From Trypanosoma brucei (Eukaryota), in contig CM000207.1 in NCBI GenBank assembly GCA_000002445.1, positions 2,368,001 through 2,432,000 on the forward strand: 64,000 nucleotides of DNA, given 5' to 3'. Under the pieces are notes generated by a model. It was given only the letters and a program-made list of their open reading frames with translations. It had not been told where the DNA came from and did not search any database. Shown here piece after piece: positions 1 to 64,000 of the stretch (position 1 is its first letter; every line of letters begins with the position of its first letter). Both the position numbers and the translations under genes were made by a program.

Positions 1-579
1 CACGCTGCTGAAGCTGCGGCTTTGGCTGCAAGTAACTTGGCTTTTGCCGCTGCAAATATTGCTGCGGTGCCGTGGTCACAACCAATCAGTGATTCCATGT
101 TGCATAAACTCGCACTATGCGACCACGTCGACGAGTATGTGCGAGAGGCAGCAAAAAAGTGCACAAAGAAAGCGAAGAACGTGACGGCACAATCTCTCAA
201 TGAGGTCCTCAAAGCGTTTGAGAAGCTGTTCAGTGAAGTAAATGCCTTGCAATCCTTACGGCATAATATTGCTGAGTTCCACAAAGACCTGAAATCGTTA
301 GAGGATCACGTTGAAGACATTGTCCGTGCACAAAAAAATGCGGAAGATGCAGCTGCAGAGACAAATAAAATAGCAGCGCCTGATCATGAGGTAGGAGGTA
401 ACAAAGAAGAAACACCAAGTCAACAGCCAGACACAAATCAAGATCAACAGGCAAATGAGAAACCTGAGGCAAATCAGACAGCCGGCACAAATACGGGACC
501 ACTTGGAAATTCCGTTGCTTCACCTGAAGGGTCAGTGCTGCTACTGATGGCTGGATTGTTTCTCGGTTCTGTACTGTAA
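1..579 (+). CDS. BARP: BARP-family alanine-rich GPI-anchored surface protein, 5'-truncated by the window edge. Has a long Q/N/E-rich C-terminal linker.
   Basis: Frame open from nt 1; 'AAEAAALAASNLAFAAANIAAVPW' matches the core of the other copies. Ends with the GPI signal 'SPEGSVLLLMAGLFLGSVL'. Confidence 0.7.
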   Translation, partial: HAAEAAALAASNLAFAAANIAAVPWSQPISDSMLHKLALCDHVDEYVREAAKKCTKKAKNVTAQSLNEVLKAFEKLFSEVNALQSLRHNIAEFHKDLKSLEDHVEDIVRAQKNAEDAAAETNKIAAPDHEVGGNKEETPSQQPDTNQDQQANEKPEANQTAGTNTGPLGNSVASPEGSVLLLMAGLFLGSVL

Positions 580-582
580 GAG

Positions 583-690
583 GTTGCAACTCCATGAATT
601 GTGATCCCAACCATTCCACTTGTCTCCACACAGTTATGTGCACATACAGGTGAGGCAACAAACATCCTTTGATATTAACCTTATTTTCTA
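583..690 (+). promoter_or_regulatory. Conserved ~100-nt post-stop (3'UTR) element, repeated after 13 of the 14 array genes
   Basis: 'gaggttgcaactccatgaattgtgatcccaaccattccacttgtctccacacagttatgtgcacatacaagtgaggcagcaaacatcctttcatattaacc' is present with >90% identity directly after each stop codon (e.g. 2373-2470, 4168-4265, 7948-8045). It is absent after the gene at 14382. Confidence 0.5.
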
Positions 691-900
691 TCAGTGGCTA
701 TTAATATTGTTATTTTATTTTGTTTCATTTATACTTTCACTTTTATTCTTTTTAACTTTACTTTACTTTTCCTTTACTGTGTTATCTTTCGAATATCTGT
801 TCCAACTTTTATCCTTCATTTTTATAACTGATTTTCTAGTGTGTTTATTGCCCTACTTTTAGTTGTATTTTTTCCTTTACCACCTTTGTTTTTTCATTAT
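690..900 (+). promoter_or_regulatory. Long polypyrimidine (T-rich) tract, likely coupling polyadenylation and trans-splicing. Representative copy; present in every array unit.
   Basis: ~200 nt of almost pure T/C ('ttattttctatcagtggctattaatattgttattttattttgtttcatttatactttcacttttattc...'). Pol-Y tracts define mRNA processing sites in trypanosomatids (established). Exact spliced-leader and poly(A) sites cannot be placed from sequence. Confidence 0.45.
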
Positions 901-1589
901 TTTATTCATGTAAAGCACTGAGGTGATTGCGTGTGAGCATGGCCACCTATGCGTTACCATTGTAAAACCGTTTTGCTAAAATCTATCATTCCTACGCATC
1001 CATAATGTCCTATTGTATGCGTAAAGCTAACTGATTCTGAGGGTTTTTATTTTATCATGAAGCAAAACTGTTACACTGTGGGTTTACCTTCACATATCTC
1101 TCTCCCATTACTCATTACACTTATTTTATGTTGTATTCTCTCCCTTTTTATTTCATATCTCTATATTTTATGTTACTGTCAGTATGTTGTATCGTAATAG
1201 TGTAGGATACCCTAAATGCTCAATACATGTGCTCTTACTGATTCGATCAGATATTGATATTATCATGTCTAATGAAATGACTATTGGAAGTTTGGGTGTG
1301 TGCTATTGCATTGCCTCTCTGCTTTGTAATTATGATATTTGATTTCCACTGTCACTTAGAATTGTATTTAGTAGGGAGTGGGGACAGTTCCATGCTGTGA
1401 TGTGTGCAGTGTGCTTAAATGATGAGCTGATTGACTGTAATGGTGTCACTACTCATATTGATACTATTGTTGTTGCTATTCTTTGCATTTCCCACTGTTG
1501 ATTCCATTAATCTCTCCTAATTCTCATGACAAGAATCCACTACAAGACAGCAGACACAAGTTTCGATACCATCCGAATAAATAACAATT

Positions 1590-2372
1590 ATGAGCATCAC
1601 TTTTCATAACTTATGGCTACTTTTAACAGTGTTATGCACCGCAGGTATTCGTGCTGACGCAAGTAAGGAGGAGTGTCCGGATAAGGGATCTTATCCGGCA
1701 GCCGAGGACGTACTTGTATTGTGTCGTGTGGCGGAACAACTTCGAGGGTTACCGGATACAGTGAGTTCTGCTCTTGTTAATGCCGCTACTGCTTCGAGTA
1801 AAGCATTTGAAGCAAAGGTACAAGCAGAGGAAGCTGTGGAACTTGCCGAGTCGAAAGGCCTAAACGTTACGAAAGCGAAGGAAGCTGCTGTGAGAGCAAC
1901 ACTCGCTGCTGAAGCTGCGGCTACGGCTGCAAGTAATGTGGAAATTAACGCTGCAAATATTGCTGCGGTGCCGTGGCTTGAACGAAGACAAAATGTGGGT
2001 TGGCAGAAGCTTGCGAAGTGTATAGACTTAGATATGGACATGCGGGAAGCAGCAAGGGTGTGTAGAAGGGCAGCAGACAACGTGACAGCCCAATCCCTCA
2101 CTGCGGCGCTGAAGGATTTGGAGAAGGTTTATACTGATGTGAGTACTAGAGAAGCCTTACGGAAGGAAACCGTTGAGTTCCATAAAGAGCTCGCGTCTTT
2201 AGAGGAGCATGTCGAAGAGGCTGTCCGTGCACAAAAACGGGCTGAGGATGCAGCTGCATATGCGAATCAAACAGTCGGTACAAATACGGGACCAGTTGTG
2301 AATTCCGTTGCATCACCTGAAGGGTCAGTGCTGCTACTGATAGCTGGACTGTTTCTCGGTTCTGTACTGTAA
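1590..2372 (+). CDS. BARP: BARP-family alanine-rich GPI-anchored surface protein (260 aa)
   Basis: Signal peptide MSITFHNLWLLLTVLCTAGIRA, Ala-rich invariant core 'SSKAFEAKVQAEEAVELAESKGLNVTKAKEAAVRATLAAEAAATAASNVEINAANIAAVPW', and a C-terminal hydrophobic GPI signal. Family assignment is from memory of BARP (~14-gene cluster, GPI-anchored, Ala-rich). Confidence 0.75.
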   Translation: MSITFHNLWLLLTVLCTAGIRADASKEECPDKGSYPAAEDVLVLCRVAEQLRGLPDTVSSALVNAATASSKAFEAKVQAEEAVELAESKGLNVTKAKEAAVRATLAAEAAATAASNVEINAANIAAVPWLERRQNVGWQKLAKCIDLDMDMREAARVCRRAADNVTAQSLTAALKDLEKVYTDVSTREALRKETVEFHKELASLEEHVEEAVRAQKRAEDAAAYANQTVGTNTGPVVNSVASPEGSVLLLIAGLFLGSVL

Positions 2373-3384
2373 GAGGTTGCAACTCTATAAATTGTGATGC
2401 CAACCATTCCTCTTGTCTCCACACAGTTATGTGCACATACAAGTGAGGCAGCAAACATTCTTTGATATTAACCTTATTTTCTATCAGTGGCTATTAATAT
2501 TGTTATTTTATTTTGTTTCATTTATACTTTCACTTTTATTCTTTTTACTTTACTTTACTTTTCCTTTTATTATTTTATCTTTCGAACAGTTGTTGTAACT
2601 TTTATCCTTCATTTTTATAACTGATTTTCTAGTGTGTTTATTGCCCTACTTTTTAGCTATATTTTTTTCCTTTATTACCTTTGTTTTTTCATTATTTTAT
2701 TCATGTAATGCACTGAGGTGATTGCGTGTAAGCATGGCCACCTATGTGTTACCATCGTAAGAGCGTGTTACTAAAATCTATCATTCCTACGCATCCATAA
2801 TGTCCTATTGTATGCGTAAAGCTAACTGATTCTGAGGGTTTTTATTTTATCATGAAGCAAAACTGTTACACTGTGAGTTTACCTTCACATATCTCTCTCC
2901 CATTACTCATTACACTTATTTTATGTTGTATTCTCTCCCTTTTTATTTCATATCTCTATATTTTATGTTACTGTCAGTATGTTGTATCGTAATAGTGTAG
3001 GATACCCTAAATGCTCAATACATGTGCTCTTACTGATTCCATCAGATATTGATATTATCGTGTCTAATGAAATGACTATTGGAAGTTTGGGTGTGTGCTA
3101 TTGCATTCCCTCTCTGCTTTGTAATTATGTTATTTGATTTCCACTGTCACTTAGAATTGTATTTAGTAGGGAGTGGGGACAGTTCCATGCTGTGATGTGT
3201 GCAGTGTGCTTAAATGATGAGCTGATTGACTGTAATGGTGTCACTACTCATATTGATACTATTGTTATTGCTATTCTTTGTATTTCCCACTGTTGATTCC
3301 AATAATCTCTCCTAATTCTCATGACAAGAATCCACTACAAGACAGCAGACACAAGTTTCGATACCATCCAAATAAATAACAATT

Positions 3385-4167
3385 ATGAGCATCACTTTTC
3401 ATAATTTATGGCTACTTTTGACAGTGTTATGCACCGCAGGTGTTCGTGCTCATCATGGCTGGACCAATTGCTACCCTGCGGGAAACAGTCCACCAGTAGA
3501 AGAGATTCGTGCGTCATGCGAAGTGGCTCACCAACTTCGAGGCCTATCACAAACAGTAACATCTGCTGTGGAAACTTCCGCTGCTGCTTCGAGTAAAGCA
3601 TTTGAAGCAAAGGTACAAGCAGAGGAAGCTGTGGAACTTGCCGAGTCAAAAGGCCTAAACGTTACGAAAGCGAAGGAAGCTGCTGTGAGAGCAACACTCG
3701 CTGCTGAAGCTGCGGCTACGGCTGCAAGTAATGTGGAAATTAACGCTGCAAATATTGCTGCGGTGCCGTGGCTTGAACGAAGACAAAATACAGGTTGGGA
3801 GGTGCTTACGAAATGCATTAACTTAGACGATGATATAAAAAAAATGGCATCAAAGTGTAAAAGTGCAGCAGAAGTTGTAACAGCCGAATCGATCAGTGCG
3901 GCGTTAAACGATTTGGGGAAGACATTTATAAATGAGAAGACTCGAGAAGCCTTACGGAAGGAAAGCGTTGAGTTCCATAAAGAGCTCGCGTCTTTAGAGG
4001 AACATGTCGAAGAGGCTGTCCGTGCACAAAAACGGGCTGAGGATGCAGCTGCAGATGCGAATCAAACAGCCGGTACAAATACGGGACCAGTTGTGAATTC
4101 CGTTGCATCACCTGAAGGGTCAGTGCTGCTACTGATGGCTGGACTGTTTCTCGGTTCTGTACTGTAA
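3385..4167 (+). CDS. BARP: BARP-family paralogue (260 aa)
   Basis: Same signal peptide, core and GPI tail. Divergent Cys-bracketed N-terminal patch 'HHGWTNCYPAGNSPPVEEIRASCEVAHQ'. Confidence 0.75.
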   Translation: MSITFHNLWLLLTVLCTAGVRAHHGWTNCYPAGNSPPVEEIRASCEVAHQLRGLSQTVTSAVETSAAASSKAFEAKVQAEEAVELAESKGLNVTKAKEAAVRATLAAEAAATAASNVEINAANIAAVPWLERRQNTGWEVLTKCINLDDDIKKMASKCKSAAEVVTAESISAALNDLGKTFINEKTREALRKESVEFHKELASLEEHVEEAVRAQKRAEDAAADANQTAGTNTGPVVNSVASPEGSVLLLMAGLFLGSVL

Positions 4168-5183
4168 GAGGTTGCAACTCTATAAATTGTGATGCCAACC
4201 ATTCCACTTGTCTCCACACAGTTATATGCACATACAAGTGAGGCAGCAAACATCCTTTCCTATTAACCTTATTTTCTATCAGTGGCTATTAATATTGTTA
4301 TTTTATTTTGTTTCATTTATACTTTCATTTTTATTATTCTTTTTACTTTACTTTACTTTTCCTTTTATTATTTTATCTTTCGAACAGTTGTTGTAACTTT
4401 TATCCTTCATTTTTATAGCTGTGCTACTAAAGTGTGTTTATAGTCCTTCTTTTTAGTTGTATTTTTTCCTTTATTACCTTTGTTTTTTCATTATTTTATT
4501 CATGTAATGCACTGAGGTGATTGCGTGTGAGCATGACCACCTATGCGTTACCATTGTAAAACCGTGTTACTAAAACGTATCATTTCTACGCATCCATAAT
4601 GTCCTATTGTATGCGTAAAGCTAACTGATTCTGAGGGTTTTTATTTTATCATGAAGCAAAACTGTTACACTGTGAGTTTACCTTCACATATCTCTCTCCC
4701 ATTACTCATTACACTTATTTTATGTTGTATTCTCTCCCTTTTTATTTCATATCTCTATATTTTATGTTACTGTCAGTATGTTGTGTCGTAATAGTGTAGA
4801 ATACTCTAAACGCTCAATACATGTGCTCTTACTGATTCCATCAGATATTGATATTATCGTGTCTAATGAAATGACTATTGGAAGTTTGGGTGTGTGCTAT
4901 TGCATTGCCTCTCTGCTTTGTAATTATGATATTTGATTTCCACTGTCACTTAGAATTGTATTTAGTAGGGAGTGGGGACAGTTCCATGCTGTGATGTGTG
5001 CAGTGTGCTTAAATGATGAGCTGATTGACTGTAATGGTGTCACTACTCATATTGATACTATTAATGTTGCTATTCCCTGTATTTCCTACTGTTGATTCCA
5101 TTAATCTCTCCTAATTCTCATGACAAGAATCCACTACAAGACAGCAGACACAAGTTTCGATACCATCCGAATAAATAACAATT

Positions 5184-6056
5184 ATGAGCATCACTTTTCA
5201 TAACTTATGGCTACTTTTGACAGTGTTATGCACTGCAGGTATTCGTGCGCACGGTGACTGGAGAGATTGCTATGCTGGTAGGAAACCCCCACCGGCAGGA
5301 CACGTACGTGTGGTGTGCAGTTTGGCGGAACAACTTCGAGGTTTACCGGATACAATAAGTTCTGCTCTTGTTACTGCCGCTGCTGCTTCGAGTAAGGCAT
5401 TTGAAGCAAAGGTACAAGCAGAGGAAGCTGTGGAACTTGCCGAGTCGAGAGGCCTAAACGTTACGAAAGCGAAGGAAGCTGCTGTGAGAGCAACACTTGC
5501 TGCTGAAGCTGCGGCTACAGCTGCAAGTAATGTGGAAATTGACGCTGCAAATGTCACTTCCTCCCGTCTGGCTCGTCGCAATCCTAACACAGGCTTTGAG
5601 AAAGTTGCTATGTGCGAAAACTTGGACAAGGATTTGCGGGAGGCGGCAGCAAAGTGCACAAAGAAAGCGGAGAACGTGACAACCCAATCACTCAGTGAGA
5701 CACTTCATAGGTTGGAGAATCTGTACACTAATATGAGTGCTCTTGAATCCTTACGGGTCGAACATGTTGAAATTGAACGCTTTTTTGAGATGCTCGAAGA
5801 ACACGTGGAGGAGGCTGTCCGTGCACAAAGACAAGCTGAGGAAGCAGCTGCCGAGGCAATTAAAATAGTAGCTGCTGATGAGGAGGTGAGAGGATACAAA
5901 AAGGAAGAAATTAATCAAGTAGCAGGGACAAAAAAAGGTCATGAGGCAAATCAAACAACCGGCACAAATACGGGACCAGTTGTGAATTCCGTTGCATCAC
6001 CTGAAGGGTCAGTGCTGCTACTGATGGCTGGACTGTTTCTCGGTTCTGTACTGTAA
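5184..6056 (+). CDS. BARP: BARP-family paralogue (290 aa) with C-terminal linker insertion
   Basis: Conserved signal, core and GPI tail. Extra block 'EAIKIVAADEEVRGYKKEEINQVAGTKKGHEANQTTGTNTGP' before the GPI signal. Confidence 0.75.
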   Translation: MSITFHNLWLLLTVLCTAGIRAHGDWRDCYAGRKPPPAGHVRVVCSLAEQLRGLPDTISSALVTAAAASSKAFEAKVQAEEAVELAESRGLNVTKAKEAAVRATLAAEAAATAASNVEIDAANVTSSRLARRNPNTGFEKVAMCENLDKDLREAAAKCTKKAENVTTQSLSETLHRLENLYTNMSALESLRVEHVEIERFFEMLEEHVEEAVRAQRQAEEAAAEAIKIVAADEEVRGYKKEEINQVAGTKKGHEANQTTGTNTGPVVNSVASPEGSVLLLMAGLFLGSVL

Positions 6057-7074
6057 GAGGTTGCAACTCTATAAATTGTGATGCCAACCATTCCACTTGT
6101 CTCCACACAGTTATATGCACATACAAGTGAGGCAGCAAACATCCTTTCCTATTAACCTTATTTTCTATCAGTGGCTATTAATATTGTTATTTTATTTTGT
6201 TTCATTTATACTTTCATTTTTATTATTCTTTTTACCTTACTTTACTTTTCCTTTTCCTTTATAATGTTATATTCCGAACATGTTCCAACTTTTATCCTTC
6301 ATTTTTATAACTGATTTTCTAGTGTATTTATTTTCTTATTTTTAGCTATATTTTTTTCCTTTATTATCTTTGTTTTTTCATTATTTTATTCATGTAATGC
6401 ACTGAGGTGATTGCGTGTGAGCATGGCCACCTATGCGTTACAACTGTAAAATTGTTTTACTGAAACGTATCATTCCTACGCATCCATAATGTCCTATTGT
6501 ATGCGTAAAGCTAACTGATTCTGAGGGTTTTTTATTTTATCATGAAGCAAAACTGTTACACTGTGGGTTTACCTTCACATATCTCTCTCCCATTACTCAT
6601 TACACTTATTTTATGTTGTATTCTCTCCCTTTTTATTTCATATCTCTATATTTTATGTTACTGTCAGTATGTTGTATCGTAATAGTGTAGGATACCCTAA
6701 ATGCTCAATACATGTGCTCTTACTGATTCCATCAGATATTGATATTATCGTGTCTAATGAAATGACTATTGGAAGTTTGGGTGTGTGCTATTGCATTGCC
6801 TCTCTGCTTTGTAATTATGTTATTTGATTTCCACTGTCACTTAGAATTGTATTTAGTAGGGAGTGGGGACAGTTCCATGCTGTGATGTGTGCAGTGTGCT
6901 TAAATGACGAGCTGATTGACTGTAATGGTGTCACTACTCATATTGATACTATTAATGTTGCTATTCCCTGTATTTCCCACTGTTGATTCCATTAATCTCT
7001 CCTAATTCTCATGACAAGAATCCACTACAAGACAGCAGACACAAGCTTCGATACCATCCAAATTAATAACAATT

Positions 7075-7947
7075 ATGAGCATCACTTTTAATAATTTATG
7101 GCTACTTTTGACAGTGTTATGCACCGCAGGTATTCGTGCTCATCATGTCTGGAATGATTGCTTTGCCGATGGAAGCTATCCACCACTAGAAGGTATACCC
7201 GCATTGTGTGGTGTGGCGGAACAACTTCGAGGTTTACCGGATACAATAAGTTCTGCTCTTGTTAATGTCGCTACTGCTTCGAGTAAAGCATTTGAAGCAA
7301 AGGTACAAGCAGAGGAAGCTGTGGAACTTGCCGAGTCGAAAGGCCTAAACGTTACGAAAGCGAAGGAAGCTGCTGTGAGAGCAACACTCGCTGCTGAAGC
7401 TGCGGCTACGGCTGCAAGTAATGTGGAAATTAACGCTGCAAATATTGCTGCGGTGCCGTGGTCACAAAGGAGACAGGATGCGGGGTTGCAAAAAGTTGCA
7501 CTATGCGACAATGTGGACAAGGATGTACGAGAGGCGGCAGCAAAGTGCACAAAGAAAGCGGAGAACGTGACAGCTGAATCTCTCCGTGCGGCACTAGAAG
7601 CGTTGGAGAATCTTGTTACTGATGTTAAATTCCAAGAAAATTTACGGAAGGAAGATGTCGAATTTCACACGGAGCTGAAATCATTAGAGGATCACGTGGA
7701 GGAGGCTGTCCGTGCACAAAGACAAGCTGAGGAAGCAGCTGCCGAGGCAATTAAAATAGTAGCTGCTGATGAGGAGGTGAGAGGATACAAAAAGGAAGAA
7801 ATTAATCAAGTAGCAGGGACAAAAAAAGGTCATGAGGCAAATCAAACAACCGGCACAAATACGGGACCAGTTGTGAATTCCGTTGCATCACCTGAAGGGT
7901 CAGTGCTGCTACTGATGGCTGGACTGTTTCTCGGTTCTGTACTGTAA
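7075..7947 (+). CDS. BARP: BARP-family paralogue (290 aa) with the same C-terminal linker insertion
   Basis: Same architecture. Linker identical to the gene at 5184. Confidence 0.75.
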   Translation: MSITFNNLWLLLTVLCTAGIRAHHVWNDCFADGSYPPLEGIPALCGVAEQLRGLPDTISSALVNVATASSKAFEAKVQAEEAVELAESKGLNVTKAKEAAVRATLAAEAAATAASNVEINAANIAAVPWSQRRQDAGLQKVALCDNVDKDVREAAAKCTKKAENVTAESLRAALEALENLVTDVKFQENLRKEDVEFHTELKSLEDHVEEAVRAQRQAEEAAAEAIKIVAADEEVRGYKKEEINQVAGTKKGHEANQTTGTNTGPVVNSVASPEGSVLLLMAGLFLGSVL

Positions 7948-8961
7948 GAGGTTGCAACTCCATGAATTGTGATCCCAACCATTCCACTTCTCTCCACACA
8001 GTTATGTGCACATACAAGTGAGGCAGCAAACATCCTTTCATATTAACCTTATTTTCTATCAGTGGCTATTAATATTGCTATTTTATTTTGTTTCATTTAT
8101 ACTTTCACTTTTATTATTCTTTTTAACCTTACTTTACTTTTCCTTTTATTATTTTATCTTTCGAACAGTTGTTGTAGCTTTTATCCTTCATTTTTATAAC
8201 TGATTTTCTAGTGTATTTATTTTCTTATTTTTAGCTATATTTTTTTCCTTTATTATCTTTGTTTTTTCATTATTTTATTCATGTAATGCGCTGAGGTGAT
8301 TGCGTGTGAGCATGGCCACCTATGCGTTACCATTGTAAAACCGTGTTACTAAAACGTATCATTCCTACGCATCCATAATGTCCTATTGTATGCGTAAAGC
8401 TAACTGATTCTGAGGGGTTTTATTTTATTATGAAGCAAAACTGTTACACTGTGAGTTTACCTTCACATATCTCTCTCCCATTACTCATTACACTTATTTT
8501 ATGTTGTATTCTCTCCCTTTTTATTTATATCTCTATATTTTATGTTACTGTCAGTATGTTGTATCGTAATAGTGTAGAATACCCTAAATGCTCAATACAT
8601 GTGCTCTTACTGATTCCATCAGATATTGATATTATCGTGTCTAATGAAATGACTATTGGAAGTTTGGATGTGTGCTATTGCATTGCCTCTCTGCTTTGTA
8701 ATTATGATATTTGATTTCCACTGTCACTTAGAATTGTATTTAGTAGGGAGCGGGGACAGTTCCATGCTGTGATGTGTGCAGTGTGCTTAAATGATGAACT
8801 GATTGACTGTAATGGTGTCACTACTCATATTGATACTATTAATGTTGCTATTCCCTGTATTTCCTACTGTTGATTCCATTAATCTCTCCTAATTCTCATG
8901 ACAAGAATCCACTACAAGACAGCAGACACAAGCTTCGATACCATCCAAATTAATAACAATT

Positions 8962-9729
8962 ATGAGCATCACTTTTCATAACTTATGGCTACTTTTAACA
9001 GTGTTATGCACCGCAGGTATTCGTGCTGACGCAAGTAAGGAGGAGTGTCCGGATAAGGGATCTTATCCGGCAGCCGAGGACGTACTTGTATTGTGTCGTG
9101 TGGCGGAACAACTTCGAGGGTTACCGGATACAGTGAGTTCTGCTCTTGTTAATGCCGCTACTGCTTCGAGTAAAGCATTTGAAGCAAAGGTACAAGCAGA
9201 GGAAGCTGTGGAACTTGCCGAGTCAAAAGGCCTAAACGTTACGAAAGCGAAGGAAGCTGCTGTGAGAGCAACACTCGCTGCTGAAGCTGCGGCTACGGCT
9301 GTGAGCTATGCGAATGCGCACGGCACGAAAGTTGGATCGATGACAGAAATACTTTGGGAGGCGGATGAAGAGTTGCGTGAACTTGTAGTGTGTAAGAGAA
9401 TGGATGAAGAAACAATAAAAGCTGCTGCAGAGTGTACGGGCACAGCGGAAGTTGTAACAGCCCAATCACTCAGTGAGGCACTAGAGGCATTGGCTAATCT
9501 ACACTATGGTGATGAAAACGTTGCTGAAACCCTACGACGGAAAGATGTTGTGTTCCACAAAGAGCTGAAATCACTCGAAGGTTACGTGGAGGAGGCTGTT
9601 CATGCACAAAAACAGGCTGAGGATGCAGCTGCAGATGCCAATCAAGTAGCTACTGGAAATTCCGTCGCATCGCCTGAAAAGTCAGTGCTGCTACTGATGG
9701 CTGGATTGTTTCTCAGTTCTGTACTGTAA
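8962..9729 (+). CDS. BARP: BARP-family paralogue (255 aa), 'AVSYANAHGTKVGS' subtype
   Basis: Conserved signal and core up to 'AAEAAATA', then a distinct C-terminal half ('VSYANAHGTKVGSMTEILWEADEELRELVVCKRMDEE'). The GPI tail has LFLSSVL instead of LFLGSVL. Confidence 0.75.
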   Translation: MSITFHNLWLLLTVLCTAGIRADASKEECPDKGSYPAAEDVLVLCRVAEQLRGLPDTVSSALVNAATASSKAFEAKVQAEEAVELAESKGLNVTKAKEAAVRATLAAEAAATAVSYANAHGTKVGSMTEILWEADEELRELVVCKRMDEETIKAAAECTGTAEVVTAQSLSEALEALANLHYGDENVAETLRRKDVVFHKELKSLEGYVEEAVHAQKQAEDAAADANQVATGNSVASPEKSVLLLMAGLFLSSVL

Positions 9730-10742
9730 GAGGTTGCAACTCTATAAATTGTGATGCCAACCATTCCACTTGTCTCCACACAGTTATGTGCACATACAAG
9801 TGGGGCAGCAAACATCCTTTCATATTAGTATTATTTTCTATCAGTGGCTATTAATATTGTTATTTTATTTTGTTTCCTTTCTACTTTCACTTTTATTATT
9901 CTTTTTAACCTTACTTTACTTTTCCTTTTATTATTTTATCTTTCGAACAGTTGTTGTAACTTTTATCCTTCATTTTTATAACTGATTTTCTAGTGTGTCT
10001 GTTGTCCTTCTTTTTAGTTGTATTTTTTCCTTTATTACCTTATTTTTCATTATTTTATTCATGTATTGCACTGAGGTGATTGCGTGTGAGCATGGCCACC
10101 TATGCGTTACAACTGTAAAATTGTTTTACTGAAACGTATCATTCCTACGCATCCATAATGTCCTATTGTATGCGTAAAGCTAACTGATTCTGAGGGTTTT
10201 TATTTTATCATGAAGCAAAAATGTTACACTGTGGGTTTACCTTCACATATCTCTCTCCCATTACTCATTACACTTATTTTATGTTGTATTCTCTCCCTTT
10301 TTATTTCATATCTCTATATTTTATGTTACTGTCAGTAGGTTGTATCGTAATAGTGTAGGATACCCTAAATGCTCAATACATGTGCTCTTACTGATTCCAT
10401 CAGATATTGATATTATCGTGTCTAATGAAATGACTATTGGAAGTTTGGGTGTGTGCTATTGCATTGCCTCTCTGCTTTGTAATTATGATATTTGATTTCC
10501 ACTGTCACTTAGAATTGTATTTAGTAGGGAGTGGGGACAGTTCCATGCTGTGATGTGTGCAGTGTGCTTAAATGATGAGCTGATTGACTGTAATGGTGTC
10601 ACTACTCATATTGATACTATTGTTGTTGCTATTCTTTGCATTTCCCACTGTTGATTCCATTAATCTCTCCTAATTCTCATGACAAGAATCCACTACAAGA
10701 CAGCAGACACAAGTTTCGATACCATCCGAATAAATAACAATT

Positions 10743-11579
10743 ATGAGCATCACTTTTAATAATTTATGGCTACTTTTGACAGTGTTATGCACTGCAGGTA
10801 TTCGTGCGCACGGTGACTGGAGAGATTGCTATGCTGCTAGGAAACCCCCACCGGCAGGACACGTACGTGTGGTGTGCAATTTGGCGGAACAACTTCGAGG
10901 GTTACCGGATACAGTAAGTTCTGCTCTTGTTAATGCCGCTGCTGCTTCGAGTAAAGCATTTGAAGCAAAGGTACAAGCAGAGGAAGCTGTGGAACTTGCC
11001 GAGTCGAGAGGCCTAAACGTTACGAAAGCGAAGGAAGCTGCTGTGAGAGCAACACTCGCTGCTGAAGCTGCGGCTACGGCTGCAAGTAATGTGGAAATTA
11101 ACGCTGCAAATGTCACTTCCTCGCGTTTGGCTCGTCGCAACCCTAACACAGGCTTTGAGAAAATTGCTATGTGCGAAAACTTGGACGAGGATGTACGAGA
11201 GGCAGCAGTAAAGTGTACAAAGAAAGCGGAGAACGTGACAACCCAATCTCTCAATGAAGCACTTCATAGGTTGGAGAATCTGTACACTAATATGAGTGCT
11301 CTTGAATCCTTACGGGTTGAACATGTTGAAATTGAACGCTTTTTTGAGATGCTCGAAGAACACGTAGAGGAGGCTGTGAGTGCACAAAGACAAGCTGAGG
11401 ATGCAGCTGCCGAGGCAATTAAAATAGCAGCTGCTGATGAGAAGGTGAGAGGATACAAAAAGGAAGAAATAAATCAAACAGCCGGCCCAAATACGGGACC
11501 AGTTGTGAATTCCGTTGCATCACCTGAAGGGTCGGTGCTGCTACTGATGGCTGGACTGTTTCTCGGTTCTGTACTGTAA
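10743..11579 (+). CDS. BARP: BARP-family paralogue (278 aa), shorter linker variant
   Basis: N-terminal patch almost identical to the gene at 5184 ('HGDWRDCYA.RKPPPAGHVRVVC'). Linker 'EAIKIAAADEKVRGYKKEEINQTAGPNTGP'. Confidence 0.75.
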   Translation: MSITFNNLWLLLTVLCTAGIRAHGDWRDCYAARKPPPAGHVRVVCNLAEQLRGLPDTVSSALVNAAAASSKAFEAKVQAEEAVELAESRGLNVTKAKEAAVRATLAAEAAATAASNVEINAANVTSSRLARRNPNTGFEKIAMCENLDEDVREAAVKCTKKAENVTTQSLNEALHRLENLYTNMSALESLRVEHVEIERFFEMLEEHVEEAVSAQRQAEDAAAEAIKIAAADEKVRGYKKEEINQTAGPNTGPVVNSVASPEGSVLLLMAGLFLGSVL

Positions 11580-12594
11580 GAGGTTGCAACTCCATGAATT
11601 GTGATCCCAACCATTCCACTTGTCTCCACACAGTTATGTGCACATACAAGTGAGGCAGCAAACATCCTTTGATATTAGTATTATTTTCTATCAGTGGCTA
11701 TTAATATTGTTATTTTATTTTGTTTCATTTATACTTTCACTTTTATTATTCTTTTTACTTTACTTTACTTTTCCTTTACTGTGTTATCTTTCGAATATCT
11801 GTTCCAACTTTTATCCTTCATTTTTATAACTGTGCAGCTGAGGTGTGTCTATTTTCCTATTTTCATTTTTATTTTTTTCCTTTACTAACTTTGTTTTTTC
11901 ATTATTTTATTCATGTAATGCACTGAGGTGATTGCGTGTAAGCATGGCCACCTATGCGTTACCATCGTAAGAGCGTGTTACTAAAATCTATCATTCCTAC
12001 GCATCCATAATGTCCTATTGTATGCGTAAAGCTAACTGATTCTGAGGGTTTTTATTTTATCATGAAGCAAAACTGTTACACTGTGGGTTTACCTTCACAT
12101 ATCTCTCTCCCATTACTCATTACACTTATTTTATGTTGTATTCTCTCCCTTTTTATTTCATATCTCTATATTTTATGTTACTGTCAGTAGGTTGTATCGT
12201 AATAGTGTAGGATACCCTAAATACTCAATACATGTGCTCTTACTGATTCGATCAGATATTGATATTATCGTGTCTAATGAAATGACTATTGGAAGTTTGG
12301 ATGTGTGCTATTGCATTGCCTCTCTGCTTTGTAATTATGATATTTGATTTCCACTGTCACTTAGAATTGTATTTAGTAGGGAGTAGGGACAGTTCCATGC
12401 TGTGATGTGTGCAGTGTGCTTAAATGATGAGCTGATTGACTGTAATGGTGTCACTACTCATATTGATACTATTGTTGTTGCTATTCCCTGTATTTCCTAC
12501 TGTTGATTCCATTAATCTCTCCTAATTCTCATGACAAGAATCCACTACAAGACAGCAGACACAAGTTTCGATACCATCCAAATTAATAACAATT

Positions 12595-13362
12595 ATGAGC
12601 ATCACTTTTCATAACTTATGGCTACTTTTAACAGTGTTATGCACCGCAGGTATTCGTGCTGACGCAAGTAAGGAGGAGTGTCCGGATAAGGGCTCTTATC
12701 CGGCAGCCGAGGACGTACTTGTATTGTGTCACGTTGCGGAGCAACTTCGAGGGTTACCGGATACAGTGAGTTCTGCTCTTGTTACTGCTGCTGCTGCTTC
12801 GAGTAAAGCATTTGAAGCAAAGGTACAAGCAGAGGAAGCTGTGGAACTTGCCGAGTCGAGAGGCCTAAACGTTACGAAAGCGAAGGAAGCTGCTGTGAGA
12901 GCAACACTCGCTGCTGAAGCTGCGGCTACGGCTGTGAGCTATGCGAATGCGCACGGCACGAAAGTTGGATCGATGACAGAAATACTTTGGGAGGCGGATG
13001 AAGAGTTGCGTGAACTTGTAGTGTGTAAGAGAATGGATGAAGAAACAATAAAAGCTGCTGCAGAGTGTACGGGCACAGCGGAAGTTGTAACAGCCCAATC
13101 ACTCAGTGAGGCACTAGAGGCATTGGCTAATCTACACTATGGTGATGAAAACGTTGCTGAAACCCTACGACGGAAAGATGTTGTGTTCCACAAAGAGCTG
13201 AAATCACTCGAAGGTTACGTGGAGGAGGCTGTTCATGCACAAAAACAGGCTGAGGATGCAGCTGCAGATGCCAATCAAGTAGCTACTGGAAATTCCGTCG
13301 CATCACCTGAAAAGTCAGTGCTGCTACTGATGGCTGGACTGTTTCTCGGTTCTGTACTGTAA
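12595..13362 (+). CDS. BARP: BARP-family paralogue (255 aa), near-identical to 8962-9729
   Basis: Differs from the copy at 8962 by only a handful of residues (R→H, N→T, K→R, S→G). Confidence 0.75.
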   Translation: MSITFHNLWLLLTVLCTAGIRADASKEECPDKGSYPAAEDVLVLCHVAEQLRGLPDTVSSALVTAAAASSKAFEAKVQAEEAVELAESRGLNVTKAKEAAVRATLAAEAAATAVSYANAHGTKVGSMTEILWEADEELRELVVCKRMDEETIKAAAECTGTAEVVTAQSLSEALEALANLHYGDENVAETLRRKDVVFHKELKSLEGYVEEAVHAQKQAEDAAADANQVATGNSVASPEKSVLLLMAGLFLGSVL

Positions 13363-14381
13363 GAGGTTGCAACTCCATGAATTGTGATCCCAACCATTCC
13401 ACTTGTCTCCACACAGTTATGTGCACATACAAGTGAGGCAGCAAACATCCTTTCACATTAGTATTATTTTCTATCAGTGGCTATTAATATTGTTATTTTA
13501 TTTTGTTTCATTTATACTTTCACTTTTATTATTCTTTTTACTTTACTTTACTTTTCCTTTACTGTGTTATCTTTCGAATATCTGTTCCAACTTTTATCCT
13601 TCATTTTTATAACTGTGCAGCTGAGGTGTGTCTATTTTCCTATTTTCATTTTTATTTTTTTCCTTTACCACCTTTGTTTTTTCATTATTTTATTCATGTA
13701 ATGCACTGAGGTGATTGCGTGTAAGCATGGCCACCTATGCGTTACAATAGTGACACTTTTTTTTTAATCAAAATCTATCATTCCTACGCATCCATAATGT
13801 CCTATTGTATGCGTAAAGCTAACTGATTCTGAGGGGTTTTATTTTATCATGAAGCAAAACTGTTACACTGTGGGTTTACCTTCACATATCTCTCTCCCAT
13901 TACTCATTACACTTATTTTATGTTGTATTCTCTCCCTTTTTATTTCATATCTCTATATTTTATGTTACTGTCAGTAGGTTGTATCGTAATAGTGTAGGAT
14001 ACCCTAAATGCTCAATACATGTGCTCTTACTGGTTCCATCAGATATTGATATTATCGTGTCTAATGAAATGACTATTGGAAGTTTGGATGTGTGCTATTG
14101 CATTGCCTCTCTGCTTTGTAATTATGATATTTGATTTCCACTGTCACTTAGAATTGTATTTAGTAGGGAGTGGGGACAGTTCCATGCTGTGATGTGTGCA
14201 GTGTGCTTAAATGATGAGCTGATTGACTGTAATGGTGTCACTACTCATATTGATACTATTAATGTTGCTATTCTTTGTATTTCCCACTGTTGATTCCAAT
14301 AATCTCTCCTAATTCTCATGACAAGAATCCACTACAAGACAGCAGACACAAGTTTCGATACCATCCAAATTAATAACAATT

Positions 14382-15362
14382 ATGAGCATCACTTTTCATA
14401 ATTTATGGCTACTTTTGACAGTGTTATGCACTGCAGGTATTCGTGCTGACCCAAGTAAGGAGGAGTGTCCGGATTTGGGAGGTTATCCATCAGCTGACGA
14501 CGTACTTGTATTGTGTTATTTGGCGGAACAACTTCGAGGGTTACCGGATACAATAAGTTCTGCTCTTGTTAATGCCGCTGCTGCTTCGAGTAAAGCATTT
14601 GAAGCAAAGGTACAAGCAGAGGAAGCTGTGGAACTTGCCGAGTCGAAAGGCCTAAACGTTACGAAAGCGAAGGAAGCTGCTGTGAGAGCAACACTCGCTG
14701 CTGAAGCTGCGGCCACGGCTGCAAGTAATGTGGAAATTAACGCTGCAAATATTTCTGCTTTCTCTATTGATTTTTTGGAGAGTGCGAACTTGTTGCTGTT
14801 TGAAGTTAGGGACGCAAAAGATGTTGGTGAAGACGTGAGAATCGTGGCGCAAAGGTGCACGGGTGAAGCGAACTTTGTTACGGTTGCTTCTCTAACCAAT
14901 GCACTGGATAATGTTACTTCTCTGTACTCCGTGTATGGTAAAGGCACGGCTTCTTTGAGTATGGAAAGTGTTGCCCTTTTGGAGGAGCTGAAGATGTTGG
15001 AAGATGGCTTGAAGAAGTCACAGGTTGCTGTTTCGGTGGCGGCTGACGCAGCAGACCAGTCGAAACTATTGGTAGATGCAGTTGAAGTATCGGGCAATAC
15101 TGCCAAAGGGGCTGTCAATAACCATAATACCGCAAATAATGAAAGCAACAAAGCAACAAGAAATAAAGATCAAGATGAAGGTAGAACAGTCGGAAACAAC
15201 GACAAGGAATTTACTATAACTTCTGAGGATTATACGAAGAAAAACCAAGGAGAAAACGGGGACCTGAGCTCGATTACCCTTACAGAAGATAGCGGAAGTT
15301 CTTTTATCGCTAAATATCCCTTTCACCTGTGTACCATATTCACTTTCTATACACTTCTATGA
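14382..15362 (+). CDS. Aberrant BARP-family member (326 aa): conserved N-half, divergent C-half, canonical GPI signal lost
   Basis: Identical signal peptide and core up to 'NVEINAANI'. After that the sequence is unique, with an N/K/D/T-rich tail ending 'SSFIAKYPFHLCTIFTFYTLL'. The canonical post-stop element is missing and ~180 nt of unique 3' flank follows (15363-15545). Confidence 0.6.
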   Translation: MSITFHNLWLLLTVLCTAGIRADPSKEECPDLGGYPSADDVLVLCYLAEQLRGLPDTISSALVNAAAASSKAFEAKVQAEEAVELAESKGLNVTKAKEAAVRATLAAEAAATAASNVEINAANISAFSIDFLESANLLLFEVRDAKDVGEDVRIVAQRCTGEANFVTVASLTNALDNVTSLYSVYGKGTASLSMESVALLEELKMLEDGLKKSQVAVSVAADAADQSKLLVDAVEVSGNTAKGAVNNHNTANNESNKATRNKDQDEGRTVGNNDKEFTITSEDYTKKNQGENGDLSSITLTEDSGSSFIAKYPFHLCTIFTFYTLL

Positions 15363-16321
15363 TAAGCGACGGCGTAACAATTTTTGTCACAAACACATTC
15401 CGAGACGTCATTTAATTAATACAATCATGAATTAAACTTATCCACGGTATATACAAAAGTGCGACTTTCCACGAAAAGGTCGTCATCTTTTCCCTAAAAC
15501 ACCTTCTCTTGTATTTTATAAAAAGTTGTTGTTGCTTTTATCTTTCTTTTTTATAACTGTGCAGCTGAGGTGCGTCTATTTTCCTATTTTCATTTTTATT
15601 TTTTTCCTTTACTAACTTTGTTTTTTCATTATTTTATTCATGTAATGCACTGAGGTGATTGCGTGTAAGCATGGCCACCTATGCGTTACCATTGTAAAAC
15701 CGTGTTACTAAAACGTATCATTCCTACGCATCCATAATGTCCTATTGTATGCGTAAAGCTAACTGATTCTGAGGGTTTTTATTTTATCATGAAGCAAAAA
15801 TGTTACACTGTGGGTTTACCTTCACATATCTCTCTCCCATTACTCATTACACTTATTTTATGTTGTATTCTCTCCCTTTTTATTTCATATCTCTATATTT
15901 TATGTTACTGTCAGTAGGTTGTATCGTAATAGTGTAGGATACCCTAAATACTCAATACATGTGCTCTTGTTGATTCGATCAGATATTGATATTATCGTGT
16001 CTAATGAAATGACTATTGGAAGTTTGGGTGTGTGCTATTGCATTGCCTCTCTGCTTTGTAATTATGATATTTGATTTCCACTGTCACTTAGAATTGTATT
16101 TAGTAGGGAGCGGGGACAGTTCCATGCTGTGATGTGTGCAGTGTGCTTAAATGATGAGCTGATTGACTGTAATGGTGTCACTACTCATATTGATACTATT
16201 AATGTTGCTATTCCCTGTATTTCCTACTGTTGATTCCATTAATCTCTCCTAATTCTCATGACAAGAATCCACTACAAGACAGCACACACAAGTTTCGATA
16301 CCATCCAAATTAATAACAATT

Positions 16322-17104
16322 ATGAGCATCACTTTTAATAATTTATGGCTACTTTTGACAGTGTTATGCACTTCAGGTATTCGTGCTCATCATGTCTGGA
16401 ATGATTGCTTTGCTGATGGAAACCATCCACCTGTAGATGAGATTCCCGTCTTGTGTCGTGTGGCGGAACAACTTCGAGGTTTACCGGATACAATAAGTTC
16501 TGCTGTGGAAACTGCCGCTGCTGCTTCGAGTAAAGCATTTGAAGCAAAGGTACAAGCAGAGGAAGCTGTGGAACTTGCCGAGTCGAAAGGCCTAAACGTT
16601 ACGAAAGCGAAGGAAGCTGCTGTGAGAGCAACACTCGCTGCTGAAGCTGCGGCTACGGCTGCAAGTAATGTGGAAATTAACGCTGCAAATATTGCTGCGG
16701 TGCCGTGGTCACAACGAAGACAGGATGTGGGGTTACAGGAACTTGCACTATGCGACAATGTGGACAAGGATGTACGAGAGGCGGCAGCAAAGTGTACAAA
16801 GAAAGCGGACAACGTGACAGCCCAATCGCTCAGTGCGGCACTAGAAGCGTTGGAGAATTTATACACTGATGTGAATACCCGGGAGACCTTGCGGCGGGAA
16901 GATGTTGAGTTTCACACGGAGCTGAAATCGTTAGAGGAACATGTGGAGGAGGCTGTCCGTGCACAAAAACAAGCTGAGGATGCAGCTGCAGATGCAATTA
17001 AAATAGCCGGTACAAATACGGGACCAGTTGTGAATTCCGTTGCATCACCTGAAGGGTCGGTGCTGCTACTGATGGCTGGATTGTTTCTCGGTTCTGTACT
17101 GTAA
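16322..17104 (+). CDS. BARP: BARP-family paralogue (260 aa)
   Basis: Conserved signal, core and GPI tail. Confidence 0.75.
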   Translation: MSITFNNLWLLLTVLCTSGIRAHHVWNDCFADGNHPPVDEIPVLCRVAEQLRGLPDTISSAVETAAAASSKAFEAKVQAEEAVELAESKGLNVTKAKEAAVRATLAAEAAATAASNVEINAANIAAVPWSQRRQDVGLQELALCDNVDKDVREAAAKCTKKADNVTAQSLSAALEALENLYTDVNTRETLRREDVEFHTELKSLEEHVEEAVRAQKQAEDAAADAIKIAGTNTGPVVNSVASPEGSVLLLMAGLFLGSVL

Positions 17105-18117
17105 GAGGTTGCAACTCCATGAATTGTGATCCCAACCATTCCACTTGTCTCCACACAGTTATGTGCACATACAAGTGAGGCAGCAAACATCCTTTGATAT
17201 TAGTATTATTTTCTATCAGTGGCTATTAATATTGTTATTTTATTTTGTTTCATTTATACTTTCACTTTTATTATTCTTTTTACTTTACTTTACTTTTCCT
17301 TTCATTATTTTATCTTTCGAATATCTGTTGTAACTTTTATCCTTCATTTTTATAACTGATTTTCTAGTGTGTTTATTGCCCTACTTTTAGTTGTATTTTT
17401 TCCTTTATTACCTTTTTTATTTCATTATTTTATTCATGTAATGCACTGAGGTGATTGCGTGTAAGCATGGCCACCTATGCGTTACCATTGTAAAACCGTT
17501 TTGCTAAAATCTATCATTCCTACGCATCCATAATGTCCTATTGTATGCGTAAAGCTAACTGATTCTGAGGGTCTTTATTTTATCATGAAGCAAAACTGTT
17601 ACACTGTGGGTTTACCTTCACATATCTCTCTCCCATTACTCATTACACTTATTTTATGTTGTATTCTCTCCCTTTTTATTTCATATCTCTATATTTTATG
17701 TTACTGTCAGTAGGTTGTATCGTAATAGTGTAGGATACCCTAAATGCTCAATACATGTGCTCTTACTGATTCGATCAGATATTGATATTATCGTGTCTAA
17801 TGAAATGACTATTGGAAGTTTGGGTGTGTGCTATTGCATTGCCTCTCTGCTTTGTAATTATGATATTTGATTTCCACTGTCACTTAGAATTGTATTTAGT
17901 AGGGAGTGGGGACAGTTCCATGCTGTGATGTGTGCAGTGTGCTTAACTGATGAGCTGATTGACTGTAATGGTGTCACTACTCATATTGATACTATTGTTG
18001 TTGCTATTCTTTGTATTTCCCACTGTTGATTCCATTAATCTCTCCTAATTCTCATGACAAGAATCCACTACAAGACAGCAGACACAAGTTTCGATACCAT
18101 CCAAATTAATAACAATT

Positions 18118-18900
18118 ATGAGCATCACTTTTCATAACTTATGGCTACTTTTGACAGTGTTATGCACTGCAGGTATTCGTGCTGACTATATCTGGAACAA
18201 CTGCTCTGTTGAAAACAGTCATCCTCCGCTGGAAGAAATACGTGTCTTGTGTCGTGTGGCGGAACAGCTTCGAGGGTTACCGGAGACAGTAAGTTCTGCT
18301 GTGGAAACTGCCGCTGCTGCTTCGAGTAAAGCATTTGAAGCAAAGGTACAAGCAGAGGAAGCTGTGGAACTTGCCGAGTCGAGAGGTCTAAACGTTACGA
18401 AAGCAAAGGAAGCTGCTGTGAGAGCAACACTCGCTGCTGAAGCTGCGGCCACGGCTGCAAGTAATGTGGAAATTAACGCTGCAAATATTGCTGCGGTGCC
18501 GTGGTTACAACCAATCTCTGATGCAGGTTTGGAAAACCTTTCTAAATGCGAGCACATAGACAAGTATGTGCAGGAGGCGGCAGCAGAGTGCTCAAAGAAA
18601 GCAGAACATGTGACGGCTCAATCGCTTAGTGCGGCACTGGAAGGGTTGGAGAATCTATTCACTGATGTGAGTACTAGGGAAGCCTTACGGAAGGAAACCA
18701 TTGAGTTTCACACTGAGCTGAAATCGTTAGAGGAACATGTCGAAGAGGCTGTCCGTGCACAAAAACGGGCTGAGGATGCAGCTGCATATGCGAATCAAAC
18801 AGTCGGTACAAATACGGGACCAGTTGGAAATTCTGTTGCATCACCTGAAGGGTCAGTGCTGCTACTGATGGCTGGACTGTTTCTCGGTTCTGTACTGTAA
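18118..18900 (+). CDS. BARP: BARP-family paralogue (260 aa)
   Basis: Conserved signal, core and GPI tail. Confidence 0.75.
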   Translation: MSITFHNLWLLLTVLCTAGIRADYIWNNCSVENSHPPLEEIRVLCRVAEQLRGLPETVSSAVETAAAASSKAFEAKVQAEEAVELAESRGLNVTKAKEAAVRATLAAEAAATAASNVEINAANIAAVPWLQPISDAGLENLSKCEHIDKYVQEAAAECSKKAEHVTAQSLSAALEGLENLFTDVSTREALRKETIEFHTELKSLEEHVEEAVRAQKRAEDAAAYANQTVGTNTGPVGNSVASPEGSVLLLMAGLFLGSVL

Positions 18901-19913
18901 GAGGTTGCAACTCCATGAATTGTGATCCCAACCATTCCACTTGTCTCCACACAGTTATGTGCACATACAAGTGAGGCAACAAATATCCTTTGATATTAGT
19001 ATTATTTTCTATCAGTGGCTATTAATATTGTTATTTTATTTTGTTTCATTTATACTTTCATTTTTATTATTCTTTTTACTTTACTTTTCCTTTCATTATT
19101 TTATCTTTCGAATATCTGTTGTAACTTTTATCCTTCATTTTTATAACTGATTTTCTAGTGTGTTTATTGCCCTACTTTTTAGCTATATTTTTTCCTTTAT
19201 TACCTTTTTTATTTCATTATTTTATTCATGTATTGCACTGAGGTGATTGCGTGTAAGCATGGCCACCTATGCGTTACAATAGTGACACTTTTTTTTTAAT
19301 CAAAATCTATCATTCCTACGCATCCATAATGTCCTATTGTATGCGTAAAGCTAACTGATTCTGAGGGGTTTTATTTTATCATGAAGCAAAAATGTTACAC
19401 TGTGGGTTTACCTTCACATATCTCTCTCCCATTACTCATTACACTTATTTTATGTTGTATTCTCTCCCTTTTTATTTCATATCTCTATATTTTATGTTAC
19501 TGTCAGTAGGTTGTATCGTAATAGTGTAGGATACCCTAAATACTCAATACATGTGCTCTTACTGATTCCATCAGATATTGATATTATCGTGTCTAATGAA
19601 ATGACTATTGGAAGTTTGGGTGTGTGCTATTGCATTGCCTCTCTGCTTTGTAATTATGATATTTGATTTCCACTGTCACTTAGAATTGTATTTAGTAGGG
19701 AGTGGGGACAGTTCCATGCTGTGATGTGTGCAGTGTGCTTAACTGATGAGCTGATTGACTGTAATGGTGTCACTACTCATATTGATACTATTGTTGTTGC
19801 TATTCTTTGTATTTCCCACTGTTGATTCCAATAATCTCTCCTAATTCTCATGACAAGAATCCACTACAAGACAGCAGACACAAGTTTCGATACCATCCAA
19901 ATTAATAACAATT

Positions 19914-20678
19914 ATGAGCATCACTTTTCATAACTTATGGCTACTTTTGACAGTGTTATGCACTGCAGGTATTCGTGCTGACGATATCTGGAACGACTGC
20001 CTTGCCAGCAGTAATGGTCCACCACTGAAACACATAGAAGTGTTATGTAATTTGGCGGAACAACTTCGAGGTTTACCGGATACAGTAAGTTCTGCTGTGA
20101 TTTCTGTAACGGAAGCATCTATAAAGGCCTCGAAAGCAAAGGTACAAGCAGAGGAAGCTGTGGAACTTGCCGAGTCGAAAGGCCTAAACGTTACGAAAGC
20201 GAAGGAAGCTGCTGTGAGAGCAACACTCGCTGCTGAAGCTGCGGCTACGGCTGCAAGTAATGTGGAAATTAACGCTGCAAATATTGCTGAACTTCCTTGG
20301 TCTCAAAGGAGGAGAGACGCTGGTTTGCAGAATATTGAACACTGCAAAAATTTGGATAAGGATGTACGAGAGGCAGCAGTAAAGTGTACAAAGAAAGCGG
20401 AGAACGTGACAGCCGATTCTCTCCGTGCGGCACTGGAAGGGTTGGAAACATTGTTCAGCGACGTTTACATACTAGTAACGTTGCGGAAGGAAAAAGTTGA
20501 GATGCAGGAAGAAATGCAATCGTTAGAACAAAACGCAGCGACAGTCCTTCGTGTACTTCAAAAGGCTGAGGATGCAGCAGCTGATGCAAATCGAGAAGCC
20601 CTTGGAAATTCCGTTGCATCACCTGAAGGCTCGGTGCTGCTACTGATGGCTGGATTGTTTCTCGGTTCTGTACTGTAA
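19914..20678 (+). CDS. BARP: BARP-family paralogue (254 aa), most divergent core and C-terminus
   Basis: Signal and GPI tail conserved. Core 'SAVISVTEASIKASKAKVQ' and C-half 'MQEEMQSLEQNAATVLRVLQKAEDAAADANREALGNS' diverge from the rest. Confidence 0.7.
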   Translation: MSITFHNLWLLLTVLCTAGIRADDIWNDCLASSNGPPLKHIEVLCNLAEQLRGLPDTVSSAVISVTEASIKASKAKVQAEEAVELAESKGLNVTKAKEAAVRATLAAEAAATAASNVEINAANIAELPWSQRRRDAGLQNIEHCKNLDKDVREAAVKCTKKAENVTADSLRAALEGLETLFSDVYILVTLRKEKVEMQEEMQSLEQNAATVLRVLQKAEDAAADANREALGNSVASPEGSVLLLMAGLFLGSVL

Positions 20679-21688
20679 GAGGTTGCAACTCCATGAATTG
20701 TGATCCCAACCATTCCACTTGTCTCCACACAGTTATGTGCACATACAAGTGAGGCAACAAACATCCTTTCATATTAACCTTATTTTCTATCAGTGGCTAT
20801 TAATATTGTTATTTTATTTTGTTTCATTTATACTTTCACTTTTATTATTCTTTTTACTTTACTTTTCCTTTCATTATTTTATCTTTCGAATATCTGTTCC
20901 AACTTTTATCCTTCATTTTTATAACTGATTTTCTAGTGTGTTTATTGCCCTACTTTTAGTTGTATTTTTTCCTTTATTACCTTTTTTATTTCATTATTTT
21001 ATTCATGTAATGCACTGAGGTGATTGCGTGTAAGCATGGCCATCTATGCGTTACAATAGTGACACTTTTTTTTATCAAAATCTATCATTCCTACGCATCC
21101 ATAATGTCCTATTGTATGCGTAAAGCTAACTGATTCTGAGGGTTTTTATTTTATCATGAAGCAAAAATGTTACACTGTGGGTTTACCTTTACATATCTCT
21201 CTCCCATTACTCATTACACTTATTTTATGTTGTATTCTCTCCCTTTTTATTTCATATCTCTATATTTTATGTTACTGTCAGTATGTTGTATCGTAATAGT
21301 GTAGGATACCCTAAATGCTCAATACATGTGCTCTTACTGATTCGATCAGATATTGATATTATCGTGTCTAATGAAATGACTATTGGAAGTTTGGGTGTGT
21401 GCTATTGCATTGCCTCTCTGCTTTGTAATTATGATATTTGATTTCCACTGTCACTTAGAATTGTATTTAGTAGGGAGTGGGGACAGTTCCATGCTGTGAT
21501 GTGTGCAGTGTGCTTAAATGATGAGCTGATTGACTGTAATGGTGTCACTACTCATATTGATACTATTGTTGTTGCTATTCTTTGCATTTCCCACTGTTGA
21601 TTCCATTAATCTCTCCTAATTCTCATGACAAGAATCCACTACAAGACAGCAGACACAAGTTTCGATACCATCCGAATAAATAACAATT

Positions 21689-22474
21689 ATGAGCATCACT
21701 TTTCATAATTTATGGCTACTTTTGACAGTGTTATGCACTGCAGGTATTCGTGGTGATCGAGTCTGGTACGATTGTCCAGAAAAAGGAGTGGACACATCGC
21801 GGGACGACATACAAGCTTTGTGCCGTGCAGCGGAGCAGTTCAGAGGCCTATCACAAACAGTAACATCTGCTGTGGAAACTTCCGCGGCTGCTTCAAGTAA
21901 AGCATTTGAAGCAAAGGTACAAGCAGAGGAAGCTGTGGAACTTGCCGAGTCGAGAGGCCTAAACGTTACGAAAGCGAAGGAAGCTGCTGTGAGAGCAACA
22001 CTCGCTGCTGAAGCTGCGGCCACGGCTGCAAGTAATGTGGAAATTGACGCTGCAAATATTGCTGCGGTGCCGTGGTCACAACCAAGCAGTGATGCAGGTT
22101 TACAAAAGCTGGCACTTTGTGAAAACATCGACAAGAGTTTACGACAGTTGGCATCAAAGTGCTCGAAGAGAGCGGAAAACGTGACGGCCCAATCGCTCAG
22201 TGAGGCGTTGGAGGGACTAAGAAAACTACACTACAATGATGTATACGTTAAGGAAATATTAGAGAGAGAAGATGTTGAGTTCCACAAAGAGTTTATGTGG
22301 TTACAGCACCACCTCCGGGAGGCTGTCCGTGCACAAAAACAGGCTGAGGATGCAGCTGCAGAGGCGAATGAAATAGCCGGCACAAATACGGGACCAGTTG
22401 GAAATTCCGTTGCATCACCTGAAGGGTCAGTGCTGCTACTGATGGCTGGACTGTTTCTCGGTTCTGTACTGTAA
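21689..22474 (+). CDS. BARP: BARP-family paralogue (261 aa)
   Basis: Conserved signal, core and GPI tail. Confidence 0.75.
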   Translation: MSITFHNLWLLLTVLCTAGIRGDRVWYDCPEKGVDTSRDDIQALCRAAEQFRGLSQTVTSAVETSAAASSKAFEAKVQAEEAVELAESRGLNVTKAKEAAVRATLAAEAAATAASNVEIDAANIAAVPWSQPSSDAGLQKLALCENIDKSLRQLASKCSKRAENVTAQSLSEALEGLRKLHYNDVYVKEILEREDVEFHKEFMWLQHHLREAVRAQKQAEDAAAEANEIAGTNTGPVGNSVASPEGSVLLLMAGLFLGSVL

Positions 22475-23486
22475 GAGGTTGCAACTCCATGAATTGTGAT
22501 CCCAACCATTCCACTTGTCTCCACACAGTTATGTGCACATACAAGTGGGGCAGCAAACATCCTTTCATATTAACCTTATTTTCTATCAGTGGCTATTAAT
22601 ATTGTTATTTTATTTTGTTTCATTTATACTTTCACTTTTATTATTCTTTTTACTTTACTTTACTTTTCCTTTCATTATTTTATCTTTCGAATATCTGTTG
22701 TAGCTTTTATCCTTCATTTTTATAACTGATTTTCTAGTGTGTTTATTGCCCTACTTTTAGTTGTATTTTTTCCTTTATTACCTTATTTTTCATTATTTTA
22801 TTCATGTATTGCACTGAGGTGATTGCGTGTAAGCATGGCCATCTATGCGTTACAATAGTGACACTTTTTTAATCAAAATCTATCATTCCTACGCATCCAT
22901 AATGTCCTATTGTATGCGTAAAGCTAACTGATTCTGAGGGTTTTTATTTTATCATGAAGCAAAACTGTTACACTGTGGGTTTACCTTCACATATCTCTCT
23001 CCCATTACTCATTACACTTATTTTATGTTGAATTCTCTCCCTTTTTATTTCATATCTCTATATTTTATGTTACTGTCAGTAGGTTGTATCGTAATAGTGT
23101 AGGATACCCTAAATACTCAATACATGTGCTCTTACTGATTCCATCAGATATTGATATTATCGTGTCTAATGAAATGACTATTGGAAGTTTGGGTGTGTGC
23201 TATTGCATTGCCTCTCTGCTTTGTAATTATGATATTTGATTTCCACTGTCACTTAGAATTGTATTTAGTAGGGAGTGGGGACAGTTCCATGCTGTGATGT
23301 GTGCAGTGTGCTTAAATGATGAGCTGATTGACTGTAATGGTGTCACTACTCATATTGATACTATTGTTGTTGCTATTCTTTGTATTTCCCACTGTTGATT
23401 CCGTTAATCTCTCCTAATTCTCATGACAAGAATCCACTACAAGACAGCAGACACAAGTTTCGATACCATCCAAATTAATAACAATT

Positions 23487-24269
23487 ATGAGCATCACTTT
23501 TCATAACTTATGGCTACTTTTGACAGTGTTATGCACTGCAGGTATTCGTGCTGACGATATCTTGAATAATTGCTCTGCTGGTAGGAAACCCCCACCGGCA
23601 GTATACGTAACTGCCTTGTGTCGTGTGGCGGAACAACTTCGAGGGTTAGGAGGGACTATTAGTTCCTCTCTTCTTACTGTAACTTCCGCGTCAAGTAAAG
23701 CATTCAAAGCAAAGGTACAAGCAGAGAAGGCTGTGAAACTTGCCGAGTCGAGAGGCCTAAACGTTACGAAAGCGAAGGAAGCTGCTGTGAGAGCAACACT
23801 CGCTGCTGAAGCTGCGGCCACGGCTGTGAGCTATTGTATTACCCATTCTACGAAAGTTGGGTCAATTGCAGAGATGCTATGGGAGGTAGATGAGGAGCTG
23901 CATGTTTTTTCGTTATGTGGTAACAAAGACAGGGATGTACAAGATACGGCATTAAAGTGTACTGATACAGCGGAAGGTGTAACAGCCCAATCGCTCAGTG
24001 AGGCGCTAGAAGGGTTAGCTAAATTAGTTTTTGACGACAACGTTGCTAGAAAGTTGCGGCAGGAAGATACTGTGTTCCAGAGAGAATTTATGTGGTTACA
24101 GCAGCACATGGAGGAGGCTGTCCGTGCACAAAAACAAGCTGAGGATGCAGCTGCAGATGCAAATGAAACAGCCGGCCCAAATACGGGACCAGTTGTGAAT
24201 TCTGTTGCATCACCTGAAGGGTCAGTGCTGCTACTGATGGCTGGACTGTTTCTCGGTTCTGTACTGTAA
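23487..24269 (+). CDS. BARP: BARP-family paralogue (260 aa), last in the array, 'AVSYCITHSTKVGS' subtype
   Basis: Core has K-for-E changes ('AFKAKVQAEKAVKLAESRG'). C-half is related to the 8962/12595 subtype. The downstream spacer is degenerate. Confidence 0.72.
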   Translation: MSITFHNLWLLLTVLCTAGIRADDILNNCSAGRKPPPAVYVTALCRVAEQLRGLGGTISSSLLTVTSASSKAFKAKVQAEKAVKLAESRGLNVTKAKEAAVRATLAAEAAATAVSYCITHSTKVGSIAEMLWEVDEELHVFSLCGNKDRDVQDTALKCTDTAEGVTAQSLSEALEGLAKLVFDDNVARKLRQEDTVFQREFMWLQQHMEEAVRAQKQAEDAAADANETAGPNTGPVVNSVASPEGSVLLLMAGLFLGSVL

Positions 24270-25446
24270 GAGGTTGCAACTCCATGAATTGTGATCCCAA
24301 CCATTCCACTTGTCTCCACACAGTTATGTGCACATACAAGTGAGGCAGCAAACATCCTTTCATATTAACCTTATTTTCTATCGATAATTATATATTTTTT
24401 AAAATTTCCTTTATATTTTCACTTTTATTATTCTTTTTACTTTACTTTACTTTTCCTTTACTGTGTTATCTTTCGAATATCTGTTGTAGCTTTTGTCCTT
24501 TATTTTCTTAATTTTTTTTAATTGTCGGGAAAGTCTCGTAATTAATAAAAATAAGTTTTTTATTACCTTTTTTTTTAATTATTTTATTCATGTATTGCAC
24601 TGAGGTGATTGCGTGTAAGCATGGCCACCTATGCGTTACCATTGTAAAACCGTTTTGCTAAAATCTATCATTTCTACGCATCCATAATGTCCTATTGTAT
24701 GCGTAAAGCTAACTGATTCTGAGGGTTTTTATTTTATCATGAAGCAAAACTGTTACACTGTGGGTTTACCTTCACATATCTCTCTCCCATTACTCATTAC
24801 ACTTATTTTATGTTGTATTCTCTCCCTTTTTATTTCATATCTCTATATTTTATGTTACTGTCAGTAGGTTGTATCGTAATAGTGTAGGATACCCTAAATG
24901 CTCAATACATGTGCTCTTACTGATTCCATCAGATATTGATATTATCGTGTCTAATGAAATGACTATTGGAAGTTTGGGTGTGTGCTATTGCATTGCCTCT
25001 CTGCTTTGTAATTATAATATTTGATTTGTTCTTGCATCGTGTTATGTTTTTATGTTTCTTTTTTGTTTATAGGATAGTATTATTTTTTGTTATGATGTTG
25101 AAATTTCGTACTTCAAAAAAAATATTAGTGGTGTAATATCCTTTCCTTTGTCGGTTATTTAGTTTTTCTCTTGACACCTTGTTTCTATTGTTATTGACCT
25201 TTTTTTCCCCCATTCTTTTAATCATTTACTTTCTTCTTTTTTAATATATGTGTACTTTATAGTTTCTTTATGTTCTAATATTGCTTGTTCGTGTTATTGT
25301 GTTGGTGCGAAAATAATTCATTTTTTTTTTTGTCGTTGTTTCATATATCCTTGTGCATATTTTTCTTTGGCTTCTCTTTTGTAGTAATAAGTGTGGAAGG
25401 TGGAGGGCGGAGGGAACGAGTGAGTTTTAATACAAATTAGTCGTAG

Positions 25447-26487
25447 ATGCACTCATGTTGGATTGGTTCGCTGTTACTACTAGTGGGACTTATGTTTTTT
25501 AGTATTGTTTGCCGAGCAAATGGAACGGAAGTGAAGCCGCTGGAAGAAAGTGCAGAGGATATTTGTGCGGCCATGAAGTCCCTTAATACCGTAAATAACA
25601 CTGTACAAAATATTATTACCACCATACGCAATCACAAGGCGAAATTGATACGCTATCTCCAGGATGTAGAGACGGCATTTGAAAGGACGAGTAGCGCAGC
25701 CGCTGCAGCGAAACAATACGGGGGAACCTTCCGAACTGCGTCGGTGGCATCAAAAATTGCGAATGACGCAATGTCCAACTCCACGCGGGCCATGTTGGAT
25801 GCTGAAACGAGTCACAACACGACTCTTATTATTGAGGCGGCGGCGAATATTGAAGCACAGAGCGCGAGAGACAACGCAACTGCCGCCGCTGTGGCACTTC
25901 AGGCGATATGGAAAACGACAGTTGGCACTGCCAGACTTCAAGCGAACCATACGGATTGTGTGTATACACCAGCTGATCAGATGTTGACGTCCCAGAAGCT
26001 GAATGAGCACAAAGAGAAGCTGGTGGTAACAGATAGCAAATATAATGATGAACACAAGGAGTTGAAGGAGCTTTGGGCGCGGAGTTATCTGAAGCTCTTC
26101 CTCCCGCTCGACCAGCTCCATATGTTATTGCAAAAGTTGGAATGGGATGTTGCCACAACGTCAGAGATGGAAACCACTGCAGAAAAGGCAGCTGATGCAG
26201 CAGTAGCGGCGCAAGAGGATGTTGAGAAGGCGGCAGAGTTGGCGGCGGAGAGTGCGACAGAATCTGTACGGGCAAAACGATACTCTGATCGTGTCGCAAG
26301 AGGGAATATGAAATTTAAAACCATCGCAGGATTTCATGAGGAACCTCTACCCGAGGTCGTCCCTCGTCCCGGGGCAAAGGCATCTGCCGCGTCCGATCCA
26401 TTGGAAAATGAAGACGGCGCTTTTTATGTGTCCAGGGGAATAATGCCGCTCAGTCAAGCTTTTTTCGTAATTGCGTTTACCATATAA
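25447..26487 (+). CDS. Alanine-rich secreted/GPI-type protein (346 aa), possible distant BARP/GARP-like (Fam50-like) relative
   Basis: N-terminal signal peptide 'MHSCWIGSLLLLVGLMFFSIVCRANG'. Ala/Glu-rich helical-looking stretches ('AEKAADAAVAAQEDVEKAAELAAESATESV' cf. BARP 'VEEAVRAQKQAEDAAADA'). Several NxT/S sites. C-terminal hydrophobic tail 'GIMPLSQAFFVIAFTI'. Preceded by a T-rich tract at 25150-25400. Confidence 0.6.
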   Translation: MHSCWIGSLLLLVGLMFFSIVCRANGTEVKPLEESAEDICAAMKSLNTVNNTVQNIITTIRNHKAKLIRYLQDVETAFERTSSAAAAAKQYGGTFRTASVASKIANDAMSNSTRAMLDAETSHNTTLIIEAAANIEAQSARDNATAAAVALQAIWKTTVGTARLQANHTDCVYTPADQMLTSQKLNEHKEKLVVTDSKYNDEHKELKELWARSYLKLFLPLDQLHMLLQKLEWDVATTSEMETTAEKAADAAVAAQEDVEKAAELAAESATESVRAKRYSDRVARGNMKFKTIAGFHEEPLPEVVPRPGAKASAASDPLENEDGAFYVSRGIMPLSQAFFVIAFTI

Positions 26488-28156
26488 CCGCGATTGGCAA
26501 ACTCGAAGCATAGATATATTTTAATTTCCATTCATGGATGCATATGGACCCGTTCGCAAAATGCTGTGAGGCGGTTTTGCCGAATCTTCACTCTCTGCCT
26601 GTTCGTGTGTTGCTCGAGTGAGCCATTCAGTTCTACGTCTGTTGCGCTTGCTTTTGGTTTGGGTTTTGGATTGGTGGTATAGAATGTTGTGTTGTTAAGG
26701 TTGTTCGTTTTGTTGGTGTCTTTGCTTTGTCTTGCTTCGCTTGTCCCTCTTCCACACCAATTCTTGAAGCGGTTGTGTGTATAAAGGAGGAAGGAGACAG
26801 TTGGGTGTTTGAATTTTCCGACCCCGCACATTGGTCGAATGGCTAGCATGTTTCATTCTTTCGCAGTTCGATGCATATTCCCATATAGATATATTTTTAA
26901 TATACCAACTTGTGTGTTTGTGAGTGATTTTTTTTGTTTTGCTTTTGCTTTTGTTCACTCGCGTTTGCGTCCTCATAGTTGGTAATATCGGTGGGCCTTG
27001 CCATTCACTTCTTCCCTCATTAGACGATTGGTTATCAGGTAGAAGCTATGCTCCATCCTCTTCCCCCTCCCCTCTGTGTGCTTTAAAATAATTCGAAAGT
27101 TCATCGATTTATCACACATTTCTCGAAGGGAACTCGTCTTTGCTTCACTCTGTTCAACAATACAACAATTTTTGTCGGAACAGAAACTCATTATTGCTTT
27201 TCGCTTTACCCTTCATTATTTATAGATGCGCAATGACAAATAAACAAGATTTATGTAGTTAAACATAGTGGGCACCTTTCACTCACAAGCACTCATGCGT
27301 GAGAGTAAATTATAAAAGAAAGATGTTGTCATTTGATGGATTTAAATCTTGTCTGGTCGTGAAAACGTGAAAGAATTCACGCAACTTTGCATTCCTTTGC
27401 AGTCGCTTTTTATCGCTGACGGCGCGCATTCTTTACTTTGTGGTCGCTTCTGTTTCATGCCGATTAGTCTGGTGAACAAATGGAAGTGCTATGCCCGAAT
27501 TTATTAACATAATAATTATTGACTATATGATGCACCGTGATAGGGTTGTGTCGCATTCGGTATTGTTGGATATGAAATGAATTTTTGAACTTGACCACGT
27601 GGGTGGGGGTGGGGGGACGCGAAAATATAGTGGCAGTGAGCGCTGCATGGAGCACTTTGGCAGCATTCTGTCGGGTAAGATCTGCATAAACGCGTATACA
27701 TATGCCTGTAAATATACAAATGCGCACGCACGTAATTGGTTTTCGTTAGATGCAATACAAAGTATTTAGCCGCTCACTTGGTTTCACCCTTTTTTGTGTG
27801 CGTGTTTTGCTTTTGATGTCGCTGTCTCTTTTAGTGGGATGCACCTATATATAGATAGATAAAGATATTATGTTTATGTATTGTGTTTTGTTGCTTCATT
27901 ACTTGCGAGACCACGTATAATGTATATAAGCATATACGCAGAGAAGCTGCTTTGGGGAAGGTGACGGATGCTTGGCAAGGTGAATATCTGTTGAAAAACA
28001 AGTGGAAACCCCCTGCTTTTATTTCTTTTCTCCTTGTTTCTTGTCGTTGAATAGATTTCTGCAAGTTACCGTTAATATTCGGTGACTGAGGTGTTCAAGA
28101 ACTGCCATTTTTAAAGGAAAAGGAAAGGAAAACGTCGGTGCACAAATATAAACAAC

Positions 28157-31100
28157 ATGAGTTGTTTAAGAAGCATCTCGCTGTCGGTACCTCCGCACGC
28201 CCTTTCGACGTTCAGCAGAACGGGAATGTTATATGTTATGTATGTCTTGCTTCTTCTCATGCCCTATCCGCTGCAAGTGCACGGCGCTCCAGCAAACATC
28301 AACGTTAAGGTTTTACTTTGTACCTGGAACACGCGTGTACCAAAAATTTTCACCACCGCAGTTAACGCTGGTTTCAATGCGTCAATGGAATCACGCAATT
28401 GGACCATAGCCGACAGGGTGAAGGTGCAGGTAGTTCAATCCAGTACGAGTCACAAAACCCCGGAAGAATTTATCAAAGACGAGTTGAGTAAGGAAACAGA
28501 CAAGAGTGGCATCACGATTGTGTTTGGCCCCGTAGGTGACGACACTACGCTGGATTCTATTTCTGAGTTGCAGAAGCACGAGGTGGTTGCGTTCGGTCCC
28601 ATGACTGGATCTGGAGAGGTTCGGCGGTGGGTTCGTGAGCTCTATTTTCTACGCCCAAGCCCAACAATCGAAACCATGGTGCTCATTCGACATGCATTGG
28701 GTCATCTAGGTGTATTGCGACTGGGTTTCATGTATCTGCAGGGCCATCATTATGGAGAGAAAGAGTATGAGGTGGCATTGCGGGTAATGGAAGAAATGGG
28801 CTACCAACTTTGCGGTGTCTTTGTTGTGTTAAATGTTAACGATAAACCCGCACCCGACAAGGAATTCAACGCAGTGTTTGAGCGTTTTGCAGCTACTAAG
28901 CCACAGGCTGTGCTTTTGTTTGGTGCTCCCAAATCCGACACGGGGAGGTTCCTGAGGAAGTTGGTGGCGGACCGACGCACCTCTGGGGCCTACGTCCTCG
29001 CTCCCTCTGGGGCGCAGGTGTTTCTGGAACTTATGTGGAAACGAGTTCTGCTTGACAGTCAAGTCTCCCCCTTCCCCGGGAAGCTGCTCATTGCTGGCAC
29101 CAACCCACTTGCGAAGAACGAACAGTACGTGGCCATAAAACGCTTTCAAGAGGTGATGCGAGAGTATCTGAAGACTCACACCAGCGAAACGGGCATCACG
29201 GACCCGAACTACTTCTTGAAACATGACACAGATGGTGAAATGATGGTGTACGGCTGGGCTGCTGGCGAGGTGCTGTCGCAGGCGCTAAGCGTCCCTGAGT
29301 GGCTCAAGGACAGGACAACATTCATGGACTCGCTGTATAATCAGCGCCGATACGTTATTGCTGACTTTGTAATTGGCGACTTCGGTGGTGATTGCGAAGG
29401 GGAAGCAGCCAAGCAGGGTGCCGTCTGTTATTGCAACCAAGGTGGAAATGTGGTGTACGTGAGAGAGGTTGAGGATGATTTCAGCATGCAAACGCCGAAA
29501 GATGGCACGGTGGGACTGGCCGCACTGCGCTGCAATGCTGACTCGGTAACGCTACATTCCCCATTGAATGGGCTTGTTATTTTCTTTGGTGACAACACAA
29601 TTGCCGTGAAAGCGACCGCGGCGTGGCTTGTTGGCGCCCTCCGCCACGATACCGGGTCACTAGAGTATTCAGGCCAACTCTTTCTGCACGCATTTGGCAC
29701 CACCACATCTGACTCTGCGAAGGCCCTGAAGGAAGAGAAGAAAAAACGAACTGTCACCGCCGTGTTCGGCATTGTGACGAAAGCGCTTATGAAAATGACC
29801 AACACGCTGTTCATTGACCCAATAACAATTGAACCCCAGTTGAACAAGTTCCGGAGGCATGTGATTCACCTCTCCCCAACGGTGGAGCAGCAAATCTACG
29901 TGCTAACACGCTACCTCTCCAACAACAGTGGTAAAGAGGCAAATGCCATTGTTTGCGCTGCAGAAGCGCATGGTATAATGAAGGTTATCCGAAAGTCCTT
30001 GGAAAAGTGGGGAGGTTCGCTGAATATCTCACTGGTGCGCAGGAGGGGTGCCGCGCTTACCGGCCACCTTCCCACCAGCGGGGCAGTGTTTGTTTTCGGT
30101 ATATCTGCCGCTGACGTTGATGTGATTGAGAGGCACCTCGCTGCGCATAGTGAACTTCGTGTGCTTGTCCTTTTCTCCGAGGTGGCATTGCTTTATGAGA
30201 AGTTTGTCACGGCCTTCAACGGCAGCGCCGCGGCCCCTCGCCTCGTGTTTGCCACCAACCTTCCACACTGGTATGACAATGAAACATCGTCACCAACAAT
30301 CCTGAAGTTTCACGCCACAGTGGAGAGCCGAGAAAAGTGGACGCCAATGACACTAATGGGCTTCGTTACCGGGACGCTGATGAGTCTGGCGCTCTTGCGC
30401 GTGGAACGGGTAAACATGAGCACGCTTGCAAACTTCTTCTTCGTTGAATCCTCCGTAAATGTCGACGACATGCGGTATGGCGTCTTTAGCGACTCGGAGT
30501 GTGGTTCGGGGGAAACCGGATATGGCGATATGTGCCGCACCAACTATGGGGCGACGCGCATTAGTGTGTGGTCCATGTCGCGTGTATTTAATGCTTCAAT
30601 CGAGCTGCTCGCCGAGCCCGTGACACCTTCCTTGAAGTTTTTATTGGAGTGGGACGGGCTTACCAGGGCTCAGCTGGTAGGAATCATTGTCGGTTCCACC
30701 CTCTTCGTGATGCTGCTTGCTGCGCTCGGTGTTTTTATGCACATCACCTTACGTGATGCCCGCGATAATGTGAGTGCACCTATGGACCCGACGGACCCCG
30801 TGACGCTCATCTTCACGGATATTGAAAACAGCACGTCGCAGTGGGCCTCACATCCCAATGTCATGGCCGATGCCGTTGCCGCGCATCACTCTCTGATACG
30901 GACACTAATTGGGAACTATGATTGCTACGAAGTGAAGACCATAGGTGACTCTTTCATGATTGCGAGCAAGAGTGCCACGGCGGCAGTGAGGCTTGCCCGC
31001 GATTTGCAGCGCTGCTTTCTAAACTACCGTTGGGGTACGGACAGCATCGACAACTTCTACCGTGCTGAGGAAAAACAAGTGGCTGAGTTGAACAGCAAGG

Positions 31101-31885
31101 CCGAACCCCCGAGCGCCCAACTGGACCCCGAAGTGTACAGGAAACTGTGGAATGGCCTCCGCATCCGTGCTGGGATCCACACCGGGTTGTGTGATATTCG
31201 GTACGACGAGGTGACGAAAGGATATGACTATTACGGTCAAACGGCAAACATGGCTGCCCGCACGGAGAGCATTGCGAATGGTGGACAAGTGCTTCTGACA
31301 CGTGCAACGTACTTCTCTCTAAGTACAGCGGAACGTGAGCAACTTGATGTGACTGCACTTGGTTCCGTGCCACTGCGGGGTGTACCCGAACCCGTGGAAA
31401 TATATCAACTGGATGCTGTTCCTGGGCGAACCTTTGCGCCGCTGCGTCTAGATCACGAGGCATATGTGGCGGATGAGAGCAGTGATGTTTCCCATACGAC
31501 CTTCAACGACTGCATGTCAATTTCCTCTCAACTAGGAGCAGGTGGGGAAAGTGTTTCCAATGTTTTGCACGCCCTACTCGGCACATTCACAATTGTTCAG
31601 CGGCAGAAGGAATTGACGGCAATATGTGAGCGCTGGCGTGTCCCTCTTCCACCCTGGAAGGAAGCCGTGTGGAATGATGAATATTATCAGGAAGCTATAC
31701 ATCGCCTTGCAGTTAAGGTGGGTCACATTGTCGATGTCGCCGCAGTCGAGCGTGTTGGACGCCCTACGGAATCATCGGACAGCTCCTCCGTCATTTTGAT
31801 TTCTAATCCTGCGGTGGATCAATCCACGGAAGATTTGGAAGGCGATGCTTTTGAATGCGGTTGGGAGGAAAAGGGGAAGCAGTAG
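28157..31885 (+). CDS. GRESAG4: Receptor-type adenylate cyclase (GRESAG4 family): large extracellular domain, single TM, class III cyclase catalytic domain
   Basis: 1242-aa ORF. TM helix 'LVGIIVGSTLFVMLLAALGVFMHI' (~30670-30750). It is followed by the cyclase catalytic core 'LIFTDIENSTSQWASHPNVMADAVAAHHSLIRTLIGNYDCYEVKTIGDSFMIASKS ... GIHTGLCDIRYDEVTKGYDYYGQTANMAARTES' (ends 'IANGGQVLLT'). The true start may be the Met at 28226 ('MLYVMYVLLLLMPYPLQVHG' = signal peptide). Confidence 0.9.
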   Translation: MSCLRSISLSVPPHALSTFSRTGMLYVMYVLLLLMPYPLQVHGAPANINVKVLLCTWNTRVPKIFTTAVNAGFNASMESRNWTIADRVKVQVVQSSTSHKTPEEFIKDELSKETDKSGITIVFGPVGDDTTLDSISELQKHEVVAFGPMTGSGEVRRWVRELYFLRPSPTIETMVLIRHALGHLGVLRLGFMYLQGHHYGEKEYEVALRVMEEMGYQLCGVFVVLNVNDKPAPDKEFNAVFERFAATKPQAVLLFGAPKSDTGRFLRKLVADRRTSGAYVLAPSGAQVFLELMWKRVLLDSQVSPFPGKLLIAGTNPLAKNEQYVAIKRFQEVMREYLKTHTSETGITDPNYFLKHDTDGEMMVYGWAAGEVLSQALSVPEWLKDRTTFMDSLYNQRRYVIADFVIGDFGGDCEGEAAKQGAVCYCNQGGNVVYVREVEDDFSMQTPKDGTVGLAALRCNADSVTLHSPLNGLVIFFGDNTIAVKATAAWLVGALRHDTGSLEYSGQLFLHAFGTTTSDSAKALKEEKKKRTVTAVFGIVTKALMKMTNTLFIDPITIEPQLNKFRRHVIHLSPTVEQQIYVLTRYLSNNSGKEANAIVCAAEAHGIMKVIRKSLEKWGGSLNISLVRRRGAALTGHLPTSGAVFVFGISAADVDVIERHLAAHSELRVLVLFSEVALLYEKFVTAFNGSAAAPRLVFATNLPHWYDNETSSPTILKFHATVESREKWTPMTLMGFVTGTLMSLALLRVERVNMSTLANFFFVESSVNVDDMRYGVFSDSECGSGETGYGDMCRTNYGATRISVWSMSRVFNASIELLAEPVTPSLKFLLEWDGLTRAQLVGIIVGSTLFVMLLAALGVFMHITLRDARDNVSAPMDPTDPVTLIFTDIENSTSQWASHPNVMADAVAAHHSLIRTLIGNYDCYEVKTIGDSFMIASKSATAAVRLARDLQRCFLNYRWGTDSIDNFYRAEEKQVAELNSKAEPPSAQLDPEVYRKLWNGLRIRAGIHTGLCDIRYDEVTKGYDYYGQTANMAARTESIANGGQVLLTRATYFSLSTAEREQLDVTALGSVPLRGVPEPVEIYQLDAVPGRTFAPLRLDHEAYVADESSDVSHTTFNDCMSISSQLGAGGESVSNVLHALLGTFTIVQRQKELTAICERWRVPLPPWKEAVWNDEYYQEAIHRLAVKVGHIVDVAAVERVGRPTESSDSSSVILISNPAVDQSTEDLEGDAFECGWEEKGKQ

Positions 31886-32138
31886 TAACAGCAGTAGTGA
31901 ATTGAAGTCGATCAGACAATTGTGAGTGCTGCCGGCAGCACTTGAGGTAAATTAACGTGAGGCGGTTTTTTTTCCTTTCCTCTCTGTTTCTCACGTTTCA
32001 TCTCTTCTTGATTTATTTTTACTTTTGTGTGCGTGTTTCGTCGTGTTTTGTTTTGCGTCTCAGTTGAACTGTGGTCACATGTCCTCTTTTTACATCTTAA
32101 CGTTGCCTTCAGAGTGTCTTAATCCATTTATAAATGTT

Positions 32139-32161
32139 TATATATATATATATATATATAT
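32139..32161. repeat. (TA)n microsatellite
   Basis: 'tatatatatatatatatatatat' seen directly. Confidence 0.9.
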
Positions 32162-32770
32162 GTGCGTGTTTATTTATTTACTTATTTTGTTATTCAAACT
32201 GGTTCCGAGGAATGTATGTGGATGTCTATATGTATATTCCTTTGTTTTGTTGTTGTGGGGACGTATCCCACGGGGTTCCCTCATTTAACGACTGAAGGAT
32301 GAAGGTGAAGTCCACGTAATATTTGGCGGTGGAATGCTTCCTTTCATTTATTTTCATGGCTTGATGGCTTTGGCTTGTTTTGGTTTCAGTTTTAATTTTA
32401 TTTTTCAATTTTGGTAATTTATTTTTTTATTTAAAGTTTTCATCCATTTTATTTACCTTTGTTTTTTACCATGTACATTTTTACTTCCCCTCACCTCATA
32501 ATATAACTGCATGTATGCGCGCGTGTGCATGTATGTATGTGTGTTCCACTCTCCTCTCTCTTTTCTTTCCACTCTTTTTCTTTTTCTTTACCTTCCTTTT
32601 TTTTGGGGGTTGTTGTTGTTGTTTTTATTTCATTACATTTCGTAAAGATAACGGCTGCAGTGGTTCTTGTGCTTAATGTTTATAAGCGTGTCGTGTATGA
32701 AACGTCGTTTGCCTTCACTTAACTCCTCATGCACACAAAAGGTGGATATTTCCTCAATACACACACGAAT

Positions 32771-32809
<39 letters not shown>
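32771..32809. repeat. Compound (AC)n-(AT)n microsatellite
   Basis: 'acacacacacacacacatatatatatatatatatatata' seen directly. Confidence 0.9.
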
Positions 32810-33248
32810 ATTTATATGGATTTATATGTTCTTATGTTTGTTTATGTGTGTGTTTATATGTATGTTTGTTTGTGCTTGTTTAGATGTTCTGTTTTGTCTT
32901 GTTTTGCCATATAAATTTATTACTATTGTGAACGGTTTGTCAAATAATAAAAACATTAAAAACCTCTCCCCTCCTTTCCCCTTCCTCAAAAAGGGAAAAA
33001 ACAGAAAGAAAAAGGAGTGGTGACGCACCGCTCTCCTTTGGTTTATTATTTGCTTAGATTTGTTTGTTTTCTTCGTTGTTGCTGGCATATAATAATCTAA
33101 GATTTTGTCTCTTCCATCTCTCCTCTTTTTCTCGGCTGTTTGTTTGTGTTTTTGTGTGTTTTTTTCCTTTTATCAAACGTACATGAATATATATATATAT
33201 GTATATTACTTTTGTTTTAGTCCTCTGATGATGTCGGCATTGCTTCCT

Positions 33249-33269
33249 TGTGTGTGTGTGTGTGTGTGT
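33249..33269. repeat. (TG)n microsatellite
   Basis: 'tgtgtgtgtgtgtgtgtgtg' seen directly. Confidence 0.9.
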
Positions 33270-36203
33270 AACTGAAATATATATATGGAGGGTTGTGGCA
33301 TTATTATTATTATTACTGTTTACTATTGTTAATGCTATTGTTAACATCTCAATTATTTATTTCTGTTACTGTTTTTTTTTACTTTTCATTTTTTAGTTAG
33401 TAATGCAAAAAGATGGATTTCATAAAATGCTTTCACCTGCGGCAGCTATCGTTATTATCACAATGAATCGGATGCGTGCACACAGGCCTTCACGCTTATT
33501 ATTTTATTTTATTTTTTAGCGATTGATAACAACAAGTAAAAACACAGATGAAAGCTTCGTTTTGGCAATGGAGAAATTATCATATGTCATTCAATACAAA
33601 ATTATAATAACTATAATATAATATAAATGGTGCTTACGAATCAATCGGATTGTGTTGGGGACGTGCCGGAAGGCACGTCAACGGGTTTCCAACACACGAA
33701 CGATCAGGGAAGTGAACGGCAATTGCAACTTGTTTTTTATTTGTATTTTTATTTTTGCTCTTGAGTCTAATGGTGGTGATGAGCATATTTGTACAGAGTA
33801 ATTGGGGATGTTTTCATGCCGGATGTTATGGTTTATTACATGAAATGCCCTTTTGGTAAATGCGTTCCATCAATTTTCGTCAAACTGACCGCTGTTATTG
33901 TTGTTATTGTTGTTTTTATTCATACACGCGCTAAATGATTGTGGGATCAGTTTATGGTACCGTTCAAAAATGTATATAACACGGCGTTGCATTTATGCAT
34001 GAAGTTAAGTTAAATTAAGTTAGGTTAAGTGAATTGTTCATTCAGTTGTCAAATATGCGAGTTTGAAACAGTGATTAAAGGATGGAACGGTGTGAAGTGC
34101 TCGATATCTCTTCTTTTTTTTAAAAAAAAAGTATATAAAATAAAGCAAGAAAGGATTTGAACGGGGTTTCGGAGGAATTCCTTCGTTAGTAAATTCTTTT
34201 TTTGATGCCTCCAGTGGTTTCAGGAACCGAACATAGATTATAACATCTCAAGTGGAAACTTAAATTTCACACGAAAATATGCCTTTTGAAAGTCGTTTAC
34301 AGCAAATGGCCATTAGCAATGATGTGCGTTGATCCTCCCGCCTAAGAGGTGATAACTTAAACCTTTAAAATGCTGGAAAGAATCTTTGAATAAGTTGAGT
34401 GTATGACATTATGGTTCCTTAACTCTAAATAAAACGCCACATATTGTAATGTTGAGGTACGGGGACTTGTGTGTCCCTCTACGCCCATTGGGGAGGGGAG
34501 AGCCGCGTATTTTAACTGCATTTGCAGCGTTTTATCCCTCAGTGTGTGGGTGTGGCCCATTTAAGGAATGCACAGCTGAAAGATGCTCCTTGAAACTGCT
34601 TTTGCTTTCACCCGTTAAATCCATGAAGCGATGACTTGCAACAAAAACAGCGTTTGTACGTGTATATTAATATGTTTATGTACGTGTGTGAATATGGATA
34701 TAAATATTGATATTGATATTTCCTCCTTGAGGATAATAGTAATTTCTTTCTTCAAGCGTTTGTCCTGCCCCAGTTACAACAAAGTAACATCCACATGTGT
34801 CTTCCTCTGCTGTTGATTTTGACGTGACTGCGAGACGTCCACTCGACAATGCGAAGATGTGGGAGAGCATGGCTGCGTTATACAGGTGTTTGCACTATCA
34901 ATTTGCTCGGCCCCTTATCAAGGGCTTTCGTTTTTACGTGTTAATGAAACCACGAATTAATTCATCAGTACCGTTGACTGCTCTTTCCGCTATGGGCGGC
35001 ATCAGAGATGTAACCGCACCATAATAGTGATGCGCCGACGCTCATAAGGAATGTGGTTTTCCACCTAAGTAGACTGTGAGGTGATGCTCCATTTGTATAT
35101 GCGCCGGTAGGGGCCATTTAGAGGCAAATGATATTCGTGTGTGTACACGTTCGCGTGTGTGCATGAGGGCTCTGGAACTTAAACTGGAGGTGTAAAGCAT
35201 ATACACGCCGACACTTCTATTTTTTTGGGGGGGGGAAGTACCAAATCTGACGGAGGGTTTGTCGTTTTCGCCCGGAGGATGTACCATTTTAAAAACTTAG
35301 GTTAATCAAATCGAAGAACATGTCGGCCGTGTTGATTTCAAGTGGGGTGTTTGTTGTGGGGAACAGCACACAAGTTAAAAGGAGTGCACAGTGCATGAGT
35401 TGCCTTGTGGGGTGGACCGGTGCATACATACGAATATTCAGAGACTCTTTTGGGTCTTTTTTTATTTTTTTAAAAAAAAACTTTGAAGATGCCCCTGCTG
35501 ATTTATAGTTACTCCACATCCGAGCGATGATTGAGTGGGAATGATCGCAGAGAGTCATACGCGTGTCGGCACTCCTGGCTTTTTTTCTTTTTATCAGGTG
35601 AGGTTGGTGCGTGTGTAACGGAAGCAGAAGAAGGTAAAGCGGGACGAATAGGAGAGTCTCAGTGGCAAAAGGATTCGTTACTGGCATGAAACTAATTGCC
35701 AATTCAAAGAGCTTTTCCGCATCTTTCCCAACAAGACGGGAGACGATAAAAGAAACAGGGCTGTGTAAGGGGGGAGGAAAATGGGCGAGCAATAGCCGCT
35801 GCAGTTAAAGAGTATGTGCTGCCTTGTGGGAAAGTTTAATGATTTGCATTCCTCAGCGGTGAGGTTAGGAATGAAAAAAAAAAATTTCCTATGGAAGAAA
35901 TCTCGCGGTTGGGTGCTGGGGAAGCCGAAGCGGCAGTTTGGGTCGCGATCATGCAATCCGCATCACTCGTGAAAAAATGTCTGGTTGACCACGCGTTTTT
36001 GTCGGTAATTGTGGGTCAGTGGCGCGCTATGACCTCTTCTAAAACCAATAAACAAATTGTCAACGAGGCTAGAACTTAACACATGTGGGTAAAGTCCGTT
36101 GTGGTGTAGCCGCTGGTTCGAACAATCCTAAATGCTTTTTTTTTGCAATTTTTTAAGACACTCAACGTTGCTCCTCCCTTTCCCTCACCTTACCTCAGGG
36201 AGT

Positions 36204-37439
36204 ATGAGAACGATCCTCACCACATTAGGGTTATTGTTAGGCGTCACGCAGTACTCTGTGGGTGTCCCTGGAGCTGCCCTCAGCGTTGCAGCCGCTAGAA
36301 TAGTGTGCGAAGCGGCTATGGAACTTGGGAGAGCCGAATCTTATATCTCGATGAAACTGCGCGAAACGCGCGACTTGATCGAGTCCTTGAAAGTTGCTCG
36401 CAGACTCCTTGATGGCAAACTGCAGCGGGACAGACCCATCGGGGAGGAGTGCCTGAACGCAGTTAAGCTTATCGCTCACGCAGATGGTCTGGGTCGCAAA
36501 CTAGAGTCGCAATATTATGAGTTGGAGAGGATAGGGTTCAAAACCGCCTCCAAGTCCCGGCTGGCCTCCGGGAGACTCCACGAATTTATTTTAGTGTTTT
36601 CCCAGTGGCACGACGGCGAGGGCAGATGCATTGCCAACGGGGACGAGGAGGGCGACACACAGGGTGAAGTCACGCTGCGCCGTTGTATGAGCAGTTTGGT
36701 TAACGGAAGCTACGAAGACGGTGGCGGTGGCGTCCATCACAACTTCCCGCGTTATCTGAGGGAATCATTTCAGAATCTTTTTACGCTAGATGAGGATGTA
36801 TCGCTGAACAAGGATAATGGATGTCCTCTGACAAGGTGGAAAGTCATCCACAACGCAACGGCAAATGCCACGGGACGGAGTGGGGCCGCGGAAGATGTTA
36901 GGTGGGCAGGTGGGCTCCTTATTGTCACAGGTAACGGCCCCAGATGGATTTCAGACATTGAAGGGGTCCCGATGCTATCCAAAACGAAAACTAGCCTTGG
37001 AAAATTTGTGTCGATGTCCAGTAAAATTACCAGTGCCTTCAGTAATTTTATGGGAATAGTTTGGGCAGACAACCCGTGGTTGGTGAACAGCAGTGAAGTG
37101 GACAGTCTGATCGTGGGTGTTGACCTCTACATCTTTATGCACCCTTCCAGGGACTTCCAGATCAATGAAAGGGACCTAGACCGCCTGACAAAAACTTATT
37201 GTGGCGAACCCCTCCCCGCTCACGTGCGGCTCAGCGACAAAGTTGCTGACGGAAGGGACGGAAATAGTGACGTCTCGCCTCGCGGCCCTGTAGTCCCCGC
37301 AAACATATCTGAAACCAATACGATTTTCGGTAGCGATGATGACGATGAAGATTACAATGGTTTAACGGAGGTTAAGGCTGGGACCGAGCTTCTGTCGTTG
37401 TTGTTTCCCCTCGTGGCAATAAACCTTTTTCTTGTCTGA
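36204..37439 (+). CDS. GPI-anchored surface protein of the ESAG6/7-PAG (transferrin-receptor-like) lineage, 412 aa from the second Met
   Basis: Signal peptide 'MRTILTTLGLLLGVTQYSVG'. Motif 'ASGRLHEFILVFSQWHDGEGRCI' closely resembles ESAG6 'AAGRLEEWIFVFAQAAGRSSQFCI' (from memory). C-terminal GPI-type tail 'GTELLSLLFPLVAINLFLV'. The ORF-track start at 36132 lies inside the upstream polypyrimidine tract (36135-36198), so 36204 is the more likely start. Confidence 0.7.
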   Translation: MRTILTTLGLLLGVTQYSVGVPGAALSVAAARIVCEAAMELGRAESYISMKLRETRDLIESLKVARRLLDGKLQRDRPIGEECLNAVKLIAHADGLGRKLESQYYELERIGFKTASKSRLASGRLHEFILVFSQWHDGEGRCIANGDEEGDTQGEVTLRRCMSSLVNGSYEDGGGGVHHNFPRYLRESFQNLFTLDEDVSLNKDNGCPLTRWKVIHNATANATGRSGAAEDVRWAGGLLIVTGNGPRWISDIEGVPMLSKTKTSLGKFVSMSSKITSAFSNFMGIVWADNPWLVNSSEVDSLIVGVDLYIFMHPSRDFQINERDLDRLTKTYCGEPLPAHVRLSDKVADGRDGNSDVSPRGPVVPANISETNTIFGSDDDDEDYNGLTEVKAGTELLSLLFPLVAINLFLV

Positions 37440-38904
37440 TGTGAATGTAAAAGAAGTAACTGGCTCGTATATACATTGATCTCTTGTATTGGGTAGAGCT
37501 CGCCATTTTGCAGCCTATGCGTGCCACAACATCTGTCACCGTGTGTAACAAGTGAAGTTCCAGTTTACCTTGGTCATTGCATTTAACTTTCCTAAACCTC
37601 CATCCACATCGTGCACTCCGCCAAACTGTAGCGCGGGAAGTTGTTGAAAAATGTGAATCTCATTGCATCCTTTTGCAATCCGACTTTCTTGGTCCACGCA
37701 AGCATGGGTCAGAAAGCATTTTAGCCAACCTCGGAAGTCACAACCAAGGAACTCATAAAAAGAGCTCCTTCCTCCCTGGTACAGTGCGCTGTCAAAATAA
37801 AAGTCCTGTCCCCCTTTCCCTGACTGTTTTCTCCGCCGGTTAGGGCGGCTGCAGCGTTGGTAGAACCAGGTGGTATTTCGCGCTAAATCCTTATTCCAAA
37901 TGACGGTAGAACGCATCAAATGAGAGCAAACACAGAAAATTCGGTTATGATACTATTGTGATGCAGTCATTTCGGAAAGACGTGCAAAGGCGGTAGTGTT
38001 CAGCAGCGCAGCATTGTCGTCAAGGGAAACGGCGGGTAATGGGATGAGACAGTGGAGAACCCAGCACGCTGAAAGCTGAAGCACATTACAGACTCGTAGT
38101 GTTCAAGGAACGAACTGCACCTGCGTTAAGGTGCATGTCAACTTCAAAAATGCGAGGAATCAGCGCTGCTACTGAGAGGATTGTTGATTGCCACAGGAAG
38201 TGGCCCACCAACATGGTGCAGTGCGGTGCAATGAGGAGATCACTTGCTCACGCGACTCACAGAGGGAACTGAAGAGTATGCTACGGCCAAGTTAGAGCCA
38301 AGTGTACTGGACAGGATTATGAGGTGGGAACAGATAGGAACTAACAAGAAATCAAAACTACGTTTGTAAGATACACAAAGAAGAGGCGCACTGAAGATTA
38401 CTTCATGCCGCACTATTTTTGTGGCGGCCAAACTTAAAAGTGGAGAAGGGTAAAGGAAGTCAACGAGTGCCCGAAGCTTTTGTAATTATTTGGTTGAAGG
38501 AAGTTGCTCCAAAATGACGTGCGGAATGGCCGCGCAGCTAAGGCGGGAGAGAAAATTGTAGTAATTTAAAGCAAGGGTGAAGGAGCTTACCTGCTTATTT
38601 GCTTAAACGGCTGCACAGCAACCGTAGGGCAAAGAAATGGAATTCAGAAATACGGTAGAGGAAGATATGTGTACACGTGCAGCCGGTGTGGTTCCTTTGG
38701 GGTTCCGTTAGGTATTAAATGGGGGTAAAGCCATTGTCAATGACAGTGAGCACGAGGCCGAAGATAACGGCTGGTTCATCCGCTTACACAAGCAAATTTT
38801 TCAACAAACAGATACTTTTTTAACTTTCACTAACTGTAATTATATGCCTCTCAGTTAAACATAAGGCTAATAAATTCCAAAAGCGTTTCGATCGTAACGA
38901 TAGC

Positions 38905-41900
38905 GACATATGTCGCTAAGACACACATGAAAACATGCACAGTGGTCGTACCAAAGTATCCTCACCAGCGTAGCAACACAAAAAGTTAATGGAAATTTCC
39001 TATGGAAGAGAAACCATGCGATATTCCGGTAAGGCACTTGAAACCCTTCAGTAGCAGGCGATATCCACGGATCGTTAACAACATGGAATGAGAATCACAA
39101 CACACAAGGGGGAAAGGAATCGCAATTACTCTTTGAATATCAATACTTTTAGAGGGTCGAACTATCATCTGTCATCTGTCCCACGTGGCACTCTCACACA
39201 CCACATCAAGGGTGATGGGAGAAATTTTTTGTGGGAGCATACGATGGCCGATGAGTTGGTGAGAGATCAATTATGTTTGCAACACTGCCGTTTTGGTTAT
39301 TTTCTACTTGAGCACCTTTGATACAGTGGGCCATATCAGGGTTGTGCAATAAATGCGTAAAGTTAGTGGAGAAAAGTCTAACACCCTCTGCACCGCATCC
39401 TTACCAACAGAAGGAATGGCAGCAGCTCACTTAGATAAATCACTTCCCCCTGACAAGAATAGTTTAACAGAGGGCAGGTGAAAGGCACAGTGTTCAGCCT
39501 TTTACTGTTAAAAGCTGCAGTTACCTCCCTTCATTTTCTTACCAAACATCCCAAGACACAGCTTAAAGCATGGATTCTTTGTGGAAGACTTGACAGTGAG
39601 GAGAGGGAACGTGGATGGCTTTTCAGAAGGAACTGAATGTTATAGCTGTGATAGGAATCCGTATTTACTTCAGATAACTCGTCACGAAGAAAACAGGGTG
39701 TGAGGTGTTGGGAGGACATTTGGGGTCACGGTAATGCGGAAACGCGGCGACACCCACTCCATGTTGAATTTATATCCACACCGTTAATGTACTGGCAAAT
39801 CGGATATCCGCAGCGCCTTCTTACCCATAGAGTGCAAAGTGAAGAATACAAACTGACATTGACACTCTTCATTACTTCCAACATGTATTACACACGCGTT
39901 ACTCGGATGTAAGATATCGTGTGATTACAGGAGTTATTTCAAATATCAAGAGAGCTATGGAGAGTAATGGTTTCCTGATCTTTTTTCACCCATTCTGCCA
40001 TTTCATATCATCTCTCCCATGAAATTTCGATGATATGGGGAAACAATGTGTGGTGGAGCGTATATGTAAAAAGAAGACCTGAGGGCACTTTCACCCTGGG
40101 CACCTTGTCACACGAAATAGGAGCTATGGAAGACTTTCTCACTGAGGGTTGAGCCCCTTCCACACTATTTCATGGGATTCGTGCGAAGGGAAAACAGAAA
40201 AATTATGTTTTAGCAGTAGTCATGAAGAGTTTAATTTTGTGTGAAGTAATAACCCTGAGAACACTGAAACACTTCCATGAGATGTGTGGAAGAATGTCAA
40301 AATGTCAAGAAAGCTCAAAATACTTCACTTTTTGGTTCTTTTTTGATTTTGCTAGAGGACAAGGGTGAAACATGCAAGGCACTATGTACTGGGTTGTATT
40401 TTTAGTGGCGGTACTACAGGGTATTCATTTAGTGTCGGGCCAGGAGGAGATATTGAATGAACAAGAGTTTGAAGCGTTGTGTCGAATGATAAATTGGGCA
40501 GAAAGGGGACTGAAGCACATAAAAGTAACAAAACGAGTTACCCAAGAAGCTCTGAAAATAGGCGTAAGATATCTTGAAGTGGCCGGTGAGGAAAATGCTG
40601 CTGAACTCGCTGAGGCACAGGACTATTCTTGTACGAAGAGAATGGAGGATCGGAAAAGGAATTGTGGGCTGTACAAAACATTTTGGGAAGAGGCGCAGAG
40701 AGTATTGAACAAAGGGGTTGACAGCGGAGAAAGACCTGAGCGAAAAAAAAACGGCTTGCGGGAGCACAGTGCAGAGATTAGAAAAAAGGCAATGGAAGTG
40801 GCAGATATATATCACGAAATCGAAGCGAAGAGTCCATCTGGACAAGTAGAAAAGATTGAAGAACAGCTCAATAAAGCTCTTTATGGAAGGACACACACTG
40901 CTGAAGAGATAAGGGAAAGAGAAGAGCGAAGCAGGGTGTGCGGGAAAACATTACCAAATCCACCTAATAGAGAAGACCAATCACTAGCCGTGGATTTGCT
41001 GTGCTTGTGTGCAATGCACGGCTCTTGGAACGGCAGGGAGATATGCTGCGCAGACTGCACCACAGGAAGAAATAGCGAGGAGTGGAATCCAGAATCAAAC
41101 AGCGCGCACCGCTGGGAATTTCTGAAACAGAAGTGTGCGGGAGTCATTCCAAGCTATGGTAGCACGGGGGAAAGACTGCGTGATGCAAAACAAAATTTTA
41201 TGGATGCAGTAACGAAAATAACTACAAGGAGGGGGGAGCAGTTGTCCAAACTAGGAGAAAAGCAAAACAACAACGTAAAAGACTGCGGCGCGGACACAAG
41301 CAAGAGCCAAGGAATATGCATGCTGTACGGAGCAGTTGACGGAGTGAACCTGCCCTGGATGAAAACTTTGGAAAGTGTCGAAGACAGGATAGGACTTCTG
41401 ATGCAAGAGAGCCAAGACAAGACATCAAAACTTGAGAGAATTAAAGAGCTAAGTCAAGAGATAGAAAGCTTAATCAAAGGTGATACGGGGCGAGGAAGAC
41501 AACAGGGAAGACAGAAACGGAGTGTGGATACCGAGAACAGTGTCCCAGAAACCCCAGCTGACCCGAGCGATCCAACACAGTCAACCACAGATACCAATAG
41601 AAAAAAGCAAGGTGAAAGGAAACCGATATCAACAGGTAACGGTGCATCCAAAAGCTACGGTGGAGATGAGGTTGATTCTTACGATTCCAAATGCGATGGA
41701 GAAAACTCGGCATGCTCAGATTCACCAGCAAAGCCAACAGTAAAAAGCAGCAAAAGTGCTATAAATTGTCCACTGGGATTAATTTTGCTTTTGGTATAAA
41801 CGAAAAGTTCCAACACAAGGTAAGGAAAAAGAGATGGAATTGGTTGTGTTTGCGGCATCTCAATATTCCACACGGAGTGGGATGGTGTGCATTTCAAAAC

Positions 41901-44900
41901 TTGTACAGGAGACACGTGATGCGTCAGAGCAATCGTGCTCAGCAGCACAGCCATCCAGGAAGCCTAAACGAAAGAGGGAAATGTTGGGAGGGTTTATGCT
42001 TCGTGATACTAGTAATGCGTGTTGTTGAGAACCTTTTCATATTAAAAGGAACACTACAAAAACTGAAAGCATTTACGAATGATGGGAAAGCTCATAGAGG
42101 CTATAAACGGCTAAAATGTACCGGCCGTACTGAGTGGGTGGTGTGAAAATAAAAAGGGATATGTTGTAGAGAGTGTCAATACAGGAAGGCTACACAAATG
42201 GAAAGGAATAATAAATACAGAAAAAGGGACGTCATAATATTTTACTGAGCTCCATGCAGGAAGTGCAAGGGATATTTCCAATGGGGAAGTTGGGAAGGTT
42301 AAAAAAAAAGGCGAAAACATATGAGTGATAATGTAAATATAGTCTGATGGAAGGAAGTGTTGCTTTGGAAAAAGACAGACAAATAACTAAAAGAGGATTG
42401 ACTGGAGAAAATGATGCCAGGCGAAACACATAAAAAAATGGGTTCGGGAAGCATGGATATTTCGAACTTGGAACATAAAGACAAAAGAGCAGGAAAAGTT
42501 GTGGGAAATGGCATGTTATATATTTGCATCGTTATAGCAAAAAAAACTGTTTGGTGTGTCGAATGAGTGAAGGAACTGAGGCACTCAAGACCGCTGAATA
42601 AGAAAATGGAGAAGGAAAGCCACGGAAAGTAATGAGGGGATATCTTGAAAGCCGCGCACACAGACACGTACACTTGATAGCGGGGTGTGAAAAAGCAAGG
42701 AGTGGAACAAAAGCCTTCATCGCTATGATGGTTAAGAAATACGACACCACCACAATGCGCTGTATAATTCAAAGCAGACGTATTATTAAAGGGATCGGTA
42801 TTAGTGGAAATACCTGTGGTATTAACCTTTGCGGTGCTTGAAGTGATGGCATGAAAAAGATTAGAGATACCCTCTTCTGTGTTGTGTCGGATACATGGAA
42901 AAAGAAAGTGTGTGCTTGGCCTAAGGATGTAATGTGCTAAACCATAAGGCAGTAATAAAATACCTCAAAGCAATTCTATCGCCAAAAGGAATCGATGATG
43001 CTGTGGTTCAGACGAGAAATATCACACTACAGAATCCGACATTGCATGGGACGCAACTATGTGTCAACGCGGCGGTGATATAAGCTATCAAAGCAAAAAA
43101 TGATGCAATTATGGGGATTTATCATGCAGCAGCGTTGTCTACTATGGAAAATGCAGTAACCACTGAAAAGGAGGAAACATGCTTCAAGGAGCAAAAAGTA
43201 GCAGTGATTGCTGTAACAACAAGATTGTGGTTGTAAATAAAAAAAAAGAAAAGGAAGCGAAACTACGACCCAAGGATATTTAGAGTAGTATCGAAACTGC
43301 CTAAACATCACTAATGAATGCATATTTACCAAATGCGAATATATATGTATATGTGAATATATACGTACATCAATATTCTACAAAAATAGTGCTTTGCAGC
43401 GTGTGAGACTTTCAAAACATTTTTTGTGGAACACTTAAGCATAATTGTTGTTAATGGAAAATTGATCTATGGATACCTTCTTTTTGCTACATGTATTTTG
43501 AATTTGTTTGAGAGGAAAATGGTAACATCTCTGAGGTAAACTCTGGGACAATATAAAAGTGCTGGAGAAAATTTCTTGGTTTGACAGTAGCAATATCATG
43601 AACTAAAGAAGTGATTAAAAGATCTGTAACACGGGAGTATGTGCTTTTGCCATTGTACGATTTTCTTGATATATGCATTGAAGTGATTGATTGAATAGGG
43701 GTGCAAGTCTCATGAAACATGCTCTTCATTCAACCAAGGCTTTTTAGGAATATGCAGCAAAAGTCGAAAAATGACTGACTTGACAACCAAAATGGCGTCC
43801 CTATTCTATTAGTGAAAATTCGAATGAAACAGCACATAATGGAACTACATGAAAATTCAAAGGAAATGTGATATCAAATTCCTAACCCGCTGTATCAAAT
43901 TTCTCACACACCTTTCATAAAAGTATTTTTACATACATGTTTGAATTGAAAACACTCGACAAAATAATTTATGTGATCTGCGTATGAAATGTGTGATGAA
44001 TTCTGCCCAATCGTGCTAATCTCTCTATTATTGTTAAACCTCACCTTACCATTTGTTTCAGTAAAGGCAAGAAAGCAATATTAAATGATGAAATACTGTT
44101 AAACGGTGAAGTTACAAAGGAATATCTTTTCCGCAACAGAGAGTAACTATCTGAGAGGAGTTTAATGAACCGTGTACAATGATAGTGTCAGCACACTAAG
44201 TCTTGGAACAGCATAAACAGACTAGGATAACCAAAGGGGAAGAAGTGACACCTGGTGCTATGCAGTAACTAGCTTCAGAGGCAAAAAAAAGGCTGCTCAA
44301 TCCTATGGAAGCAATGTAACCTCACAGCCGTAGCAGTAGCGTGAATAAGAAAGGAAATGTGAACTTAGAAAAAACATATTGAACTCAAAGTGAAAAAGCA
44401 GAAGCAGTCAACCGCATAGAGGTATCAAAGGCATAACGTAGTTTGTTGGAAGGGGCGCCGAGCAAAATCAAGTTTTAGGCAGGTGATCCGGTATGGATGT
44501 ATCACACTGCACATGGATGCCACAAACCAAGAGACTTTGAATAGATGAAAGGAAAGATGAGAGACTTCGCGTCTATCAGGCGTGCTTGAGTTAGGGGCTG
44601 TAGTGGAAAGCAAACACAAACTGCTTACCCGAAGAGGGACAGTAACATGAACAATCCGAAATGGGTTTCAAACTATCTGGCACAATATCATTTTGACTGG
44701 GTCTGAGAGAGAGAGCTCTTTGGCCAGAGACAAACACGCGCGTTACTATAACCTTACAAATGACTCGAATACAGATATCAAATGCAATATTCTAAACGAA
44801 TAAAAACAAGGCTCAAGAGGCAACAATGCGGAAGATTCCGTTGAGTTACTTTACGTTAGCGTGAGGGTAGGAAAGAAAATGAAGAGATTTTGTGAATCTG

Positions 44901-47363
44901 GAAAAGGAAATGTGAGAACGCAACCCTACAACAGCTTTTAAAATATCCCATGGACTAAAGCGTTGAATAGAATTGACGGGAAAATGAGCAACCTGACTGT
45001 TAGCAAAGACAAGGGAAACTATGGCAAAGCTAACCTAGTTAAGCTGTGGCATCGCCAATTTAATTAAAACAAGCCAGAGTGAAGAGAGGATGCCATTCAG
45101 AGTTATAAGAAAGTAAAGCCATGAAAGTATAATTGGCACGATTACTTTGTTAAATTACGATACAAATACGAGTAAAACACAAATAATAATTATGGGAGCA
45201 AGCCAGGAGTTACCTGTGAAGGTGAAATTACTGCTGATTATAATAGTGCGGGTGTCTCTCGAATGAAACGCGAAAACCGTCGGCACAGTACAGCGTCCAC
45301 GCACTCAAACTGTGAAAGAGGATGTCAGTGGGTCAACGGTGAGATTGTGAGGCCACATCGCAAGCCAGTTATCTAAAACAGTGTGGGATTTGTTCAAACA
45401 TTACCCAGATTATATTTGTTTCTGTTTGTAAACGTGTGATTAGGCACTAAACTTCAATTCTAGCAGTGTTTGAATCTGTAGTACAATTAATATTTACCCC
45501 TTTCGTTTGAAAGTTAGTATAACTCTACGGTTTTGTCGGTCATTCAACGTAGTCTTGAAAGGGCCCAAAAGCACAAATACGTGACTTCTTAACATTTCAT
45601 CAGAGATGCACTACACCACACGGGTGAGCACATTGCCGTAACTAGGGGGTAGGTTTACTTTTTTGACACAGCTTCAAAAAGGTAGAACCTCGAATATGAT
45701 GCAAGTGGACCTCAGGTGGGGACTATCTGGCGCAAGAAAACGCTAGCAGAACTCGGGTCTCTCCCTCGCTTGAGGTAAAAGTTGTGTTGCATTGCGGGCT
45801 TCGGTGACGATTGCTCACTCCTTATTCAGATTTTTGAGGTTACCAAGCATGTAAAGCTAAGGGAGTGCAGTTCTTTCTCTGTAGTTGTTGGGTGAGCGGT
45901 TATGTAAATGTGTATATCTTCACATTTTTATATTTAAATGTTGGCTTTTACGAATTTTTTTGTTTGCAATGGGTTGAAATTACACGGCAACGACGTGGTT
46001 CAAGGTGTGAATTTTACTGATTTAGTTTTTGACGCCATCTCAGTTAGTGAAAGGATACGATGGCGATCCGCAAAGGGGAGGAAAAGGGCTTCCAAATTGC
46101 AGAGACGTACCAAAAATTGACAGGAATTTAGGTTGCTCAAAGGAAAATAATTATAGATATTAAGCGGCAAGAAACTTTGTGCTGGAGAGGCTTCTGGGGT
46201 TGGATTCTGTTTGACAGAAACTGCACGCCATGGCTGATAAGTGAGCTGCTTCCCATGAGGCATAGACGGGTGAATAATGCTTCCCTCAGTTTTTTGAGTG
46301 GGAATTCGTCGCTGTAAAAGATTCACCTGGTGTGAAAAGAATTGATAGAGCGTATCCGAACATTTTAATTACTCCAATCTAAGGAACAAGAAGTGTGAAA
46401 CATCTGGTGAGGGTAGAACGTCTTGTTACCTTAGCTCCCTTGGGCGGAACACAGGTGTAGGGTCGTGTAAAAAAGGGACGAGAGGTGTGTCTTCCTATTG
46501 AAGTTGGAGGTCTCTAGCTGAAAAAAAAAAGCCACTGACTCTAGTGACACGAATAGTCCAGACAATATCCCTAGGCGCGCGCACCTCACAGGCCGGCAGA
46601 ATAGTAAAACTCAATTTTCACTACAATCCAGTTACCAAACTGTACATTTAATCTTACTCTTCCCACTGTAAAAACATATAAGTGTTATTCAACTCGGGTG
46701 CTGAATCCATACCAAAGCACATAGAGGTAACAAATAAAAGTCGCTATTTCTGAAAACTAATTCACACTTGCCTGCGAATGCACACCTTTCCTTTAACATT
46801 CGTAAGACAGTATAGGGTCCTACTGAAGTCCTGGTTTACACAAGATATTATATACGATTGGTCACGCAGTCACCTCTGCTGCTTTCCGGACAATAAAGTG
46901 ACTAACTGCGAAGCATGGCTCTCAATGGGAGAGATTTTCTAAGCGGGTTAAAGAGCCATACTATGGAGACTCATACATGTGTATATTATTGTTGGGGTGA
47001 TTCACCAGCCCTTTTTACAAAATGTATAATATCCTCTTGCATTTGGCAGTGAAGCATAAAAGCGTGCTGCTGTTGTACTGAATATATCCCCTTTCCTTTG
47101 CGGTACCCTCCTTTCTCTTTATAAATAATGAGCCTGGTGTGAATTAGAAGAGTGTGCGAATTTATCCAAAATAGAGTGGGTGTAATGGGAAGACACATCA
47201 TGTGGAGGACACTCCGTATGCTAGCAGCTGATGCTTACGGTGGAAGTGGAAGAAGCATTCAGTATCCGAGGCGTAGTGCCACCTTGCCATAAATTGGCTG
47301 TCGGAGTTGACAAGAGATCACTGAAGTGGCAACCCTCCAAGGGCCACTTAGTGAAGATGTGCG
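38905..47363 (+). repeat. Macro-repeat unit 1 (~8.46 kb) of a tandem triplication
   Basis: Sequence from 'tgtcgctaagacacacatgaaaacatgcacagtggtcgt' (38911) recurs at 47370 and 55824. ORF-track ORFs recur at offsets of +8459 and +8453. Sequence upstream of 38905 has no counterpart, so the array starts here. Confidence 0.9.
40372..41799 (+). CDS. Secreted Cys-containing GPI-type surface glycoprotein (475 aa), VSG/ESAG-like fold suspected; paralogue A
   Basis: Signal peptide 'MQGTMYWVVFLVAVLQGIHLVSG'. Early Cys in 'EFEALCRMINWAE'. 'AVDLLCLCAMHGSW' Cys cluster. Dibasic 'RQKRS'. Pro/Thr/Ser-rich stalk 'VPETPADPSDPTQSTT'. Cys-rich C-terminal module 'CDGENSACSDSP'. Hydrophobic tail 'INCPLGLILLLV'. 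Upstream polyY+AG 'cttcactttttggttcttttttgattttgctag'. Confidence 0.8.
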   Translation: MQGTMYWVVFLVAVLQGIHLVSGQEEILNEQEFEALCRMINWAERGLKHIKVTKRVTQEALKIGVRYLEVAGEENAAELAEAQDYSCTKRMEDRKRNCGLYKTFWEEAQRVLNKGVDSGERPERKKNGLREHSAEIRKKAMEVADIYHEIEAKSPSGQVEKIEEQLNKALYGRTHTAEEIREREERSRVCGKTLPNPPNREDQSLAVDLLCLCAMHGSWNGREICCADCTTGRNSEEWNPESNSAHRWEFLKQKCAGVIPSYGSTGERLRDAKQNFMDAVTKITTRRGEQLSKLGEKQNNNVKDCGADTSKSQGICMLYGAVDGVNLPWMKTLESVEDRIGLLMQESQDKTSKLERIKELSQEIESLIKGDTGRGRQQGRQKRSVDTENSVPETPADPSDPTQSTTDTNRKKQGERKPISTGNGASKSYGGDEVDSYDSKCDGENSACSDSPAKPTVKSSKSAINCPLGLILLLV

Positions 47364-50300
47364 CCATTATGTCGCTAAGACACACATGAAAACATGCACA
47401 GTGGTCGTACCAAAGTATCCTCACCAGCGTAGCAACACAAAAAGTTAATGGAAATTTCCTATGGAAGAGAAACCATGCGATATTCCGGTAAGGCACTTGA
47501 AACCCTTCAGTAGCAGGCGATATCCAAGGATTGTTAACAACATGGAATGAGAATCACAACACACAAGGGGGAAAGGAATCGCAATTACTCTTTGAATATC
47601 AATACTTTTAGAGGGTCGAACTATCATCTGTCATCTGTCCCACGTGGCACTCTCACACACCACATCAAGGGTGATGGGAGAAATTTTTTGTGGGAGCATA
47701 CGATGGCCGATGAGTTGGTGAGAGATCAATTATGTTTGCAACACTGCCGTTTTGGTTATTTTCTACTTGAGCACTTTTGATACAGTGGGCCATATCAGGG
47801 TTGTGCAATAAATGCGTAAAGTTAGTGGAGAAAAGTCTAACACCCTCTGCACCGCATCCTTACCAACAGAAGGAATGGCAGCAGCTCACTTAGATAAATC
47901 ACTTCCCCCTGACAAGAATAGTTTAACAGAGGGCAGGTGAAAGGCACAGTGTTCAGCCTTTTACTGTTAAAAGCTGCAGTTACCTCCCTTCATTTTCTTA
48001 CCAAACATCCCAAGACACAGCTTAAAGCATGGATTCTTTGTGGAAGACTTGACAGTGAGGAGAGGGAACGTGGATGGCTTTTCAGAAGGAACTGAATGTT
48101 ATAGCTGTGATAGGAATCCGTATTTACTTCAGATAACTCGTCACGAAGAAAACAGGGTGTGAGGTGTTGGGAGGACATTTGGGGTCACGGTAATGCGGAA
48201 ACGCGGCGACACCCACTCCATGTTGAATTTATATCCACACCGTTAATGTACTGGCAAATCGGATATCCGCAGCGCCTTCTTACCCATAGAGTGCAAAGTG
48301 AAGAATACAAACTGACATTGACACTCTTCATTACTTCCAACATGTATTACACACGCGTTACTCGGATGTAAGATATCGTGTGATTACAGGAGTTATTTCA
48401 AATATCAAGAGAGCTATGGAGAGTAATGGTTTCCTGATCTTTTTTCACCCATTCTGCCATTTCATATCATCTCTCCCATGAAATTTCGATGATATGGGGA
48501 AACAATGTGTGGTGGAGCGTATATGTAAAAAGAAGACCTGAGGGCACTTTCACCCTGGACACCTTGTCACACGAAATAGGAGCTATGGAAGACTTTCTCA
48601 CTGAGGGTTGAGCCCCTTCCACACTATTTCATGGGATTCGTGCGAAGGGAAAACAGAAAAATTATGTTTTAGCAGTAGTCATGAAGAGTTTAATTTTGTG
48701 TGAAGTAATAACCCTGAGAACACTGAAACACTTCCATGAGATGTGTAGAAGAATGTCAAAATGTCAAGAAAGCTCAAAATACTTCACTTTTTGGTTCTTT
48801 TTTGATTTTTCTAGAGGACAAGGGTGAAACATGCAAGGCACTATGTACTGGGTTGTATTTTTAGTGGCGGCACTACAGGGTATTCATTTAGTGTTGGGCC
48901 AGGAGGAGATATTGAATGAACAAGAGTTTGAAGCGTTGTGTCGAATGATAAATTGGGCAGAAAGGGGACTGAAGCACATAAATTTGGCACGACAGGTTAC
49001 TGAAGAAGCTCTGAAAATAGGCGTAAGATATCTTGAAGTGGCCGGCGAGGAGGAGGTTACAGAGCTTACCGAACTGCAGGAGAAGGCGTGCATGAGCAAC
49101 AAGAAGACAAGTCACGAAAAGAATTGTGGACTGTACAAAACATTTTGGGAAGAGTCACAGGAAGCATTGAAGAGGACTGCCAGATCGCAAGCGCCTCATC
49201 GAGGAAGGAACAGTTTGCAATATCATACAGCGGAAGGAATTAAAATCAAAGTAATGGAAGTGGCGGATACGTATCACGAGGTCAAAAAAGAAATCTTGAA
49301 ACTTAGAACGGATAACATGGAGGAGCAACTCAATCAAGCTCTTTATGGAGTAGGACATTTTACTGGAGAGGTAAAAGGAGGGGATTCGGACCGAAGCAGA
49401 GTGTGTGGACAAAACCTGGGCAACCGCGACGCCACTGGAGGTTGGTCACTAGCCGTGGATTTGTTGTGCTTGTGTGCGAGGCACATATCCTGGAGCAGCG
49501 TGAAGAGTGTATGCTGTGAGGAGTGCGGTACGGGAGAGAACAGCAACACATGGAACCCAGCATTAGACGGAGCACTACACTGGGAATTTCTAAAAGAGAA
49601 TTGTCCAGGTGATAATACAAATCACCATACAGAGGGCGAACAGCTGAAAAGCGCCAAAAAGAATTTTATGGCAAAAGTGTCTAAAATAGCCACTATCCCA
49701 TATAGAACTATGTACAAGCTTGGAGACAGTAAAAATATACAAACAAAGCAATGCGGGGCTAACATAGGCACTGGCCAGGGAATATGCGTGTACTACGGAT
49801 CTGATAATGGAGCGAATCTGCACTGGATGCAAGCGTTGGAAAGGGTTGAAAATGATGTTGAAGTTCTTCTGCAAGACAGTAAATATAAGTCGACTAAGCT
49901 AAAGAGGATTAAAGAGCTAAGTCAAGAGATTCAGAACCTAATCGAAGGTGGCACGCCGCGGGGAAGACAGAAACGGAGTGTGGATACCGAGAACAGTGTC
50001 CCAGAAACCCCAGCTGACCCGAGCGATCCAACACAGTCAACCACACATACCAATGAAAAAAAGCGAATTGTAAGAAAACCGATATCAACAGGTAACAATG
50101 CATCCAAAAGCTACGGTGGAGATGAGGTTGATTCTTACGATTCCAAATGCGATGGAGAAAACTCGGCATGCTCAGATTCACCAGCAAAGCCAACAGTAAA
50201 AAGCAGCAAAAGTGCTATAAATTGTCCACTGGGATTAATTTTGCTTTTGGTATAAACGAAAAGTTCCAACACAAGGTAAGGAAAAAGAGATGGAATTGGT

Positions 50301-53300
50301 TGTGTTTGCGGCATCTCAATATTCCACACGGAGTGGGATGGTGTGCATTTCAAAACTTGTACAGGAGACATGTGATGCGTCAGAGCAATCGTGCTCAGCA
50401 GCACAGCCATCCAGGAAGCCTAAACGAAAGAGGGAAATGTTGGGAGGGTTTATGCTTCGTGATACTAGTAATGCGTGTTGTTGAGAACCTTTTCATATTA
50501 AAAGGAACACTACAAAAACTGAAAGCATTTACGAATGATGGGAAAGCTCATAGAGGCTATAAACGGCTAAAATGTACCGGCCGTACTGAGTGGGTGGTGT
50601 GAAAATAAAAAAGTATATGTTGTAGAGAATGTCGATACCGGAAGGCTACAAGAATGGAAGGAATAATAAATACAGAAAAAGAGACGCCATACTTTTCACT
50701 GAGCTATCTACAGGACATGGAAGGGATATTTCCAATGGGGAAGTTGGGAAGGTTAAAAAAAAAGGCGAAAACATATGAGTGATAATGTAAATATAGTCTG
50801 ATGGAAGGAAGTGTTGCTTTGGAAAAAGACAGACAAATAACTAAAAGAGGATTGACTGGAGAAAATGATGCCAGGCGAAACACATAAAAAAATGGGTTCG
50901 GGAAGCATGGATATTTCGAACTTGGAACATAAAGACAAAAGAGCAGGAAAAGTTGTGGGAAATGGCATGTTATATATTTGCATCGTTATAGCAAAAAAAA
51001 CTGTTTGGTGTGTCGAATGAGTGAAGGAACTGAGGCACTCAAGACCGCTGAATAAGAAAATGGAGAAGGAAAGCCACGGAAAGTAATGAGGGGATATCTT
51101 GAAAGCCGCGCACACAGACACGTACACTTGATAGCGGGGTGTGAAAAAGCAAGGAGTGGAACAAAAGCCTTCATCGCTATGATGGTTAAGAAATACGACA
51201 CCACCACAATGCGCTGTATAATTCAAAGCAGACGTATTATTAAAGGGATCGGTATTAGTGGAAATACCTGTGGTATTAACCTTTGCGGTGCTTGAAGTGA
51301 TGGCATGAAAAAGATTAGAGATACCCTCTTCTGTGTTGTGTCGGATACATGGAAAAAGAAAGTGTGTGCTTGGCCTAAGGATGTAATGTGCTAAACCATA
51401 AGGCAGTAATAAAATACCTCAAAGCAATTCTATCGCCAAAAGGAATCGATGATGCTGTGGTTCAGACGAGAAATATCACACTACAGAATCCGACATTGCA
51501 TGGGACGCAACTATGTGTCAACGCGGCGGTGATATAAGCTATCAAAGCAAAAAATGATGCAATTATGGGGATTTATCATGCAGCAGCGTTGTCTACCATG
51601 GAAAATGCAGTAACCACTGAAAAGGAGGAAACATGCTTCAAGGAGCAAAAAGTAGCAGTGATTGCTGTAACAACAAGATTGTGGTTGTAAATAAAAAAAA
51701 AGAAAAGGAAGCGAAACTACGACCCAAGGATATTTAGAGTAGTATCGAAACTGCCTAAACATCACTAATGAATGCATATTTACCAAATGCGAATATATAT
51801 GTATATGTGAATATATACGTACATCAATATTCTACAAAAATAGTGCTTTGCAGCGTGTGAGACTTTCAAAACATTTTTTGTGGAACACTTAAGCATAATT
51901 GTTGTTAATGGAAAACTGATCTATGGATACCTTCTTTTTGCTACATGTATTTTGAATTTGTTTGAGAGGAAAATGGTAACATCTCTGAGGTAAACTCTGG
52001 GACAATATAAAAGTGCTAAAGGAAATTTCTGGGTTTGACAGTAGCAATATCATGAACTAAAGAAGTGATTAAAAGATCTGTAACACGGGAGTATGTGCTT
52101 TTGCCATTGTACGATTTTCTTGATATATGCATTGAAGTGATTGATTGAATAGGGGTGCAAGTCTCATGAAACATGCTCTTCATTCAACCAAGGCTTTGTA
52201 AGAATATGCAGCAAAAGTCGAAAAATGACTGACTTGACAACCAAAATGGCGTCCCTATTCTATTAGTGAAAATTCGAATGAAACAGCACATAATGGAACT
52301 ACATGAAAATTCAAAGGAAATGTGATATCAAATTCCTAACCCGCTGTATCAAATTTCTCACACACCTTTCATAAAAGTATTTTTACATACATGTTTGAAT
52401 TGAAAACACTCGACAAAATAATTTATGTGATATGCATGTGAAATGTGTGATGAATTCTGCCCAATCGTGCTAATCTCTCTATTATTGTTAAACCTCACCT
52501 TACCATTTGTTTCAGTAAAGGCAAGAAAGCAATATTAAATGATGAAATACTGTTAAACGGTGAAGTTACAAAGGAATATCTTTTCCGCAACAGAGAGTAG
52601 CTATCTGAGAGGAGTTTAATGAACCGCGTACAATGATAGTGTCAGCACACTAAGTCTTGGAACAGCATAAACAGACTAGGATAACCAAAGGGGAAGAAGT
52701 GACACCTGGTGCTATGCAGTAACTAGCTTCAGAGGCAAAAAAAAGGCTGCTCAATCCTATGGAAGCAATGTAACCTCACAGCCGTAGCAGTAGCGTGAAT
52801 AAGAAAGGAAATGTGAACTTAGAAAAAACATATTGAACTCAAAGTGAACAAACAGAAGCAGTCAACCGCATAGAGGTATCAAAGGCATAACGTAGTTTGT
52901 TGGAAGGGGCGCCGAGCAAAATCAAGTTTTAGGCAGGTGATCCGGTATGGATGTATCACACTGCACATGGATGCCACAAACCAAGAGACTTTGAATAGAT
53001 GAAAGGAAAGATGAGAGACTTCGCGTCTATCAGGCGTGCTTGAGTTAGGGGCTGTAGTGGAAAGCAAACACAAACTGCTTACCCGAAGAGGGACAGTAGC
53101 ATGTACAATCCGAAATGGGTTTCAAACTATCTGGCACAATTCCATTTTGACTGGGTGTGAGAGAGAGTTCTTGGGACAGAGACAAACACGCGCGTTACTA
53201 TAACCTTACAAATGACTCGAATACAGATATCAAATGCAATATTCTAAATGAACAATAAAAACAAGGCTCAAGAGGCAACAATGCATAAGATTCCGTTGAG

Positions 53301-55817
53301 TTACTTTACGTTAGCGTGAGGGTAGGAAAGAAAATGAAGAGATTTTGTGAATCTGGAAAAGGAAATGTGAGAACGCAACCCTACAACAGCTTTTAAAATA
53401 TCCCATGGACTAAAGCGTTGAATAGAATTGACGGGAAAATGAGCAACCTGACAGTGAGCACAAACAAGGGAAACTATGGCAAAGCTTACATAGTTAAGCT
53501 GTGGCATGTCAATTTAATTAAAACGTGCCAGAGTGAAGAGAGGATGCCATTCAGAGTTATAAGAAAGCAAAGCCATGAAAGTGTAATTGACACGATTACT
53601 TTGTTACAATCCGATACAAATACGAGTAAAACACAAATAATAATTATGGGAGCAAGCCAGGAGTTACCTGTGAAGGTGAAATTACTGCTGATTATAATAG
53701 TGCGAGTGGCTCTTGACACAAATGCGAAAACCGTAAGCACAGTTCAGCGTCCACGAGCTCAAACTGTGAAACAGGATGAAAGCTGGTCAACGGTGAGATT
53801 GTGAGGCCACATCGCGAGTCAGTCATCTAAAACAGTGTGAATTTCGTTCAAACATTACCCAGGTTATATTTGTTTCTGTTTGTAAACGTGTGATTAGGCA
53901 CTAAACTTCAATTCTAGCAGTGTTTGAATCTGTAGTACAATTAATATTTACCCCTTTCGTTTGAAAGTTAGTATAACTCTACGGTTTTGTCGGTCATTCA
54001 ACGTAGTCTTGAAAGGGCCCAAAAGCACAAATACGTGACTTCTTAACATTTCATCAGAGATGCACTACACCACACGGGTGAGCACATTGCCGTAACTAGG
54101 GGGTAGGTTTACTTTTTTGACACAGCTTCAAAAAGGTAGAACCTCGAATATGATGCAAGTGGACCTCAGGTGGGGACTATCTGGCGCAAGAAAACGCTAG
54201 CAGAACTCGGGTCTCTCCCTCGCTTGAGGTAAAAGTTGTGTTGCATTGCGGGCTTCGGTGACGATTGCTCACTCCTTATTCAGATTTTTGAGGTTACCAA
54301 GCATGTAAAGCTAAGGGAGTGCAGTTCTTTCTCTGTAGTTGTTGGGTGAGCGGTTATGTAAATGTGTATATCTTCACATTTTTATATTTCAATGTTGGCT
54401 TTTACGAATTTTTTTGTTTGCAATGGGTTGAAATTACACGGCAACGACGTGGTTCAAGGTGTGAATTTTACTGATTTAGTTTTTGACGCCATCTCAGTTA
54501 GTGAAAGGATACGATGGCGATCCGCAAAGGGAAGGAAAGAGACTTCCGGATTGCAGAGACGTACCAAAAATTGACAGGAATTTAGGTTGCTCAAAGGAAA
54601 ATAATTATAGATACTAAGCGGTAAGAAACTTTGTGCTGGAGAGGCTTCTGGGGTTGGATTCTGTTTGACAGAAACTGCACGCCATGACTGATAAGTGAGC
54701 TGCTTCCCCTGAGGCATAGACGTGTGAAAAATGCTTCCCTCAGTTTTTTGAGTGGGAATTCGTCGCTGTAAAAGATTCACCTGGTGTGAAAAGAATTGAT
54801 AGAGCGTATCCGAACATTTTAACTATTCCAATCTAAGGAACAAGGAGTGTGAAACATCTGGTGAGGGTAGAACGTCTTGTTACCTTAGCTCCCTTGGGCG
54901 GAACACAGGTGTAGGGTCGTGTAAAAAAGGGACGAGAGGTGTGTCTTCCTATTGAAGTTGGAGGTCTCTAGCTGAAAAAAAAAAGCCACTGACTCTAGTG
55001 ACATGAATAGTCCAGACAATATCCCTAGGCACGTGCACCTCACAGGCCGGCAGAATAGTAAAACTTAATTTTCACTACAATCCAGTTACCAAACTGTACA
55101 TTTAATCTTACTCTTCCCACTGTAGAAACATATAAGTGTTATTCAACTCGGGTGCTGAATCCATACCAATTCACATAGAGGTAACAAATAAAAGCCGCTA
55201 TTTCTGAAAACTAATTCACACTTGCCTGCGAATGCACACCTCTCCTTTAACATTCGTAAGACAGTATAGGGTCCTACTGAAGTCCTGGTTTACACAAGAT
55301 ATTATATACGATTGGTCACGCAGTCACCTCTGCTGTTTTCCGGACAATAAAGTGACTAACTGCGAAGCATGGCTCTCAATGGGAGAGATTTTCTAAGCGG
55401 GTTAAAGAGCCACACTATGGAGACTCATACGTGTGTATATTATTGTTGGGGTGATTCACCAGCCTTTTTTACAAAATGTATAATATCCTCTTGCATTTGG
55501 CAGTGAAGCATAAAAGCGTGCTGCTGTTGTACTGAATATATCCCCTTTCCTTTGCGGTACCCTCCTTTCTCTTTATAAATAATGAGCCTGGTGTGAATTA
55601 GAAGAGTGTGCGAATTTATCCAAAATAGAGTGGGTGTAATGGGAAGACACATCACGTAGAGGACACTCCGTATGCTAGCAGCTGATGCTTACGGTGGAAG
55701 TGGAAGAAGCATTCAGTATCCGAGGCGTAGTGCCACCTTGCCATAAATTGGCTGTCGGAGTTGACAAGAGATCACTGAAGTGGCAACCCTCCAAGGGCCA
55801 CTTAGTGAAGATGTGCG
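47364..55817 (+). repeat. Macro-repeat unit 2 (~8.45 kb)
   Basis: Near-identical to unit 1 outside the central part of the embedded gene. Confidence 0.9.
48831..50255 (+). CDS. Paralogue B of the 475-aa surface glycoprotein family (474 aa)
   Basis: First ~50 and last ~95 residues identical to A; the middle ~330 residues are a mosaic. Confidence 0.8.
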   Translation: MQGTMYWVVFLVAALQGIHLVLGQEEILNEQEFEALCRMINWAERGLKHINLARQVTEEALKIGVRYLEVAGEEEVTELTELQEKACMSNKKTSHEKNCGLYKTFWEESQEALKRTARSQAPHRGRNSLQYHTAEGIKIKVMEVADTYHEVKKEILKLRTDNMEEQLNQALYGVGHFTGEVKGGDSDRSRVCGQNLGNRDATGGWSLAVDLLCLCARHISWSSVKSVCCEECGTGENSNTWNPALDGALHWEFLKENCPGDNTNHHTEGEQLKSAKKNFMAKVSKIATIPYRTMYKLGDSKNIQTKQCGANIGTGQGICVYYGSDNGANLHWMQALERVENDVEVLLQDSKYKSTKLKRIKELSQEIQNLIEGGTPRGRQKRSVDTENSVPETPADPSDPTQSTTHTNEKKRIVRKPISTGNNASKSYGGDEVDSYDSKCDGENSACSDSPAKPTVKSSKSAINCPLGLILLLV

Positions 55818-58800
55818 CCATAATGTCGCTAAGACACACATGAAAACATGCACAGTGGTCGTGCCAAAGTATCCTCACCACAGTAGCAACACAAAAAGTA
55901 AGGGTGAGTTCCTATGGAAGAGAAACCATGCGATATTCCGGTAAGGCACTTGAAACCCTTCAGTAGCAGGCGATATCCAAGGATTGTTAACAACATGGAA
56001 TGAGAATCACAACACACAAGGGGGAAAGGAATCGCAATTACTCTTTGAATATCAATACTTTTAGAGGGTCGAACTATCATCTGTCATCTGTCCCACGTGG
56101 CACTCTCACACACCACATCAAGGGTGATGGGAGAAATTTTTTGTGGGAGCATACGATGGCCGATGAGTTGGTGAGAGATCAATTATGTTTGCAACACTGC
56201 CGTTTTGGTTATTTTCTACTTGAGCACTTTTGATACAGTGGGCCATATCAGGGTTGTGCAATAAATGCGTAAAGTTAGTGGAGAAAAGTCTAACACCCTC
56301 TGCACCGCATCCTTACCAACAGAAGGAATGGCAGCAGCTCACTTAGATAAATCACTTCCCCCTGACAAGAATAGTTTAACAGAGGGCAGGTGAAAGGCAC
56401 AGTGTTCAGCCTTTTACTGTTAAAAGCTGCAGTTACCTCCCTTCATTTTCTTACCAAACATCCCAAGACACAGCTTAAAGCATGGATTCTTTGTGGAAGA
56501 CTTGACAGTGAGGAGAGGGAACGTGGATGGCTTTTCAGAAGGAACTGAATGTTATAGCTGTGATAGGAATCCGTATTTACTTCAGATAACTCGTCACGAA
56601 GAAAACAGGGTGTGAGGTGTTGGGAGGACATTTGGGGTCACGGTAATGCGGAAACGCGGCGACACCCACTCCATGTTGAATTTATATCCACACCGTTAAT
56701 GTACTGGCAAATCGGATATCCGCAGCGCCTTCTTACCCATAGAGTGCAAAGTGAAGAATACAAACTGACATTGACACTCTTCATTACTTCCAACATGTAT
56801 TACACACGCGTTACTCGGATGTAAGATATCGTGTGATTACAGGAGTTATTTCAAATATCAAGAGAGCTATGGAGAGTAATGGTTTCCTGATCTTTTTTCA
56901 CCCATTCTGCCATTTCATATCATCTCTCCCATGAAATTTCGATGATATGGGGAAACAATGTGTGGTGGAGCGTATATGTAAAAAGAAGACCTGAGGGCAC
57001 TTTCACCCTGGACACCTTGTCACACGAAATAGGAGCTATGGAAGACTTTCTCACTGAGGGTTGAGCCCCTTCCACACTATTTCATGGGATTCGTGCGAAG
57101 GGAAAACAGAAAAATTATGTTTTAGCAGTAGTCATGAAGAGTTTAATTTTGTGTGAAGTAATAACCCTGAGAACACTGAAACACTTCCATGAGATGTGTA
57201 GAAGAATGTCAAAATGTCAAGAAAGCTCAAAATACTTCACTTTTTGGTTCTTTTTTGATTTTGCTAGAGGACAAGGGTGAAACATGCAAGGCACTATGTA
57301 CTGGGTTGTATTTTTAGTGGCGGTACTACAGGGTATTCATTTAGTGTCGGGGCAGGATATAGTGAATCAACAGGAGTTTGAAGCGTTGTGTCGAATGATA
57401 AATTGGGCAGAAAGGGGACTGAAGCACATAAAACTAGCTAAACAAGTGACGGAAGAAGCTCTGAGCATCGGCATAAGATATCTTGAAGTCGCTGATGCAG
57501 ATAGCGCTGCTCAACTTGGCGCGGCAGAACACGATGCTTGTATGGATAAAAGAGAGGTTCGTGAAAAAAACTGCGGATTGTACAAAACATTTTGGGAAGA
57601 GTCACAGAGGCTATTAAAGGAAAAGCATGAAAGATCGCAAGCACATCACCGAGGAAGGAACAGTTTGCAATATCATACAGCGGAAGAAATTAAAAGCAAA
57701 GTAATGGAAGTGGCGGATATATTTCACGAAGTCAAGTGGGAACTCTTAGAACTCAAAGTAAATAATATGGAGGAGCAACTCAATCAAGCTCTTTATGGAA
57801 GGACATACTCCGCAGAAGAAATAAGGGAAAGAGAAGAGCGAAGCAGGGTGTGCGGACAAAGCTCGCGTAGTGAAATGATTATTGGGGGCCAATCACTAGT
57901 AATGGATTTGTTGTGCTTGTGTGCAATGCACAGTTCTTGGAAAGAGATGAGGGTATGCTGCGCAGACTGCACTACGGGAGAGAACGGCAACACATGGAAC
58001 CCAGGATCAAACGGAGCACCACGCTGGAAATTTCTGAAACAAAAGTGTGCGGGAGCCACCACTAGTTACGTTAGCGTACGCAAAACCCTGCGTGGTGCAA
58101 AACAGGATTTTATGGATGCCGTAACGGAAATAAGTGCAAACAGAAGAACAAATTTGTACAAACTTGGGGAAAAGCAAAACAAAGAAATAAAAGACTGTGG
58201 AGCAGACAAAAACAGCAAAGAAGGAATATGTGTGTTTTACAGAGAGCGTGATGGAGTGGTGTTTTGGATGAAAGCGTTGGAAAACGTGGACAACAAGATG
58301 GAAGTTCTGCTTCAAGACAGAACAAAGAAGACATCAAAACTTGAGAGAATTAAAGAGCTAAGTCAAGAGATAGAAAGCTTAATCAAAGGTGATACGGGGC
58401 GAGGAAGACAACAGGGAAGACAGAAACGGAGTGTGGATACCGAGAACAGTGTCCCAGAAACCCCAGCTGACCCGAGCGATCCAACACAGTCAACCACACA
58501 TACCAATGAAAAAAAGCGAATTGTAAGAAAACCGATATCAACAGGTAACAATGCATCCAAAAGCTACGGTGGAGATGAGGTTGATTCTTACGATTCCAAA
58601 TGCGATGGAGAAAACTCGGCATGCTCAGATTCACCAGCAAAGCCAACAGTAAAAAGCAGCAAAAGTGCTATAAATTGTCCACTGGGATTAATTTTGCTTT
58701 TGGTATAAACGAAAAGTTCCAACACAAGGTAAGGAAAAAGAGATGGAATTGGTTGTGTTTGCGGCATCTCAATATTCCACACGGAGTGGGATGGTGTGCA

Positions 58801-61800
58801 TTTCAAAACTTGTACAGGAGACATGTGATGCGTCAGAGCAATCGTGCTCAGCAGCACAGCCATCCAGGAAGCCTAAACGAAAGAGGGAAATGTTGGGAGG
58901 GTTTATGCTTCGTGATACTAGTAATGCGTGTTGTTGAGAACCTTTTCATATTAAAAGGAACACTACAAAAACTGAAAGCATTTACGAATGATGGGAAAGC
59001 ACATAGAGGCTATAAACGGCTAAAATGTACCAACCGTACTGAGTGGGTGGTGTGAAAATAAAAAAGTATATGTTGTAGAGAATGTCGATACCGGAAGGCT
59101 ACAAGAATGGAAGGAATAATAAATACAGAAAAAGAGACGCCATACTTTTCACTGAGCTATCTACAGGACATGGAAGGGATATTTCCAATGAGGAAGTTGG
59201 GAAGGTTTCAAACAAAAAAGGAGAAAACATATGAGTGATAATGTTAATGTAAGTAACGGAAGGAAGTGTTGCTTTGGAAAAAGACAGACAAATAACTAAA
59301 AGAGGATTGACTGGAGAAAATGATGCCAGGCGAAACACATAAAAAAATGAGTTCGGGAAGCATGGATATTTCGAACTTGGAACATAAAGACAAAAGAGCA
59401 GGAAAAGTTGTGGGAAATGGCATGTTATATATTTGCATCGTAGTCGCAAAAAACTGTTTGTTGTGTTGAATGAGTGGAGAAACTGAGGCACTCACGGCCG
59501 CTGAATAAGAAAATGGAGAAGGAAAGCCATGGAAAGTAATGAGGGAATAGCTTGAAAGGCACGCACACACAGACACACACACGTGATAGCGGGGTGTGGA
59601 AAAGCAAGGAGTGGAACAAAAGCCTTCATCGCTATTATGGCTAAGAAATACGACACCACCAGAATGCACTGCAGTGTTTAAAGGCAGACGAATTATTAAA
59701 GGGATCAGTATTATTGGCTGAAATACCTGTGGTATTAACCTTTGCGGTGCTTGAAGTGATGGCATGAAAAAGATTAGAGACCTCTCTTTGTTGTTAGGTC
59801 GGATGCATGGAAAAAAGAGAGTGCGTGGCTGCTCTAAGAATGTAACGTGCAAACTACAAGGCAGTAATAAAAGACCCCAAAGCAATTCCATGGCCAAAAG
59901 GACTTGATGGCGCCGTGGTTCAGACGAGAAATATCACACTACAGAATCCGACATTGCATGGGACGCAACTGCGTATCAACGCGGCAGTGATATAAGCTAT
60001 CAAAACAAAAAATTATGCAATCACGGAGGTTTTTCATAAAGTAGCGTTGTCTACTATGGAAAATGCAGTAACCACTGAAAAGGAGGAAACATGCTTCAAG
60101 GAGCAAAAAGTAGCAGTGATTGCTGTAACAACAAGATTGTGAGTGGAAATAAAACAAACAGGAAGCGAAACTACGACCCAAGGATATTTAGAGTAGTATC
60201 GACACTGCCAAAGCATCACTAATGAATGCATATTTACCGAATGCGAATATATATGTATATGTGAATATATACGTACATCAATATTCTACAAAAATAGTGC
60301 TTTGCAGCGTGTGAGACTTTCAAAACATTTTTTGTGGAACACTTAAGCATAATTGTGATTAATGGAAAATTGATCTATGGATACCTTCTTTTTGCTACAT
60401 GTATTTTGAATATGTTTGAGAGGAAAATGGTAACATCTCTGAGGTAAAATCTGGAACAATATAAAAGTGCTAAAGGAAATTTCTGGGTTTGACAGTAGCA
60501 ATATCATGAACTACAACAGTGGTTATAAGATCTGTAAGACGGAAGTACATGTTTGTGCCATTGTACGATTTTCTTGATATATGCATTGAAGTGATTTGAA
60601 TGAATAGGGGTGCAAGTCTCATGGAACATGCTCTTCATTCAACCAAGGCTTTTTAGGAATATGCAGCAAAAGTCGAAAAATGACTGACTTGACAACCAAA
60701 ATGGCTTCCCTATTCTATTAGTGAAAATTCGAATGAAACAGCACATAATGGAACTACATGAAAATTCAAAGGAAATGTGATATCAAATTCCTAACCCGCT
60801 GTATCAAAATTCTCACACACCTTTCATAAAGGTATTTTAACATACATGTTTGAATTGAAAACACTCGATAAAATAATTTATGTGATATGCATGTGAAATG
60901 TGTGATGAATTCTGCCCAATCGTGCTAATATCGCTATTATTGTTAAACCTCACCTTACCATTTGTTTCAGCAAAGGCAAGAAGGAAATACTAAATGATGA
61001 AATACTGTTAAACGGTGAGGGTACAGAGGAATATCTTTTCCGGAACAGAGAGTAACTATCTGAGAGGAGTTTAATGAACCGTGTACAATGATAGTGTCAG
61101 CACACCAAGTCTTGGAACAGCATAAGCAGGCTAGGATAACAAAAGGGGAAGAAGTGACATCTGGTGCTATACAGTAACTAGCTTCAGAGGCAAAAGGAAA
61201 AGCTGCTCAACCCTATGGAAGCAATGTAACCTCACAGCCGTAGCAGTAGCGTGACTAAGAAAGGAAATGTGAACTTAGAAAAAAACATATTGAACTCAAA
61301 GTGAAAAAGCAGAAGCAGTCAACCGCACAGAGGTATCAAAGGCATAACGTAGTTTGTTGGAAGGGGCGCCGAGCAAAATCAAGTTTTAGGCAGGTGATCC
61401 GGTATGGATGTATCACACTGCGCACGGATGCCACAAACCAAGAGACTTCGAAGATATGAAAGGGAAGATTAGAGACTTCGCGTCTATCAGGCGTGCTTGA
61501 GTTAGGGACCGTAGTGGAAAGCAAACACAAACTGCTTACCCGAAGAGGGACAGTAACATGAACAATCCGAAATGGGTTTCAAACTATCTGGCACAATTCC
61601 ATTTTGACTGGGTGTGAGAGAGAGTTCTTGGGACAGAGACAAACACGCGCGTTACTATAACCTTACAAATGACTCGAATACAGATATCAAATGCAATATT
61701 CTAAATGAACAATAAAAACAAGGCTCAAGAGGCAACAATGCATAAGATTCCGTTGAGTTACTTTACGTTAGCGTGAGGGTAGGAAAGAAAATGAAGAGAT

Positions 61801-64000
61801 TTTGTGAATCTGGAAAAGGAAATGTGAGAACGCAACCCTACAACAGCTTTTAAAATATCCCATGGACTAAAGCGTTGAATAGAATTGACGGGAAAATGAG
61901 CAACCTGACAGTGAGCACAAACAAGGGAAACTATGGCAAAGCTTACATAGTTAAGCTGTGGCATGTCAATTTAATTAAAACGTGCCAGAGTGAAGAGAGG
62001 ATGCCATTCAGAGTTATAAGAAAGCAAAGCCATGAAAGTGTAATTGACACGATTACTTTGTTACAATCCGATACAAATACGAGTAAAACACAAATAATAA
62101 TTATGGGAGCAAGCCAGGAGTTACCTGTGAAGGTGAAATTACTGCTGATTATAATAGTGCGAGTGGCTCTTGACACAAATGCGAAAACCGTAAGCACAGT
62201 TCAGCGTCCACGAGCTCAAACTGTGAAACAGGATGAAAGCTGGTCAACGGTGAGATTGTGAGGCCACATCGCGAGTCAGTCATCTAAAACAGTGTGAATT
62301 TCGTTCAAACATTACCCAGGTTATATTTGTTTCTGTTTGTAAACGTGTGATTAGGCACTAAACTTCAATTCTAGCAGTGTTTGAATTTGTAGTACATTTG
62401 ATATTTACCTCTTTTGTTGGAAAGCCAGTACGATTTTACGGTTTTGCCGATTGTTCAACGTAGTCTTGAAAGGGCTCAAAAGCACAACTACGTGACTTCT
62501 TAACATTTCATCAGAGATGCACTACACTACACTACACGGGTGAGCACATCGCCGTAACTCGGGGGCAGGTTTACTTTTTTGACTCAGCATCAAAAAGGTA
62601 GAACCTTGAATATGATGCAAGTGGACCTCAGGTGGGGACTATCTGGCGCAAGAAAACGCTAGCAGAACTCGGGTCTCTCCCTCACTTGAAGTAAAAATTG
62701 TGTTGCATTGCGGGCTCCGGTGACGATTGCTCACTCTTTATTCAGATTTTTGGGGTTACCAAGCATGTAAAGCTAAGGAAGTGCAGTTCTTTCTCTGTAG
62801 TTGTTGGGTGAGCGGTTATGTAAATGTGTATATCTTCACATTTTTATATTTCAATGTTGGCTTTTACGAATTTTTTTGTTTGCAATGCGTTGAAATTACA
62901 CGACAACGACGTGGCTCAGGGTGTTACATGTACTGATTTAATTTTTGACGCCATCTCAGTTAGTGAAAGGATACGATGGCGATCCGCAAAGGGAAGGAAA
63001 GAGACTTCCGGATTGCAGAGACGTACCAAAAATTGACAGGAATTTAGGTTGCTCAAAGGAAAATAATTATGGATACTAAGCGGTAAGAGACTTTGTGCTG
63101 GAGAGGCTTCTGGGGTTGGATTCTGTTTGAACAGAAACTGCACGCCATGACTGATAAGTGAGCTGGTTCCCCTGAGGCATAGACGGGTGAATAATGCTTT
63201 CCTCAGTTTTTTTGAGTGGGAATTCGTCGCTGTAAAAGAGTCACCTGGTGTGAAAAGGATTGATAGAGCGTATCCGAACATTTTAACTATTCCAATCTAA
63301 GGAACAAGAAGTGTGAAACATCTGGTGAGAGTAGAACGTCTTGTTACCTTAGCTCCCTTGGGCGGAACACAGATTTAGGGTCGTGTAAAAGAGGGACGAG
63401 AGGTGTGTCTTCCTATTGAAGTTGGAGGTCTCTAGCTGAAAAAAAGCCACTGATTCTAGTGACATGAATAGTCCAGACAATATCCCTAGGCGCGCGCACC
63501 TCACAGGCCGGCAGAATAGTAAAACTCAATTTTCACTACAATCCAGTTACCAAACTGTACATTTAATCTTACTCTTCCCACTGTAAAAACATATAAGTGT
63601 TATTCAACTCGGGTGCTGAATCCATACCAAAGCACATAGAGGTAACAAATAAAAGCCTCTATTTCTGTAAACTAATTCACACTTGCTTGCGAATGCACAC
63701 CTCTCCTTTAACATTCGTAAGACAGTATAGGGTTTTACTGAAGTCCTGGTTTACGCAAGATATTATATACGGTTGTTTACGCAGTCACCTCTACTGGTTT
63801 CTGGACAAGAATGTGACCAGCTGCAAAGCATGGCTCTCAATGGGAGTGATTTGCGAGTCATGTTAAAGAGCCATACTATGGAGACTCATACATGTGTATA
63901 TTATTGTTGGGGTGATTCACCAGCCCTTTTTACAAAATGTGTAATATTCTCTTGCATTTGGCAGTGAAGCATAAAAGCGTGCTGCTGTTGTACTGAATAT
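55818..64000 (+). repeat. Macro-repeat unit 3 (truncated by the window end; more diverged from units 1 and 2)
   Basis: Collinear with units 1 and 2 up to the window end. The 3' flank of the gene (59.1-60.2 kb) is noticeably more diverged. Confidence 0.85.
57284..58708 (+). CDS. Paralogue C of the 475-aa surface glycoprotein family (474 aa)
   Basis: Same conserved ends. The middle shares some blocks with A ('ALYGRT..AEEIREREERSRVCG', 'SKLERIKELSQEIESLIKGDTGRGRQQGRQKR') and others with B ('HRGRNSLQYHTAEE.K.KVMEVAD', 'THTNEKKRIVRKPISTGNNASKSYGG'). Confidence 0.8.
   Translation: MQGTMYWVVFLVAVLQGIHLVSGQDIVNQQEFEALCRMINWAERGLKHIKLAKQVTEEALSIGIRYLEVADADSAAQLGAAEHDACMDKREVREKNCGLYKTFWEESQRLLKEKHERSQAHHRGRNSLQYHTAEEIKSKVMEVADIFHEVKWELLELKVNNMEEQLNQALYGRTYSAEEIREREERSRVCGQSSRSEMIIGGQSLVMDLLCLCAMHSSWKEMRVCCADCTTGENGNTWNPGSNGAPRWKFLKQKCAGATTSYVSVRKTLRGAKQDFMDAVTEISANRRTNLYKLGEKQNKEIKDCGADKNSKEGICVFYRERDGVVFWMKALENVDNKMEVLLQDRTKKTSKLERIKELSQEIESLIKGDTGRGRQQGRQKRSVDTENSVPETPADPSDPTQSTTHTNEKKRIVRKPISTGNNASKSYGGDEVDSYDSKCDGENSACSDSPAKPTVKSSKSAINCPLGLILLLV

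What the first reader, a model, noticed from the sequence alone, without database searches (positions are those of the whole stretch)
40520..41520. Patchwork mosaic between the three 475-aa paralogues: identical ends, segment-wise reshuffled middle
Paralogues A, B and C share identical N-termini (~50 aa) and C-termini (~95 aa), but the middle diverges block by block. A and C share blocks such as 'AEEIREREERSRVCG' and '...GRGRQQGRQKR'. B and C share 'HRGRNSLQYHTAEE.K.KVMEVAD' and 'THTNEKKRIVRKPISTGNN'. A alone has 'TDTNRKKQGERKPISTGNG'. No single tree explains this. It is the signature of segmental gene conversion or recombination generating diversity in an exposed domain while the signal peptide, stalk and anchor stay constant, as occurs with VSG mosaics but here in a chromosome-internal tandem family.
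Basis: seen in the sequence. Interest (0 to 1): 0.8.

Follow-up and report, generated by a model that had tools for sequence, protein, structure and literature searches.

The report
Mosaic VSG-related gene array, T. brucei
Three neighbouring copies of a trypanosome surface-protein gene have almost identical ends and flanks but old, deeply diverged middles that were reshuffled by gene conversion, a pattern already well documented for tandem gene arrays in this parasite.

Summary
The window is Trypanosoma brucei TREU927 chromosome 9: a BARP array, a GRESAG4, an a-type VSG-like gene, then 8.45-kb tandem units, each carrying a b-type VSG-related gene annotated 'VSG, atypical'.

Copies A, B and C are 99-100% identical over about 1.4 kb upstream and about 0.6 kb downstream. 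This includes non-coding DNA. The roughly 1-kb N-terminal-domain core is only 65-74% identical.

In the core, the nearest relative switches at least six times. The evidence is:
- runs test z = -6.0, against -0.17 +/- 1.0 in single-tree simulations;
- a 3SEQ-like test with p of 1e-4 to 1e-3;
- significant GENECONV-like tracts for all three pairs;
- PHI p of about 5e-4.

Core synonymous divergence is near saturation (dS 0.6-1.2) and dN/dS is 0.30-0.43. The cores are therefore old lineages under constraint, not fast post-duplication divergence, and the ends were homogenised recently.

The mosaic extends to the intergenic DNA and to all nine family members. The gambiense and equiperdum copies differ by one sharp tract of about 240 nt.

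The genes lack 70-bp repeats and the VSG 3'UTR 16-mer, so they are not switching cassettes.

Verdict: concerted evolution plus segmental gene conversion, making this a new member of a known kind. Adaptive diversification is not shown.

The parts
38903..47361 (+). Tandem repeat unit A (8.45 kb)
   Evidence: Self-BLASTN: 38909-55539 matches 47368-64000 at 93.4%, and 38903-47085 matches 55815-64000 at 92.1%. Three-unit MAFFT alignment.
47362..55814 (+). Tandem repeat unit B
55815..64000 (+). Tandem repeat unit C, cut by the end of the window. By accession order the array continues with two more copies, P0006 then P0005.
   Evidence: Accession order EAN77376, 77377, 77379, 77382, 77385.
40372..41799 (+). 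CDS A, 475 aa, b-type VSG-related protein (= P0001, XP_827706, annotated 'VSG, atypical')
   Evidence: ORF. Pfam VSG_B E = 5e-84 over profile positions 2-351 of 352. 100% match to the TREU927 protein.
48831..50255 (+). CDS B, 474 aa (= P0007, XP_827707)
57284..58708 (+). CDS C, 474 aa (= P0002, XP_827709)
40522..41499 (+). Divergent mosaic core of A (codon-alignment columns 151-1140). This is most of the N-terminal domain.
   Evidence: 64.6-73.6% nt identity, dS 0.62-1.23, dN/dS 0.30-0.43. At least 6 nearest-neighbour switches.
48981..49961 (+). Divergent mosaic core of B
57431..58408 (+). Divergent mosaic core of C
39021..40521 (+). Homogenised 5' flank of unit A: non-coding upstream DNA, the signal peptide and the first ~50 codons. 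Approximate equivalents are 47480-48980 in B and 55933-57430 in C.
   Evidence: 98-100% identical among A, B and C in 100-nt windows up to 40396 (87% A-B and 78-82% to C in the last window, 40496-40595), but 75-100% (mostly 80-97%) to the Tbg and Teq units.
41500..42155 (+). Homogenised 3' part of unit A: the C-terminal ~95 codons plus the proximal 3' flank. It contains one A-specific patch at 41590-41642.
   Evidence: B = C at 100%; A is at 96.6% with 10 consecutive A-only differences (9 non-synonymous, 1 synonymous; not significant, p = 0.47).
40556..40586 (+). Shared tract A = B (C is the odd one out)
   Evidence: 7 consecutive matching polymorphic sites, global permutation p = 0.002.
40725..40781 (+). 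Shared tract B = C (A is the odd one out). It lies inside the wider A-out segment 40654-40873.
   Evidence: Runs of 7 and 16 matching polymorphic sites, p = 0.04 and 2e-4. Segment counts 53:16:14. dS(BC) falls to 0.35-0.42 here, against about 1 or saturated (inf) in the neighbouring windows.
40909..40941 (+). Shared tract A = C
   Evidence: 10 matching polymorphic sites, p = 0.025.
41422..41493 (+). Shared tract A = C (B is the odd one out), together with a 12-nt indel shared by A and C (the GRQQ motif)
   Evidence: 19 of 19 informative sites, p = 2e-4. dS(AC) = 0.02 in window 1021-1140.
42284..44600 (+). Intergenic block where A = B and C differs by about 5-12%
   Evidence: 96 consecutive C-odd sites at the start, and further runs up to 44599.
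44687..45409 (+). Intergenic block where B = C and A differs
   Evidence: 55 consecutive A-odd sites.
45476..45863 (+). Intergenic block where A = B and C differs
   Evidence: 37 consecutive C-odd sites.

Best explanation
The locus is a chromosome-internal tandem array of b-type VSG-related (VR, 'atypical VSG') genes in Trypanosoma brucei TREU927 chromosome 9. Three of its five copies lie in the window. It evolves by two scales of homologous recombination.

Long-tract conversion or unequal crossing-over keeps the 8.45-kb units nearly identical. This covers the 5' flank, signal peptide, C-terminal tail, 3' flank and much of the intergenic DNA.

The ~1-kb N-terminal-domain core keeps old, deeply diverged sequence lineages. 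These are exchanged only in short patches of tens to a few hundred bp, between array members and other family copies. The patches tend to be bounded by the conserved cysteine-framework motifs.

What is shown: the recombination signal, the age contrast between core and flanks, the family membership, and a clean tract between strains.

What is inferred:
- The enzymology is the general RAD51/BRCA2-dependent templated repair known for VSG mosaics.
- The core escapes homogenisation because its divergence blocks long heteroduplexes, and/or because selection favours keeping distinct forms.
- All copies are co-transcribed as ordinary Pol II genes rather than switched.
For: Identity of the locus: 100% match to TREU927 proteins on a 3.06-Mb contig. 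Pfam VSG_B E of 1e-83 to 1e-87. AF2 model with pLDDT 75.7, whose top 20 PDB hits are all class-B VSG N-terminal domains. The nearest non-family relatives are annotated VSG-related proteins.

Tandem units.

Flanks versus core: 99-100% against 58-78% in the same unit. Core dS is 0.62-1.23 against about 0 in the flanks, and dN/dS is 0.30-0.43.

Mosaic in the core: runs test, 3SEQ-like test, segmentation with at least 6 switches, GENECONV-like tracts for all three pairs, and PHI p of about 5e-4 on five CDS. A single-tree simulation does not reproduce the signal. Synonymous distances themselves change by segment: dS(BC) is 0.35-0.42 in columns 301-480 against about 1 or saturated beside it, and dS(AC) is 0.02 in columns 1021-1140.

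Mosaic outside the CDS: sharp intergenic blocks.

Family-wide patchwork: global identities are a flat 58-71%, but 16-aa windows reach 80-100% with changing partners.

Between strains: the Tbg and Teq CDS have 4 mismatches in columns 190-715, then about 27-30% divergence (dS 0.89) in columns ~715-955, then near identity again. The tract lies between the CCxDCTTG and GICV motifs.

Mechanistic precedent: DSB-induced, RAD51/BRCA2-dependent, templated mosaic formation needs less than 50-100 bp of imperfect flanking homology and uses donors anywhere in the genome (PMC13233330). Gene conversion and mosaics were found in 31 of 35 T. brucei tandem arrays, with CDS often more divergent than UTRs (PMC1855330; PMC2854126).
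Against: - DNA was available for only 5 of the 9 family clusters (11 sequences), so donors and direction of most tracts cannot be assigned.
- dS in the core is close to saturation, so ages and dN/dS are rough.
- In the databases searched, Lister 427, EATRO1125 and T. b. gambiense each show only one near-identical family member. An ancient multi-copy array then requires loss, collapse or presence/absence polymorphism in those strains, and none of these was tested.
- Why the core resists homogenisation is inferred, not shown.
- No site-wise test for positive selection was possible.
Confidence: 0.75

Rival explanations
1. This is a dedicated, adaptive diversification system. Recombination is selected because it creates new exposed-domain variants under host immune or ligand pressure, while constant modules are preserved.
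For: Variation is concentrated in predicted loops (mean column entropy 1.23 against 0.81 in helices, p = 1e-6). VR proteins as a class are surface-enriched in bloodstream forms (PMC4587319). All copies are intact ORFs with 12 invariant N-terminal-domain cysteines. TREU927 copies have no counterpart at 90% identity or above in four other strains, unlike other VR families.
Against: Average dN/dS is 0.30-0.43 and does not exceed 1 in any well-estimated core window. The same kind of mosaic occurs in non-coding spacer DNA. The 'constant' ends are constant at synonymous and non-coding sites too, which points to homogenisation rather than constraint. The Tbg-type copy is virtually unchanged in three strains. 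There is no switching apparatus.
Confidence: 0.15
2. A recent TREU927-specific segmental duplication was followed by very fast point-mutation divergence of the N-terminal domain. This is the general reading given for such brucei-specific duplications in PMC2854126.
For: The syntenic gambiense locus has one unit between the a-type VR gene and an RHS gene. The flanks of A, B and C are 99-100% identical, as expected for young duplicates. PMC2854126 describes 'recent duplication and rapid structural divergence' for similar arrays and lists a chromosome-9 'atypical VSG' duplication.
Against: Core dS of 0.6-1.2 is about 100 times the ~0.8% coding divergence between the subspecies (99.2% identity, PMC2854126), while dS in the flanks of the same genes is about 0. 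dN/dS below 0.45 implies long purifying selection. Blocks are shared in changing combinations among nine family members, including other strains. The Tbg/Teq tract has dS of 0.89 with sharp edges.
Confidence: 0.05
3. Core segments were imported by ectopic conversion from the subtelomeric VSG archive (pseudogenes), as in mosaic VSG formation.
For: T. brucei can use donors anywhere in the genome with short homology (PMC13233330). Pseudogene donors would be invisible to protein searches.
Against: An exhaustive profile search of 1.84 billion representatives shows the family as one isolated cluster: 900 bits, against 195 bits for the next hit, which is another VR. The word-indexed search of 5.8 billion proteins finds only the same nine clusters. 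Every well-matched block found has its partner inside the family.
Confidence: 0.05
4. The pattern is an assembly or haplotype-merging artefact in the TREU927 reference.
For: Tandem repeats with near-identical flanks are hard to assemble. Two further family members sit on separate TREU927 entries (CAJ16171, CAJ16160) with no contig on record.
Against: Switches occur every 30-200 bp inside intact ORFs, which is well below read length. All copies keep their reading frame and cysteine framework. The same patchwork appears in independently assembled gambiense and equiperdum genes.
Confidence: 0.03

Closest known systems
VSG-related (VR) / 'atypical VSG' genes of T. brucei (Marcello & Barry 2007, as cited in PMC2771046, PMC3605285 and PMC6988115)
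   Same: Chromosome-internal position, no 70-bp repeats, a VSG-type N-terminal domain, and not part of monoallelic expression. The nearest non-family homologues are annotated VR proteins. Probable identity with the Tb09.244.2xxx VR genes, which are up 3-7.6-fold in cultured bloodstream forms (PMC2771046), is inferred from position next to BARP and was not verified.
   Different: Other VR families are single, stable orthologues at 90% identity or above across TREU927, gambiense, Lister 427, EATRO1125 and equiperdum. This one is a 5-copy tandem array in TREU927 whose members have no such counterparts in those strains.
Mosaic, concertedly evolving tandem gene arrays of T. brucei such as ISG65, BARP and GRESAG4 (Jackson 2007, PMC1855330; Jackson et al. 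2010, PMC2854126)
   Same: Head-to-tail units, positive recombination tests, non-coding parts more uniform than the CDS, and subspecies-specific copies that are recombinants of other duplicates.
   Different: The contrast here is extreme: flanks are 99-100% identical while core dS is near saturation. The array is not in their Table 2. [quoted passage not shown]
Mosaic VSG formation during infection (segmental gene conversion into the active expression site; PMC13233330)
   Same: Short templated patches bounded by imperfect homology within a VSG-fold N-terminal domain. The same general recombination machinery is plausible.
   Different: This is a germline pattern among intact, co-resident Pol II-context genes, not a somatic event in a telomeric expression site. 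There are no archive pseudogene donors, no 70-bp repeats and no conserved VSG 3'UTR element.
Fam1, a b-VSG-derived tandem array on chromosome 6 (PMC3605285)
   Same: T. brucei-specific and b-VSG-derived. It lacks the canonical C-terminal domain, has a predicted GPI anchor, forms a 5-copy tandem array in TREU927 against one copy in gambiense, and is biased to bloodstream forms.
   Different: Fam1 copies differ by only 0.1-3.2% at nucleotide level. The chromosome-9 cores differ by 26-35%.

Membership tests
Class-B VSG N-terminal domain superfamily (Pfam PF13206 VSG_B) | Full-length match to the VSG_B profile above the gathering score | tested here: met
   E = 5e-84, 8e-87 and 6e-83; 280-292 bits against a cut-off of 25; profile positions 2-351 of 352.
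Class-B VSG N-terminal domain superfamily (Pfam PF13206 VSG_B) | Class-B VSG fold | tested here: met
   AF2 model from a 76-sequence alignment, mean pLDDT 75.7, N-terminal domain mostly above 80. The top 20 Foldseek PDB hits are all class-B VSGs (mVSG1954, VSG11, VSG3, VSG615), probability 1.00, E down to 5.6e-7. TM-scores are only 0.37-0.47, so the global superposition is imperfect. A PDB profile search hits 8b3w at E = 3e-7.
Canonical switching VSG cassette | 70-bp repeats upstream | tested here: not met
   TRF finds no such array in 32000-64000.
Canonical switching VSG cassette | Conserved 16-mer TGATATATTTTAACAC in the 3'UTR (motif recalled from own knowledge) | tested here: not met
   0 matches in the whole window with up to 2 mismatches.
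Canonical switching VSG cassette | Subtelomeric or expression-site location | tested here: not met
   The array lies on the same strand after a BARP array, a GRESAG4 and an a-type VSG-like gene. The syntenic core locus in gambiense chromosome 9 is at 2.10-2.12 Mb of 2.16 Mb, and an RHS gene follows.
Canonical switching VSG cassette | Structured cysteine-rich C-terminal domain and standard GPI signal | tested here: inconclusive
   The C-terminal ~100 aa are predicted disordered (pLDDT 32-55) with only two family-invariant cysteines (C441, C448). They end in the hydrophobic tail PLGLILLLV. No GPI predictor was available.
VSG-related (VR) genes | Chromosome-internal, VSG-like, lacking 70-bp repeats, and closest to other VR proteins | tested here: met
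   NCBI names these genes 'VSG, atypical' rather than 'VSG-related'.
VSG-related (VR) genes | Expressed outside monoallelic control and present at the surface | not testable with these tools
   Literature only, and for VR genes as a class (PMC2771046, PMC4587319, PMC6988115). The mapping of the old gene IDs onto these three CDS is inferred.
Concertedly evolving mosaic tandem arrays of T. brucei | Tandem units with a statistically supported recombination signal | tested here: met
Concertedly evolving mosaic tandem arrays of T. brucei | Paralogues within a genome more alike in their flanks than the same flanks are between strains | tested here: met
   A, B and C flanks are 99-100% identical to each other, against 80-97% to the Tbg and Teq units.
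Somatic mosaic VSG formation | Arises during infection in the active expression site from archive donors | not testable with these tools
   Only germline sequence is available. No extra-family donors were found among proteins.

The most novel reading that the evidence does not exclude
The chromosome-9 VR cores could be ancient allelic or paralogous lineages of a host-facing VSG-fold protein, held by long-term balancing selection. TREU927 would have stacked five to seven of them in tandem between homogenised 'cassette' flanks, while other strains carry one. The locus would then be a chromosome-internal, Pol II-context germline shuffling system that gives strain-specific repertoires. That is a possible intermediate between ordinary surface-gene arrays and the VSG archive.
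Probability: 0.15. Interest if true: 0.6.

Novelty: new member of a known kind. Interest (0 to 1): 0.35.

Why it matters
VR proteins are a poorly understood class of VSG-fold proteins on the bloodstream-form surface. This array corrects a tempting reading of such brucei-specific duplications as 'young duplicates that diverged fast'. Here the flanks are young and the cores are old, and the two are joined by recombination.

It is also a natural example of short-tract, homology-bounded conversion acting outside the antigenic-variation loci. This fits the recent finding that mosaic formation needs only short homology and no special sequence context. Practically, the near-identical flanks and diverged cores mean that read mapping, copy-number calls and orthology assignments at this locus will be unreliable without long reads.

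Tried and rejected
- Fetching DNA for the other TREU927 paralogues (P0005, P0006) and beyond the window end through P0002 failed, because the sequences are not on record. Those copies could only be analysed as proteins.
- The accession look-up for the gambiense record failed.
- Marcello & Barry 2007 is not held.
- Guessed new-style gene IDs (Tb927.9.1568x and neighbours) led to papers of no evident relevance, which were not opened.
- A single-sequence PDB search found nothing.
- The first AF2 model, from 9 sequences, was too poor to use (pLDDT 52.6).
- A second word-indexed protein search with the family profile returned the same nine clusters.
- Model coordinates are not exposed, so variability could not be mapped to the top or bottom lobe. 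Only a helix-versus-loop comparison was possible.
- Rfam and tRNA scans of the window were empty.
- The 9 non-synonymous to 1 synonymous patch in A's C-terminal tail looked like positive selection but is not significant (p = 0.47).
- 'Lineage-specific acceleration on one tree' was considered as an explanation for the clustering and rejected. Each of the three patterns dominates somewhere, synonymous distances shift too, and simulations with clustered rates do not reproduce the signal.
Full report
**What and where.** The 475-aa ORF at 40372-41799 is 100% identical to a Trypanosoma brucei brucei TREU927 protein annotated 'variant surface glycoprotein (VSG, atypical), putative', on a 3.06-Mb contig. 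The window reads, all on the + strand:
- thirteen BARP/GARP-family ORFs at 1590-24269;
- a 346-aa ORF;
- a GRESAG4-type adenylate cyclase at 28157-31885;
- an a-type VSG-like ORF at 36132-37439;
- from 38903 to the window end, head-to-tail units of about 8.45 kb.

Each unit holds one b-type VSG-like CDS: A at 40372-41799, B at 48831-50255 and C at 57284-58708. Each matches Pfam VSG_B at E of 1e-83 to 1e-87 over the whole profile. By accession order the array continues beyond the window with two more copies, P0006 then P0005. The syntenic gambiense locus has the order GRESAG4, a-type gene, one b-type gene, then an RHS gene.

**Checking the observation.** Nucleotide identity is 95-99% in the first 150 nt, 64.6-73.6% in columns 151-1140 (A 40522-41499), and 96.6-100% after that.

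Across 383 informative sites, the 'odd one out' pattern is strongly clustered. The runs test gives z = -6.9 overall and -6.0 in the core. The 3SEQ-like excursion test gives p of 1.5e-4 to 1.5e-3 in the core. A conservative segmentation gives at least six switches:

| Segment (A coordinates) | Odd one out |
|---|---|
| 40412-40590 | C |
| 40594-40652 | B |
| 40654-40873 | A |
| 40888-41060 | B |
| 41061-41109 | A |
| 41111-41493 | B |
| 41590-41642 | A |

GENECONV-like longest-tract tests are significant for all three pairs: A-B p = 0.002, A-C p = 2e-4, B-C p = 2e-4. I also simulated one tree with spatially clustered rates. This gave z = -0.17 +/- 1.0 (minimum -3.0 in 200 runs) and minor-pattern runs of at most 8 sites, against 21 observed.

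There are three points.

1. The 'identical ends' are not a property of the protein. A, B and C are 99-100% identical through about 1.4 kb of upstream and about 0.6 kb of downstream non-coding DNA. The same flanks are only 80-97% identical to the gambiense and equiperdum units. The ends were homogenised recently within TREU927.

2. The middle is old, not fast. Nei-Gojobori dS in the core is 0.62-1.23, near saturation, against about 0 in the flanking codons. dN/dS is 0.30-0.43. Synonymous distance also changes by segment: dS(BC) is 0.35-0.42 in columns 301-480 and about 1 or saturated beside it, and dS(AC) is 0.02 in columns 1021-1140. That is a change of genealogy, not of selection.

3. The mosaic is not confined to the exposed domain. 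The spacer shows clean blocks: A = B over 42284-44600, B = C over 44687-45409 (55 consecutive sites), and A = B over 45476-45863.

**The wider family.** Two searches of 5.8 billion proteins, and an exhaustive profile search of 1.84 billion representatives, find one isolated family of nine clusters. It scores 900 bits, against 195 bits for the next hit. The next hits are annotated VSG-related proteins from other chromosomes. Each of those is conserved at 90% identity or above in TREU927, gambiense, Lister 427, EATRO1125 and equiperdum.

Within the family, global identities are a flat 58-71%. Windows of 16 aa, however, reach 80-100% with changing partners. C-terminal tails fall into groups {A,B,C}, {P0005,P0006} and {P0004,P0009}, as expected if neighbours homogenise each other.

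The gambiense and equiperdum genes are the clearest case. They show 4 mismatches in columns 190-715, then about 27-30% divergence (dS 0.89) over columns ~715-955, then near identity again. The tract lies between the conserved CCxDCTTG and GICV motifs. The equiperdum version is closest to A, and the gambiense version is closest to P0005 and P0004. A PHI-type test on the five available CDS gives p of about 5e-4. The gambiense-type copy is virtually unchanged in Lister 427 (VSG-632) and EATRO1125 (1125.1139).

**What kind of gene.** A model built from a 76-sequence alignment has pLDDT 75.7. Its top 20 PDB matches are all class-B VSG N-terminal domains, although TM-scores are modest. The last ~100 residues are predicted disordered and poor in cysteine.

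There are no 70-bp repeats and no VSG 3'UTR 16-mer. The locus is in the chromosome core. This is therefore a VSG-related gene family, not a switching cassette.

The literature reports VR genes as chromosome-internal, lacking 70-bp repeats and not monoallelic (PMC2771046, PMC6988115). It also reports them as surface-enriched in bloodstream forms (PMC4587319). Five Tb09.244.2xxx VR genes beside BARP are 3-7.6-fold higher in cultured bloodstream forms than in procyclic forms. Equating them with this array is my inference.

Family variability is higher in predicted loops than in helices (entropy 1.23 against 0.81, p = 1e-6). I could not map it to the membrane-distal face, because coordinates are not exposed.

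**Mechanism.** The best-supported account is concerted evolution of the repeat unit by long-tract conversion or unequal crossing-over. Superimposed on this is short-tract templated conversion among old N-terminal-domain core lineages.

The recombination itself is shown. The enzymology is inferred from T. brucei work. That work showed RAD51/BRCA2-dependent, templated mosaic formation needing less than 50-100 bp of imperfect homology, with donors usable anywhere in the genome (PMC13233330). Why the core escapes homogenisation, whether by heteroduplex rejection or by selection for distinct forms, remains open.

The rivals fit less well. These are fast divergence after a recent duplication, import from the subtelomeric archive, an assembly artefact, and a dedicated adaptive diversification system. 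The evidence for and against each is given in the rival explanations section.

**Comparison with what is known.** Mosaics and concerted evolution are documented for most variable T. brucei tandem arrays, 31 of 35 tested, and the CDS is often more divergent than the UTRs (PMC1855330; PMC2854126). PMC2854126 also notes a chromosome-9 'segmental duplication in T. b. brucei of an atypical VSG' (Fig. S1, probably this locus). [quoted passage not shown]

This array is not in their recombination table. My results add that it is mosaic and that its cores are old. That is a refinement, not a new kind of system.

Noticed in passing
window 1590-24269: Thirteen tandem BARP/GARP-family ORFs of 254-326 aa, spaced about 1.8 kb apart (Pfam GARP E = 3e-72 for the first). 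Lengths vary between copies. The literature already reports this array as mosaic.
   Followed up: partly
window 25447-26487: A 346-aa ORF between the BARP array and GRESAG4, with a hydrophobic N-terminus. It has no Pfam hit above cut-off and no BLASTP similarity to BARP.
   Followed up: partly
window 36132-37439; L002 5758-7062; L001 4031-5266: An a-type VSG-like gene (Pfam Trypan_glycop E = 9e-7) sits just upstream of the repeat and outside it. It is syntenic in gambiense (434 aa) and equiperdum (411 aa), so an a-type and a b-type VR family lie side by side.
   Followed up: partly
window 41800-48830 and equivalents in units B and C: About 7 kb between successive VR coding sequences has no ORF longer than 157 aa, no Rfam family and no tRNA. 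That is unusually long and empty for the T. brucei core. GC skew and AT skew are both positive on the + strand.
   Followed up: partly
A residues 380-383 (window about 41509-41520) and all nine family members: An invariant dibasic RQKR motif sits at the junction between the folded N-terminal domain and the disordered tail. N-glycosylation sequons are scarce, 0-2 per protein, with none in A or P0009.
   Followed up: no
window 41691-42146, 50147-50602, 58600-59055: Identical 151-aa ORFs overlap the 3' end of each VR CDS in another frame. This is most likely a by-product of the repeat, and there is no evidence that they are coding.
   Followed up: no
window 32000-34000: An AT-rich trough (GC 0.33) with pyrimidine-rich short tandem tracts at 32544-32904 lies between GRESAG4 and the a-type VSG-like gene.
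   Followed up: no
P0008, P0010, P0011 (L002 10001-11431): The single family member of T. b. gambiense DAL972 is virtually identical to Lister 427 VSG-632 and EATRO1125 VSG 1125.1139. TREU927 has no copy closer than 71% to it. This suggests a strain-level presence/absence or copy-number polymorphism at the locus.
   Followed up: partly
window 48948-49005 (CDS B only): TRF reports an imperfect 31-nt repeat of 1.9 copies inside CDS B, at the boundary between the homogenised 5' part and the divergent core. It may be a chance similarity.
   Followed up: no
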